Shown: positions 1 to 64,000, counted from the stretch's first letter. The stretch is DNA of 64,000 bases from Chlorokybus atmophyticus (GCA_009103225.1 RHPI01003788.1:294421-358420), one strand, 5' to 3'. The notes: generated from the letters alone by a model not told the origin. Numbers and translations: made by a program.

Positions 1-5
1 CGGAC

Positions 6-1780
6 TGGCTCATAGGCCGCACTGGTCAGTGCGGTCTACGAGCCAGCCTACAGAAACTGTCTCATAGGCACTGAGCAGTGCCTATCATAGGCTGCGCTAT
101 TATAGCGTGTAGCCCAACAAATGTGTACACTCACGCACACACAATTGCGCACTCATGCGCCTGACCCACACACTCATTGCACATACGCACACTCGTGTGC
201 ACACACATCGCACCTTAATGATGGCGGAGGGCACGGAGCTGGGGCGAGTAGTGCCTGCTTACGCAGAGCTGTGCACAGTGAGAATCTAGTCTTTGCGGTC
301 TATGAGCCAGCGATACCCAATGAGCCAGCCTTATAGCCAACAAGTGTGTGTGCACGTGCATACGTGTGTGACAAAGAGTGCTTGCCTGTCTGGATATTGC
401 GGTCTATGAACTGCATTTTGAGTGTGCGTGCAAATTTACACATGAGCAATGTCACAACACACATGCACACACGCACAAGCGCTTGCACACCTTGAAGCTG
501 GAGAGCACGGGCAACTGTATTCAGGTGGTGCTTGTATATGCAGAGCCGCGCAGCCCAAACTTCTCTCTCTTCTCAGCAGCGGGTGATTGCCAGCTTGGGC
601 GGTCCGCGAACCTGCACGTGTGCGTGCACGTGAGCACATGAATGTGCGCGCGCATGCATGCATATATGTGTGTGCGTGTGCGCATGTTCAACAAGCAAGG
701 GGGTGGCGGGGGGGACACCTGCATGCATAGTGTTCGTGTACATGCAGAAGTGCTGCTCATAGGTCGCACTGTTTAGTGCAGCCTATCAGCCAGCCTACAG
801 CGACTGGCTCACAGGCCGCACCGGATAGTGCGGCCTATGAGCAAGTTGCTTTAAGCCTGTGAACCCAATATTGACCGTGTGTCTACAAGAATATGTACGC
901 GTGCCATGAAAGCACATCTGTACTTGCACGCGTGCGTAAGTGCATGCCCTTGCACGTGCATATGCGCATGCATATGCACGCACATATTCTTCTCCCCCCC
1001 CNNNNNNNNNNNNNNNNNNNNNNNNNNNNNNNNNNNNNNNNNNNNNNNNNNNNNNNNNNNNNNNNNNNNNNNNNNNNNNNNNNNNNNNNNNNNNNNNNNN
1101 NNNNNNNNNNNNNNNNNNNNNNNNNNNNNNNNNNNNNNCCCCCCCCTCTCGTCCTCTTCCCCTTCCCTCCCCTTATTATTCCGCTCACCTTGAGGTCGCA
1201 GGTACCTACTGCAGCGCCCCCTAGTTCTGCGCCCTGAGCAGAGCAGCAACAGTGACGCCCTGGGTCACATGTGCAGTGACTGTTCTAGACACATGTGCAC
1301 GGTGGTATGTGCGAGCGGTGATGACGAAGGTGCACCGCACTTGTCTGCAAGCGCACGCACTGTGTGACACACATACACATACGCGCAAAGATATGCGCAC
1401 GCACGCGCACTCTTGCAAGCATGTGGGTGTACCCCATGCACACGTACACACGTTCTCACCCTCACGGCACTTCAGAGCATGCATTGCGCAATGCATGCAT
1501 AGCTGCCAGCTCAGCATCTACGGAGCAGCGGCTGCTTGATGGCGCCATCCACGCCTCCTCCGTCGGGCACCTTCCGGTTGGCAGCACTTGACTGGCCTGC
1601 ACGAGCAAGTGAGCTTGCCATAGCAACCATGCGAAGTGCCTTTTTCTGAAACTGTTGCACAATGCTGTGCAGTCTGTGGGCGTCTATGGGCTTCTGGACA
1701 GCCGCTCCATGGGTTTTAGAATCCACTGACCAGGCATCGCTGGCTCATAGGCACTGGTTAGTGCAGTCTATGAGCCCCCC
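6..1780. repeat. Dispersed family of short hairpin repeats, consensus GGCTCATAGG(CC)GCACTG-nn-CAGTGC(GG)TCTATGAGCC
   Basis: Copies at about 7-45, 61-90, 755-795, 805-842 and 1742-1780. Half-copies at about 295-310 and 399-408. Confidence 0.75.
1002..1138. other. Assembly gap (N run) flanked by C-runs
   Basis: 137 Ns. Single Ns also occur at 12438, 34942 and 55095. Confidence 0.98.
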
Positions 1781-4700
1781 TATCACTGTCTCGTATGTTG
1801 CACTAGTCGGCGCCGCCTATAAAACGGTGTAAAACTACAAGCTGATCATGACAGATGTTTGTACGTGCATGCGTGCATGAGACAAAGTAAGACAGAGCAA
1901 GAGAATGCATGCATCTACTCAGCAAGCTGCATGCTTGTGCAAGCATGCAATTGGCCGTGACACTGAACAAAGCTGACTAGCTCACAAGCTATACGCTTTG
2001 CACGCCTTGCCTACCAATAAGCAGAACCATGGTAGTCACATGCGATGATTGTGCGTACCATGCTCTCAGCACTGCAACATCTGACAGAGGCAAGACAGAT
2101 CACGTACCGCACTATCTAGCACAAAGCCATCAGCGATATACAAAGCAACGCAAGTGCAGCAACAAGTTTGATAGACTGATGGTGCTATGGTGAGCTGAGC
2201 GAGCTATCGCTGCATAACACGCATGGGTTCGTAATGCCACATGACATGATCAGCGGTTTAACGTGCGACAACAATGCTAGGAGCAATGATGCCTCGGAGC
2301 CTGCGGCTGTAGCTGCTGCAGCCGCCGACGCTGTAGCAACCCAGCTGTACGACAGCTGTAGCAGCTGCGGCGGCTGTTGCTATGGCGGCTGTTGTTGGAC
2401 TTACTGTTGTGCAGGTACAGCAGCAGTATTCACAAGCACAACCACCATCATGTCTACGACAAGCATGTCTATGGCAACAACGACAATTGACAACGATAGT
2501 AGGAGCCGCTGCAACCGTGGCAGCTGCTGTTGTTACACTGGCGACCACGCAATTCAAGCTTACAGCAAGCAAAGCAACGTTGCACCGAAAAGAACTAACA
2601 CCAACACCTTTCCGTAGCCAGCCTACCTCCAGCACCGCCCCCTCCGGCGCTGCCTCCAGCGCTTGCAGCATAAGCAACGCAAGCAGTGCCTCAGTACGAC
2701 CCAGCGACTAGGGTTTCAGCACGGGATAAGGACAGTGTCGTACATACCGCTCTGCTGACGTGTACGAAGTTGCATCCCGCTGTCACAGACAATGCGGTGC
2801 GTGCCAGGCCTGGTGCTCACTCTGTCTGCGTACGAACCGGACTTGGTTCTCGGAACCGAAACATGTTCGTACCAGTGCTGCTTCGGTCGACAGGTCGCGC
2901 GGGGCGGGATCAGCCTTGGTTTCAACACTTCAACCGCGTGCTGCACCAGTGCTTCACTGGTTCATTGGCCGCGGGACATGCGACCGACCCTGGTTCGGTT
3001 CATCGGACCATACCGTCCGGCTCCAGGGCCGGACCACCAGTGGTCCGGTCACACCGGACCAGTCGCGGTACTGGTACGCTACAACGTACCAGACGCGGGC
3101 TGCGTACGACTGGTCCGCGCGTAAAAAGCCCTGTGGTAGCGTATCCCCATTCCACGCACAAAGATGCTGTCACCCGACAAGTTCGTACATGCGGATGACA
3201 CCGTCCAAGACCAAGGCTGGTCCTAGTGATGAGGACATTTTGTATAGCGTTAGGCTTTTTGAGCCTGCGGTTGAGGATGAGGCTGCTGAGGCTGATGGTG
3301 AGGACATGTAATGCATTGTGCACAAACATGCATGCGTGCATTTCTGTGACTGAAAGTTCACACAGAGGTGTTGTAGATGGATGCGAGGAGGTTGTGCCGC
3401 CGCGCGTAACGGTGGCGTTGTGCATGACGTTCTTCCATGGTGTGGAGGCGTTCATCGCTACCAACGACTACCCCATTTCAGAACATTATTAGCTCACATT
3501 GCGTCAGCTGCGTAGTGTGGTCATCAAGCATCAGATATATAATGCCGGGCATAAAACTCGCATCCAGGACTTTTTCACAGCGGGTGATACCGGGCATAAG
3601 GCTATAAGAGCTTAATTATGCTGTTGACGGTTAAAGAATACATATTTTCTTAAACACTAAGAATACCCCCATGACTGGAATGAAAAAGGTAGGGATAAAC
3701 GTGATTCTTATCACGAGGAAGACTGTACCAGGTACACTATGGTTGAACGGTTCAACTTGAACCGCAACGGTGTATATACCAGTTAGGTATTGAGCTTAAC
3801 TTGATAGCAACTGAACTCTTGCAAATAGGTTGGCGCTAAAAACGATTTCGTCGATCAAACCATGTAAGATACCGTAGTTGTCAACGCCTACCACGGTTAA
3901 TTCGTTACCGTGGTAGGATCAACAAATCTAGATCTGCAAACGCAGCTAGCAGCAGCAGGCGCGCTTGGTGCGCACAACCACTGCACGGCTGCTGGCCAGG
4001 GCGATGGCGATGACAGCGGCGATGGATCCGCCGCCGCCGCCGTTGCTTGCGCTTCGTTGTCGGGCATATGCCACCTCTGACCAACGAGTAGCCTCCTATG
4101 CAGCCACTGCCTGCTGCTTTGCGCTAGCTCACCTGCCACTCCACCGCGCCTTAGCCTGCTCTTCAGCTCGCCTGCTCCTACACGCCTGCCCGTTTGTGCA
4201 TGCTCATACATGACATTCCAAATAACTTGGTGAATAAGTCAGTGCCTGCTTGTTTTGTGCTCGCCGTGGTGCATGTAGCTTGTCTGCATGGCAGTGCGCC
4301 TGCAGGTACTACTGGCTATGCTTGTCGCCATGTTGTTGCCAACACTCTTGGTGTTGCTGTTGAGCTTGATATTGTAGATGTGCCTTACAGGTTGAAGGCC
4401 TTCACCACTTGTCATGCTGTGTAGGCCGCTTGCCAGGCATTGCCTGCAGGTACTGCCGTCGCTATTTAATGCTGCTGCTGCTGCTGCGCAGTTGCTTTTG
4501 TCGTCGTCCTTGCCGTTGCTTGAGCTCACATTTTGCGGTTGGTGCTGACAGGGTTAAGTTAAGGGTAGTCAATGGCAGCTTGCTTTTCACACATTCGTCA
4601 GTGCCCCACAACTCTTTGCATGTGTGCTCAGTGCTTTGCAATGTTTCAACCCCTCCAGGCAAGTTGCTGTCTGCTTTTGCTCGTCAGTTACCTGCTTGCT

Positions 4701-6839
4701 TGTCTGCTCTATTAGCCTGCTTAACTAATGCATATGGCTTTGCGTGTTGGTGTTGCGTTCTCATTTGTTGTTTTTTAAGCTGTATTTGGTCTAGCAAGCT
4801 GACGCCATCAAGCTTATAGCAGAGCTAGTCATGACATCATTTATGTTGGCAGCAGCTTTGTTGGCTACTGAAACGCAATCAACCAGCTAGAGCTCTTCTG
4901 GTGCGTTTAATGGTCGTCCACTCTGCGGATTAACTCGACGAGTATGGCCTGCACCTGCTGCCAGTGTGTGCGTCAATGCTCGTCATTGTGCCTATGGCTG
5001 TTTCACATGTTGTTGCTGGCAAATTCTTGGCTTCCTCCACTTTCAGTACTGATTTCACTGCTTTTATGCTGACTTGCTTTTCACATTGACTAACGTTTTG
5101 TGCAATGACTGATTGTTAGATGGTGACCATGATGCTGATTGCTGGCACGTGTAGGAGGGAGGTAGGCTTAAGGAGCCACCACACAGATTCACGAAGTTTT
5201 ATGCTAAACACACGCTTGCTACTTGATGCATGGGCACGCACACATGCACACACACACACACATGCACACACACGCACACGCACGCGTGCATGTGTGCACG
5301 CCTGCAGGCTTCAAGGCAGGCATGCCCGCATGTTCTCGCACAATTGCACACGTCAGCCTGCACGCACATGCAAGCTTGTGCACAGATGTGCAGGCGTGCA
5401 AGCTTGTACGCACGCATGTACATACTTGCACACATACGTATGCATGGTGCCCTTCAGGCGTTCTGACATGCATGGGCACGCGCACATATGTAAATTGTCC
5501 AGGCGTGCAAGGGTGCAGGCTTGTAGGTGTAGTGCTAAGGAGGCCTAGATTTTGCTGCAGTCCGTTTTGATCCTGAACAAGGGCAAGCCTGTGGGCACAG
5601 TTGTGGCCAAGGACCCTGAAGCAGATTTCCTCGACTTTGCCCAGGTGTGAAGCACATGCGGCTATAAGACTGTGTGTGTTGATGTTGATGGTGTAGAAGC
5701 AAACAGTCATCTCAAGCTGTCGATGCTGTTCTAGGTCTTCATGCAAGACTTTGTGTCGTCCGGGCTAGTTTTTATAATTATAGGGATGCCAAAGATTGTG
5801 GAGGGCGTGCGCATGCTGCCAGCTCCGAAAATGCAGGTGCGTACACATGCAATTCACGTATGCAACTGTATGCGTGAGGGCATGCGCATACGCATACGCA
5901 TACGCATACGCATGGATGCTCATGCTTGCATACTACTCTCCAGGCCTGCAAGTGCGCGGGAGTGGACCTCCTCTTATGCACGCGTGTAGTATTGCTCTTG
6001 TCTCCTGCAGGCGTTCACACGTGCTGCACATTTTCAGGGCGTGCAGGAGTTCAGGCATGTCCCCTGCATTAAGCGCACAAATGCTACTTTGCATGTGCAC
6101 TTCTGCAGCTGCCGGCGTTCAGGCGTGCTGCATGCCTTCCAGGTGTGGAGGCGTTTAGGCGTACGCATTGGCTGGTGGTGGAGTTTCCGCACACACATGT
6201 ACTGCCTGTAAACACATTTAATATGTAGTTGTATAGTCTGTGATGTTGTATAATCAGGTAGATTACTCTGAACATTGCCAACATTGCCAACATTGTTTGT
6301 GATGCCTGTGACTGTTAACTTAGTGCTTGTTACTGGTTTTTAACACAATGTAAGCTAAATGCACATTGCAAGACCATGATTGAACCGTGTACGAAATGAT
6401 ACCAGCAGACCATACAAGACCAGTATTGCATCATGCATCGGCTGCATTTTTGCATGTTCAATGCGAAAAACAACTCCCAATGTTGATCCTGCTGTTGGGC
6501 ACCAGTATTAGCATGTACGAATAGCGATTGCGAAAACTCCGGCCAATACTGTACCCGGCGACTGGTACCAATATAAGCCTGTACTGTGATGTCAGCAAAA
6601 ACGGCCAATATTGCGGCCGTCAATTGCCGCGGCCCACCACGACAGTGCTTGGATCGGGGACCAGTACCAGTTCCCGCCGATTGGCCAGTTTCGAGACTGG
6701 TCCGCGGGTCTCGTGGACCTGCTAAAGTATAGTATAGTATACAGGAGACGGCCTTCTTCGGGCTGCATTCGACGGCTTTGTAACTACTCTTGTATTTAGT
6801 AACTACAAAGAATTGGCGGCTGCTGTGCGCTCGGCAGTG

Positions 6840-6840
<1 letters not shown>

Positions 6841-6902
<62 letters not shown>
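6841..6902. repeat. (TA)n microsatellite
   Basis: Perfect TA run of about 31 units. Confidence 0.97.
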
Positions 6903-6906
<4 letters not shown>

Positions 6907-7624
6907 AAACGTAAATAATAAATATATGTACAAAGTAAATACAAACACCGTTGGATCGATGCGGCGTTGACCGCTCGATGCTTCGATACATATTTCTTTC
7001 ATTTATTGCCGATCTTCGCCGTGCTCCGCCGTGCGTTACAATACACAAGAAACACCTTTACGTACCGTGTGTACCGTACAAACAGTACACCTTTGCGTAC
7101 CGTACTCTAAGCTGCCCCCCCCCCCCCCATCCCCCCCGTTTTGTACTGTGCATCTAATTGATTACACAGAGCGCCACATAGATGCCTCTAAAGCAAATGT
7201 ATATATTTAGAGCACTGTGTAGCTATTTAGATACATACATTTATCAGAGCAAACAAAGTTGCGGTAAGTAAGGTTAGAGTTTTCATTGGTCGGCAGCCGT
7301 TGGGGGCGGCGGCATGGGCGGCTTGGGGGCGGCGTGGGTGGGCTACATATGTGACAATGATGGCCACCATAGACATGTAGCTAGTATGTATAAGCCTGTT
7401 GTTGACAATGTTAATGGCATACATGAGCTTGTTTCATTGCGATAGGGTCTTTTTGTGGCTGTTTACAAGCGCCACATGTTTGGGAGCTGATGTTACCCCC
7501 TTGAAGCTAATCCATCCACCACCTCCCTCTCCTCATGCTCCCCCCCCGCCCCCACCGCCCCCACCTCCCCCTCAACCTCCATCATCACAACCCCAATCGC
7601 GACAAGAGGGTAAGTCACAAACAC

Positions 7625-8320
7625 ACATGGTGTGTGTGTGGGTGTGTATGCGCGTGTATATGTGCGCTCGTTACATGTTTGTGAGCGTGCGTGCGTGCAC
7701 GCATGCGTATGCTCGTGCTCGTCTGCGTGCGGACGCATATGTGCGCATGTGTACCTTGCGACAATGTGTGCGCGCATGCAAGCTGGTGTCGGGACAGGAG
7801 TGTATGCTCGTGTGCGCGCGTGTACGTGTATGCATACGTGCATCCGCATACACGCGTGCGTGTGTATGCGTGCATGCGCGTGTGTATGCTCATGTGCGCA
7901 TATGCATACACGCGTTTACGTGTATGCATCTATGCATCTGCATACACGCGCGTGTGTGTATGTGTATGGGCGTGTGTGGGTATGAATGCGCGTCGTATAT
8001 GTGTGTGCGCTCATCACATGCGTGCGTACGTGCGTGAGCGCGCGTGTATATGCTTGTGGTCGCTATGTGCGCATGTGTTGTGTGGACGCTATGCGCTTAT
8101 GTGTATGCGGCAATGTGTGTACGCATGCAAGCTAGTGTCGGGGCGGGCGTGGAGGCATGTGAGTTTGCATGTAGACATATGCATATGCACGTATGCATGC
8201 CCGCATGTGTATGTGTATGGGCATGTGTGGGCGCCAAGGCTATTGTGCGCGTGCACGCATGCGTGTACGTGTGTGTGAATGTGTATATCATGTATAGGAT
8301 GATGCCTGTGTGGCGTGTGT
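7625..8320. repeat. Degenerate (TG/TGCG/TGCA)n low-complexity tract
   Basis: Purine-pyrimidine alternating sequence. Its ORFs are Cys/Val/Ala/Arg/His-rich noise. Confidence 0.85.
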
Positions 8321-9039
8321 GTGATATGTATTGTACAAACTCATGTGCTGACATTGATATGTGAACAGACAATGAGGAAATTGGAGCGGGGCACCCCGTA
8401 TATGAAGAAGCTTCTAAGCGAGTGCGCTTGTATGCACCAGAACTAGTTTGCAACAATGTCAGCCAAACGTGGCAGCTCAAGTAACCATTGCAACTTATGC
8501 ACTGGCCCGATATACGAATGCCAATGACAAACCCTTTGTTGGCTGTCAAGACAAAAGAGGCCTGCACGCCATCAACCTTCGACAAGAAAGACTGTTATGT
8601 AGATGATGTTAACACCATTATGGTGTAATCTTGTTGGCATGGGTGTATGCCCGTATGCATGCGTGCGTGGGGTTAAGCATCTACTAGGTGGCACGCGTGT
8701 GGATGTAGAATGTCATGCGATGAGGGCTGCTTGATGTTCAAGTGCATATGCAGGTGACATACTGGGTGCCTCGTGTTTTTTTCAATTAATATGTGAAGCA
8801 ATACTCCCGCATGTAACAAGAAGGCCATCACATCTGATGGGTGGTATAAACACATGCGCAAGGTCACAGGGCTACGTGGTAGTAACTGGCTCTATGGCAT
8901 GAGTCTGAGCTGCAAAAAGTGTACAGGTACGCATTGTCACACATGCATTGCGTATACACACACATTGCTAGCACATATGTAAATGCTTGCATGTTGATTC
9001 AACATGCAAGCATTTACATATGTGCAAATGGTATTGCAG

Positions 9040-10748
9040 GTAATGAAAGTAGAGACTTTACTTGTCTCATATACAATTATACAATTATCGAATCCTTGGG
9101 CGGCTGCCAACATTTGTGCGAGACGAGTTCAAGATTCTGTTGACACCACGAGTAGGGTTAAGAAAAGACTTATTCGATTTTATTACGAGAGCCATAGTAT
9201 GTGGTCAATCACTCCACGATGTATGCGAGCAACTCAAAGAGAGTCATCGCACCGACTACACACGGGTACATTGTTCTAATCTGGTATTGTATGCTCTTCG
9301 GCACAGTGATTGCATGCTTGAGCACTCAAATTAACCATAATTACGTCTTTTCTTAGTAAATGCAGACGCTATTAGTGTACACTGAAATTTGGGAGTACCT
9401 GCACAAACCCGGTGATGCATTATCTTATCTTTGTACTACATCCATGCCGTCGCCGCCTGCGTTTGAAGTCTTTGATGATCCCAAGGGATGGCGCGGGTAC
9501 GTGCCAAGCGCTGAGTACCTGACTCAGCAATACATTAAGCATGGTCAAGCAAGACGTGAATGGCAACAAAAGAGGATGACGACACTTGGTGGAGCTATAC
9601 TAGCTGTGGATCATACATACTTTAAATTGCCCAAATTTGTGCGACAAGAAGGACGTAAGGTGGCGGAAGATGTTTTCACACTTTATAACGAAACCAAGCA
9701 AGTGTGGTTGCATTGATTTGCGACTGCTGTGATTAAGTTTGATAGATTGTGCGGTCAGTTGGGTGAACACAATCACCCACACACGAACTGTCTATGGGTG
9801 ATTGGATGGTACCTGGCTAGCTCATCCAGATTGGCCAAAGTCGTCCCAGCCTTGCCAATGATTATTAAGCGTGCATACTACGCTGTGCATCAACAAGTGA
9901 GACGCACGTGCACGCCGCAGTGTTTGCTATAAAGCAATGAGTGTGCTTGCATATGCATGAACAAAACTGTGTGCAGTCATTGAAGGTGGTGTGTTGTGAT
10001 AACTCGACAAGCATGGAGATGTTCTTACTCCAAGGTTTCGGGTTGGACCATCTTTTGGTTTTGAAAGATCCATGGCATTTTAGAAATATTTTAGAAACAG
10101 CATTACAGAAACAGCACACAACCCCTCACCTCCTGACCACGTTGGTGCCACCCTATTAGAACACGCTCTCTCACAGCAGACCAGCAACACAACTTAAGTA
10201 AGTAGTAGCTGCATGTTAATGCAATCATAACGTGGTGTTCAATGTGGACATGACCGACAACCGTTGTAGGCACAAGCCACACCGGCAACGGATTATAACC
10301 CCTCTCGTTCAAGCAGCTTCAACGCCACAGCAAACCAACCACAACATGTGTCTTCTCAGCATGACAGCAACACCACAAGTTAAGTAAGTGGTGTGCGTGC
10401 GAACGTGCAAGTTTGTGCGAGCGCTCGCGCGATCGAGGGCGCGTGCGTGCGTGCGTGCGAATGAGTGCGTGCGTTTGTGCAAACGTGCATCGGTGAGTGC
10501 GTGCGAGTGGGTGAGCGTGCATGCGTTGATTTGTGCGTGCATACGTGCGAACGTGCGAGCGAGCGTGCGAGCGAGTGCGCGTACGTGCGTGCGTGCATGC
10601 GTGCGAACGTACGAGCGTGCATGCTAGCGAGCGTGCAAGCGAGCACGCGAGCGAGGGCGCGTAGGTGCGTGCGTGTGCGAATGAGTGTGCGTGCATGCGT
10701 GCGACCGGATGTCGGTGCAAGCATGCGTGTGTGCAAGCGAGCGAGGGC

Positions 10749-10779
<31 letters not shown>

Positions 10780-11990
10780 AGTGAGTGTGCGTGCATGCGT
10801 GCGTGCAAAAGTGCGTCGGTGCGAGCGAGCAAGCGTGCGTGCGTGCGCGCGTGCGTGCGTGCGTGCGTGCTTCGGTGAGTGCGTGCGAGCGGGTGAGCGT
10901 GCGTGCAGTGGTTCGTGCGTGCGAGCGAACGAACGTGCGAGCGTGTGTATGAGCATGCATGTGGAGCATGAATGCGAGGTTGCACGCGTGCGTGTGCGCC
11001 AGCGTGCGGGTTAGCGTGCGCGTGTGCATGAGCGTGAGTGTGCGCGTGTGCGTGCATGCTTGCGCATATGTGTGCCAATTTTATACGTTGTCATTTACAG
11101 ATTGAGGAGGTCATCGATGATGAGTTGTACAATTACTTCACCCTTTTTTAGCAGGAGCGGGTCGCGACACAGCAAGTAAGTACCGCAATGCAAGTCAATT
11201 GGCAAAGGTTTAAGTGTGGTAATGTTAATCGTGATGCAGGGTGTCAGGCAAGCACACAACTCATCACACGATGCTGATCTCCTTGCCGAAGGCACGCGAA
11301 GAATGAGCATAACACCACGTCCTCCAAGGCCAGCGTGGCGACTGAGCCCACGCATTCCAACTCAATCCGTCAGCAACGTCAATGCACGCAATGAAGGTGT
11401 GGCAAGTTTCTAAACTAGGGTTCTCATTTGCGGTCATACGAAACTCCGCAGACGCACATGCGGCGTGCATGTACGTGCTTGTTGTATGCGCATACATAGC
11501 CACAAATGCTCCATGCACGTGAATATAAACATGTCGTTCACAATGAATTTGCTTAGGCACTCAACCTGGAGCATCGAAGAATGCAGCGCATGGAGCACAA
11601 CGCAATTTGAAGGTGCGCTCGGGTGTGTTGCACAAAAAGAAACCCATCAATTTTGCACGACACATTGCAAACGCCGAAGAACGACGGATGTGGTTTAAAC
11701 TACACCAAGCGTCCACAAACAACACTGGCAAAACCGATTGGGACGCTATGTGTAGGGAGTGGAATTAGGGTTAAGTGAACAGGTAGCTCAAAAGAATGGC
11801 CGCGAGATCTATTGAAAGTGCAAGCATTATCTGCAAGCGTTTGAACGCCAGCTAGTCAAAGACTTGGTGGAAAACGAGCATGTAACCATGCGCAATGCTA
11901 TGCAGGGTTTTTTTGCAGACACTACCAGCGTCACTCCTCTGAGTGCAACAGCACATTGCAAACCAACCCAAAGCCGAGCCTCCTCAAGCT
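9040..11990 (+). pseudogene. Spliced, decayed DUF6729-like putative DNA-transposon transposase
   Basis: Exon-like blocks: ILGRLPTFVRDEFKILLTPRVGLRKDLFDF...LKESH (9062-9334); GYVPSAEYL...ILAVDHTYFKLPKF...VFTLYNETKQV (9360-9716); VCCDN...VLKDPWHFRN (9941-10159); IY*KCKHYLQAFERQL (about 11.8 kb). These resemble the fungal/fish DUF6729 family as recalled, not searched. Confidence 0.6.
10395..11065. repeat. (TGCG/AGCG)n-derived degenerate microsatellite
   Basis: Long GTGC/GAGC tetramer array. Confidence 0.9.
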
Positions 11991-12206
11991 CAGCGCCAAT
12001 CAACCCGCCGCCAGCTACAGTCACGTGTCATGCGTAAGGACTTCGCGCATTGGCGGGAGTGCCCCTTTAAGGATGTCACCAAGTTCCCGTGGCCTCCACT
12101 GTTGAGCGACATCTGTGGGCCAGACTGCAAAACGAATTGCCGAGTAGCAGGAGATTTGCGAGTGTAGAGTCTCATCAGCGCTAGAGATTCAGATTCATCT
12201 TGCTTC

Positions 12207-12240
<34 letters not shown>

Positions 12241-12299
12241 CCTCCCCTATAATGCACTTAAAATGAATATGAATGCACAGCTTTTCGCACAGATGCATG

Positions 12300-12743
<444 letters not shown>

Positions 12744-13514
12744 CTATACCCTTGTCCACTTGCACCAACGACAGGATTTCAAGCCCAAGTGTAAGTCCAC
12801 GCGCTGTACCGTTTGCTAGTTTCGCCTAAATGCACGCCGCCGCCGCCCACGCCGCCGCCGCTGCCAAGAACGGGCGCCAAGTTGCAACTACTGACAACTT
12901 ACCACACTTGCATTTAGAGGTTACTTAGGTTTCGTAATTGATATCATACTGTATGATTCATACAGCCAAATGTATGCCGAAAAAGTACGGTACCTACTGC
13001 ACAGTGCCTGAGGTACCGTATTAACGCATAACGGCAGTCAGCGAATGCGGTAAATACTATGATGAAACTGGACATCGGCAGCCCAAAGAGCACTGGAAGC
13101 ATGCGAGGATGTTGTGAAAAACTTGTTGAATTTTGTAAAAAAAGTGGGCCCGACGCTGTATTTACTTGAAATTAGGCCCGAAATATTAAATACAAACGCT
13201 TAAGGACAATGGTCTGATCCGCCGGGCCCCCTCGCGGTCCGTCGGAAAATTGCCTTGTGGCTCCTCCGCCAGCGCCACCTCACTAAGTGGTAAAACCTTC
13301 TGCACAGACCACGGTATGATGAGCCCATGCATGTAAGCTGACAGTTGCACCATACACGGTGTTCAACTCTGTGGATCAATTGCCCACCGTTCGCGTTGCT
13401 TAGATCAACGGTTACAAAAGGCTAAGCCTTCTAGTCTAGCCTCTGCACAAAACCATCTTAAGGAAACTACATAAGTCAATTTAGCATGTATTCTAGCATC
13501 TAGACATAGGGTGA

Positions 13515-13882
13515 GGTCGCCGATGAGGCCCTCACTTATCTCCTGCATGCTTGTTGCGCAGGCTGTGGATTGATGGGATTTATCGTGTGAACCTGTCACT
13601 GCATCGCCTCCACGAGCAGCCATGAAGGGTGCAATTGGTGTGTTCATCGGCACCTCACTCAATAGCTGGGCACGTCGACTTTTGCTTAGCCGATGCGCGG
13701 TCGCCGGTGTGGCCCTCACTTGTCTCCTTCATGGTTGTTGCGCAGGCTGTGGATTAATGGGATTTATCGCGTGACCCCGTCATTGCATCGCCTCCACGCG
13801 CAGCCATAAAGGGTGCAATTGGTGTGTTCATAGGCACCTCACTCAATAGCTTGGCACATTCCCTTTTGCTTAGCCGATGCGC
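13515..13882. repeat. Tandem duplication with a 184-bp unit
   Basis: GGCCCTCACTT at 13527 and 13711; GCTTAGCCGATGCGC at 13684 and 13868. Confidence 0.9.
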
Positions 13883-13902
13883 CAGCAGTGATCCACTTCA
13901 CT

Positions 13903-13989
13903 CATTATTATTGGCTCACGCACGTGAGCATTAACAATCGCACCGTGCATGGGACTGTCAATGCTCACGTGCGTAAGCCAACAATAATG
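13903..13989. repeat. Short inverted repeat/hairpin with arms of about 33 bp
   Basis: CATTATTATTGGCTCACGCACGTGAGCATTAACA ... TGTCAATGCTCACGTGCGTAAGCCAACAATAATG. Confidence 0.85.
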
Positions 13990-14400
13990 GAGTGAAGCGT
14001 GCGTCAATGATGGTCCGCCCAATTACTTTACAACGGACAAAAACAGGACCATATATGGTTCAGCACTCATATGGAGGACCGACCATGAATGGTCCGTACT
14101 CTCTCAGACCATCGGACCAAGAAGTGCTTGGTTACGTTAAGGACCATGTATGATCCGAAATCGTATGAAAACATGAACAAAAGCTTATTATAGCGGCAGA
14201 CCATGTATGGTGCGTACTGGCCTATAAGTTGGGCGTGCACCAGCGATGGTCGGCCCAATGGTTCTGGTTTCGACCAGCCACATGGATATTATTCAACAAA
14301 ACATATATGGTTCGGCATTGTTGTTGTCCAAACCACGCATTGACGTACACCCATTGACAGTCGGACCGGCAATATCCCTGCTCCCGCTGCGGCCCATGTA

Positions 14401-14877
14401 CAGTCTACCCCCATGAAGAATCACGTTTAACTTTCACCTTTGCATTCCACGAACGGGGTTATTCTCTTGGCACTTATAAAAATATATATTCTTTTACCGT
14501 AAACTGGATATATATGCCACTAACAGAGGTGTTGCCTGATAACCTTAAGCTACGTAATTATATGTTGACGTGGCACAAAAGTAATCGACAAATATTAATT
14601 ACCATTTATGTCACATACGACATCATATATGAATTTTGTGACATGTTAATTTTAATAATTAAAAAATAAGCATGCTTAACAAGGTATCCCTCGGTATAAG
14701 ACTGAGCCCACTTGAAATTTTAAGCCTTCGCTTTAGTCTTATTACGTACAAGACAGTAGTCTTGTACTCCACTAACTGATGATGTTTGCCTGTAAAACCA
14801 TTAGTCTTTTGCAATTCTATGATCTTAATGGGGTTATTCTCTTAAACCGAAGTCTTGTAATGGTCGGGGGTAGACTG
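14401..14877 (+). mobile_element. MITE-like unit A (TIR CAGTCTACCCC, TA flanks)
   Basis: TA|CAGTCTACCCCC ... GGGGGTAGACTG|TA with an AT-rich interior and no ORF. Confidence 0.7.
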
Positions 14878-14953
14878 TATGGTCTGAACTTTCGCCAATA
14901 GGACCAGTGCATTGTCTGGTCCGGCAGGTCTGGTGCGCGACTGCGCAATGGTA

Positions 14954-15427
14954 CAGTCTACCCCCTTTAAGAGCATACCGTTTATCCTCCGCTATCTCAC
15001 GCTCTTGGCGGGGTAATTCTCTTAACGTCCAAGAGCATACTATGCTCTTGGGTGTCAAGAGCCTAAATATGCTTTAAGCGCGGTTTCATCACGCCCATCA
15101 CGCCCATTGCGCCATGCGTATCACGCCACGCCTGTCGCGCCATCACGCTCGTCACGCTAACTGTGCGTCACACCTCAACTATCACGCCCTATTCATCACG
15201 CGCGCGCGTTACGCGTTATGCCACACCCGTCACGCATTACTCCCCCGACTTTGCAATATCGCTCATTAAAACTTGCAAAAATTGCATGAAATAAAAATAT
15301 GCTCTTCGCGGTTAAGCACATTCTCTTAGGAACCAACATTTGCCTGTATTCCGTTTGATAATCTCATTTTCTATGCTGTTAGCGGGGTTATTCTCTTGGA
15401 GCGAAGTCTCTAAGCGGGGGTAGACTG
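14954..15427 (+). mobile_element. MITE-like unit B (TIR CAGTCTACCCC, TA flanks)
   Basis: Same termini as unit A. The interior is rich in TCACGC subrepeats. Confidence 0.7.
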
Positions 15428-15537
15428 TATTTGGAGCCTCGAACGAACCAACAACGGACGGTCTTCCGCGGATTAGGCAGTTTCGGCCCGCGGCGTACGC
15501 ACCATGCATGGTACGCGGGGTACGCGAAAGGACCATA

Positions 15538-15998
15538 CAGTCTACCCCCGCTAAGAGACTTCGTTGCAAGGGAATAACCCCGCTAATAGCACAGAATATG
15601 AAATTACCAAACGTTTTACAGGCAAATGTTGGTGCCCAAGAGAATATGCTTAACCGCAAAGAGCATATTCTTATGACATGTAATTCTTGCAAGTTTTAGT
15701 GAGCAATATTTCAAGGTTGGGGGAGTAGTGCGTGACGGGTGTGGCATAACGCGTGACGCGCGTGATGAATATGGCGTGATGGTTGAGGTGTGACGCGCAA
15801 CTAACGTGACGAGCGTGATGGCGCGACGGGCGTGGCATTATACGCTTGACACAACGGGCGTGATGAAACCACGCTTAAAGCATATTTATGCTCTTGACAC
15901 CCAAGAGCATAATATGCTCTAGAACGTCAAGAGAATTACCCCGCCAAGAGCATAAGATAGCGGAGGATAAACAGTATGCTCTTAAAGGGGGTAGACTG
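15538..15998 (-). mobile_element. MITE-like unit B' (inverted copy of B)
   Basis: Reverse-complement match to 14954-15427 along its whole length, with TA flanks. Confidence 0.75.
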
Positions 15999-16041
15999 TA
16001 CCTGGTCTTGGAACGTCAAGCCGTGTGCCAGATTATAAGGA

Positions 16042-16851
16042 CAGTGTAGTTATCAGCTCTATACGACTACAGTCTACCACTGCTATAATCAAATTCATCA
16101 ATGGAATAACCCCATCACAAGATTGAAATCTTAAAGGATCAATGTCCGCCTTGCTACATTGCTACGGGCATACGAATGATGTTCGTCGCATAGGAAATGT
16201 AAAAGTATATGCTAATTTCCGTTTTAATGTGGCCGCTGCACGAGGAAACAACGGCGCTATACGTATACAAACGCAATCTGTAACATTTCTACCACCTTGC
16301 ATTTGATGAATCATTTATACATAGTATTGTGTATGTATGCAATACATGACATATTTATTTGACACATAAGTACAGTGTAGTGAGAATCAGCTCGATACAA
16401 CTACAATCTACCGCTGCTATAATCAAAATCTTCGACGGAATAACCCCATCACAAGATTGAAATCTCTGAGGATCGATGTCCGCCTTGCTACATTGCTACG
16501 GGCATAAAAATGATTTTCGTCGCATAAAAAATGTAAAAGTAGATGCTAATTTCCGTTTTAATGTGGCCACTACACAAGGAAACAACGGCGCTCTACGTAT
16601 ACAAACGCAATCTGTAACATTTTTAACACCTTGAATTTGATGTATTATCTATACATGTTATTGTATCTATGCGATAGACTCAATTATAAATCTTATCCTG
16701 TGTAGAATGCAGACCTTACTTATTTTCTTCGATCATATCATGAGTATGCTTTCATGCGTTGTAAGACTATGCAGTCTCATAACGTATGACGGTCAATGGA
16801 ATACCCATACGACGCCACAAGAGTAGAAACCGTTGTAACGGGGGTAGAATT
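16042..16851 (-). mobile_element. MITE-like units C (truncated, from 16070) and C' (16404-16851), partly tandem-duplicated
   Basis: TA|CAGTCTACC at 16070, TA|CAATCTACC at 16404 and GGGGTAGAATT|TA at about 16851. 16042-16375 is repeated at about 16375-16650. Confidence 0.55.
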
Positions 16852-18549
16852 TACAGGTATGCCTTTCCTTATTAAGCAAAATGGACTGTAGTGATGTCCG
16901 CATCGCCTCGCAAAGGACAAGTACAATCATACCAGAGTGGCAATCATCTTGCCCTTCAAGCACCTTATCATGGCGTCTCAGCAGTGTCGGAAGCACACGT
17001 TGTCATGACAACATGAGACATTCCAGTTCAAAGGTCTGGGCAAAGGTGTGCTGGTTAGCGGAAAGCAGTGCTCATGACAGCGCTGTCCCTTTCTGTCCCC
17101 TTGACTTTGACAGATTTTATGATTTACATCCAACACCAAGATCATTGTCGTTCATAAGCCTCAGAGGTTACCACATAACATACCGTAACCATAACGCAAC
17201 ATAACCTAACATGATATTGCCTCGCATGATGAGTCGCATTACATTGGTCCGGGCCTTAACCGCCTCCGCTGCAGCAGGACACCGTACCGGTACTGTATCG
17301 AGATCAGAGACAGGCATTGATCGAGGTGGCTGTAAATACACTGTACCCCACTGTGAGTCTCTGAGTTAAAAAGCATGCCGTAGCAGTATCATGGTGGCCT
17401 GGTATGGGGCTTGTTCTTGGCAGCAGCCTTCTGGTATGGGGCGCGCTCGCATTGTCACCTCTCCAGCAAGGGCAGACGGGCCTGTCCAGCAGTCGTCCCA
17501 CACTGACCGAGTACAGTCTGCGACCATAACGGCATTACCCGAGCAGGTAACGTCCAATCCCCATACACGTTAGGATATGAGCGCTTACACAACGCTCACG
17601 TATATCTTGGCGAGCGTTGTAGCGTTACTACCATTCTGATTTGGAACAGGCGTGGGGTGATATTATGGAAACTCATTTGCGCGGCCAGGTAGAGCTGGCC
17701 GTCCGGAGACAGGACTGGACCAGAGTGTCTCAGCGTTCTGTCGTACGCGCGGCAGGCCTGCCTGACGACAATGCATGCGTACGGACGCTGCTATGATGAT
17801 GCGGCCGACTGGCGCTGTCAGCGGTAACATCGTACTGAAGAGCCGCGGCGCCTGCGACTCAGTCAATGCAAATGGCGCCGCGCAGTAGAGTCGACGGTAC
17901 TCTGACCGCCTCCGTGCCGTACGTGTTGACGGTTACGAAGTGTACTGTCTGCACCACTGCCGCCTGCCTGCGTACTATCTCATTTTTTGGCAGCACGAGA
18001 CTATCCATGTATATCTCCCGATATCTACATTGTTTCCTACCATTCCCCTAACTACTACACCACTGTCAGAGCTCTCCCTCGTCGATATCGGGTTTGCCCT
18101 GCCCGCGGCCTCCCTTCGCTTTCCGCGCTTCAATCAGCAGCAGCGGTGCAGTCAGTATTGTCTCATCATCAGGGTTGGGGCGGTGGTGTGGTTGCGGGCG
18201 TTGCTGGCGTTCGCGGCGACGGCGGGGGCGCGGGCTGTGGCGCCGCCTGTGTGGATTGACCAGGGGCTATTCCGGGAGAGAGGGGTTGGCTCCAGCGGCC
18301 TGCGTGGTGGCGGTTTGGGACAAGGCGTGGCCCGGCCATGCGGCGGAAGTGATATGTGTAAGTGAACTGGGTGGGCAGCTGGGGTTGGGAGCTGCTGCTG
18401 CTGTTGGTCCTTTCTTGTTGTTGGTGCCGTGGTTGTGGGTGTTGTCCGCGCTGTTGTCGTCGTTGCGGTGCATGATGGGACGGGTTTTGACGACATTGAG
18501 ATGTACTGCGTAAAGTAATGCGTCGTCGTCTGCCATTGATTGGGCAGGT

Positions 18550-21500
18550 ATGTCGAGCATGGAGGATGCGCTGGAGGCCGCCGCCTTGCGTGTGGCCAGA
18601 CAGCTCCAGCGGCTGGACAATCAGCGGGCCGAACTTGTACACTTGCAGAGGTACTTGCTGTTGTTGCAGTTGTCGTGGTGGACTTGGCACTTTGGTCTTG
18701 TATTTATAGTGCAATGCCAATTGACTGTGAGCGCTATGCAATAGGGTATTGGAAGACGGCCGGCGAGCAGCGAAGAGTGGCGAGGCTGTGTCTTCAGAAT
18801 GCGAGACCTTTCTGTTGAACACCAACAACAACATCGAGCACATCGCCTGCCCACCCAGCTGCTGCAATATTTTTGAAGATGACAGCAACATCCCTGACGA
18901 AGCTGGCCCGTGCGACCACAGCCTTGACGTGATACACGTGAGCACAAAAAATGCAAGCTGTAGTTTCATATGCAGGTGTTGTGGGTATTGCCTCAATTTT
19001 TGCCTCCATCTTGCACATTGGCAAGAGAGTGTGCGTGTGTGCAAGCGTTGGTATGCTATGGTGTGTGTGTGTATGTGTGCTACATGTGCAAACCGTCTCA
19101 CTTGCCTGTTTGGGTTTGTGCAGCGCGTGTACGGGAAGGATCCATTCGAGGAGTGCCTGTATTTTTTCATCAACCAGTGCAAGGCTCTGTACTCGCTGCA
19201 CGAGCTCAACGAGGATGGCACCGACGTGCGCGTGGTCCGCCTCTCTGACGGCCTTGCCAGCTACCTGGGCGTATCACTGGACACACTCCGCCAGACGTAA
19301 GCCCCACACACACGGCATTCAATGTTGGGTTGTGAGTGCAACCATAACAATCGTTGCAAATGGCAGTCCCCGGGAGCTGCATTTCAACTCGGAGTCTTCG
19401 CGTGTGGTAACGGAGGGCATACTGGAGGCGTTCAGGACGATGCAACCTGTCGCGGTGGAGGTGACATTCGTGAAAGGTGGGTCCGGGGCCAAGCAGACGA
19501 GCGAGGAGGAGATGGTCACGCTCGAAGTCACGTGCACGCCCTTCCCACCGCGCACCCTCTGCTGCTGCGGCAAGCGGGTAAGCACTTGTTGTTGTCGTTG
19601 TTGTGTGCATTGTTGTCAGTTTTGGTGGTCGAGTCGTGTTGGTGTGTTGTCTGACATGTGTTCGTGTGTGGCAGATACAGGTGCCTGCACAGGTGTTCAA
19701 CATCGCTAAGGACATCACGGGTTATAAGGCGATGGAGGCGAGTCTGACGAGTCTGAAGCAGACTGCGGAGGCGGCCACAGAGGCCAAGACGATGTTCCTG
19801 GCCAGCATGAGCCACGACATCCGCACGCCACTTAACGGAATGCTCGCCGTTAATGAGCTCCTCCTCGACACGTGCCCGCCCGATTCGGAGCAGGCCGAGA
19901 TGCTGCGCACCATGAAGACGTCGGGGGAGACTCTCCTCTCCCTATGCAACGACATCCTCGACATGACCCGCGTGGAGGAGAACAAGCTGGAGCTCGAGCC
20001 GCGCCGCTTTGACCCGGCAGCTTGCTGCAATGTGTGCGTGGACATGTTGTCCACGCTTGCGGCCGAGAAGGGCCTGGAGCTGTCTTGCTGGGCTCGCGGC
20101 TCCACCCCGCGCGCCCTCCTCGCCGACGACACGCGCCTGCGCCAGATCGTCTATAACCTCCTGTCCAACGCCGTCAAGTTCTCCCACGCGGGCGATGTCA
20201 CCCTCACCGTGTCGGCCCAGCCCTGCACGCCACCACCCCTCGACAACGGCGTGTCCACATCCACGGACACCCCCGCGCAGTGGTGGGAGGTGGCACTGCG
20301 GTGTGAGGACACGGGCGTGGGCGTGTCGGAGGAGGACCTGCAGAGACTCTTCAAGCCATTCTCGCAGGCAAGTGGCACGCGCGGGGGCAGTGGACTTGGA
20401 CTCGCCATCGCGTCGCGGCTCGCTGAACTCATGCACGGCGGCCTGCGATGCGTGAGCTCATCCGTTGGCATCGGGTCCGTCTTTGAGTGCGTCATCAAGT
20501 GCCGCGGGGATCCACTTGAGGAAGGTGTTGTTGACGTCAACTCCACCGACGAGCAGTGGCTGCCTCTCCCTCCCCCGGCCCTATTCCAGGCCACGCGCGG
20601 CAAACACGCACTCTTTGTGCACACCAGCGCACGCATCTGCGAACAGGTGCGTATGTGCGTGCGTGTGCACGCGGGTGCACGTGTGCGTGCGTGTATGTGG
20701 TTTCGTGATTCGTGTTGTGAGATGATCCCATCAATAATTATCACGTATGTGCAGGCGAGCAAGCAGTTGAGGTGGTTGGGGATGACGGTGCGGTGCGAGT
20801 CCAGTGCGTCCGCAGCCCTGGAGGCGCTTGCTTTGGACGGCGTAAAGTGGGACGTGGTGATCGTGGACGCTGCGCTTAAGACGGCCTCGTCCCCGCGCGC
20901 GTGGGGCTTCAACGGCGTGCACGTCGTGAAGGCAGCGCAGGCCCTCAGCGGCAACACCAAGGTGATCCTCCTCGCCACCATGCGCGAGGTCACGATGCTC
21001 ACGGGGAAGAGGCCCCAACACGCGCAGCAGCAGCACATTGGCAGCAACGGCAGCATCAGCACGTTGGATCCCCTCACGGGCATGTCGTGCGCCCGCACGC
21101 CCTCACTCGAGCGGCTTCGCGCTCTTGGCTCCCGCGACGTGGCTGGCATTGTGTCTGAGGACCTCTCCACCTACCCCGGAGGAGACCAGTACTCCATCTA
21201 CGACGTCGTGTCCCCACCATGCACGCAACTCCCGTGCGGGTCCCCATTGGAGATTCCTGAGTGCGACCTCACCTCCGTGTGGACACTCCTCAAACCACTA
21301 AAAGACTCGAAGCTCATCAGCGTGCTCACCGCGTGCTTTGAGGCCCATGATGGTGCCGTCGAGGGCACGCGCGCGGAGGCGGGGGTTATCCCGCCGGGGG
21401 AACTCGTCGTCCACCGTAACGAGACCACAAACCCACATTACGCGCACAATAATGTTGTCGTGCCGGGCATCCCATCAGTGGTTCCATTACAGCACCACGG

Positions 21501-22494
21501 CTTTGGCCTGCAGAGGACACCGAGCGGGAGCATCGAAAGACCCACCATGCTGTTTCAACAGCCTTACGCACTCAACCACTACCAGCAACCCTATCAACAT
21601 TTACAACACCTTGATCAGCAGCAGCAGCACAGCAGGCAGCCGTTCCCGCTGCAACGCCAACTCCATCATCCTCAACAACAACAACAACAGCTCTCTACGC
21701 CACAGCAGCTGCGGTTGAGAGGTGACCGGCAACAAGCGCAGCAGCAGCAGCAGCAGTGTCCAGTAGAGTTGATAGCGGAGCCGCTGCGGCGCATGCGGAT
21801 ACTCCTTGTTGATGACAACCTCATCAACCAAAAAGGTGCGTCATGTGGGAGAACAGCGTGAAGGGTGTTGCACGCATCCATGTGTGTGTGGGCTCGTGCG
21901 TGAGCATGTGCGTGTGTTCCCCTCTTGTCAGCTGGTACTGTTGAGTCTGATGCATGTGTTGTGGAACAGTGATGGCAAAGATGCTCCAGTCTTTGGGCTT
22001 CATCCACATTCAAGTGGCCTCCGACGGCGTGGATGCCCTTGAGGCCCTGCGCGCTAGCAAACATCCTCACGACATTGTGCTCATGGACGTCCAGGTACAC
22101 AACCACCCACACGCGCACCCACATGCGCGTGCGTAGGAATGCGCACACGCGGGCACGCAAACCTTGACTCACTTGTTGTGCGTATTCCGTTGCGCAGATG
22201 CCCAGAATGGACGGCTTAGCAGCCACACGGAGGATACGCGAGCAGTGGGCAAAGGGGCCAGAGAGCCCGATGGTGCTCATTCTGACCGCCAATGCCATGA
22301 ACGGCGACCGCGAGGCCTGCCTTGAGAGTGGCGCCGACTCGTATCTATCGAAGCCGGTGCGCAAGCAGCAGCTCGTGGACGCCCTCGGCTCCATGTACCA
22401 GGCCAAAGCGCTCGAGCACCCCCAACAACAGATTACCCGACAGCCGTCCAGCCGCGCACTCTGCCACCAGCAGCAGCAGCAGTGGAGGACCTGA
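18550..22494 (+). CDS. Hybrid sensor histidine kinase (PAS-like, HisKA, HATPase_c, receiver-like, receiver), multi-exon
   Basis: H-box FLASMSHDIRTPLNGML; N-box RLRQIVYNLLSNAVKFS; G1 CEDTGVGVS; F/G2 LFKPFSQ...GGSGLGLAI. The receiver RILLVDDNLINQK|VMAKML...DIVLMDVQ|MPRMDG...LTANA...SKPV is assembled across GT-AG introns (about 21837-21970 and 22100-22197). A PAC-like AKDIT motif lies upstream. The start codon and 5' exons are uncertain. Confidence 0.9.
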
Positions 22495-23599
22495 TCTGAC
22501 ATTTTTGTGTGTATCCAACACAACAATCCGTGCGATGAGTTGGATGTGAAGGTATATATGCGCGCCAGCTCGCGCATTTACCTGCACATTGCGCCGTCGC
22601 TACAGCCATGTTATTCTTGTAGTGAGTTTGGTGTGTTTGTATACATAGTGTATCACCATCATTATGGTTAAGTAAATATGTAGATGTATGTCCATACGTT
22701 GCGGGGACTCACGTGGCACGCACGATGCAGCTGCGAGTTTGCCTCGTTGCTTCCCCTTCCCTTAGTATAACCTTTACAGAGTGGTGTGGCTAACCACCAG
22801 TGTTCATGTGTCACATATGTGCGTATTTTGACCGCGAACAAGCACTTGGTAGTGGTGGTAAGCGTGCAATATAGGTCAATAATATATCACAAGCGTTGTA
22901 CAATTAGCAGAGCGGCAGTAGGAGTGGCGGGGGCAGGGCGTGCCTTGACAATATATGGTATAAGCCAATACGCATACATGCTCACATAGGAGGGGGAGCC
23001 CAAGTCCTGCTGCTGTTGTGCCCGCTGGTGCTGCTCCTAATGGGCCGCTAACCAGGTAGCGCTGCTGCAGGTACACGACTGCAACATGTGCATGCATGAC
23101 TAACAGGGGGGCGTAGATGTAGATGTAGGAGTAGAGTAGGTAGCCCGGTGGTCGTGTATGTAGCAACGAGTTGAGTATGTTTTGCAGACTGTTGCATGCG
23201 TGGTGTGGTCTGAATGGGCACACCCCTCGCGCATCTTCTGTATATACACCAAGTGTGCCATTGCAGCAAACAGCAAGTAGCAAGTCAGAAGCAGACTCGC
23301 ACAAATTATTACCAACCGCCGGGGCCCTGCGCTACTGCTACACTAGTGCGCTAAGTGCGTGCAGTGCAATGGAGTGGGCATGTAGCAGTAAAGACGTTGT
23401 GGACCGACTTGTGAACCATCGAGGGCAGGCGGTGTTAGTCCAGGGGCTGAAGTTGTAGAACAGCAGCAAGAACTTAGCAGTGCAGTTTAGTGCTGTGCAG
23501 AATGCAAAAGCCCCTGCCCTCTGACCCTCCCCCGCTAGCTTGCAGTCTTTGTGGCGGCTGTGGGAGTCTTGGCGCTAGAATGATGCTGCTCTACATCGG

Positions 23600-23950
23600 C
23601 CTATGATGGAGTCTCCCTCTCATGGCAGGCGCGAGCAGCTGGGCTCAGCCCAAGTTGTCTATTCGAGCGAGTGAGGCACAGGGTAGACCCTTGGAGTTGG
23701 TGGCGTCCAAGCCAATATGACAATGCTGGACGTCAATGCCATGGCGTGTGGTGATTACCAAACAGATGTAGCGGTGCGGGTGGTGAAGGTACCCAAGCGG
23801 CGCAAGCGACCACATGCTGGGGGGACACCCTTCATTTTGCTGGCGATGCAGACGCATGGCACGCTAGGGGAGGACTTCAAGCACTGTGTGTGCCACGTCG
23901 CGGTGATGCGAGGGGCAGAGTAGCGGCGCTAGGAGGGTTTCATACGCCCT
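23600..23950 (+). pseudogene. Possible 3' remnant of an RLE-type (CRE-like) non-LTR retrotransposon
   Basis: MLDVNA...AVRVVKVPKRRKR...PFILLAMQTHGTLGEDF resembles the LDV...K..KY...F.PLAVET.G.LG motif. Confidence 0.35.
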
Positions 23951-26159
23951 TGCCATCAATGTGTGGCTTGCGCCTTGCGGGCGGGCACATGCGATGTTCA
24001 TCATGGAACGAAGAGAGCGGCAGTATCGGGCTTGTGGCTAAAGGAAGCCCTTCGACCATGTGTACAGAGGCTGATGCAAAAACTCGCATAGATAGATAGC
24101 GGCCGTGTGCCAAAAGATGGTATGCTCAAATGAACACATGCATGGTGTTAATCAAACAGCACCTGCAGCCAGCCGCTACCAATAACAAAACCACCTTACC
24201 ACCGGGCAGCTACTAGGTAGCGAGTCGTGGATCATCTATGACTCGCTACATCTACTTGCCCAGCCCGTTAGTCATGCGTGCACTGCATTGTCAAGCCGAT
24301 CACCTGTACATGCGATGTTGGTCAGCGGCCAGCTTGTCGCAAGAATGGCAGCCATAAGGACTCCCCCTCCTTCACCCCCGCTGCCCGGCAGCGGCGCCAC
24401 TCTCCCCCGCCACCTCTCCACCACGCGCAATCGCAATCGCTGCCGACCGCTGCTCTTCACGTCACTGCATGGCTAGGGTTAGCCACTGCATGTGTAGCGG
24501 TCGCCCTGCCTACTCGGCTCGCCTCGCGTAAGGCGAGGCATGTGGGCAGGGTGTCATGTGGTGACTAAAAGACAAATTACAAACCCTTGACGCCTCCCCT
24601 CATTGTAGCGCTTTTACCACAATGACCTAGTGTGTAACGATGCTCGTGCTCACATACACAGAACACAAGCCATACAACACATGTGTGCAGCTGAGCACAG
24701 TCTTCACACTGAAACCTTGCCTTCTCCCGCGTAAGCACGCACACACACCGTGTGTATGACACGAACACCACTATTTCCCACGCCAAGCAAGAACGCAGTA
24801 GTGTGCTTTAGATCACGCCTCTCTCAGGCATACACTATCATACTCACAGTAGAGAGCCGAAAGCCAAAGTTGGTATTGTACACAAGGGGTTTTCCTATTG
24901 TACAAGCGCAAGGAAATATTATTAATAGGCAACTTATTCACTATCAAATCCAAAGGACGTGTCTAAGCGCAGTAGCGGGGGAAGGCGTGGTGCGTCGGGG
25001 TTGAACGGACGGTGTTGTATTTGGTCAATTGAATACAAAGCATCGACTACCGCCGTGCGTTGGGCGGAATAGATACAAAACCAAATACAATTAAGTGTAA
25101 ATGCCACTTAACTGTAAAATGCCCGTCACTTGGCCGAGAGAGTAGCCGGTTTGTTAATGTTCGGTCGGACTTTTCGCTAATATAACATGCATGGGTCAAT
25201 ACTGTTGCAAAATTCAACGTCCCTATGATGTTGTCGTAAGGTGATAAAAATTGTATAAATACCACATAGAGATAAGTATGCACTACATTACCTGCTGAAG
25301 TATTGCTCATGGTGATTACAACGGGCACGTTGATAACGACATGATAAAAGCATATAAATGATCGCGTTAATGGTTATGTTATGCAACACAACTTCATACG
25401 AAGGTTGTACGTAGTATTTCTCTAATACTTTCATGCGTAATGTAATGTGTACATAAAAAGGATAGTGTATGTTCATGTGCATGCAAAACCAGCTATATAT
25501 AAATATACAATTAGGAAATCAAAAAATGCCAATTGCATCATGCGTAATACTATGGCAAGCCGGTTTATATCTTTTATTTGTGCATTGTTTGCATGCAATT
25601 TTACATTTATACATTATGCATAAGATTTATACATGCATACTGTACACGAAATTGATAAAAAAGTATTATCACATGTATTGTGCTTTATAAGTTAAATTAC
25701 GTAAACATTGCACATTTTATACATTATTCTTATTATCAGCATCATATGATATAATTTAATCTGACTCCATTATGTAGGAGAATACATCTATAAATTGAAA
25801 AATAATAAATAACAAATGTCAACTCACTTTATATCAAGTAATCAAAGCTATAACACAACATAATGATGACAATGCTATGTCATAACCATGTTATGTTTAA
25901 ATTCTAATAAATTGCAAACCCACTTATTAACCACTTCATGTATCAAGCGCGAAGCGCGACATTATTCCACAAATGTGTATTCGCCCCGTGATTATAAATG
26001 CGCGCGGAGTGCGCAATATGTTTTCAACAATATCATTATGCTTTATGTTCATGAGTGTCATATCCTTGTCAATGTAATCGAGACATAAGTTATAACAATA
26101 TAAAGGCTGCGCAGCAGTGTACTAGAGACCCGTGCAACATTGCGCTCGTGCTTCACAGT

Positions 26160-27763
26160 TATGGTTTCAGCTTTGCATTAACTACAAAGCAAAGCAGCCT
26201 TGTCATTAACATTGTCGTACTCGACGGAGGCAAGCGCGTCAGCACACAGGCGTCTTCCATCATGCCCGTGGTATTCGTTCTAGTTGACGAGCTAGTTGAC
26301 GCTGACAGAGTCTATATGAACGTGTCTATGAAGCCCTTGCTAGATGAGTTGGAGGATTTGTACGCCATGGGCTTCACCACGCACTACGGTTTGAACTCCA
26401 GCCAGGTGGACATCAAGCTGCCACACCCTTTGGCCGGTACGCTTGCATACATTTGTTCACAAGACCTCATGCGCAATGCTGTGTTATGAATGTAACTGTT
26501 GACATCGTCTATCAAGTTAACAATCGTTTTAGCGAGTTGAGCAGAGTAAACACAATCCATTAAGGGCTGTTAACGATGATGATTGTCATTATTATGCACT
26601 TAATTGGTTGCCACCTTTCATGAGTCCATTGAGAGCGTTGAGAAGACTATTAACAGCGACTATTTTTGTGCAGTTGTCCATTGCACGAGACAGTTCAGGT
26701 TGACATGCTCGGTTGTGTCCTGCGCGTAGCGCTGCCCACAAAGCAACGCGTCTTGATGCAACGGGTGTTGCAGGTGAAACGGGGATCCTGAGAGCCGTGG
26801 TTATGATCGTTGCCTGTGACAATTTCACCCACAGCTAAATGGGGCAGTTCAGAAATGGCGGCTTATGCGGTTGCAGGGCTTGTTGCTTAAAGCAACTCAT
26901 ATCCAGTACTCAGTTGTCAACAAAAAACATGGCCAGCAGTTGCCTTCGATGGTGGAAGGCGTATGAGCACTAGCTCCTTTGTGCAGTTTACTATGCCCTA
27001 TATGTTTCACAAGCTGCTGAGCGAAGATAGGAAAGACCACGTCATGTGCCTCCACATAATATTTCGCTTATTCTTTGACATCTCGCGCCGCTTGGGTTGG
27101 GGTTCCGGCCGTCTAAAGCTCGTTGATGCACTGCTCATGTACTAGAAGGTGAATAATGAGATCTGCTTTAATACCAACAAGAAGATTCTGGAGCACATTG
27201 CGGGAACTTGCCACTTGCTTGACAACAGCCGTCGACATGGTCACCATAATGTGTTCTGGTGCTAGGCTTTCAAACGCTCTGTGAAGTTGTATGTCAACAC
27301 CCCATCCAACAGCATAGTCTACTAGATTGGTTTCATGAAGCAATTCGTCAGGAGATGGTTTGTGCGACTCTTTGGCGTTATGTGATGATCACATGTCAGG
27401 CCTGCTGCTCCACCATAGAGTTCCCAATGCACTATTTGCATCTGTAAAACAAAATTCGACAGGTCCACTTGGTATGAGGTGGCTACAATTAGGCACGCAA
27501 AGGAGATATGGGCTTTTGTGAAAGCGTATCCCATCTTGGCACACTCTAAGCACATCAAAGATAAAGGCGTTTTGATTGGACGAGGCAGCATTTTATACGT
27601 AGGGAATGAGGCCTTATTCGAACGCATCTGCACACAAAAGAACATTGACATCCACACCAAGTCGCAATGGACAGTGCGTGATTGCAAAGCTTACATGAGG
27701 GACGGCTTGGTATACAAGTATGTGCTCGCATTGACACCCGTAGAGATGTCCACTTTATGCTGA
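26160..27763 (+). pseudogene. Decayed En/Spm (CACTA)-like transposase
   Basis: VVLDGG...VYMNVSMKPLLDELEDLYAMGF (Tnp2-like); FVQFTMPYMF; LEHIAGTCHLLDNSRRHG..NVFWC*AFKR (H..HL...G....F.FER-like). Multiple stops. Confidence 0.5.
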
Positions 27764-28329
27764 TCACTTGACAGTCTTGTACGTGTTATGCAGCAATATC
27801 GTCAACCAGCCAGGACTCTTCCCAACAAGCCGGCTCTGGTCTTGTAAACTTTGCCAGTGATCGCTCGCAAGCTGCTCTATGGTCTTTCCTCGCCCATTTC
27901 AAGGCAAGCCTCCCAGAACAACCTGCTACTATTGTTGAGTAATGTGTATGCATCGACAGGCGCACACCTGCACATGCATGCATGCTCTAGCGCACCCACA
28001 TACATGTCACCAGTCATACTTGTGTGTAGTTGTCGCCCGATGCTGCTCGGTGACAGCGGAGTCCTTGTTCTTTACCTCCTGAAATGTTCGTGGCATTGCC
28101 AATATGCGCTCAGGCATCGGGGTTTTTAATCGCAGAGCTTTGCTGGCATGTTTACGGGAATGATCGTGTAGGCGCTCACACGCTGTCTTGCTGCAAAATA
28201 TAAGGATTGCTGACTCAAGCCACGTCTCTTGGCTCTGCAGGTTCTGGGCGGGCGGATCGGTGTGGGCTCTATCACAGGGCAACAGCGGCGGTGTTGCCAT
28301 CCAATATCCACGTGCATAGCAACACATGC

Positions 28330-31300
28330 TATTGGATGAGGGGGTGGCCGTGCCTGCTCGCTGCTGCTGGCTCCGCTTTAAGTGGGAGAGTGGTGTTCTT
28401 CCACTTGTCAACGTCCATGCCCCTAATTCCTTAAAAGACCGGCATGGCTTGTTTCTTTCATTGCTGTTAGCCCTACCCCCTGCAGATTGGGCGGTCTTTG
28501 GGGGAGACTGAAATTATGTTGGCAACCCCCTGACCTGGACAGAATGCAATTAAGGCTCTCTCCAACAGCGCTGGAGCTTGCAGCTTTTCCATGCTGGGGC
28601 AGCGCTACAAGCTTGAAAACAGTCTTCGCGCACACTTTCCATTGCTCTTCATCTGTACATGGGTAGGATCCGAGCATGGCGGAATGCTTCCCATGGACCG
28701 CTTCTATTCATCCTCATGTCTTCGGACACTTAGTGGCAACCAGTTGGTGCGGGAGGGAGAGTCTCTCTCTGACCGCGATTCAGTTTTTTGTGTCTCCGCG
28801 CAACCTCTGGTTCTCCACGCAGGCTAGGCTGTTGGAAGTTGGACGGAGGTTTGCTTTGGATTTCAACTCTTATTAATGACTTCCTCTGTCAATGGGTTGT
28901 GCATCAGCAGACTCGCCCCTCGGGGCCTCTTCTATTGCTGTGATTTGAGGCTGACTTGTGCACTCTTGCTTAGCGCCATGAAGCCCGCCACAAGCGAGCC
29001 CATCACACTGAACTGGCATTTCTTTGATCTCTTTTGGCTGGGCTGAAAAGAGCCTTAATCACTTCTCCCCCCTTACGGACAATGATTAAGAAGCAGAGGA
29101 ACCTGCTTACTAGCATTGACACTCTTAAAGGGCATGTGCTGGAGTTGTCCCATATCCGTTTTGCTAGTCAGCATAGACTGCTAGGTGAGCGGATGAACAG
29201 TTGTGTTTTTCTTAAAATGTAAAGCCGACCGGCTCTCCTCCTGTCTGTTATCTTCATCCTTCTCTACGCATTCTCATATACCCCAGTTGCTGAGTTAGGA
29301 GGACATCTGCCGCTGTTTGGGACTACTACAAACAGTTTTTCACTGCGTCCCACCGTAACCCGGCGCTTCATCTCCAGGCCAAGGAACGGTGCACGTCCTG
29401 TGTTTCACAGACAGTAAATTCTAAGACGTTGTCGGCTCTCTCCAACCCATCTTGGCATCAGATCTCAACCCCGCGCTAAAAAGCATGGATCCTGGCAAAT
29501 GTCCGAGCAAAGACGTGCTTACTGCAGCTTTTGCAGACTGTTTGGCCATCTCTAACGCAGGGACTATTACTTACTCTGTTTGGAGGTCCTACGTGGGGAG
29601 GCAATGGGAACAATGTAGCGGGTTGAAGTCATCAAGCTCATCCACAAGAAGGGCCCCACCTCTGATTTGCAAAACTCGCGCCCTTTCACCATGTTGCCCT
29701 TTCACTACAAGATTTCTGCGCGCGCACCTTAAGTTTACGCCTCGCTGCAATCCTCCCACATACCATCTCTCCGGAGCAGACAGAGCTTGTGCGAAAGACG
29801 GTCCATCCTTGATAATGTTCTTATGGTGCTGGATGTTGCTTCCCACGCACACAGTTTGCGACAGCAAGTGGCTCTTCTCCTGTTATACTTTGAGAAGGCG
29901 TTTGATCGCATCATCTGAGATTACTTAGTGCAGTTATGATGCGCCGAGGCTTTGACTCTACCCTTCGCGGCTGGGTGCGTACGTTCAACGGTGGCAGCTA
30001 TAGTTGTCCTCTTAAATGGCTTTCTCACGGAGGAGTTCCCGTAGGAGCGCAATGTACGCCAAGGCTGCCCCCTTGCTCCCATCCTTATCGCCCTAGCGGA
30101 TGAGGCCTTGAGATCTCTGTTGATCCTCGCCACATGTTAGAGGCCTCACTCTCCCAGACTTGGCCCATTTGGGGGAGGAGGATGATACTCAGATATTGGA
30201 GATCATACATCTTGAATATGCTAATACGGTGGTCGTCTTAAAACTCATGGACGGGTCCCATGCAGGCTTTACCAATAGCATGGACACCTTTTACCTGGCT
30301 TTAAACGCGTGCCTCAACCTCACCAAATCGGTTGGAATTAGGGTGGGGCCGGGCTTACCGGTATCGCCATCTAATTGGGGGGTGCGCTAGCCGCTGGTGA
30401 TGCAGCTGCACTCATAGGGTTTCGGCTCTCCCTCATCACGAGTGGACTTGTTGTCCTCCCTCTGGAGCTGACCAATTTGCGTCAGCGAATAGCCTCGTGG
30501 AGTCGGCATCATCTCACTTATGGGCGCGTGCTGGTCTTGAACGAATGCATAATATGCACTTTATGGTATACGACCTCGTTGCTAAGACCATCATCCAGTG
30601 AACAAGCAATTCGCCGCCTGAGCACGGAGTTCTTGCGGCCGCATTTTGAACCATCAAACGGCGACCTCGCCGATGTGATGCGCAGGGTGAGGGGCTGTGT
30701 TTCTTGGAAGGTGGTGGTGTTGAGGATATTCTTGTATCCGGTGTGCTTGCCCTGCGGATAAAAATAGGCGCGAGAACATTCGGGCGCGAGAAAGGTCTAG
30801 ACGAGGACTTGAGTCGAGAAGGTTCCAGGCGCGGAGTCGAGTCCGGAAACTGGAGACTTTCAGGCGCTGTAGAAGAAACGTTGTAGCTCGGTGGTTACAT
30901 CATTATATGGCGCGTGTCATAGCTTGTTGGAAAGCTCTTGAAAGTAGCTACGTGGTGCTTAGAGCGCAGGAATTGGTTGAGTGTAGAAGTCGTGGTGACT
31001 TCTAGAGTAGACAGGTGCAGAACTGGCGGGTATAAAAGCCCGCGGTGTGACTTTGTTGTAATCCTTAGAACGCCTTTTTGGGATCAGCCTTGTGTGTATG
31101 CTATGGTAGAGTGTGTGTGCTTGTGCTTGCACCAACTCCATGCATGATCAGTAGTGTCCAAATCTCAACGGGTGTGCTTGCCAGTGCGGCAAGGCGGCTT
31201 GGGCGTGCTGAACCCGGACACGCAGTCCCGTGCACTTCTTGCCAAGTGGGCTGTCAGACTGTCCAATCCCACTTGGGTGTTATGGAAGTCCCTCGCCTTT

Positions 31301-31900
31301 CATCAATTTCGCGCGTGGGTGTCCCACCCCCGCCATCTAGAGGTTCTTTGGCTCCTACCTCTAGCGTCTCTCATGTTGTCGAGCCTCATTCTCCGCCTAA
31401 TCCATGTCACCTCACTGGCGCTCTATCATTGCTTCTTAGTTGAAACTTCGCCCTTTCATCGCACCCCCCCCCAAAAACTATAAAGAGGTACTTATGCAAC
31501 ACCTCTTCCATAACCCTCTTCTCCGTGATGCACGAGGTGCGGTGCTGAGTTTTTCCCGCACGCTCTTTTTTAATATGGTGGCTCAAGATTGTTACAGAGA
31601 CGCGGGACCTGTGGGATACGGAAGACCTCCAGCCATACACCCAAAGTACCATCTCGCACTAGGTTGAATCACCTGAGCCAGCGCTCTCCCTTTTGTGGCA
31701 TAGCATCCCCCCGGCCTAGTGCAACCTGCTGCACGCTGGCCCGCAATCTCCCCGAGCTGAGGAATGGTAGGTCGAGGTTGACAAAGCTGGCGCTTCAATC
31801 AAGGTGCACTATCTGTAGCAGGTCGTGGGTAAACAACTCTTGAGCACGAGCTTTACTCGCAGCAGATCGGAAGGGCAGACTTTGTCAGGCCCCTCACCAG
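28330..31900 (+). mobile_element. Decayed L1/Tx1-like LINE (APE endonuclease plus RT)
   Basis: VNVHAPN...FGGD*N; MDRFY; SDRDSV; PGKCPSKD; KLIHKKG..SDLQNSRP; FEKAFDRI; VRQGCPLAP; LEYAN; LPVRQGGLGVLNP. Many frameshifts. Confidence 0.8.
30674..31140. mobile_element. Insertion in the LINE, probably a solo LTR
   Basis: Interrupts the LINE ORF2 frame. Starts TGTG, contains GGGTATAAAAG as in the chromovirus LTR, and is non-coding. No TSD was confirmed. Confidence 0.4.
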
Positions 31901-32239
31901 CGTTGCTCCTCTCTTCAGCTGGTCTCTTTCGCGTCAGGGTCTGCCCACCACCACTGCAATTGCACACACACCCAGCGGTGGGCTCGCTCAACTTGACTGC
32001 TCTTTTTTGTCGCGCCTGCCATGGTCGAGGGTCACGCCGTCTCGGGCACAGTGCAGACGAGCCCATGCCGTGGGCATGCTGATGCTACGCGCAGCATTTG
32101 AGCAACACAACAAAGACAACCCCCCACACATAGGCATAGGCTTGGGGATGAACCTATGTGAGGATTTGATCAGTAGTAGAGCTGGTGACGCTCCTCCTTA
32201 CTGTACCTGCTGTGCTGTAGTACACACAGTCAACAAGCC

Positions 32240-34653
32240 ACCCCCCCTGAGGTTCTGGGGTAGCCTCCAAGACTCAGCTTCTACTGACTGTGTGGGGGAC
32301 CGTTAATGCGGCAGTCATCGCACCAATACTCCCACAGCGGCACCTTGTCCAATGGAGGGTCAAGGCAGTAACAGTGCCTTGGTTGCAGCCTTCGCACAAC
32401 AGCATCATCGGGTCGTTGTCGGCGTTGCCACATGTCTCGCAGCGGGTGCTTTGCGGTGGTCGCGAGGGTGCTGGATCTTGCAGAAGCCAGCAACGTGGGG
32501 AAGATACCAGGGCGCGCAGTTCCCCATGTTTTCGTTCATGTGCTCGCCTTGTTGTCCCAGAAGGTCCAGTACCCCTGTGGGATACACCTTCAATACCTTA
32601 TAGACAGCGTGCCCAACGAAGGTGTTGAGGGTGTCGATTGTGGTTGCCATGCGGTAGATGAAGTCTCCTTACTGTAAGCGGCGTTTTCGCTCCTTGTAGA
32701 CTCCGCTGCGCACACGCTCGTAGCGAAGCGTGTCGGGGTGTTGAGCAATGCGCAGGTTGTTAAAGGCCATGTGGACAGTGTGCTCGGACAGCGCGATGCG
32801 CACTGTCAGATCATACAGCATCTCGTCGGGGTTGTCGAGATTGTCCACCATTATGTTGACCTTTTGCTGTGCGCGGCAAGGGAGCAATGGCTGCCTTTCA
32901 AACAGCAAATAGTATGGACTGTACTCTCGCAGTGCTGCCTGCTTTGACAGCCAAAATCCCAGTGCTACCCATGGGAGGTGGTCATCCCATGTGCTCTTCT
33001 CGTAGTTGAGGATGTACTTTGGCAAAGCCTTTTTGATGGTCTGCACGGTACGCTCAGCGAGACCATCGGCGTGTGGATGGTCGCGTGAAGTATGGCGGTG
33101 GTCGATGAAGCTTCATCTGTCCATGAGCTTGTCAAAGGCTCCTCTAAACTCCATACCTTGGTCGGTGATGACTTCACCACAGCTGCCGAAGCGAGTCCGA
33201 GTACATGGGAGAGGAAAGCCTAGGCTACTCCCTCGCTGCTCTTGTCAAGCAGGGGCACCAGCTCCACCCATTTAGAGAAGTGCTCGATCATGACGAGGAT
33301 GTAGCGGTTGCCTCACGCTGAGGGCAATAAATCCCCGAGGATGTCTAGTCCCCAGCGGTAAAACAATCCCGAGATGGGGAGGGGATGCAAGGTGGCATTG
33401 CGCATGTCGAGGCTCGTGCGGACCATGTCACACTGCTGTCAGTCGCTGACGAACTCGCGCACCTGTTTGTGCACCCCATACCACCAGTACTGAGTCCTGA
33501 CTACACTGGCCGTGCGCTTGATACCGAATTGTCCGAGCTCGGTGCGAAGAGCAGCAATGATGCCTTCTTGCGCAGCTGGTGTTGGGACCTTCTTGTCCTC
33601 ATTTTATATCCGTTGATACAGTTTGTCGTCGGCCCAGCATTAGTGCTAAGTGCGTCGACTGACGCGGTCCTTCTCGCGCGCGCTCATGCCTGCTGAAAAT
33701 TGTTCGATCCAGAGTAGTGCGAGGGATGGCTTGTTAAGCTAGATGTCCTGTCGTGTGTCGGTGGGTGCCAACTCCTCATCCACCACCTCAGGGTCGGCGG
33801 CGAGCGCTTCCTCTGATAAGGGGTCGGTAACGGTGACGGTGGGCCCGAGAGAAGGCGCATCCTCGTCTGCTGCTGCTGTAATGGCCTGGATTTCGCGTCC
33901 TAAACGTAGCGCAGCGACAGCGAACATGGCCGCTACACCTAGAGGTGCGACTGCAAGACCCAACTCGTGTCGGGCTCCTGTTGCATCGTTGGTGCTGAGG
34001 TGGGGGTTGCGATTAAGGCAGTGCGTGTCCTGGTTAGACAGGCCTGCTCGATGCTCCACCTCCAAGTTATACTCTTGCAGCAGTAGTGCCCACCGTGCCG
34101 GCTTGCCTGTCGGGTGCTGGTTGGTCAGCCACTTCCGTGTTTGGTGGTCAGTGATCACTTCAAACCGCCGTTCAAACAGAAAGGGGCGGGAGAAGGAGAT
34201 GGCCCATACTGCGGTGAGACACTCCCCCTCGTAGCTACTGTAGTTGGCCTTAATGCTGTTGTTGCTGCGGCTGGCATACGACACTACACAACCTTTCTTG
34301 TTGTCATCGTGCTGCACGAGCACTGCTCCCATGCCAAGCTTGCTCCAGTCTGTGTGCAGGATGAATGACCTATTGTAGTCAGGTCACTGAAGAATGGGAG
34401 CTGTGGTGAGTTGGAGCTTTAACTCCTCGAAGGCCTCTTGTTGTGCCTCCTTCCATAGGAACTCCGTGTCCTTCCTCAGCAGTTTGTTAAGTGGCCGCGC
34501 GATCTTTGCAAAGTCCTTGACAAACGGTCTGTAGTAGTTGGCAAGGCCGAGGAAAGCACGCAGTCGCGTGAGATCTTTGGGGGCAGGGATGACTACCAGT
34601 GCCTCCACCTTGGCCTGCTGTACATACACACCGTGGGGCACAATCATGTACCA
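32240..34653 (-). mobile_element. Decayed Ty3/gypsy pol (RT end, RNase H, integrase, PHD finger), interrupted at 34653
   Basis: RAFLGLANYYRPFVKDFAKIARPL; HTDWSKLGMGAVLVQ; SYEGECL; WGLDILG...IEHFSKWVEL; HPSADGLAERTV; CETC...LLCEGC...HCYCLDPPLDKVP..YWCDDC. Confidence 0.85.
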
Positions 34654-34804
34654 TGTTAGCATGAGCATGTCTTGCACACTGCTCAGTCCAGTCAGCTTAC
34701 GAATTGGCTAAGGCATGAGCCTTGGAGATACCACTACTAGTATGAGCTGATATCGATCAGTCATGAGTCTGTAGCAGTTATCGAGTCCACTACGCGGAGT
34801 ATGA
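34654..34804 (+). repeat. 5' part of the split 5' LTR of copia family A, copy 2
   Basis: Begins TGTTAGCATGAGC and matches the reverse complement of 37233-37383. It stops at the TIR of the large element. Confidence 0.92.
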
Positions 34805-34834
34805 TGCATCTATCAAGTGTACCCCGATCCCCCC

Positions 34835-34941
<107 letters not shown>

Positions 34942-36876
34942 NCCGTCTCTGCACTGTTGGGCAATGTCGGGGAATGCGCTTGACCCCTACCCTTAGGGGG
35001 TCGGAGATGTACATTCCCCCACCGTACCTGGGTGGGGATTGGTGGGGGCATTCAACACTTTACCCCGACCCTCTCCATGTTGAGGATGGCGGGGAATGTC
35101 AAAGGAATGTTAAGGGGATATTAATTGTCAGAGCCGCCTGTTGTGCACATTGCACAGCAGGCTGTTGCAAAACGTAGCCAGGTGCATATATCGCTAGATC
35201 TACATATATGTATATGTAAGCTATAGTGTATATATGCATATACGTATGCGTATATTCATATACGTATGCATATATGTATATATACAAATGTGTATACATT
35301 ATTATCAAAGTGAATAGATACATAGATAAGTAAATGAATAAATGAACATGTATATATGGTTATACTCTACGTATTACACATATGTGCATCAATTCAAAAG
35401 AACATGGTACGAGTAGCAAATTAGGGCGAGGAGACAAATATGAGAGGGCACAATAAGGGAGGGGCAAAAGAATGCGAGATGTACTACCTGACACTTATCG
35501 GTATTGGTGGAAGGTCAAGACGTACTTACCACCATAACATCATGACCATTGCGGGGCAACAGCAGCAGCATACCAATAGTTTGTAGATGGTTTTGGGGAC
35601 TTTATGACGAAGCCTTTGACTACATGATGTGGTACACTCAAGGCATCCGGTGCCGACGATTTGATCACTACGGTGTTGGACTGTTCAAGCTGTAATAGTT
35701 ATTCTGTGAGCACAATATGCAGTTTTTAGTTAGAGCCGCAATTAGAATCGTTGTGAGACCATGGCCTTTCTCATATCATGTGCGTGCGTGCGTGCGCGCG
35801 CGTCAGGTGCGTGGGTGTGTGCCTGGGGCCGAAGCTGATGGAGGGGCTGGTTGTCATCCTCTCCTTCCCGGATGCGATGCTATGACTGTCTGTAGGTATT
35901 GCACCATTTGCGGTAATGATGAAGGTAATGTCAACAGGTGGGACTTCCGTCTAGGAGGTGTAGTCAATCTTTATGCCTGTGCATATGTTTGTCAAGCCGA
36001 TCAACAAGTACGTTAGCGTGGAAAGTGTCGTGCAGATTGTCTTTGAGGGCAACCTATCCTTAAGTTGCAATTGTTAAGGCCTGCCTGGACAAGCGTTGGG
36101 TTGTCACGGACGTGCGATAGTTGAAGGCCAAAGGATGTCATTATTGTGTCAGACTCTTTCCTTACAGATTGTGTGATAAGATACTCGCAACAATGCATAT
36201 AGCTATATACATATTGTTGCAACGAGTTGACAAGCCTGTCGGGCATGCAGACGGCCGCCGCGGCGCCGGCGAGAGCCAAAGTTTTTAATGCGATGTTGAG
36301 GCCACGAGTTAAGAACCATGTTGACAAGTAGATAGACCTGATGAGGATCTTGTCATTGCGCCATTGTGACCGAAGCTACGCTGACTCAGTCCAGCTGTCC
36401 GTAGCTAGGCCGACAAACAAACTTTGTTTAAAGATATTGAAATCCTGCCTTAGGTTAAGAACGAGATTGTAATCATGCGAGTTGATGTCATTTAGTAGTT
36501 GGACTACCACGCAATGCGCCAACTAGATGATATGGGCATGGTCTAGGCCTGTTATAGCGATGAGCAAGGGCTACCTTCGTCACGTACAATGTGAGCTGGT
36601 ACTGCTAAACGAAACAAGACATGTACATGGTCTTCTTTGCAACGTTAATGCCGAGACTTCACGCAAGGTGTCTGCCAACGAAGACTGATTGTGCGCCGCC
36701 GTCAAGTGTAACGCAATGTGATGCACAGCCGTCGATCTGCATGTGCTTGCCGCGATTGTCCATTATGATGGCGCTAGCATTCTGAGGGGTGCGGTCCTTG
36801 AGACGATGTGGCATGACGTCAGCTGCTATAGTGAGTGGGGCAGCAGCTGCAATGGCGCTTCAGGAGGATAACCTAT

Positions 36877-39800
36877 TGTTGAATACTGAGCAAGCGCTGG
36901 CCAACTACCGCATACACATGCACCAGAACATACACACAAGGCGTGCACACAAGGCTTGCAAAGGGGTTTCACTCGAATCAACAACTTGTTAATTCTGTTG
37001 GCCTTTATACCAGCCAGACTACACATGTCTACTTTAGCAAGCACCGCGTGAGCTATACTCAGCAGATTGCCAATATGTAAGCTTGGTTGTCTAGCTTACA
37101 GCCAAAGCTTATCAACAAGCTAAGCCACGCCTCCTAAGGCTACGTATACGCGGAGTTCTCGCCGTTCTCCCAAGGCGTTGGCTGCGTCAGGCTGCGCCAG
37201 CCTCATGAGCAAGTCCGGAGTCTCCTGCTTGGTCGTACTCCGCGTAGTGGACTCGATATCTGCTACAGACTCATGACTGTTCGATATCAGCTCTTACTAG
37301 TAGCAGTATCTCTAAGGCTCATGCCTTAGCCAATTTACAAGCTGACTGGACTGAGCAGTGTGCAAGACATGCTCATGCTAACATTCCCACGCAGGCAGCT
37401 TAGTAGACTCCAAGTCCTCTAGTGCAGTCATGGAACTTCTTCGTCACCAAAGGCTTGGTCATGCAGTCAGCCAGCATCTCTTCCGTGTTGCAGTACTTGA
37501 ACGCCACCTCCTTCCTTGCCACACGCTCGCGCACGAAGTGGTGAATTACGTCAATGTGCTTTGACCGGAATGAAGCAATCGGATGCTTTAGCAGCTTGAT
37601 TGCGCCTTGGTTGTTGCAGTTGATGCTCATGCGGCTTGCAGGGTAGCATAAGTCCACCTTCAGCTTCTTCAACCACAATGCCTCCTTGACTGCCGATGAG
37701 GCAGCCACGTACTCCGCCTCTGCTATCGAGGCAGCCACGGTAGGTTGCAGCTTACTGTTCCAGCTAACAATTCCGCCATTTATCTTGAACGCGTAGCCAG
37801 TAGTTGACCTCCTCGTGTCGAAGTCCCCAGGGTAGTCAGCGTTACAGTAGCCCTCCAACTCCTTGTCTCTAAAACCAGCTCCCTCTCCAGAGTGAACGCC
37901 CACGCTTGTGCTCCCCATCACATAACGTAGCAACTCCTTTGCAGCTCTCCAATGCTCCATGGTGGGTGCTGACATGTATCGTGCAAGCACTCCCACAGCA
38001 TGTGCGATGTCTGGTATAGTGCTCACGGACATGTAAAGCATGCTCCCAACCAACTCACTATAAGGGAACTTGCTCCTGTCGAGGTGCTCTGTCTCACTCA
38101 TTGCTCGCTGCAGCTTGGCTCCCACGGACATGGGTATTACCTTGCCTTTGGCGTCTGCCATTCCAAACTTCTCCACAATCCTTTGCGCCATCAACTCCTG
38201 GCTAATCTTGGCTGTCCTGTTGTCCTTGTTTCTCTCGATCACCATGCTTAGAAAAAGCTTTGCCTCTCTCAAGTCCCTCATGTCGAAGGCAGACTTGAGA
38301 TGTCTTCACCTCCTCCAAGTCCTTCAGCTTCTTCGCAGCAGCCATGATGTTGTCGACGTAGACCAAAAGCCAGATCTTCTTCTCCTTGTGCGTGAAGAGT
38401 CCAGGATCACCTTCAGAAGGTGTGCAGCCAATCTTCTCCAACTCCTTGGTGAGCCGGATGTGCCATACTCTTGGCGCTTGCTTGAGCCCGTACAATGCCT
38501 TTACAAGTCTGCAAGCAGTGCCTGGTCCTCCCTCCTCATAGCCCTTGGGTTGCTGCATGTAGATCTCCTCCTCCAACTCTCCGTAGAGGAATGCAGTCTT
38601 CACTTCCAAGTGGTGTAGCTCCCAATCCTCAGCTACCACAAGTGCAAACATGGTGCAAAAGGTTACAAGCTTACTAGCAGGGGCGAACACCTCATTGAAG
38701 TCAATGCCCTCTTGTTGCAAGTACCCCTTCACCACCAATCGTGCCTTGTATCTCTCGATGCGGCCTTGCCCATCGCGCTTGATCTTGTACACCCACTTCA
38801 CCGGTAAGGGCTTCACTTCAGGTGGGACCTTCTCCAGCCTCCATGTGCCGTTGGCGTGCAAGGATGCTATCTCCTCGTCCATCGTATGCTACCATAGCTC
38901 TGTGTCTTGGGCTGTCATTGCCTCCTCATATGTGGTAGGCTCCTCCTTCTTGGTTAATGCTGCCAAGCTTTTGAAGCGTCCTTCCTCAGGTCTCGTGCTC
39001 CTCAGCATGTACCTGGGCTCCTCCTGGACCTCCACAGCTTCTTCCTCCGATGCTTGTTGCTGAGACTGATGGTTGGTATCTATAATTGGGTCCGCAGGGT
39101 GCAGAATGTTGTTGATTGGTGACTCCTCCATGTGGGGGTCCTCCTCCTCCTCGTCAACAACAACCTCTGGGACAGCACCTGTGATGCCTTCCTCTATAAA
39201 CATCACATTCCTACTCACCACCACCTTGTTGGGCGCCAGCTTCGTTTGCAGTTGCTTGGGGATGAAAACATACGCTGTAGAGCCGAAAACCCTCAACATA
39301 GAAATGTCTGGCCTTTGCTTGGTGAAAAGCTCCCACGGTGTCTTTGCTTGAGATTCATCCGATGAGCAATTGCGCACATACGCTGCAGTAAGCAGTGCAT
39401 CTCCCCACCTATGGTCTTGCATGTTTGCGTCCACCAGCATTGCTATGACTTTCTCCAATAGGGTTTTGTCCAGCCTCTCAGCTGCTCCGTTTCGCTGCGA
39501 GGTGTAGGGTGCCGTGTATTGGTGCGTGATCCCGTGCTCGGCCAACCAGATCTTCAGCTCCTTGCTGATGTATTCTCCACCTCTATCTGACCGCACTGTC
39601 ACCACCTTCTCTTCTGACTGTTTCTCCATCAGGGTGAGTACCTTCTTTAGCTGTGCCGACAATTCCGACTTCAAACGCAGGGGCACCACCACCGCAACCT
39701 TGCTGTAGTCATTCAAGAATGTACAAAAATACCTGTACCCTTCAGCAGTTGCAACGGGCAGTGGTCCGCATAGATCAGAGTGTACCAGTTGAAGAGGCTT

Positions 39801-41853
39801 GGTTGTCACACTCTGTGATGCTAGGAATGGCAGTCTTCGTCGCTTCGCCGGCACACAAGGTTCACACAACACCTCTTGCATGGTTTTGAACTCCTCCGGC
39901 TTGATGTTGATGCCATTCACCATGTCTTCCTTCACCCGCCTGGTGAGGTTATCGTAGCCGAGATGTCCAAATCGTCGATGCCACAACGCTGCGGACTCTT
40001 TGGTCGATGCAGTATACGCTTGCACTCCAGCAAGCTTTACATGATACTCTCCTCCTCCATAATCTTTGGCAATCATGTACACGACCCCATCAAACAGTAC
40101 ACGCCCATGGTCTCCCTCAAAAACAGTCATAGACCTAGCTATTGCAGCAGCACGCACTGAGACTGGACTTACAACCGCTCGAGGAACATGTAACACATTG
40201 CGCAAGCACACTTGCCTCTCAGCTCCGTCAACACTGCAGTTAAGGTGGACGTCCCCCATGCCAATGGCTGCTTCCTCACTGCTCCTAAATGCGACTTTAA
40301 TCGGCTTGTTAATAAGCCTGTAGCTCTGGAACTGCTCCTTGTCAAAGGTGAGACGCTTGTTGCACCCGGAGTCTAGCACCCAAGCAGTAGCAGATCTTGA
40401 CGATGCAACTGTAAATGCCATGGGTTTCTCACCCTTCTTGTCGTTTTCGCCACCCTTCGCCTTCTCTTGCTCCGCTAACCACAGCCGGCACTCCATCTTG
40501 AAGTGGCCCTTCTTCCCACAATGATGACACTTGAGGGTCTTCTTGTAGTCCTTCCCCTTCCTGTTGCCACCGTTGTACGAGCCTCCTCCTCCACCCTGAC
40601 TTCCTTTCTTTGAGCTTAAAGCAGCAAACGCCACCGAATCTGCTTCATCTCTTCTCCTGCCTGTCTTCTCTTCTTGTTGAAGCATCATGGGCAGCATCAC
40701 ATTGAGCTTGAGTTCTTCCCTTGGCGTCTCAAGCACGGTCACCACCAAGTCGTACTCCTCAGGAAGTTCGGAGAGGATAGCCCAAACTAGCTCCACCTCC
40801 TTCACCTCGTGGCCTATCGAAGTGAGGTCTTTCCACAGCTCCCTTGCTCGTCCCGCGTACTTGGAGATAGGCTCCGCTGACTCCTTCTTCAGCGCGTTCA
40901 GCTGCCTTCTCAGCTGCAGCTTCCTTGCATTATTGCTTGCTTTGAATGTGTCTGCCAGCTTTTGCCAAGCTTCCTTGGCATGCTCACACTCATCAAGCAT
41001 TACAAGATGGTGATCCTTCACGTTCAAGCATAGCAATGCAAGTGCCTTTTCACTCTTCTCCAACCACACACTCTGCGTACCCTCTACAGGTCCGTCGTTG
41101 TTGGGATCGGCATACTTCCACAAACCCTTGTGCTTTAAGAGCGCCTTCATCTTTACGCTCCATGTGCTGTAGTTCTCCAGGTCCAGAGGTACCACCGACA
41201 ACCTAACGCTGGAGCCTTCATCTTCTGCCATCTTATCACGCCTTCTTCAGAGGTCTTCTACAAGTAGCAGTTTCGCTCAGCTTTTTCACTAGTTGTAGTG
41301 CTGTCTCCTCTCTTGAACCACTAGCAGTGTGGGCCCATAACCTGTTGAACACTGAGCCAGTGCTGGCCAACTACAGCACACACATGCACCAGAACATACA
41401 TACACACATGGCGTGCACACAAGGCTTGCAAAGGGGTTTCACCCGAACCAACAACTTGTTAACTCTGTTGGCCTTTATACCAGCCAGACTACACATGTCT
41501 ACTTTAGCAAGCACCGCGTGAGCTATATTCAGCGGATTGCCAATACGTAAGCTTGGTTGTCTAGCTTACAACCAAAGCTTATCAACAAGCTAAGCCACGC
41601 CCCCTAAGGCTACGTATACGCGGAGTTCTCGCCGTTCTCCCAAGGCGTTGGCTGCGTCAGGCTGCGCCAGCCTCATGAGCAAGTCCGGAGTCTCCTGCTT
41701 GGTCGTACTCCGTGTAGTGGACTCGATATCTGCTACAGACTCATGACTGATCGATATCACCTCTTACTAGTAGCAGTATGTCTAAGGCTCATGCCTTAGC
41801 CAATTTACAAGCTGACTAGACTGAGCAGTGTGCAAGACATGCTCATGCTAACA
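36877..41853 (-). mobile_element. Ty1/copia LTR retrotransposon A1, full length
   Basis: LTRs 36877-37383 and 41343-41853 (TG...CA, about 96% identical by eye). TSD CCTAT. PBS GGTTATGGGCCCAC at 41329-41342. Confidence 0.96.
37400..41231 (-). pseudogene. Copia A1 gag-pol (gag with CCHC, protease, integrase, RT, RNase H)
   Basis: CHHCGKKGHFKMEC; WVLDSGC; LVHSDLCGP; VRSDRGGEY; RNGAAER; YKARLVVKG; LLVYVDNI; GYCNADY. One stop at about 38889 and a frameshift at about 38285. Confidence 0.93.
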
Positions 41854-42229
41854 CCTATTGGTGGAGGACCCCGTGGAAGGTGTGGTGGACATTGATGGCG
41901 GGCCGCCAACATACGCGTACGGTTGATGCATGCATATGTTGCGTGGTGGGGCAGGAGTAGTAGTAATATGCGAAGCCCGTCACGGTGCTGTGCTGCGCGA
42001 CATGCGCACGGTGTGTGCGGCCACCCACGTTGGTGTCCCCTTCAAGGTAGCAATGGCCTCGCGAAGGTAGCGCGCTAGTGCCTGCTCTTTCTAACCGCTG
42101 CGCTGCTGCGGCCTGTTGCTCCGGAGTAGTAATATTTGAATCCACTCTGCCTTTTATGAATACGAGGCAGATTAAATTTGAGGGATTCCTTAAGTATTGC
42201 CTTTCCTTGACAAACTCGATTACCAAAGG

Positions 42230-42870
42230 CACACCCGTCCCTGCCAAGCTAGTCTTCTCGAAGTTGGTACTCGAGTTGAGTGGTGGACCGTAGGTGTTAA
42301 AGCCAAGGTGTCGGCGGACGCAGCAAGTGTTGAGCAAGTGTCAGCTGTTGTGCTTGCGACGGTGGCAGCTTAAGTAGCTGTACCAGAGGCAGACCCATCC
42401 CTGCCAACACCTAGTCTTTTCGAAGCTGATATTCGAGTTGAGTGGTTGACCATGGGTGCCAAGGCCAAGTTGCTGGCGGAGGCAGCAAGTGTTGAGCAAG
42501 TGTCAGCTGTTGTGTGCCTGCGGCGGTGGCAGCTTGAGTAGCTGTACCAGAGGCAGACCCGTCCCTGCCAACACCTGGTTTTTTTGAAGCTGGTACTCGA
42601 GTTAGTGGTTGACCATGGGTGCCAACGCCAAGGTGCTGGCGGAGGCAGCAAGTGTTGAGCAAGTGTCAGCTGTTGTGTGCCTGCGGCGGTGGCAGCTTCA
42701 GTAGCTGTACCAGAGGCAGACCCGTCCCTGCCAACACCTGCTCTTCTCGAAGCTGATATTCCAGTGTAGTGGTTGACCACGGGAGCCAAGGCCAAGGTGC
42801 TATTGGAGGCAACAAGCGTTAAGCAAGTGTTAGCTGTCGTGCCTGCGACGGCGACAGCTTGAGTGGCGGC
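42230..42870. repeat. Tandem repeat with a unit of about 164 bp, about 4 copies
   Basis: GTAGCTGTACCAGAGGCAGACCC at 42374, 42538 and 42701. Confidence 0.9.
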
Positions 42871-42899
42871 TGCGATATCGGCATGGCGCTTTACTTGTT

Positions 42900-44150
42900 G
42901 ACAATTGTACATGTGGCTCAAAAGGTTCAGGACTAATTGTTTGCAATTCGGGTACTCTTAAACAACATTGTATGTGTTCTTGTCGCTCAACTGCACATGC
43001 CTCAGGGTGGGGAATGTGTTTGAAGTGCTAATGTGGTTTTGAAGGTTCAGGACTGGTTTTTTTCAGTCCAAGCACCCAGGTGCAATACCGCATGTGGTCT
43101 TGCCACTTGAAAACACGTGTCTGGTGAGGCGCGAGTGTGCTTGAAATGCAAATCTATTCTTAAAGGTTTAAGACTAGTTGTTTGCACTTCAGGTACTCCT
43201 AAAAAATATTACATGTGTTCTTTCCACTCAACTGCACATGCCTTAGGGTGAGTGAGTGTGCTTGAAGTGAAATTGTTGTTTTAAAGGTTCAGAACGGCTT
43301 CTTTGCACTCCAGGCATTCTTGCACATGATTGCAGGTGGTCCTGCCACTCAAATGCAGGTGCTGGGGGGTGGGTGAGTGTGGTTGCAGTGCAAACATGGT
43401 TTTAAAGGTTTAAGACTATCTTTGCACTTCAGGTACTCTTGCACAATATAACATGTAATCTGCCACTCAATCGCATGTGCCTGAGGGTGGGTGAGTATGC
43501 TTGGAGTGCTATTGCTGCTTTGAAGGTGCAGGTCTCCTCTTTGCACTCCAAGCACTCTTACACAATATCGCATGTGGTGTTGCCACTCAATTGCACGTGT
43601 CTAATGGGACGCGAGTGTGCTTGAGAGTGCAAATGGGAACCTGACGGTTCACATGTGGTTTCTTTACACTTCAGATATTTATAAAAAATATCGCATGTGA
43701 TCCTGCCATTTAATTGCATGTGCCTGAAGGTGCGCAAGTCTGCATGAAGTGCAAATGTGCTTTTGAAGGTTCGCGACTAGTTGATTGCACTTCGGGTACG
43801 CCTGTACAATATTACGCGCGATCCTGCCACTCAATCGCATGTGCCTGAGGGTGGGTGGGTCAAGCTTATTGCTTTGGAGGTGGCCATAGGATTTGGACTA
43901 GTTCTTTGCACTTCAGATACTCTTGCACGATATTGCCTGTATTCTTGAGGCTCGACTGCATGTGCCTAAGGGTGCGCGAGTGTGCTTAAAGTGCAATTCC
44001 AATCCTGACAGTTAAGGACTAATTGTCAGCACTTTAGGTACTTTTGCACAGTATTGCATGTATTCCTGCCACTTAACTGCTTGTGCTTGAGGGTGGGTGA
44101 GTGTGCTCGAAGTGCAAATGTGGTCCCGAAATTTCAGAAGAGGTTCTTTG
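42900..44150. repeat. Satellite with a unit of about 120 bp, left part
   Basis: TTTGCACTTCAGGTACTC-like motif at about 43182, 43303, 43422, 43540, 43664, 43785, 43906 and 44027. Confidence 0.9.
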
Positions 44151-44599
44151 TGTTGATGGACTAGCATGCACATGTAGTTGAGGCAAGCATAGACACACAG
44201 AGACAGAGCTACCGCCACCAGAGCATACACAAGTCACATCACATTCATCTATTACAAGTTGTCCGCTGGTTCTTATACCAGCCAGTTACACACACGTCTA
44301 CGTTTGCAAGCACTGCGTAAGCTATACTCAGCCTTTTTACGCGCCTTAAGCTGCGTTGTCTTTCTTACAACCAGAGCGTTTCAACAAGCTCTCACACGCC
44401 TAGTATGAGTAAATATACGCGGAGATACGAAGCAGTTAGTAAGGCTCCTGTCTGGAGTCCGGAGTCTGGTCCGACGATGCCATCTTGCTAAGTCCGGACC
44501 TAGTGCTCGTCCTTACGACCTTCTACTCCTGTGTGGAGGGTCGATGCTGATTGTATGTAGGAATACTCTCAACACTCCCACGCGAGCAGCATGACCTCC

Positions 44600-45409
44600 A
44601 AAGCTTGCTCCTGTAGTCAAACACAGATGCCAAGTCCTGCGCAACAAGTCTTGAACTTGAGCGGTGACAATGGCTTTGTCATGAAGTCCGCCAGCATGCC
44701 CTCAGTGTTCCTATACTAGAACTCCACCTCCTTCCTGAGTGACTCTGTCACGCACAAAGTGATGCATGACATCAATGTGCTTCGTCCTTGCCGAGGCGAT
44801 AGGGTGCTTCAACAACGTGATGGCTCCTTGGTTGTCACAGTTGATGACAATGCACGCCATGGGGTGCTCCAAGTCTGCCATGAGCTTGCGAAGCCAGAGT
44901 GCCTCCTTCACTGCTGCTGCCGCTGCCATGTACTCAGCCTCTGATGTAGATGCTGCTGTTGTTGGCTGCAGCCTGCTGTTCCAGCTCACCACGCCTCCGT
45001 TCAGCTTGAAGACGTAGCCTGTAGTGGACCTCCTGCTGTTGAGGTCACCAGCAAAGTCCGAGTCGCAGTAGCCCTGCAACTTAGTGCTCCCGCTCCCAAA
45101 CTTGATGCCAACTGTTGCGCTCCCAGCAACATAGCGTAGTACTCCCTTTGTTGCTCTCCAGTGCTCTATGCTCGGTGCAGACATGTAGCGAGCAAGTACT
45201 CCCACAGCATGTGCAACATCGGGACGTGTGCACACTGCCAGATAGAGCATGCTGCCTACCAGCTCACCATATGGAAACTGAGCCTGGTCGAGTACCTCCT
45301 CATCTTTTGCCTTGATGAGGGCAGTGCCAAGTGCCAATGGTGTGGTCTTGGTCTTCGCTTCAGTGAGCCCGAACTTGGTGACGAGTCTTCTCACCATCTG
45401 CTCCTGACT
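44600..45409 (-). pseudogene. Copia B RT C-terminus and RNase H
   Basis: YGELVGSMLYLAVCTRPDVA; GYCDSDFAGD; RTKHIDVMHHFVRDRV. Continues the 51457 reading across the insertion (IKISQ|EQMVRRL). Confidence 0.9.
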
Positions 45410-46076
45410 TGTGACGGTGCTCGTGCCTTGTTACCGGTGAGTTGGTCCAATCCACAACCCTCTCACCAAGACACGGTATTCACACCGGAACCTTGCCCCC
45501 TCTGCCATGCACACACGCGCGCCCCGCCACTCGCGTACGCACGCGCATGCGCTCGAAGCTACACACCGACTTGTGCAGCGCCTTGGATCGTCACACAAGC
45601 AAGCACACACCGGTGGGCACACGCTAGCAACCCCTGCTAACCACCACCAAGCTTGCACACCAGAAACTAGGGAGCTAAAGGTTGTATTGCAAATTGTAGA
45701 ATGTCACTTTTATACCTACCAGTCTGCACATGCTACTGTCTAGACGATTCTAGCGCTAGACGGAACTAGAAGCTAAGATATTCTTGCAGAATCTTGTAGT
45801 ACACTTCTAGACCTTTCCAACGCACCAAAGATCTCCTAATTTGCTGCTCATATGGTCAAGTTATACTACTTGGCGCCAGGCCCTTCCAGAAATCTGGTCG
45901 AGCCCTTCTCGACTGGCCCTCCGTTTTCTGGCACCTTCCGGACTGGTCTTGGGGCCCCGGTCGATATCCGCGGCAGACTCATAACTCGCCGATATCCGCC
46001 ACAAGTCATTAAAAACATGTACCTTACAAATAAGGCCTAAAACGGCCATGAAAATCACAGAATTTGGCCTTGACTG

Positions 46077-49000
46077 TTACACTCCTCCCCCCCCAGGTGA
46101 GCTTCGTCCTCGAAGCTCGCGAGGTTGTCGTCGAGCAAGATAGGCACGCACAACGTCTTGAGCATTAGTCAAGTGTGCCTCTGGCTCCCAGGATGCTTCA
46201 TGCAACGGATAGCCCTTCCATTTCACTAAGAACTTGCGTACGCCATGCACAAACTTCTCACCAAGGATGTCTTCTACCTCCCACTCGGGTTCACCGTCTG
46301 TGCCAACTTCGGGGGGTGGCCTTTCTGGCGGTTGTCCTCGATGTGCTTTCAGAAGGGAGACGTGAAAAACGGGGTGCACACGCATGGTGTCGGGTAGCTC
46401 CAACTTGTACGCCACGTCCGAGATAACTTTGCTGACCTTAAATGGTCCCAACCAGCGTTCATTCAGCTTGCGAACTCCCGTACGCACCTGGACGTGCTTC
46501 GCGGAGAGTAACACAATGTCGCCTTCCTGAAACGTGAGGTGTCGGCGATGCGCGTCCGCGTACTGCTTCTGCCGATTTTGTGCCACCAATAACGCATCCC
46601 TAGCTGCCTTGTTAATGTCCGCGCACTTTGTAAGGAAGTCATTAGCTGCCTCCACACGCACGTCATGTCGTCGCGGTGTCCATGCCGTCAACGGTGTCAA
46701 TGGATGTTGCCCGTAGTTCATAAGGAAGGGAGTGACACCTGTGCTTGCATTGTGGTGGTTGTTGATCGCAAACTCAACCAACTCAAGCAGCTCCTCCCAA
46801 TTGTCTTGTCGCGCGTTAACGTAGCAACGCAGCATGTCCTCGATCACACGGTTGGCCCGCTCCGTTTGCCCATCAGTTTGCGGGTGGAATGCCGTGCTAA
46901 ACTTCAGTGTGGTACCCAGTGCACTATGCAGCGCCTCCCAAAACTTACTTGTAAAGCGCGGGTCGCGATCACTCACAATGCTTCGTGGTAATCCATGAGA
47001 ACGAAATTCATGCTTCACGAACAAGCGTGCTGCCTCCGGTGCCGTTCAAGACTTACTACATGGTGCCAAGCGTACCATTTTGCTGGTTTTATCGACGAAC
47101 ACAAGTATAGCGTCGTACCCTTCTTTTGTCTTTGGTAGCCCCGTGATAAAGTCCATGGTAACTTGCTCCCACTTGGACAATGGCACAGGGAGAGGTTGCA
47201 GCAACCCACCTGGCTTTTGGTTGCTTGCCTTCACCCTTTGGCATGCGTCGCACAACGCCACGTAGTCGCGCACATCGCGATGCATCTCTCGCCAGTAAAA
47301 ACGCTGTTTTAAGCTTGCCAAAGTCCTTTCCAACCCTTGGTGACCAGCAATGGGCACGTCATGAGCTTCCTTCAGCAACTTCACACGGATATGCGCGACG
47401 TTGGGGATGTACAAGCGCCCATGGTGCCACAGCAGCCCGTCGCGCAGTGACCAGTGCCCACTTGTGTCCGTAGCTGTATTTTCCAGCTCTTGCAACACTT
47501 TCATACCCTCCGTGTCTTCACGAAGCACTTGCCGAATCTGGTCGGTCCACTCGGGCTGCACTTGAGCGAGTGCCTCAATTGCATTAAGCCGGCTCAGCGC
47601 GTCAGCAACACCATTTGACGTACCGGGCTTGTACTTGATATCGAAGTTAAAAAGTTGAAAGAACTCAAGCCATCGAGCTTGTCTGCGACTCAGATGAGGT
47701 TGTGTTTGTAAGTACCTCAGTGGAGAGTGATCCGTCTCAAGCACGAACTTTTTGCCTTCCAAAAAACAACGCCATTGTCGTAGCGCCATGACTTGCGCTA
47801 AAAGTTCCTTCTCGTGCACGGGGTAATTCAGCTCCGCACCACTCATCTTCTTGCTGAAGAATGCTACTGGTTGAAGGCCGTTGCCATGGTCTTGCTGCAA
47901 AACAGCTCCTACGGCTGTGTCGGACGCGTCGCAAGCCAAAATAAATGTCTTTTCCATGTTGGGGTGAGCCAGGACTGGTGCCTCCGTCAGCGCCTTCTTC
48001 AACGCAGCAAATGCATGTTCCTCTGTTGCTGACCAGCTCCAATGCTTTCCCTTCTTGAGTAGGGTAGTCAAGGGAGCAGCTATGCGCGAAAACCCCATGA
48101 TAAACTTGCGATAATACCCCGCAAGGCCTAAAAAGGACATCACCTCCTTTACATTGGTCGGGGCAGCCCACTCGCGCACCACCTGCACTTTGTTGGGGTC
48201 CGGCTTGATGCCTTCATGCGACACAATGTGGCCTAGGTACTCCACCTCTCGAAGCAAGAATTTGCACTTTTGTAGCTGGGCGTACAACTTGTGTTCGCGC
48301 AAACGCTGCAACACGCGCCGTAGAAGTGCCACGTGCTCCTCCTTTGTTGTCGCGTACACCAAAATGTCGTCGAGGTACACGAGGACTCCCTTACCAATCA
48401 AGTCAGCAAAAACGCTGTTCATAAGCGTTTGAAATGTTGCCGGTGCGTTCGTAAGTCCGAAGGACATGACCAACCACTCGTAGTGCCCATAACGTGTGTT
48501 AAAAGCTGTTTTCTCCACATCCTCGGGCGCGATGCGGATTTGGTGATAACCTCCAGCAAGATCAAGTGTTGTGAAGTACTGCGCACCTTGCAATTGCTCC
48601 AGCAACTCGTCGATACGTGGGAGTGGAAAGCAATTCCTCTTCGTGATGTTGTTGAGAGCTCGGTAGTCGACGCACATGCGCAAGCTCCCGTTCTTCTTTC
48701 GTACAAACAAAATAGGTGCACCATAGGGGGACTTACTAGGCCTGATGTAGCCTCTTTTCAGCAAGTCCGCCACCTGCCTCTCGGCCTCTTCCAGTTCCAA
48801 AGGTGACAACTTGTATACGGGTCGATACGGTGGCTTGTGCACGCCCTCAATCAGCTCCACACGGTGGTCTACGCTCCGTGGAGGTGGTAGACCAGATGGA
48901 AGTCCGTCCACCATGATATCTTGGTATTCTTTAACAAGTTTACACACCTCGGGGTCCATAGTAGCCGTCTGAACATCGTCACTCAGCTCTGGTGCTGACT

Positions 49001-49660
49001 TTGCAGTGTTTTCGCGCACCACGCACAACCATGCAGCCTTTGCCTTCCGTGGAGACAATAACTTCCTCAATTGCACATAAGAGATCTGGGCAATTGTCGT
49101 ACCACCTAATTGTGCGTGCCGCGCCTCGATGACGTCCGATGCAGCTTGAATGGACTCTCCACCGTTTCGCTCGATGGTGAGCACGCGCTTCCTCCAATTG
49201 ATGGCTGGATTATGTTGCCATAGCCACGGTAGTCCCAAAATCCCATCAAACCCGTTCCGTAGGGTGATGCAGCAAAATCGCATGCTCTCCTTCATCTTCC
49301 CAATGCGAACGCACAACTCTTTGGTCATAAACGCAGCGCCATCACCTCCAGAGGGTGGCTCTCCATCAGCGAGCTTCACTTCACCTCCTCGTAATGACGA
49401 AAGCCAGCCGTAACGCCGCGCAATATCAATACTCATAAAGTTGCTGTTGGCACCGCTATCAATCATGAGCTTACACTCTCTCCATCGTCCTTGGTCATCG
49501 CAAATGTGTGCTCGAAGCCCGAAGTACTTTGTTGTCTCCTCGTTTGCATAACTCACCACCATTGGCGCGTTCAAAGCCATCTCCTCTTGCTTCTTTAATG
49601 GAAATGTCACAGCATCCGTCCGTGCATGAGGCTCCTTCCTATCCCCAGCAGAAGCCTCCT
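46077..49660 (-). pseudogene. Chromovirus pol (protease, RT, RNase H, integrase, chromodomain) with one frameshift at about 47030
   Basis: MIDSGA; LVYLDDIL; CDASD; HHCC-type zinc site; VSDRDPRF; QTDGQTER; GPF/VHPVFHVSLLK; EWEVEDIL...FLVKWKGYP...SWEP. Confidence 0.95.
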
Positions 49661-49663
49661 CAC

Positions 49664-50692
49664 CTACTGGGGAAAGTCGTTTTCCTGCTCCACGCCATTT
49701 TGCTCCATGGTGTTGACGCGACGATCACGGCGAGGGTTGCCATCCGGTGTTGGCCTTTGCGTGCTTCGTTTGGGGCATCCGTACGCCAAATGCTCCGTCG
49801 ACCCACACGCATAACACTTGCGCACACCTTTACCTCTTTCACCACGTCCGCCGTGCTTCGCCTCACTTCCATGTGTGTGTATGGCACCCACCTCCATTGG
49901 TGCAGGCCCAGAGTCAGCTCCACCTTTATTTGCAGGTGCTGAACTTGGTTCTCCTCGTCTCCATGCATGTTGAACGCCTCCCCGGGGCTGATCACCATGC
50001 CTTTGCCTCCAGTCAGTGTTTCTTGTGGTGGACTTGAAGTACAACGCGTCGAGACGCTCCGCGATGCGTATAGCCTCCGCAAGTGTCTTCGGGTCCCGTA
50101 GCTCCACTTCTTTACGCCCCAAAGGTTTTAAACCACGTGTATACCTGTCCAACTGCTCCTCCTCGGTCATATTGGGTATGGACATCACCAATCGCTGAAA
50201 CGCGGCCGTGTACGCCATCACCGACCCCATTTGCACAAGGGCTGCAAGTTTGTCGCGTGCGGCCTTCACGCTCTCAACGGGAACAAATTGATGCCTGACC
50301 TCCAGTGCCAACTCTTCCATGGTGGTCAATGGTAGCGCCAACCCGTTTGCAACACGCGTCTATCGATGCCTTCACCACACAAGTGCTGCACCTTCAAGCA
50401 ATGTCGCTGCAACCTCCACGTGCAGATGCGTGGGCACCTCCGTGAGCTTCAATCAAGACGATACTTGAAAAATCCATTCATCCACTGCATCTCCATCACG
50501 TTGACCCATGAATGGCTTGGGCTTTGGCACCTTCACATGCACGCGCGAGCTTGATGCCATGGGAATTTGTACACGCGTCATCGCATGCTCATACGCCTCG
50601 CGTTGTGCTTGTGCCGCCGCTTGAGTGTGATGAAGCTCTTCCCTCAGTGCCAAGATGGCAGCTTGAAGCTCTTCCATGCGAGCATCCTCCAT
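49664..50692 (-). pseudogene. Chromovirus gag with zinc knuckle (frameshift/stops near 50340-50455)
   Basis: VKVPKPKPFMGQRDGDAVDEW; QMGSVMAYTAAFQRL; CYACGSTEHLAYGC. Confidence 0.85.
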
Positions 50693-51456
50693 CTCCACTA
50701 ACACACTACACTCCGCTTCCGAATGAAAAGTGTAAACGCCCACACACTTCCTCTCTCACCTTCGTAAACCGTGCTCCGATACCAGTTGTGACGGTGCTCG
50801 TGCCTTGTTACCGGTGAGTTGGTCCAATCCACAACCCTCTCACCAAGACACGGTATTCACACCGGAACCTTGCCCCCTCTGCCAAGCACACACGCGCGCC
50901 CCGCCACTCGCGTACGCACGCGCATGCGCTCGAAGCTACACACCGACTTGTGTAGCGCCTTGGATCGTCACACAAGCAAGCACACACCGGTGGGCACACG
51001 CTAGCAACCCCTGCTAACCACCACCAAGCTTGCACACCAGAAACTAGGGAGCTAAAGGTTGTATTGCAAATTGTAGAATGTCACTTTTATACCTACCAGT
51101 CTGCACATGCTACTGTCTAGACGATTCTAGCGCTAGACGGAACTAGAAGCTAAGATATTCTTGCAGAATCTTGTAGTATACTTCTAGACCTTTCCAACGC
51201 ACCAAAGATCTCCTAATTTGCTGCTCATATGGTCAAGTTATACTACTTGGCGCCAGGCCCTTCCAGAAATCTGGTCGAGCCCTTCTCGACTGGCCCTCCG
51301 TTTTCTGGCCTTCCGGACTGGTCTTGGGGCCCCGGTCGATATCCGCGGCAGACTCATAACTCGCCGATATCCGCCACAAGTCATTAAAAACATGTACGTT
51401 ACAAATAAGGCCTAAAACGGCCATGAAAATCACAGAATTTGGCCTTGACTGTTATA

Positions 51457-54400
51457 TGACTGATCTTGATTGTGCGTGCAGCCCTGTCGCGCTCAATCAC
51501 CATGCCAAGGAACCACTTGGCCTCTCCAAGATCACGAACTGAGGATGCTTGCAGAGCAAGTTTCGTCTCCTGCAGGTGGTGCACCTGCCTGGCGGTGATG
51601 ATGATATCATCAACATACACGAGCAGCCAGACCTTATGGTCTGCATGGATAAAGAGCCCAGAGTCTGCAGAGGATGCGGTGAAGCCAAGTGCCTCCAGCT
51701 CCTTGGTGAGCTTGATGTGCCACATACGCGGTGCCTGTCGCAGCCCGTACAGAGCCTTGATCAGCTTGCACGCTGTGCCTCTCTCCCCTTCTTCATATCC
51801 ATGTGGTTGCTCGATGAAGATCTCCTCCAGCTCTCCGTAGAGGAAGGCAGTCTTCACATCCAGATGATGCAGCTCTAGGTCTTCAGCAGCAACCATAGCT
51901 AGCAGTGCACGGAAGGTGGTATGCTTACTTGCAGGTGCAAACACTTCGTTGAAGTCCACACCTTCCTGCTGCAAGAAGCCCTTTGCCACCAGTCTTGCCT
52001 TGTAGCGTTCAATGTTGCCCTGACCATCACGCTTCACCTTGAAGACCCATTTCACTAGAATGGTCTTCACTCCTTGCGGTAACTGCTCCAGTGACCAAGT
52101 GTTGTTGGCATTGAGTGACGCAATCTCCTCGTCCATAGCACGCTGCCATTGCTCCGCATCTGGTGCTAACAATGCCTCCTCGTAGGTGCTTGGCTCCTCA
52201 TTCTGCACACTGGCGACGTGTGCCTTGTGTAAGAAGTCAGGTGCCTGTCTCTCCCTCACTGGGTATCTTCGAGCTGCGTGTTCCTGCTGTTGGTACGGCT
52301 CCTCTTGGCTTGCTACAGCTGAGTCCTGCTCACCCTTGTTGTTGATGATGGCCTTGCCTGTAGCCTCCACTGTTTTAGGATGCTCCGGCTGTGCTTTATC
52401 TTCAGGAAAGAAGCCTGCTTCTGGTTGTGATAATCCCTCGTGGAAAACCAACTCTCTGCTCACAATGATCTTCTGAGTGTCCTCGAGCAAGATCCTGTAA
52501 GCCTTGGAACCCGGTTCATAGCCAACGAAGATGCCCTTCTTGCTGACCAGCTCCAGCTTGTGCCTGAGCTGTTTAGGCACTAGTGCATATGCCGTGCATC
52601 CAAATACACGCATACCACTCACATCTGGTGTGGCTCCAAAGAAGTGCTCCCACGGAGTCTTTTGCTCTGAGCTCACCGGAGACCTGTTGCGGATGTAGTT
52701 GGCAGTGAGTACCGCCACCTTCCACAAACTGTCTTCCATCTTTGTGTCTTTGAGCATGGCTCGAACACGCTCCAGGAGTGTCCTGTTGAGGCGTTCAGCT
52801 GCTCCATTCTGCTGCGGGGTGTAGGGTGCCGTTGTCTCGTGGCGTATGCCCTTGCTGGCGAAGAACTCCTTCAACTCCTTGTTGATGTACTCCCCTCCTC
52901 GATCACTCCTCATTGCCTTCATCTTGTTGCCAGACTGCGTCTCCAACAAGGCCACGACTGTGCGCACAGCTCCAGCAACTTCTGACTTCAGTGTCAGCGG
53001 AAAGATGACGGATAGCTTGCTGCAGTTGACGAGGAATGTAGCAAAGTACCTGACCCCTCCCTTCGCCACAATGCGCATAGGGCCACAGACATCCATGTGC
53101 ACAAGCTCGCAAGGATGCTGACTGCTAGAAGAGGATGATGGGAATGGCATAGCATGCTGCTTTGCAACCAGGCATGGTTCACGAAGTGCATCTAATGCAT
53201 TCGTGAGTTCTTCTGTGCTCAGATGGATGCCCTTGACCATCTTCTCAACGACAAGGCGAGTGAGGTTGACGTAGCTGAGATGCCCGAACCTTTAATGCCA
53301 CAATGTTGGCGACTCCTTGTCCTTCACCATCATGGCTTGAATGTCAATGTCCTGAGGGTGCTGCTCCACGTGGTAGAGCCCTCTCGGATCAGCGATTCCA
53401 ACCATGTGCACGACCCCATCAAGGATGACTGTGCAGCCACCCTTCCGAAATAGGATCTTCGCGCCTAAGCGCTCCGCAACCCTCACAGAGAATAGACTCG
53501 CAATAGCCTTAGGAACATGCAGGACATTGCGTAACAACACCTCGCGTAGTGTGTTACCAACCTTGCACTGGAGTCGTACGTTGCCAACTCCCTCAGCCAC
53601 CAGTACTTCACCACCGAAGCCCGCCACCTTGATTGTGGACGTCAGCTTCTTGTAGCCCTCCATCACCTCCTTGTTTGGTGTGAGATGACGATCGCAGCCA
53701 GAGTGCACCACCCAGAAAGCTGTGCTCGCCCTCGAACTGGATGTAGTGAAGGCGACATGTTTCTCCTTGTGTTGGTGCTCGTTGCCGCTGTTGCTGGTGC
53801 TTGCTCTAGGTTGCCCCTGATGTTTCTTCCTACAGTCCTTCACAATGTGCCCCCTTCCAACCACACCAGTGGCATGTGAGGTCTTTGTGACGAGGATTGC
53901 CTGGCTTGTTGCCCTTGTACTTCTCTTCATGGTTGCTCTTCTTTGCGTGCTTGCCGGTGTAGAAGGCGACGGCATCCGCTTGCTCGTCCTTCTTCACAAC
54001 CCTCTGCTCCACGGTGAGCAGCTTCGGTAGCACATCGTCCAACGTCAACTCGGATGATGACGTTTCCAGCAGGGTTGCGACGACCTCATACTCTGCTGGT
54101 AGCCCTGCAACAATGGCCAGCACTACCTCCGTCTCCCCCATGTTGTGGCCGACGTTGATGAGGTCCGCCCACAGCTCTCTCGCGCGCGCAACATACTTTG
54201 TGATGGGTTCTGCTGCCTCCTTCCTGAGTGCGCTCAGCTGCTTGCGTAGCTGCAATTTTCTGGCGTTGTTCTTGGCTCTGAAAACGGCTGATAGCTTTTC
54301 CCAAGCTTGTCTACCATCTTCACATGCAGTGAGCATGGGAAAGTGATGCGGTTTGCTGTTCAACACAAGCAAAGAGTGTGCTTCTGCTGAATGCTCTGAC

Positions 54401-54579
54401 CACACAGTGTTCGCTCCTGGTGCTGGTGGTGGTGCCTTCGGATCAACGTACTTCCACACCTTCTTGTGGATGAGCAAGGCCTTGATCTCCACGCACCATG
54501 TATTGTAGTTGTCGGTGTCCAGCTTTGCAATCTGCCCCTTGTCGTAGGTCGCCTCCATCTTTGTCGTGCCTGCCTTCAC
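51457..54579 (-). pseudogene. Copia B gag, protease, integrase and RT (frameshifted)
   Basis: LDTDNYNTW; CHWCGWKGH; LVHMDVCGP; MRSDRGGEY; QQNGAAER; LLVYVDDIII. Confidence 0.92.
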
Positions 54580-55095
54580 TTGCAGTTGACACCCAAGGCT
54601 CTGCTACCAACAAGCTACCGTAGTGTAGAACTACTATGCACACAAGCTAGTCTCACACTCCTCAAGCGTAGTGTGGGCCCATAACCTGTTGAAGGACTAG
54701 CATGCACATGTAGTTGAGGCAAGCATAGACACACAGAGACAGAGCTACCGCCACCAGAGCATACACAAGTCACATCACATTCATCTATTACAAGTTGTCC
54801 GCTGGTTCTTATACCAGCCAGTTACACACACGTCTACGTTTGCAAGCACTGCGTAAGCTATACTCAGCCTTTTGATGCGCTCTAAGCTGCGTTTTCTTTC
54901 TTACAACCAGAGCTTCTCAACAAGCTCTCACACGCCTAGTATGAGTAAGTATACGCGGAGATACGAAGCAGTTAGTAAGGCTTCTGTCTGGAGTCCGGAG
55001 TCTGGTCCGACGATGCCATCTTGCTAAGTCCGGACCTAGTGCTCGTCCTTACGACCTTCTACTCCTGTGTGGAGGGTCGATGCTGATTGTATGTN

Positions 55096-56480
55096 TTTGC
55101 ACTTCAAGTGGTTCAGAAGGTTTAGGACTAGCTGTTTGCACTTCAGGTACTCTTGCACAATATTGCATGTGTTTCTGCCACTCAACTACACGTGCCTACG
55201 GTTCATAACTAGTTTTTTGCACTTTAAGCACTCTTGCACAATAACACATGCAATCCTGCCACTCCGGTGCATGTGCCTATTGGTGCGCGAGTGTGCTTGA
55301 AGTGCAAACCATGTTTTGCTGGTTCAGGACTAGTTGTTTGCTCTTCGTGTACTCTTAAACAACATAGCAAGGTTCCTGCACCTCAATTGCACATGCCTGA
55401 GGGTGGGTGAATGTGGTTGAAGTGCTAACGTGGTCTTAATGGTTCAAAAGTAATTCTTTGCACTCAAGGCACTCTTGCACAATATCGCATGTGGTTTTGC
55501 CATTCAAGTGCATGTGCCTGGGGGTAGGTGAGTCAAGCTGATCGCTTTTTAGGTGGCCATAAGCATCCGGACTAGTTTTGCACTTTATGTACTAGTGCAC
55601 GTTAATGCATCTGATGCTGCAATCCAATTGCATATGCATGAGGCTCACGCGAAGTGAGTATGCATGGAGTGCAACTCTCTTATTCTAAAGGTCAAAGAAG
55701 GGCTCCAAGTTGTTCCTTGCAGATCTGATACTCTTGCATAATAATGAATGTGATTTTATCACTGAATTGCACGTGATAGTGGTGGGTGAGTGTGCCTAAA
55801 GTAAAATATGAGTGCTGTCCCACTCGTGCACCCAATCACATGTGATCCTACATGAGGATGGGTGACTATGTCTGCATGCATAGGCGGTGTCATGAACACC
55901 TCTGGTACTCTTGCACAACACTCAATGTGACCCTTCCACTTGAATGCATGTGCCCAAGGCTGGGTAAGTTAAGCTGATTGCTTGAAAGGTGCGCACAAGC
56001 ATCTAGACTCGTTCTTTGCAATCTAGGTATTTTTCTACAATATTGCCGGTGATCCTGCCACTTAATTGCATGTGACTAAGGGTGGGTGAGTGTGCTCGGA
56101 GTGCAAATTTATTGCAAAGGGTTCAGAACTAGTTCGTTGCACTTCAAATACTCTGCACAACACAGCATGTGACACCTAAATGCATGTGCCTGAGGGTGGG
56201 TGAGTCAAGCTGATTGCTTGAAAGGTGGGCACAAGGATCTGAACTCATTCTTTGAAGTCCAAGTAATTTCCTACAGTATTGCAGGTGACCACAACACTCA
56301 ATTGCGTGTACATGAGGGTGGTTGAGTGTGTTTAAGGTGCAAATCTGGTTTTGAGGGTTCGGGACTAGTTCGTTGCACTTGAGGTACTCTTGCACAACAC
56401 TGCATGTGACCCTGCCACCTAATTGCATGTGCCTGAGGGTGGGTGAGTCAAGCTAATTGCTTAAAAGGTGGGCACAAGGA
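55096..56480. repeat. Satellite with a unit of about 120 bp, right part, with A/B dimer alternation
   Basis: Same unit as 42900-44150. The B variant (GAGTCAAGCTGATTGCTTGAAAGGTG) alternates with the A variant from about 55960 to 56470. Confidence 0.88.
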
Positions 56481-56914
56481 TTTACTATGTTTGAATGCAT
56501 GCATTGGAGGTGACCTGAAGTGCACAGTGCACACTTTTGCCACTCTCAGGGAAGGGTGAGTATTTTGCTTTGTTGAGTGTGTCTAGTTGCTCAAGCCGTT
56601 TGCAGATGTTAATGAACTTGCATGTGTATATACTAATAGCTAAGTAGTTAAGCGAACATACGCATGCACCAGTAGCCATGCACGCGGTTGCCTGAATGTC
56701 CAACAAACATGTGGAATGCTAGCATTGTTGCCTAACTCTGTCATGTCAGTGGTGTACATTTTGCAGTGCACATGGCCATGGAACTAATCGACCATCTACA
56801 ATCACGTAGTTGTATGCCGCCGTGTGATGTGTGGCCATGCCAACCAGCGGCACTTCTATTTGCTGAAACATTGACGCAACTCCAGTCGCAGCATTGAACA
56901 CACCTGTCACAATC

Positions 56915-56917
<3 letters not shown>

Positions 56918-56951
<34 letters not shown>
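56918..56951. repeat. (GA)n microsatellite
   Basis: About 17 GA units followed by a G run. Confidence 0.9.
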
Positions 56952-56962
<11 letters not shown>

Positions 56963-57136
56963 GCCCTGAGAGCTGTGCTCACCAAGCATGGTGTTTGTGG
57001 TCACATGTGTCTGTAGTGAATGAGAAGTGCCTGCTCGTTCACCTGTTGCACACACCCGCAAGTGAACACATTGAGCGTTAAGCCAGTGCAAGCGAGTGTT
57101 GCTGTGCAGGCAGCACCAGCAGATAAAGCCCTCAGG

Positions 57137-60100
57137 CTAAGGCTTACCGTGGGTACGTGTCTGACTTGCCGGTGCTGCACCATCATGATTGACACTAGCT
57201 TCGGCTTCTCCACCTGGCCCAACTGCACACAAGCTATTCAGCATGCAAGGGTAACCATCAGCAAGTGTGTGTGGGGGGGGGGTCTCACCGGGTGGGGGGT
57301 GAGCAGCATCAATGTTGCACTGTGAGTTGTTCTTGGCCGCCGCTGCTGCAGCCTTCTTGCTCCTGGTTTCAGCAGCTTTGCGTGCTCCTCTGCTGCGATT
57401 CGCTGAAACAACTTGCAAGTGCTCAGTGTACCACCTGACTTCATCCGCTCCCCCCACCAGCAGCTGCTTGGCCAGCATGTCCGCAAACGCCTGAACTTGG
57501 GAACCGTCACCATCATGTTTGCCAAGCAGCCCGGCGGTCTTAGCAGCCTCGGCAATCCTGGTAGATGGCGGTGTTGGTGGATCACAGCTTGCACCTTCCG
57601 CTTCAACCTTCTCCCACACTTGCTGTGCCGTTAAGTATTGCCCTGTGCAGATCGTCCTGTTCCATCGCTTGCATTCCTCACAACCAATGCCGCCGTATGG
57701 CCGAGCTAGATCTATTGTTGGCCAAGGAAAAAAGCCATATGAGGGACCACCAGCAAACCATCTTGTTGCTGATGCTGGCGGCCCCGCCATGCACTCGGGG
57801 TGTGGACAACCAGGCTTGTAATAACAGCGCAGCATGAACACATACTAGCATGGAACATCTGCTCTTTGTTCTTGGGCGTATTTGTGGTTGTTCAGCACAA
57901 GCAGCACCTTATTAAAATGTGCCGCCAGGTTTGGTTGCAGACGTGCCAAACGCTGCCGGTCAACAGCGCCACTCCCATACTTCTTGCCCTCCATAGTACC
58001 ACCCTTTAGATACGCCAACAAGTAGGCTCTGCGCCGCAGCAATGCTTGAGCACTTGCATCATTGCAGCCTTGTACCAGCTTGATGCTTGTTTTGCCGAAG
58101 GAGCAACCATCAACCCTCTCTATGTACATCTCCGTTGCTGCCTGCATGTTGTTGCTATACATGGCTTCGTCCAGCTTCTTGTCTCGCATGTTGTTTCCTT
58201 CCAATGTGGATGTGATGAACAAGCCTGCATGTCCTTGAGCCAAGCAACCGTATTGCAGCTCGGTGCGGTTCTTGTATGAACAGCCTGCCTCCCTTGTTGT
58301 CAACAAAGACACACGCTTCGCATTGACAAAATGACGCTGAGCAAAGTGGAACTGCACCTCCACATGGGATGGGCCTTCATCGCTTCCGCCGTCGGCGCGA
58401 TAGTGAATATACTCTTTCTCCCCACCTGTGGCAGTGTTGAGAACGGCTGCTTTGGCCACGTGCAAGGAATTGACCATATCCATATCGGCTGCATGCTGTG
58501 CTGGACACTTCTCATAACTGCCAGTAGCTTTAACAACACCGACCGCCACTTCCGTTGTGGTCTTTGTGGCCGGAAAGTTGTACGTATTGGTCTGCAACAC
58601 GGATGTATACTTGTTCACATAGTCTGCGCGGACAGTCAAAGCCAGTTCGTCGCGCAGCATCGATGTAGGGTGCTTGCTGTTGACAGCACAATCCAATCGA
58701 AACCCTGCCGCGTCGTCACGCCCAAGCACAACCTTGTCCTGGCCATCCTCTAGCTGTAGCCAGTCCAGTCCATTGTAGAGTGCAGCAGACCAGTGCGTAT
58801 CTGGGTTGGCTTTTAATGAAGCCTTTGGGCATGCGACGTGACGCAATTGCTGCCAACCCTTTGTAACGAGCAGCTGAACAGCGTCGCTTATTGCGCGCAA
58901 CGCATAGCTGTACGACAGTCCCATAGCTGTTATGCTCACCGTAGTGGCTACGCAGCAGCTTCGGCATACACATGAACGTCATCTTCTTCTCAACTCGCCT
59001 GTTGCCGTTGAAGATCAGAAGGCCTGTCCGACGCCAGCGATCAGCACCCACACCCGCTGTGCGGCACAACACCTCCATAACATCTCCAACGTCTGGGTGT
59101 CTGCGCTCGAAAGCTTGTCTCCTTCCCGTTGCAGAGCGTGCACGTCCCCACATGCCAAACTCAGCCACAGCAACTGCAATACCCTTTGTACGCTGGCGCC
59201 GCAACCTCCGCCGCTGCTTGGCCACCATTGCGCTGAACCTAGGGTCTGCTACTGACTGAATCCCAGTAAAGTTGATGTCCTCATTAGAGTCATCAAAAAT
59301 GTCGCCTTGCACAGCAGCTGATGCTGTAGCCACTCTCTCTTGCCTTTCGTCTTCAATCACACGAGTAGCTTGCAGTAGCTGTGCTTGAGCAAACTCCAGT
59401 GGTGTCTCTTGTAGCAAAGCATGGCCATGACGCAGCACACCCTCAATATCTTCCTTCAAACTCAACCTCTCTTCGAGTGCAGACACGAAGCGGCCCCAAT
59501 GACAACCCACGTCAGCTATCAACCTTAACAAGTCAGCGTCTGCTACACCAACTGGCTCGAGTGTCAAAGATGGTGTCGAAGCAGCCTCGTCCACTTCCAG
59601 TTGTTCTCTTCTCAAGTCGTCAGCCTCATCATCGCTGCTATCAAACTGTTCAATACCCAACGCCTGCAACAGTATCTTATCTTGTTCGTGATACACCTTG
59701 TTGAAAACCTCGCGAACCTCCATGCTTGATGCTAACGCCTGCTAGATCTTTCGTCTGCGTGTGGCCATCTGAGTAAGCCCATACTCCTCCAATGCTCGCT
59801 TATCACCCATGCCGCTGGTCGCTGCAAACATCAAGCCTTGCTGGTCTGCTTCGGTTGATGACAGATCACACAACAGCCTCAACAGTGGCTTGGACAAGCA
59901 TGGTGAAGTAGTCACTCTCTCCTTGGCAACAAAGCTGGTGTACAAACGCTGCATCTTCAAGTAGTCTACGCCTTCATACTTCTCCACCACCCAGATTGAC
60001 CCATGCAACATCAAGGTCACAACGGGCAGCTGCAGCACCGCTCGTCTCGTGTTGTACGACAAGTATGCACCAGTTGTTGGTGACAGCAGATCATGCACCT

Positions 60101-61716
60101 CACGCAATGGTACAGCGCCTTGGTCTAACACTCGGTTCGCAACGCGCACGAGTCCATCACATCGGTGACAAGGAGCCTGATGCTTGGCCAAGGAATGAGC
60201 TGAAGAAGCTCGCATGTAGTCCTTCAAAGATGTGCCGGTTGCTATGGATACGTACACGCCGGGCCCAACACACTGTTGCTGTGCATCATCCAAGCGTCTG
60301 CCCTTCAACGCCCAGTACGACAACATGATGCCCTGCTGCATGCTGCCCCCACCTGGACACAACCATGTGGTGGATGCAGCTACTCCAAAAAATGCTCTTC
60401 CTCATGGTCAATGTCATCTTCACACTGATATTGCCCACTATGGCAAGCCTCGTGTTGTTGCTCATCTCCCAGTGCATCCTCAACCTGCTCCTCTTGCTGT
60501 GCGTCAACATGAGTCTCTATGTTGACATTCACTTCTTCCATAGCAGTGTCACTGAGTGATGATGTGTCTGACTGTGTGGTGTCTGCAACACCACTCCTCA
60601 CAGTGTGCTCAAGATCCCGCTCACAGCAATCGTCCTTGTCGGTGCAGCTGTCGCTGACTGGGGTGCGTTCACACGACTGCGCACGCTGAGCTTTGGCCTT
60701 GCGCTGGGCATTTGACCTGTGCTTGGTTTGCAGCATGGCAATCTGCAACTCAACTGCCTTGATTTCGCTGCTGTAGTCCAGAATCTTTGCTGTGTTTTCA
60801 TTGCTTTCTCGTGCTCACCTTGCTGAGACTGAGCTTCCACTGCATTGGCCGCCAGTTGCTTGGCCTTCTTGACCTCTTCAAGCTGCTCTTCCAAATGCAG
60901 CAGATGTGTTGCACAATGATCTGCTGTTGTGTATTGACGCTTCTTCCTCTGCACTGCATGCGCACCAGCTTCGCGTTGTTGAAGCACTACTTTTGAGCGT
61001 GAGCCACTGCGCTTCTTGAAGTCATATGTGCGACTAGCCAGCATGCGCACCAGTACCATCAATAACCCTCTGTGTGCTGCAAGGCCTGGGTACTTCATGC
61101 ATAGCAAGATGCCAGCAAAATTCATAGCTATCTCATAGTCCTTCAGGTTGTCTCGCTTGTACAACACTGCACCTTTAGCTGCTTTTACGTCATCTGATGA
61201 CATGACCTCCGGCAAGCTTTCAACAGCAGTCAACAGCTGCTCAGTCTCCTCGACAGTAAGGCTCGTGGGCTGCTTGGAGAGTTGGCGCACAACAAGCTTC
61301 ACAACATCACCACTCGGAGCAGCTGCAAAGTCTGTGCTGCCTTGATTGGACACTCTCTTGTACGTCATGAACGCAGTGAGACTGCTTTGCACACCCTGAG
61401 TTCGACGTGTTGCTGCCATGACGGATGATGACGTGACGGTAGGGGACACGGCATTGCGCATCATGCCAGCTGGCGTGGCCGCGTTGAACTTCATTTTCTG
61501 CAGCAGTCCCAACATGCGCTTCACATCGAACTCCTTCATCTTCAAGGCGTCATCATGTAAGATCTCTTGCAGCTCAGTGTCTTCAGCGTCTAACAGATCC
61601 TGCACCGACTTCACTCTCAGCTCCTGTAGCTGATGTTCGTACTCCATGCACGCGCATGACTCAAGGAAGTCAGCCATGGCAGGCAATGCGGCCATGGTTT
61701 CCTGCATGAAGGTCAA
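57137..61716 (-). pseudogene. Large transposase: SAM-like N-terminus, coiled/acidic linker, Zator/TP36-like DDE core, Cys-rich C-terminus
   Basis: Consecutive ORFs 60598-61716, 60380-60748, 59742-60362, 58716-59723, 57845-58939 and 57137-57841, joined by in-frame stops or frameshifts. Motifs GRDDAAGFRLD, ADGGSDEGPSH, REAGCSYKNRTE and CYYKPGCPHPEC...CEEC..CTGQY. Confidence 0.75.
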
Positions 61717-62850
61717 GCGAATGACTGAGAGTTGAGCGCTGTTCAGCGGTGACAGTGCTGCTTGCTAGCAAGCACATGCATGCAGAACACCAACACAAGT
61801 GGATGCTGCTGAGGATGACGGTGGTGACCATACTATAGATGGCAGGCATATGCATGCAGGACTTGAGATGACGACTGCTGTTGACGATACACATGTAAGC
61901 ACGCATATGCAAGTGCACACGCCCAAGAACAACAGCACAAACAACTTGATAACCATCTTGATCATTGTGGCAGACGATGAGATAAAAAGGCAAGTGGTGA
62001 AGCACATTCAGCTGTAGGTGTTGTTCACTTTAATCAATAATATTCCTACCAAGCCCATGCCCTCAATTGAAGTATTACTGCAACATTACCAATTGCTCAT
62101 CGTGTGGACGCAGCTGCAACAGCGTATGTTGCCTTGCAAACAATGTCTCTGACTGTTTACAATAACGTGCTAACTTGCACCTGTAATGGTGCAGCCGCAA
62201 TCTGAACTAGCAGCAGTCAGTGCAATGGACTTTAAGTAAATACTATACAGCACAAGAAAAGTAGTAGCAACGAGTATAGCTACATGCAAGTGGATATGGT
62301 TGTGGTTGCAGCAAGTAAAGTGAGCAACAACATGCATGTGACGCTGTACTGTTAGATCAACAAACATGCCACTGAGTGGCCTTAACTGCGTGCTCCAAGC
62401 AGAAGCGAACTTGCTGACAGTGAGTGAAGCAATGTGTTGCTTGACAAGCGTACCTCAAGACTCAACGCCTTGTGATGTCAATAGTCAGACCAGCTCCGCC
62501 CACGTCAGCTCCAATCCCACCGCCGCCGCCGCCGCCGCCGCCACTTCCTGCTCCTTCTTCTTCAGGCTGAGCTGGGTCACACGTGCTTTCCCGCCATTTT
62601 TGTGCCCGAGGGGGGTCGGCCGGTAATTGTAAAGGAGTTGGGCGGGGGATGTGCAAGTGCCCGACCCAATGCTGCAAGATGTATAGGGAATTGTAGTCAG
62701 CCCCACCCCTCATGTATCGGAGATGATGGGGCCTTACAAACAGGCCGTTTCCGACACTGTGGGGCATTGTGGGGCAGAATTCCGGCCCATGGGGCAATTC
62801 CCCACACTCGCCCCATGCGGGTGGGTATCGAGGTACACTTGATAGGTGCA

Positions 62851-63208
62851 TGACCAAGCAGGAGACTCCGGACTTGCTCATGAGGCTGGCGCAGCCTGAC
62901 GCAGCCAACGCCTTGGAGAACGGCGAGAACTCCGCGTATATTTAGCCTTAGGAGACGTGGCTTAGCTTGTTGGAAAGCTTTGGCTGTAAGCTAGACAATT
63001 AAGCTTACATAATGGCAATCCGCTGAGTATAGCTTACGCGGTGCTTGCTAAAGTAGACATGTGTAGTCTGGCTGGTATAAAGGCCAACAGAATTAACAAG
63101 TTGTTGGTTCGGGTGAAACCCCTTTGCAAGCCTTGTGTGCACGCTTTGTGTGTATGTTCTAGTGCATGTGTATGCTGTAGTTGGCCAGCGCTAGCTCAGT
63201 GTTCAACA
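62851..63208 (+). repeat. 3' part of the split 5' LTR of copia A2
   Basis: Matches the reverse complement of 36877-37235 and ends TTCAACA. Followed by PBS GGTTATGGGCCCAC at 63209-63222. Confidence 0.93.
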
Positions 63209-63314
63209 GGTTATGGGCCCACACTGCTAGTGGTTCAAGAGAGGACACAGCAACTAGTGGAAAAGCTGAGCGGAACTGCTATTTGCAGAAGACCTCTGAC
63301 ATAGGCGTGACAAG

Positions 63315-64000
63315 ATGGCAGAAGATGAAGACTCCAGCGTCAGGTTGTTGGTGGCACCTCTAGAACTGGAGAACTACAGCACATGGAGCATAAAGATGAA
63401 GGCGCTCTTGAAGCACAAGGGATTGTGAAAGTATGCCGATCCCAACGGTAACGCACCTGTAGAGGGTACGCAGAGTGTGTGGTTGGAGAAGAGTGAAAAG
63501 GCATTGCATTGCTATTCTTAAACGTGAAGGATCACCATCTCGTGATGCTTGATGAGTGTGAGCATGCAAAGGAAGCGTGGCAGAAGCTGGCAAATACATT
63601 CAAAGCAAGCAACAATGCAAGGAAGCTGTTGCTGAGACGGCAGCTGAACGTGCTGAAGATGGAGTCAGCGGTTCCTATCTCCAAGTACGTGAGACGAGCA
63701 AGGGAGCTGTGAAAAGACCTCACTTTAATAGGCGCGAGGTGAAGGAGGTGGAGCTGGTTTGGGCTATCCTCTCCGGTCTTCCTGAGGAGTACGACATGGT
63801 GGTGACCGTGCTTAAGACGCCAAGGCAAGAACTCAAGCTCAATGTGATGCTGCCCATGCTGCGTCAACAAGAAGAGAAGACAGGCAGGAGCTCCCTTCAT
63901 CCCTTCCTGACAAGGGATGAAGCAGATTCGGTGGCGTTTGCTGCTTTAAGCTCAAAGAAAGGAAGTCAGGGTGGAGGAGGAGGCTCGTACAACGGTGGCA
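63315..64000 (+). pseudogene. Copia A2 gag (decayed, runs off the window)
   Basis: MAEDEDSSVRL..., NVKDHHLVMLDECEHAKEAWQKLA, near-identical to the A1 gag but frameshifted. Confidence 0.92.

Follow-up and report, generated by a model that had tools for sequence, protein, structure and literature searches.

A probable dead Zator-type DNA transposon and its multidomain DDE transposase gene in the streptophyte alga Chlorokybus atmophyticus

Six open reading frames (ORFs A to F) abut one another on the minus strand between positions 57137 and 61716 of the stretch of Chlorokybus atmophyticus DNA analysed here (the window; 64,000 nucleotides, RHPI01003788.1:294421-358420), and the question they raise is what they once encoded and in what kind of element. 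The ORFs are fragments of one gene, and the original prediction of a single long protein is thereby borne out. Its estimate of about 1,500 codons within these limits was too short: the gene occupies the minus strand from approximately 61707 to 56741, comprises about 1,600 codons and has two short introns near its 3' end. The open frame begins at 61764 and is extended by the two spliced introns to the stop at 56741. The region is very probably the transposase gene of a dead cut-and-paste transposon of Zator type, a member of the IS630/Tc1/mariner-related 'ITm' group. The features of the locus are listed in Table 1.

Table 1. Features of the transposon and its transposase gene, in window coordinates
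Feature	Coordinates	Strand	Remarks
TSD TGA	34802-34804		3' side of the element in gene orientation
TIR	34805-34834	plus	starts TGCATCTATCAAGTGTACC; then poly-C tract to ~34950
Nested LTR retroelement 1	36877-41853	minus	LTRs ~36877-37383 and 41343-41853, 95% alike; 5-bp TSD CCTAT
Transposon's own internal sequence	41859-44150		163-nt units 42187-42841; 121-nt units 42914-44124
Nested LTR retroelement 2	44151-55094	minus	LTRs 44151-44558 and 54687-55094, 97.5% alike; TSD (C/N)TTTG
121-nt (236-nt period) tandem array, continued	55100-56481		downstream of the gene
Last exon	56741-57042	minus	(GA)n microsatellite 56918-56952 and Cys-rich tail IDCDRCVQCCDWSC
Intron 2	57043-57147 (105 nt)	minus	GT..AG; contig of run X1, depth 13.5
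Intron 1	57223-57288 (66 nt)	minus	GTGAGA...CAG; spliced in RNA-like contigs
ORF F	57137-57841 (coding part 57148-57841)	minus	Cys/His cluster, PPS, basic helix
ORF E	57845-58939 (core 57848-58816)	minus	RNase H-fold DD43E catalytic domain
ORF D	58716-59723 (gene part 58818-59723)	minus	pre-catalytic; GVGADRWRRTG and SYGTVVQLCVARNKRR blocks
ORF C	59742-60362	minus	Cys/His-containing; start of the region common to ~1,040-aa database proteins
ORF B	60380-60748	minus	acidic low-complexity linker, third frame
ORF A	60598-61716	minus
ORF A, second part	60859-61176	minus	NCD2-like segment, motif YDFKKRSGSRSK, start of coiled coil
ORF A, first part	61492-61677	minus	possible SAM-like helical domain, weak lead only
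TIR	62821-62850	minus	5' side of the gene; starts TGCACCTATCAAGTGTACC
TSD TGA	62851-62853		5' side

Frame arithmetic assigns A, B and the C/D pair to three separate reading frames. C and D are read in a common frame, broken by an in-frame stop at 59742-59744, and E and F in another, broken by an in-frame TAG at 57845-57847. The gene thus contains three changes of frame and two stops within a frame; two or three stops had been predicted, correctly, together with about two frameshifts, which is one frame change too few. At the D/E frameshift the single base 58817 separates the F codon of RRMPKGF from the L codon of LKANPD, and the relatives have one residue at this site. The TAG between E and F occupies a conserved position (VPC*YVF against LPxxYIF), where the relatives carry a residue before YIF, and the C/D stop falls within an alignable stretch. 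These three breaks are lesions and not introns, because they lie in alignable, conserved sequence. An intron of 31 nt between B and C was dismissed as too short.

The translated ORFs contain all of the core motifs of the original prediction, and the motifs RDDAAGF, ADGGSDEGP, SYKNRTE, GTVVQLCVARNKRR, NPDTHWS, QHAAD and EGPSHVEVQF were located in the window. These are the most conserved blocks of a real protein family, with E values of 1e-70 to homologues, and the agreement is therefore far beyond chance. The blocks earlier likened to those of unannotated cnidarian and mollusc proteins do occur in unannotated animal proteins, the Atlas clusters being mostly from Cnidaria and Rotifera. The family is large, unannotated and eukaryotic, with more than 299 proteins of about 1,040 aa, which often end in a C-terminal PHD finger; searches returned 66 and at least 299 matches at 40-50% identity, and clusters have up to 358 members. 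ORF C is colinear with family residues ~4-205 (E 5e-24), ORF D with ~210-510 (E 3e-43) and ORF F with ~815-990 (E 8e-29), so that C, D, E and F together follow the family from residue 4 to 990. At the position of ORF B the relatives have a Ser-rich or acidic linker. The C-terminal Cys/His cluster noticed earlier is real and follows the core: in ORF F it reads RCYYKPGCPHPEC ... GGP ... RPYG..C..C, is conserved in the family, and is succeeded by PPS and by a helix of the form W..HL..V..NR.RGA.KAA.TR, which in relatives gives a weak homeodomain-like match.

In the family tree no row diverges more than the algal copy, which falls within none of the animal clades; its terminal branch measures 1.75 against a median of 0.25, a sevenfold difference. 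The horizontal distribution suggested earlier is not indicated, and old presence is favoured over recent transfer because the algal copy stands on its own deep branch. No genuine prokaryotic copies were found, both 'MAG' matches having the appearance of eukaryotic contigs, and a scan of viral contigs yielded no relatives of the family.

The catalytic core was modelled with AF2 at a pLDDT of 82.4 and a pTM of 0.82, and the model has an RNase H fold, in keeping with the DDE transposase core that had been proposed. The candidate triad, in ORF E numbering, consists of D76 (58712-58714), D183 (58391-58393) and E227 (58259-58261). The acidic triad is invariant in the family, with a spacing of D-(~107)-D-43-E, and the distance of 43 between the second D and the E is kept in 138 of 142 proteins. 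In a comparison with 48,161 chains by VIA-align, the best matches among solved structures were Metnase (Z 10.4 over 173 aa), Mos1 (Z 10.2) and Sleeping Beauty (Z 9.2), followed by IstA and retroviral integrases at Z ~8. Most entries in the Foldseek list are DDE transposases or integrases, with Mos1 and TnsB on top, and all of these matches are weak (best E 0.018). A shape search of the ESM Atlas retrieved the family itself and then PF07592 (ISAzo13), with a TM of 0.56-0.58 by query and 0.46-0.71 by target over 216-225 aligned residues; PF07592 is also the first named family by language-model features of the core (0.84-0.86). In these comparisons, values of Z ~10 and TM ~0.57 are taken to mean a shared fold and nearest neighbours, not family membership. 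Read in this way, the comparisons agree with the proposed likeness to TP36, the nearest named relatives being Tc1/mariner catalytic domains and PF07592 (TP36/ISAzo13).

At the sequence level the core matched nothing in Pfam, NCBIfam or the PDB, whether searched as single pieces, as 56 family members or as a family profile. HMMER gave no match to PF07592, and the Pfam families DDE_1, DDE_3, Transposase_1 and DDE_Tnp_4 (PF13359, at E up to 10) had no match in the 56 members. ISAzo13/'Transposase_36' is the closest named family by predicted structure and language-model features; however, its bacterial proteins have 250-400 aa, carry no accessory domain and show no HMMER-level similarity. A tblastn search of the core against plasmids had no match, and the first 50 kb of the Aromatoleum plasmid NC_006823 hold no ISAzo13 gene. 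Mos1, SETMAR/Metnase and Sleeping Beauty align with the core over 171-181 residues at an rmsd of 3.7-4.3, and the strands and helices that surround the acidic triad come in the same order in both. The two groups differ in that identity is 7-8%, the motif is DD43E here and DD34E/D in Tc1/mariner, the target site duplication (TSD) is 3 bp here and TA there, and the protein is four to five times longer here.

The gene lies between terminal inverted repeats (TIRs) flanked by a 3-bp TSD, as do its homologues, the arrangement by which the original prediction was to be checked. The two ends agree in 26 of their first 30 bases, and the first 12 bases of the TIR at 34805 match the TGCACCTATCAATG terminus of four animal elements. 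These have TIRs of 33-56 nt with the same terminus and 3-bp TSDs, TAA in three and TTA in one. For element L001 the left end was confirmed by a second copy, and the TSD was readable once the terminus had been fixed by the comparison of the four elements. In the window the flanks rejoin as ...GCGGAGTA[TGA]CCAAGCAGG, where two intact LTR copies read ...GGAGTA CGA CCAAGC. Since the two flanks, put together, restore a single intact LTR, the element extends from 34805 to 62850 (28,046 bp). The inverted repeats at 54670-54960 and 62930-63225 were considered as TIRs and then recognised as LTRs of nearby retroelements that point in opposite directions.

Both nested retroelements have their own 5-bp TSD. 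The first and the LTR split by the transposon are members of one LTR family; the second retroelement interrupts the 121-nt array and contains a further LTR element at 45409-51454. The transposon's own sequence amounts to ~12 kb, of which ~3.6 kb is tandem repeats. The likely history is that an element with inverted ends starting TGCAYCTATCAAG inserted into a retroelement LTR, duplicating TGA, and that two LTR retroelements later landed inside it.

RNA-like contigs of run X1 match the gene at 99% or more and contain two canonical splices on the gene strand. The stop of ORF F (57137-57139) falls inside intron 2. Contigs of two runs cover the stretch 61319-61703 of ORF A. At a third joint, also in run X1, positions 57799-57927 (129 nt) are skipped and the TAG would be lost; this joint was not counted as an intron because its GT..AG is on the wrong strand, it has only 30 letters on one side and it would delete conserved residues. 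In many relatives a PHD finger stands at the position of the degenerate Cys-rich tail, whereas the last exon has no Pfam match to the PHD finger (PF00628) and is devoid of the first CxxC and the His.

These contigs, the intact catalytic triad and the preservation of most motifs might be taken to point to an intact gene, or to an expressed host gene of domesticated origin, whose stops and frameshifts are assembly errors or introns; none of the five breaks is spanned by an unbroken contig, so that assembly error is possible. This is nevertheless considered very unlikely, given the three breaks in conserved, alignable sequence, which cannot be introns, the undetectable PHD finger and the microsatellite in the last exon, the position of the gene between TIRs with a TSD inside a retroelement nest and the long terminal branch. 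An exact-product look-up of ORF D likewise placed no identical gene product on record. A dead transposon gene accordingly remains the preferred reading: this copy would no longer make transposase, because two stops and at least one frameshift fall in conserved sequence, though it is probably still transcribed.

ORF A had no homologue by word search or in a full HMMER search of 1.84 billion representatives, no phmmer match among 204 family proteins, and neither ORF A nor ORF B had a tblastn match in the fetched loci. It could be supposed from this that A and B are separate from the transposase, as an unrelated upstream ORF or as chance frames. That supposition is very improbable in view of a profile built from six animal N-terminal modules, which in the six-frame translation of the window matches ORF A alone (E 5.9e-10), with order and strand as expected, and in view of the contigs covering 61319-61703. 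In P0145 a single ORF holds the NCD2-like part and the transposase, and the motif Y-x-F/Y-K-K..SRSK and the coiled coil are contiguous with the latter. By sequence comparison, ORF A is assigned to the transposase gene and credited with the NCD2-like segment and coiled coil common to the animal copies.

Pfam NCD2 (PF04905) was detected in two animal copies (E 4.5e-8 and 2.6e-7; 33.6 and 31.2 bits against a cut-off of 25), at profile positions 45/56-125, and weakly in a third; applied directly to ORF A in the window it gave no match. The SAM domain originally proposed for the N-terminus was not confirmed and remains a weak lead. In the first part of ORF A the SAM profiles stayed below threshold (SAM_TNK E 0.065, 13.7 bits against a cut-off of 25; SAM_KSR1 E 0.067, 13.6 bits against 22.5), and language-model scores for SAM_NCD1, SAM_1/2, SAM_TNK and SAM_LFY reached only 0.75-0.83, the best score of the first 120 residues being to SAM_NCD1 clusters. 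A single-sequence AF2 model of residues 1-110 was one long helix (pLDDT 66) and uninformative with regard to SAM. The animal copies have CIDE-N, not SAM, at the extreme N-terminus.

The encoded protein would thus have comprised, in order, a small helical, possibly SAM-like domain, an NCD2-like segment with coiled coil, the acidic linker, a Cys/His pre-catalytic region, the RNase H core, the Cys/His cluster, the basic helix and a degenerate Cys-rich tail. An intact protein of the family would be expected to bind the TGCACCTATCAA termini, excise the element and reinsert it, cutting with a stagger of 3 bp. Oligomerisation may be the role of the N-terminal modules, which are the coiled coil and a SAM-like domain in the alga or CIDE-N in the animal copies, and the PHD finger may direct the protein to chromatin.

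The Zator superfamily of eukaryotic DNA transposons was reportedly described by Bao et al. in 2009, with Zator-1 of Branchiostoma. For the amphioxus element Zator-1, TIRs of 33 bp and TSDs of TAA or TTA are published (PMC12905397); the RNase H domains of Zator are without a Pfam model and occur in abundance in Rhizophagus (PMC5751038). The present family resembles Zator in its cut-and-paste mode, short TIRs and 3-bp TSD (TAA/TTA in the relatives), in a DDE transposase nearest to TP36/PF07592 and Tc1/mariner whose catalytic domain likewise is outside Pfam, and in its hosts, animals and Glomeromycotina; the Mucoromycota clusters seen here fit the abundance in Rhizophagus. In published surveys Zator is rare and found mainly in animals and a few fungi. 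The differences are that the host here is a streptophyte alga, that the accessory domains are not described for Zator in the literature searched, where Zator and Chlorokybus are nowhere named together, and that the TSD in the window is TGA and not the TWA of the animal copies and the published Zator-1, which speaks against the placement. The label is partly supported, as it is drawn from fold, TSD, TIR and host range and not from placement by sequence against reference Zator or TP36. PIF/Harbinger elements share the 3-bp TWA TSD of the animal relatives but differ in fold neighbours and in a second, Myb-like ORF, which was not seen here, and the family has no match to DDE_Tnp_4 (PF13359).

The element could instead represent a superfamily of its own, as yet without a name, within the IS630/Tc1/mariner-related group: a 'DD43E' lineage that is Zator-like only in its 3-bp TSD and TP36 kinship. 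Such a lineage would accommodate a very large protein with CIDE-N or SAM-like, NCD2-like and PHD modules and a family with no sequence match in Pfam, NCBIfam or the PDB, and curated Zator was compared by description, not by sequence. It is regarded as unlikely, since the TAA/TTA TSDs and short TIRs match Zator-1 exactly, the nearest prokaryotic family is the reported ancestor of Zator, the hosts fit the published surveys, and a multi-copy family so widespread is unlikely to have been missed by Repbase curators. With the Zator-type reading retained, the host range of Zator extends to an early-branching streptophyte alga, in which this copy has verified ends and an empty site. For annotation, 34.8-62.9 kb of the window counts as a single transposon nest rather than as host genes.

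The upstream modules also resemble the NAB (NGFI-A-binding) co-repressors of animals, which combine a SAM-like NCD1 with NCD2: the modules of two animal copies pass Pfam NCD2, and ORF A of the window aligns to them. The likeness covers the C-terminal two-thirds of NCD2 alone, and NAB proteins have no transposase. It is conceivable, though doubtful, that the NCD2-like segment behind a small oligomerisation domain (SAM-like in the alga) is homologous to the NCD1-NCD2 core of NAB and predates the animals. In that case NAB proteins would derive from a Zator-type transposase of which one fragment was domesticated, or the module would have entered the transposon at a very early date and been transferred by it between kingdoms; the 12 bases of TGCACCTATCAA, conserved between alga and animals at a protein identity of ~45%, would accordingly reflect a very old and tightly constrained recognition of the ends by the transposase. 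The NCD2 link offers a testable idea on the origin of the NAB co-repressor domains. The family itself, hundreds of 'hypothetical proteins' in animal assemblies, gains a concrete anatomy: a conserved terminus, a 3-bp TWA/TGA TSD, a DD43E core, a Cys/His cluster, a PHD finger, and a CIDE-N or SAM-like plus NCD2-like module.

The element described here is a dead and nested DDE transposon, probably of the Zator type (Zator being a eukaryotic DDE transposon superfamily), and it appears to be transcribed still. On the animal contig L001 the related gene is flanked by a 47-nt inverted repeat, and the match of a second copy on that contig begins exactly there. Copies in other assemblies (L004, L005 and L006) share this terminus, TGCACCTATCAATG...CCCC, in their terminal inverted repeats (TIRs). 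With the terminus fixed, perfect 3-bp target-site duplications (TSDs) appear in all four animal elements (TAA, TAA, TAA and TTA). The same terminus occurs twice in the window (TIR sequence TGCAYCTATCAAG; termini of the animal relatives, TGCACCTATCAA); the two window ends are identical at 26 of the first 30 bases, and the triplet flanking each is TGA. TIRs with 3-bp TSDs, which the original prediction had named as a check, thus bound the animal homologues and the algal copy. The outer flanks, when rejoined, read ...GCGGAGTA[TGA]CCAAGCAGG. This is the sequence of two intact LTR copies elsewhere in the window, which have CGA at the insertion site, and the match indicates a single 28,046-bp element inserted in an LTR. 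The first candidate TIRs were rejected, as they are the LTRs of flanking retroelements. Directly inside the left TIR in the window, about 130 bases (34822-34950) form a poly-C tract with one N, and in the animal TIRs too the terminus is followed on its inner side by C- or G-rich sequence (CCCC...GGGG). The transposon's own sequence is about 12 kb, 163-nt and 121-nt repeat arrays included. The split LTR is of the same family as the nested retroelement at 36877-41853; this family was hit by the transposon and later inserted into it, which implies overlapping periods of activity.

Features of the transposon and its surroundings (window positions)
Feature	Position	Strand or direction	Remarks
Two halves of one LTR with adjoining retroelement interior	34653-34801, 62854-64000		split by the DNA transposon
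Left end of element	34805	reads rightwards	animal-type terminus; TGA flank
Nested LTR retroelement	36877-41853		inside transposon; own 5-bp TSD CCTAT
163-nt array	42187-42841		separate from 121-nt array
121-nt satellite-like array	42914-44124, 55109-56470		split by the 10.9-kb LTR element 44151-55094
Nested LTR retroelement	44151-55094		inside transposon; own 5-bp TSD (C/N)TTTG
Further nested element	45409-51454		within retroelement 44151-55094
ORF F	57137-57841	minus	colinear with family residues ~815-990 (phmmer)
TAG stop	57845-57847	minus	relatives have the residue preceding YIF
ORF E	57845-58939	minus	colinear with family residues ~520-810 (phmmer)
Single leftover base	58817	minus	relatives have one codon there
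ORF D	58716-59723	minus	colinear with family residues ~210-510 (phmmer)
ORF C	59742-60362	minus	colinear with family residues ~4-205 (phmmer)
Stop	59742-59744	minus	in conserved, alignable sequence
ORF B	60380-60748	minus	one of six abutting ORFs
ORF A	60598-61716	minus	one of the six abutting ORFs
Right end of element	62850	reads leftwards	animal-type terminus; TGA flank

The transposase gene includes the six abutting minus-strand ORFs originally predicted, and every motif quoted at that time was found in the window. Frame arithmetic gives two in-frame stops, within the predicted two or three, and three frame changes (between A and B, between B and C and between D and E) where about two had been expected. 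None of the pieces A-F gave a Pfam match of worth, and a PDB sequence search with ORF E gave no match. A protein search with ORF E recovered 66 proteins at 40-50% identity, with E values as low as 3e-70; they come from large eukaryotic contigs and lack any Pfam catalytic domain. A search with P0072, a near-full-length family member of 1,036 aa, recovered more than 299. The family proteins are typically about 1,040 aa long, many with a PHD finger at the end. The family is repetitive, as shown by up to 358 sequences in some of its clusters at 90% identity. The invariant alignment blocks (NRDDAAGFRLD, TDYVNKY, LQTTSYNF and KNPAQHAAD; further RVDGASDEGPSH.EVQ, SSGSSYLNRVELQNG and FIPSTL) are followed by the Cys/His cluster noted in the prediction, CC....C.HP.C / GGP / RPWG..C..C...C.GH, which is conserved in the family alignment. 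Past it lies W..HL..V..NR.RGA.KAA.TR, which may be a DNA-binding helix. Weak homeodomain matches were seen on this helix (ORF F, 57340-57420) in relatives (0.0056, residues 453-487 of L007, a copy on a MAG contig), and the family protein P0133 has a precomputed PF00046 match there.

Built from an alignment that included 55 homologues, the AlphaFold model of the ORF E core reaches confident scores (pLDDT 82.4, pTM 0.82) and shows the order beta-beta-beta-alpha-beta-alpha-beta-alpha, as in RNase H-like transposases. The Foldseek matches were all weak (best E 0.018) and for the most part to DDE transposases and integrases, with Mos1 and TnsB on top. A structural search against representatives gave Metnase (Z 10.4, 173 aligned, rmsd 3.7), Mos1 (10.2) and Sleeping Beauty (9.2), then IstA, retroviral integrases and TnsB (Z ~8), in support of the predicted RNase H-fold DDE domain. 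The nearest ESM Atlas models are the family's own clusters (Cnidaria, Rotifera), then bacterial ISAzo13 transposases of Pfam PF07592 (TM 0.56-0.58 by query, 0.46-0.71 by target), the former 'Transposase_36', or 'TP36'. PF07592 was also the first named family in a language-model search (0.84-0.86), in which unnamed Mucoromycota clusters reached 0.91. The proposed triad, D76, D183 and E227 in ORF E numbering, is invariant in the alignment; in the model these residues follow the first strand pair, follow the fourth strand and start a helix, respectively. Of 142 proteins, 138 have a spacing of 43 residues from the second D to the E; the first spacing is about 107. All three candidate residues are intact in the window copy.

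ORFs A and B matched none of 204 family proteins (phmmer), and two large protein searches found no homologue of ORF A. Directly upstream of the animal transposase ORF, a piece passes the Pfam threshold for NCD2 (NAB conserved domain 2) in two assemblies (4.5e-8, 33.6 bits; 2.6e-7, 31.2 bits) and matches weakly in a third copy. The last motif of these animal pieces is Y-x-F/Y-K-K..SRSK, with a coiled coil behind it, and in the family protein P0145 motif and coil share one open frame with the transposase. ORF A has YDFKKRSGSRSK in the same context (E 9e-4), and a profile of six animal modules, run against the complete set of 1,379 open stretches in the window, matched ORF A only (E 5.9e-10, residues 181-286). 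The contiguity in P0145 and this profile match place ORF A in the gene, and the length of the original protein was about 1,600 residues. In the region preceding the NCD2-like part, the animal locus L002 (4329-4857) has a CIDE-N match above the Pfam threshold (3e-5). L001 (7324-7593), L004 (4408-4716) and L006 (4220-4522) have mutually alike first exon(s) encoding a domain of about 90 residues with no Pfam match. The first 80 algal residues gave weak Pfam signals (SAM_TNK 0.065, SAM_KSR1 0.067) and weak language-model features (SAM_NCD1, SAM_1/2, SAM_TNK and SAM_LFY at 0.75-0.83); a single-sequence fold was uninformative for SAM, and a SAM domain there is unproven. The outermost N-terminal domain seems to be exchanged within the family: animals have a CIDE-N-like one and the alga possibly a SAM-like one. 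Within the coding region of L001 (8998-9550), a tandem DNA repeat (~36-nt register) codes for a Ser-rich linker; the window counterpart of this linker is the acidic one of ORF B.

Contigs from three public sequencing runs match the gene region at 99% or more. A 741-nt contig of run X1, whose RNA nature is a guess, lacks 57223-57288 and 57043-57147, and each missing stretch is bounded by GT..AG on the strand of the gene. The second intron includes the stop of ORF F, and the frame runs on to 56741. In the last exon there is a (GA)n microsatellite, and a Cys-rich tail occupies the position of the relatives' PHD finger; no PHD finger is detectable in this exon. A short X1 contig skips exactly 129 nt (43 codons; 57799-57927), the TAG included. 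This joint is poorly supported, with only 30 letters on one side, and its GT..AG signals are on the plus strand, whereas the gene is on the minus strand. Antisense splicing, an allele with a deletion or an artefact could account for it.

Three lesions (both stops and the leftover base) lie in conserved, alignable sequence, and the other two frame shifts in a non-conserved linker. In a quick, midpoint-rooted tree of 113 catalytic cores the window has a terminal branch of 1.75 (median 0.25) and stands outside all other rows, nested in no clade, a long-branch placement that is unsure. Such a branch would fit long separation of the lineage, decay as a pseudogene or a combination of the two; for the horizontal distribution once suggested, the tree offers no support in the form of recent transfer from animals. 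A scan of viral contigs found no relatives. Prokaryotic genome collections gave only two hits, both on MAG contigs: L007 (CBDBMG010000003.1, 'Nitrosopumilaceae archaeon' MAG, 0.93 Mb) and L008 (CBDBCZ010000018.1, 'Nitrospirales bacterium' MAG, 2.77 Mb). Both are complete TIR-bounded copies with a TTA/TAA flank and a PHD finger, and on L008 there are, besides, a (CA)n microsatellite and ORFs for a C2H2 zinc finger and a SAM domain. Most likely they are eukaryotic host DNA mis-binned into MAGs.

In published Zator-1 elements of amphioxus the TIRs are 33 bp long and the TSDs are TAA or TTA (PMC12905397), the triplets also seen in the four animal relatives, whereas the window has TGA. Zator RNase H domains reportedly lack a Pfam counterpart and are abundant in Rhizophagus (PMC5751038), the main hosts are fungi and animals (bioRxiv 2021.09.26.461848), and Zator is said to derive from TP36 (PMC7386202). 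The family fits these published features in TIRs, TSDs, lack of a Pfam model and hosts. Zator membership of the element is probable; the case draws on its fold and structural neighbours, its TIR and TSD and the range of hosts rather than on a direct alignment to a reference Zator. The original reading of a Zator/TP36-like DDE transposase was right in the main. No mention of Zator together with Chlorokybus was found in the papers searched. New are the host, the exact ends with their empty site, a terminus that alga and animals have in common, the DD43E signature and the NCD2-like N-terminal module.
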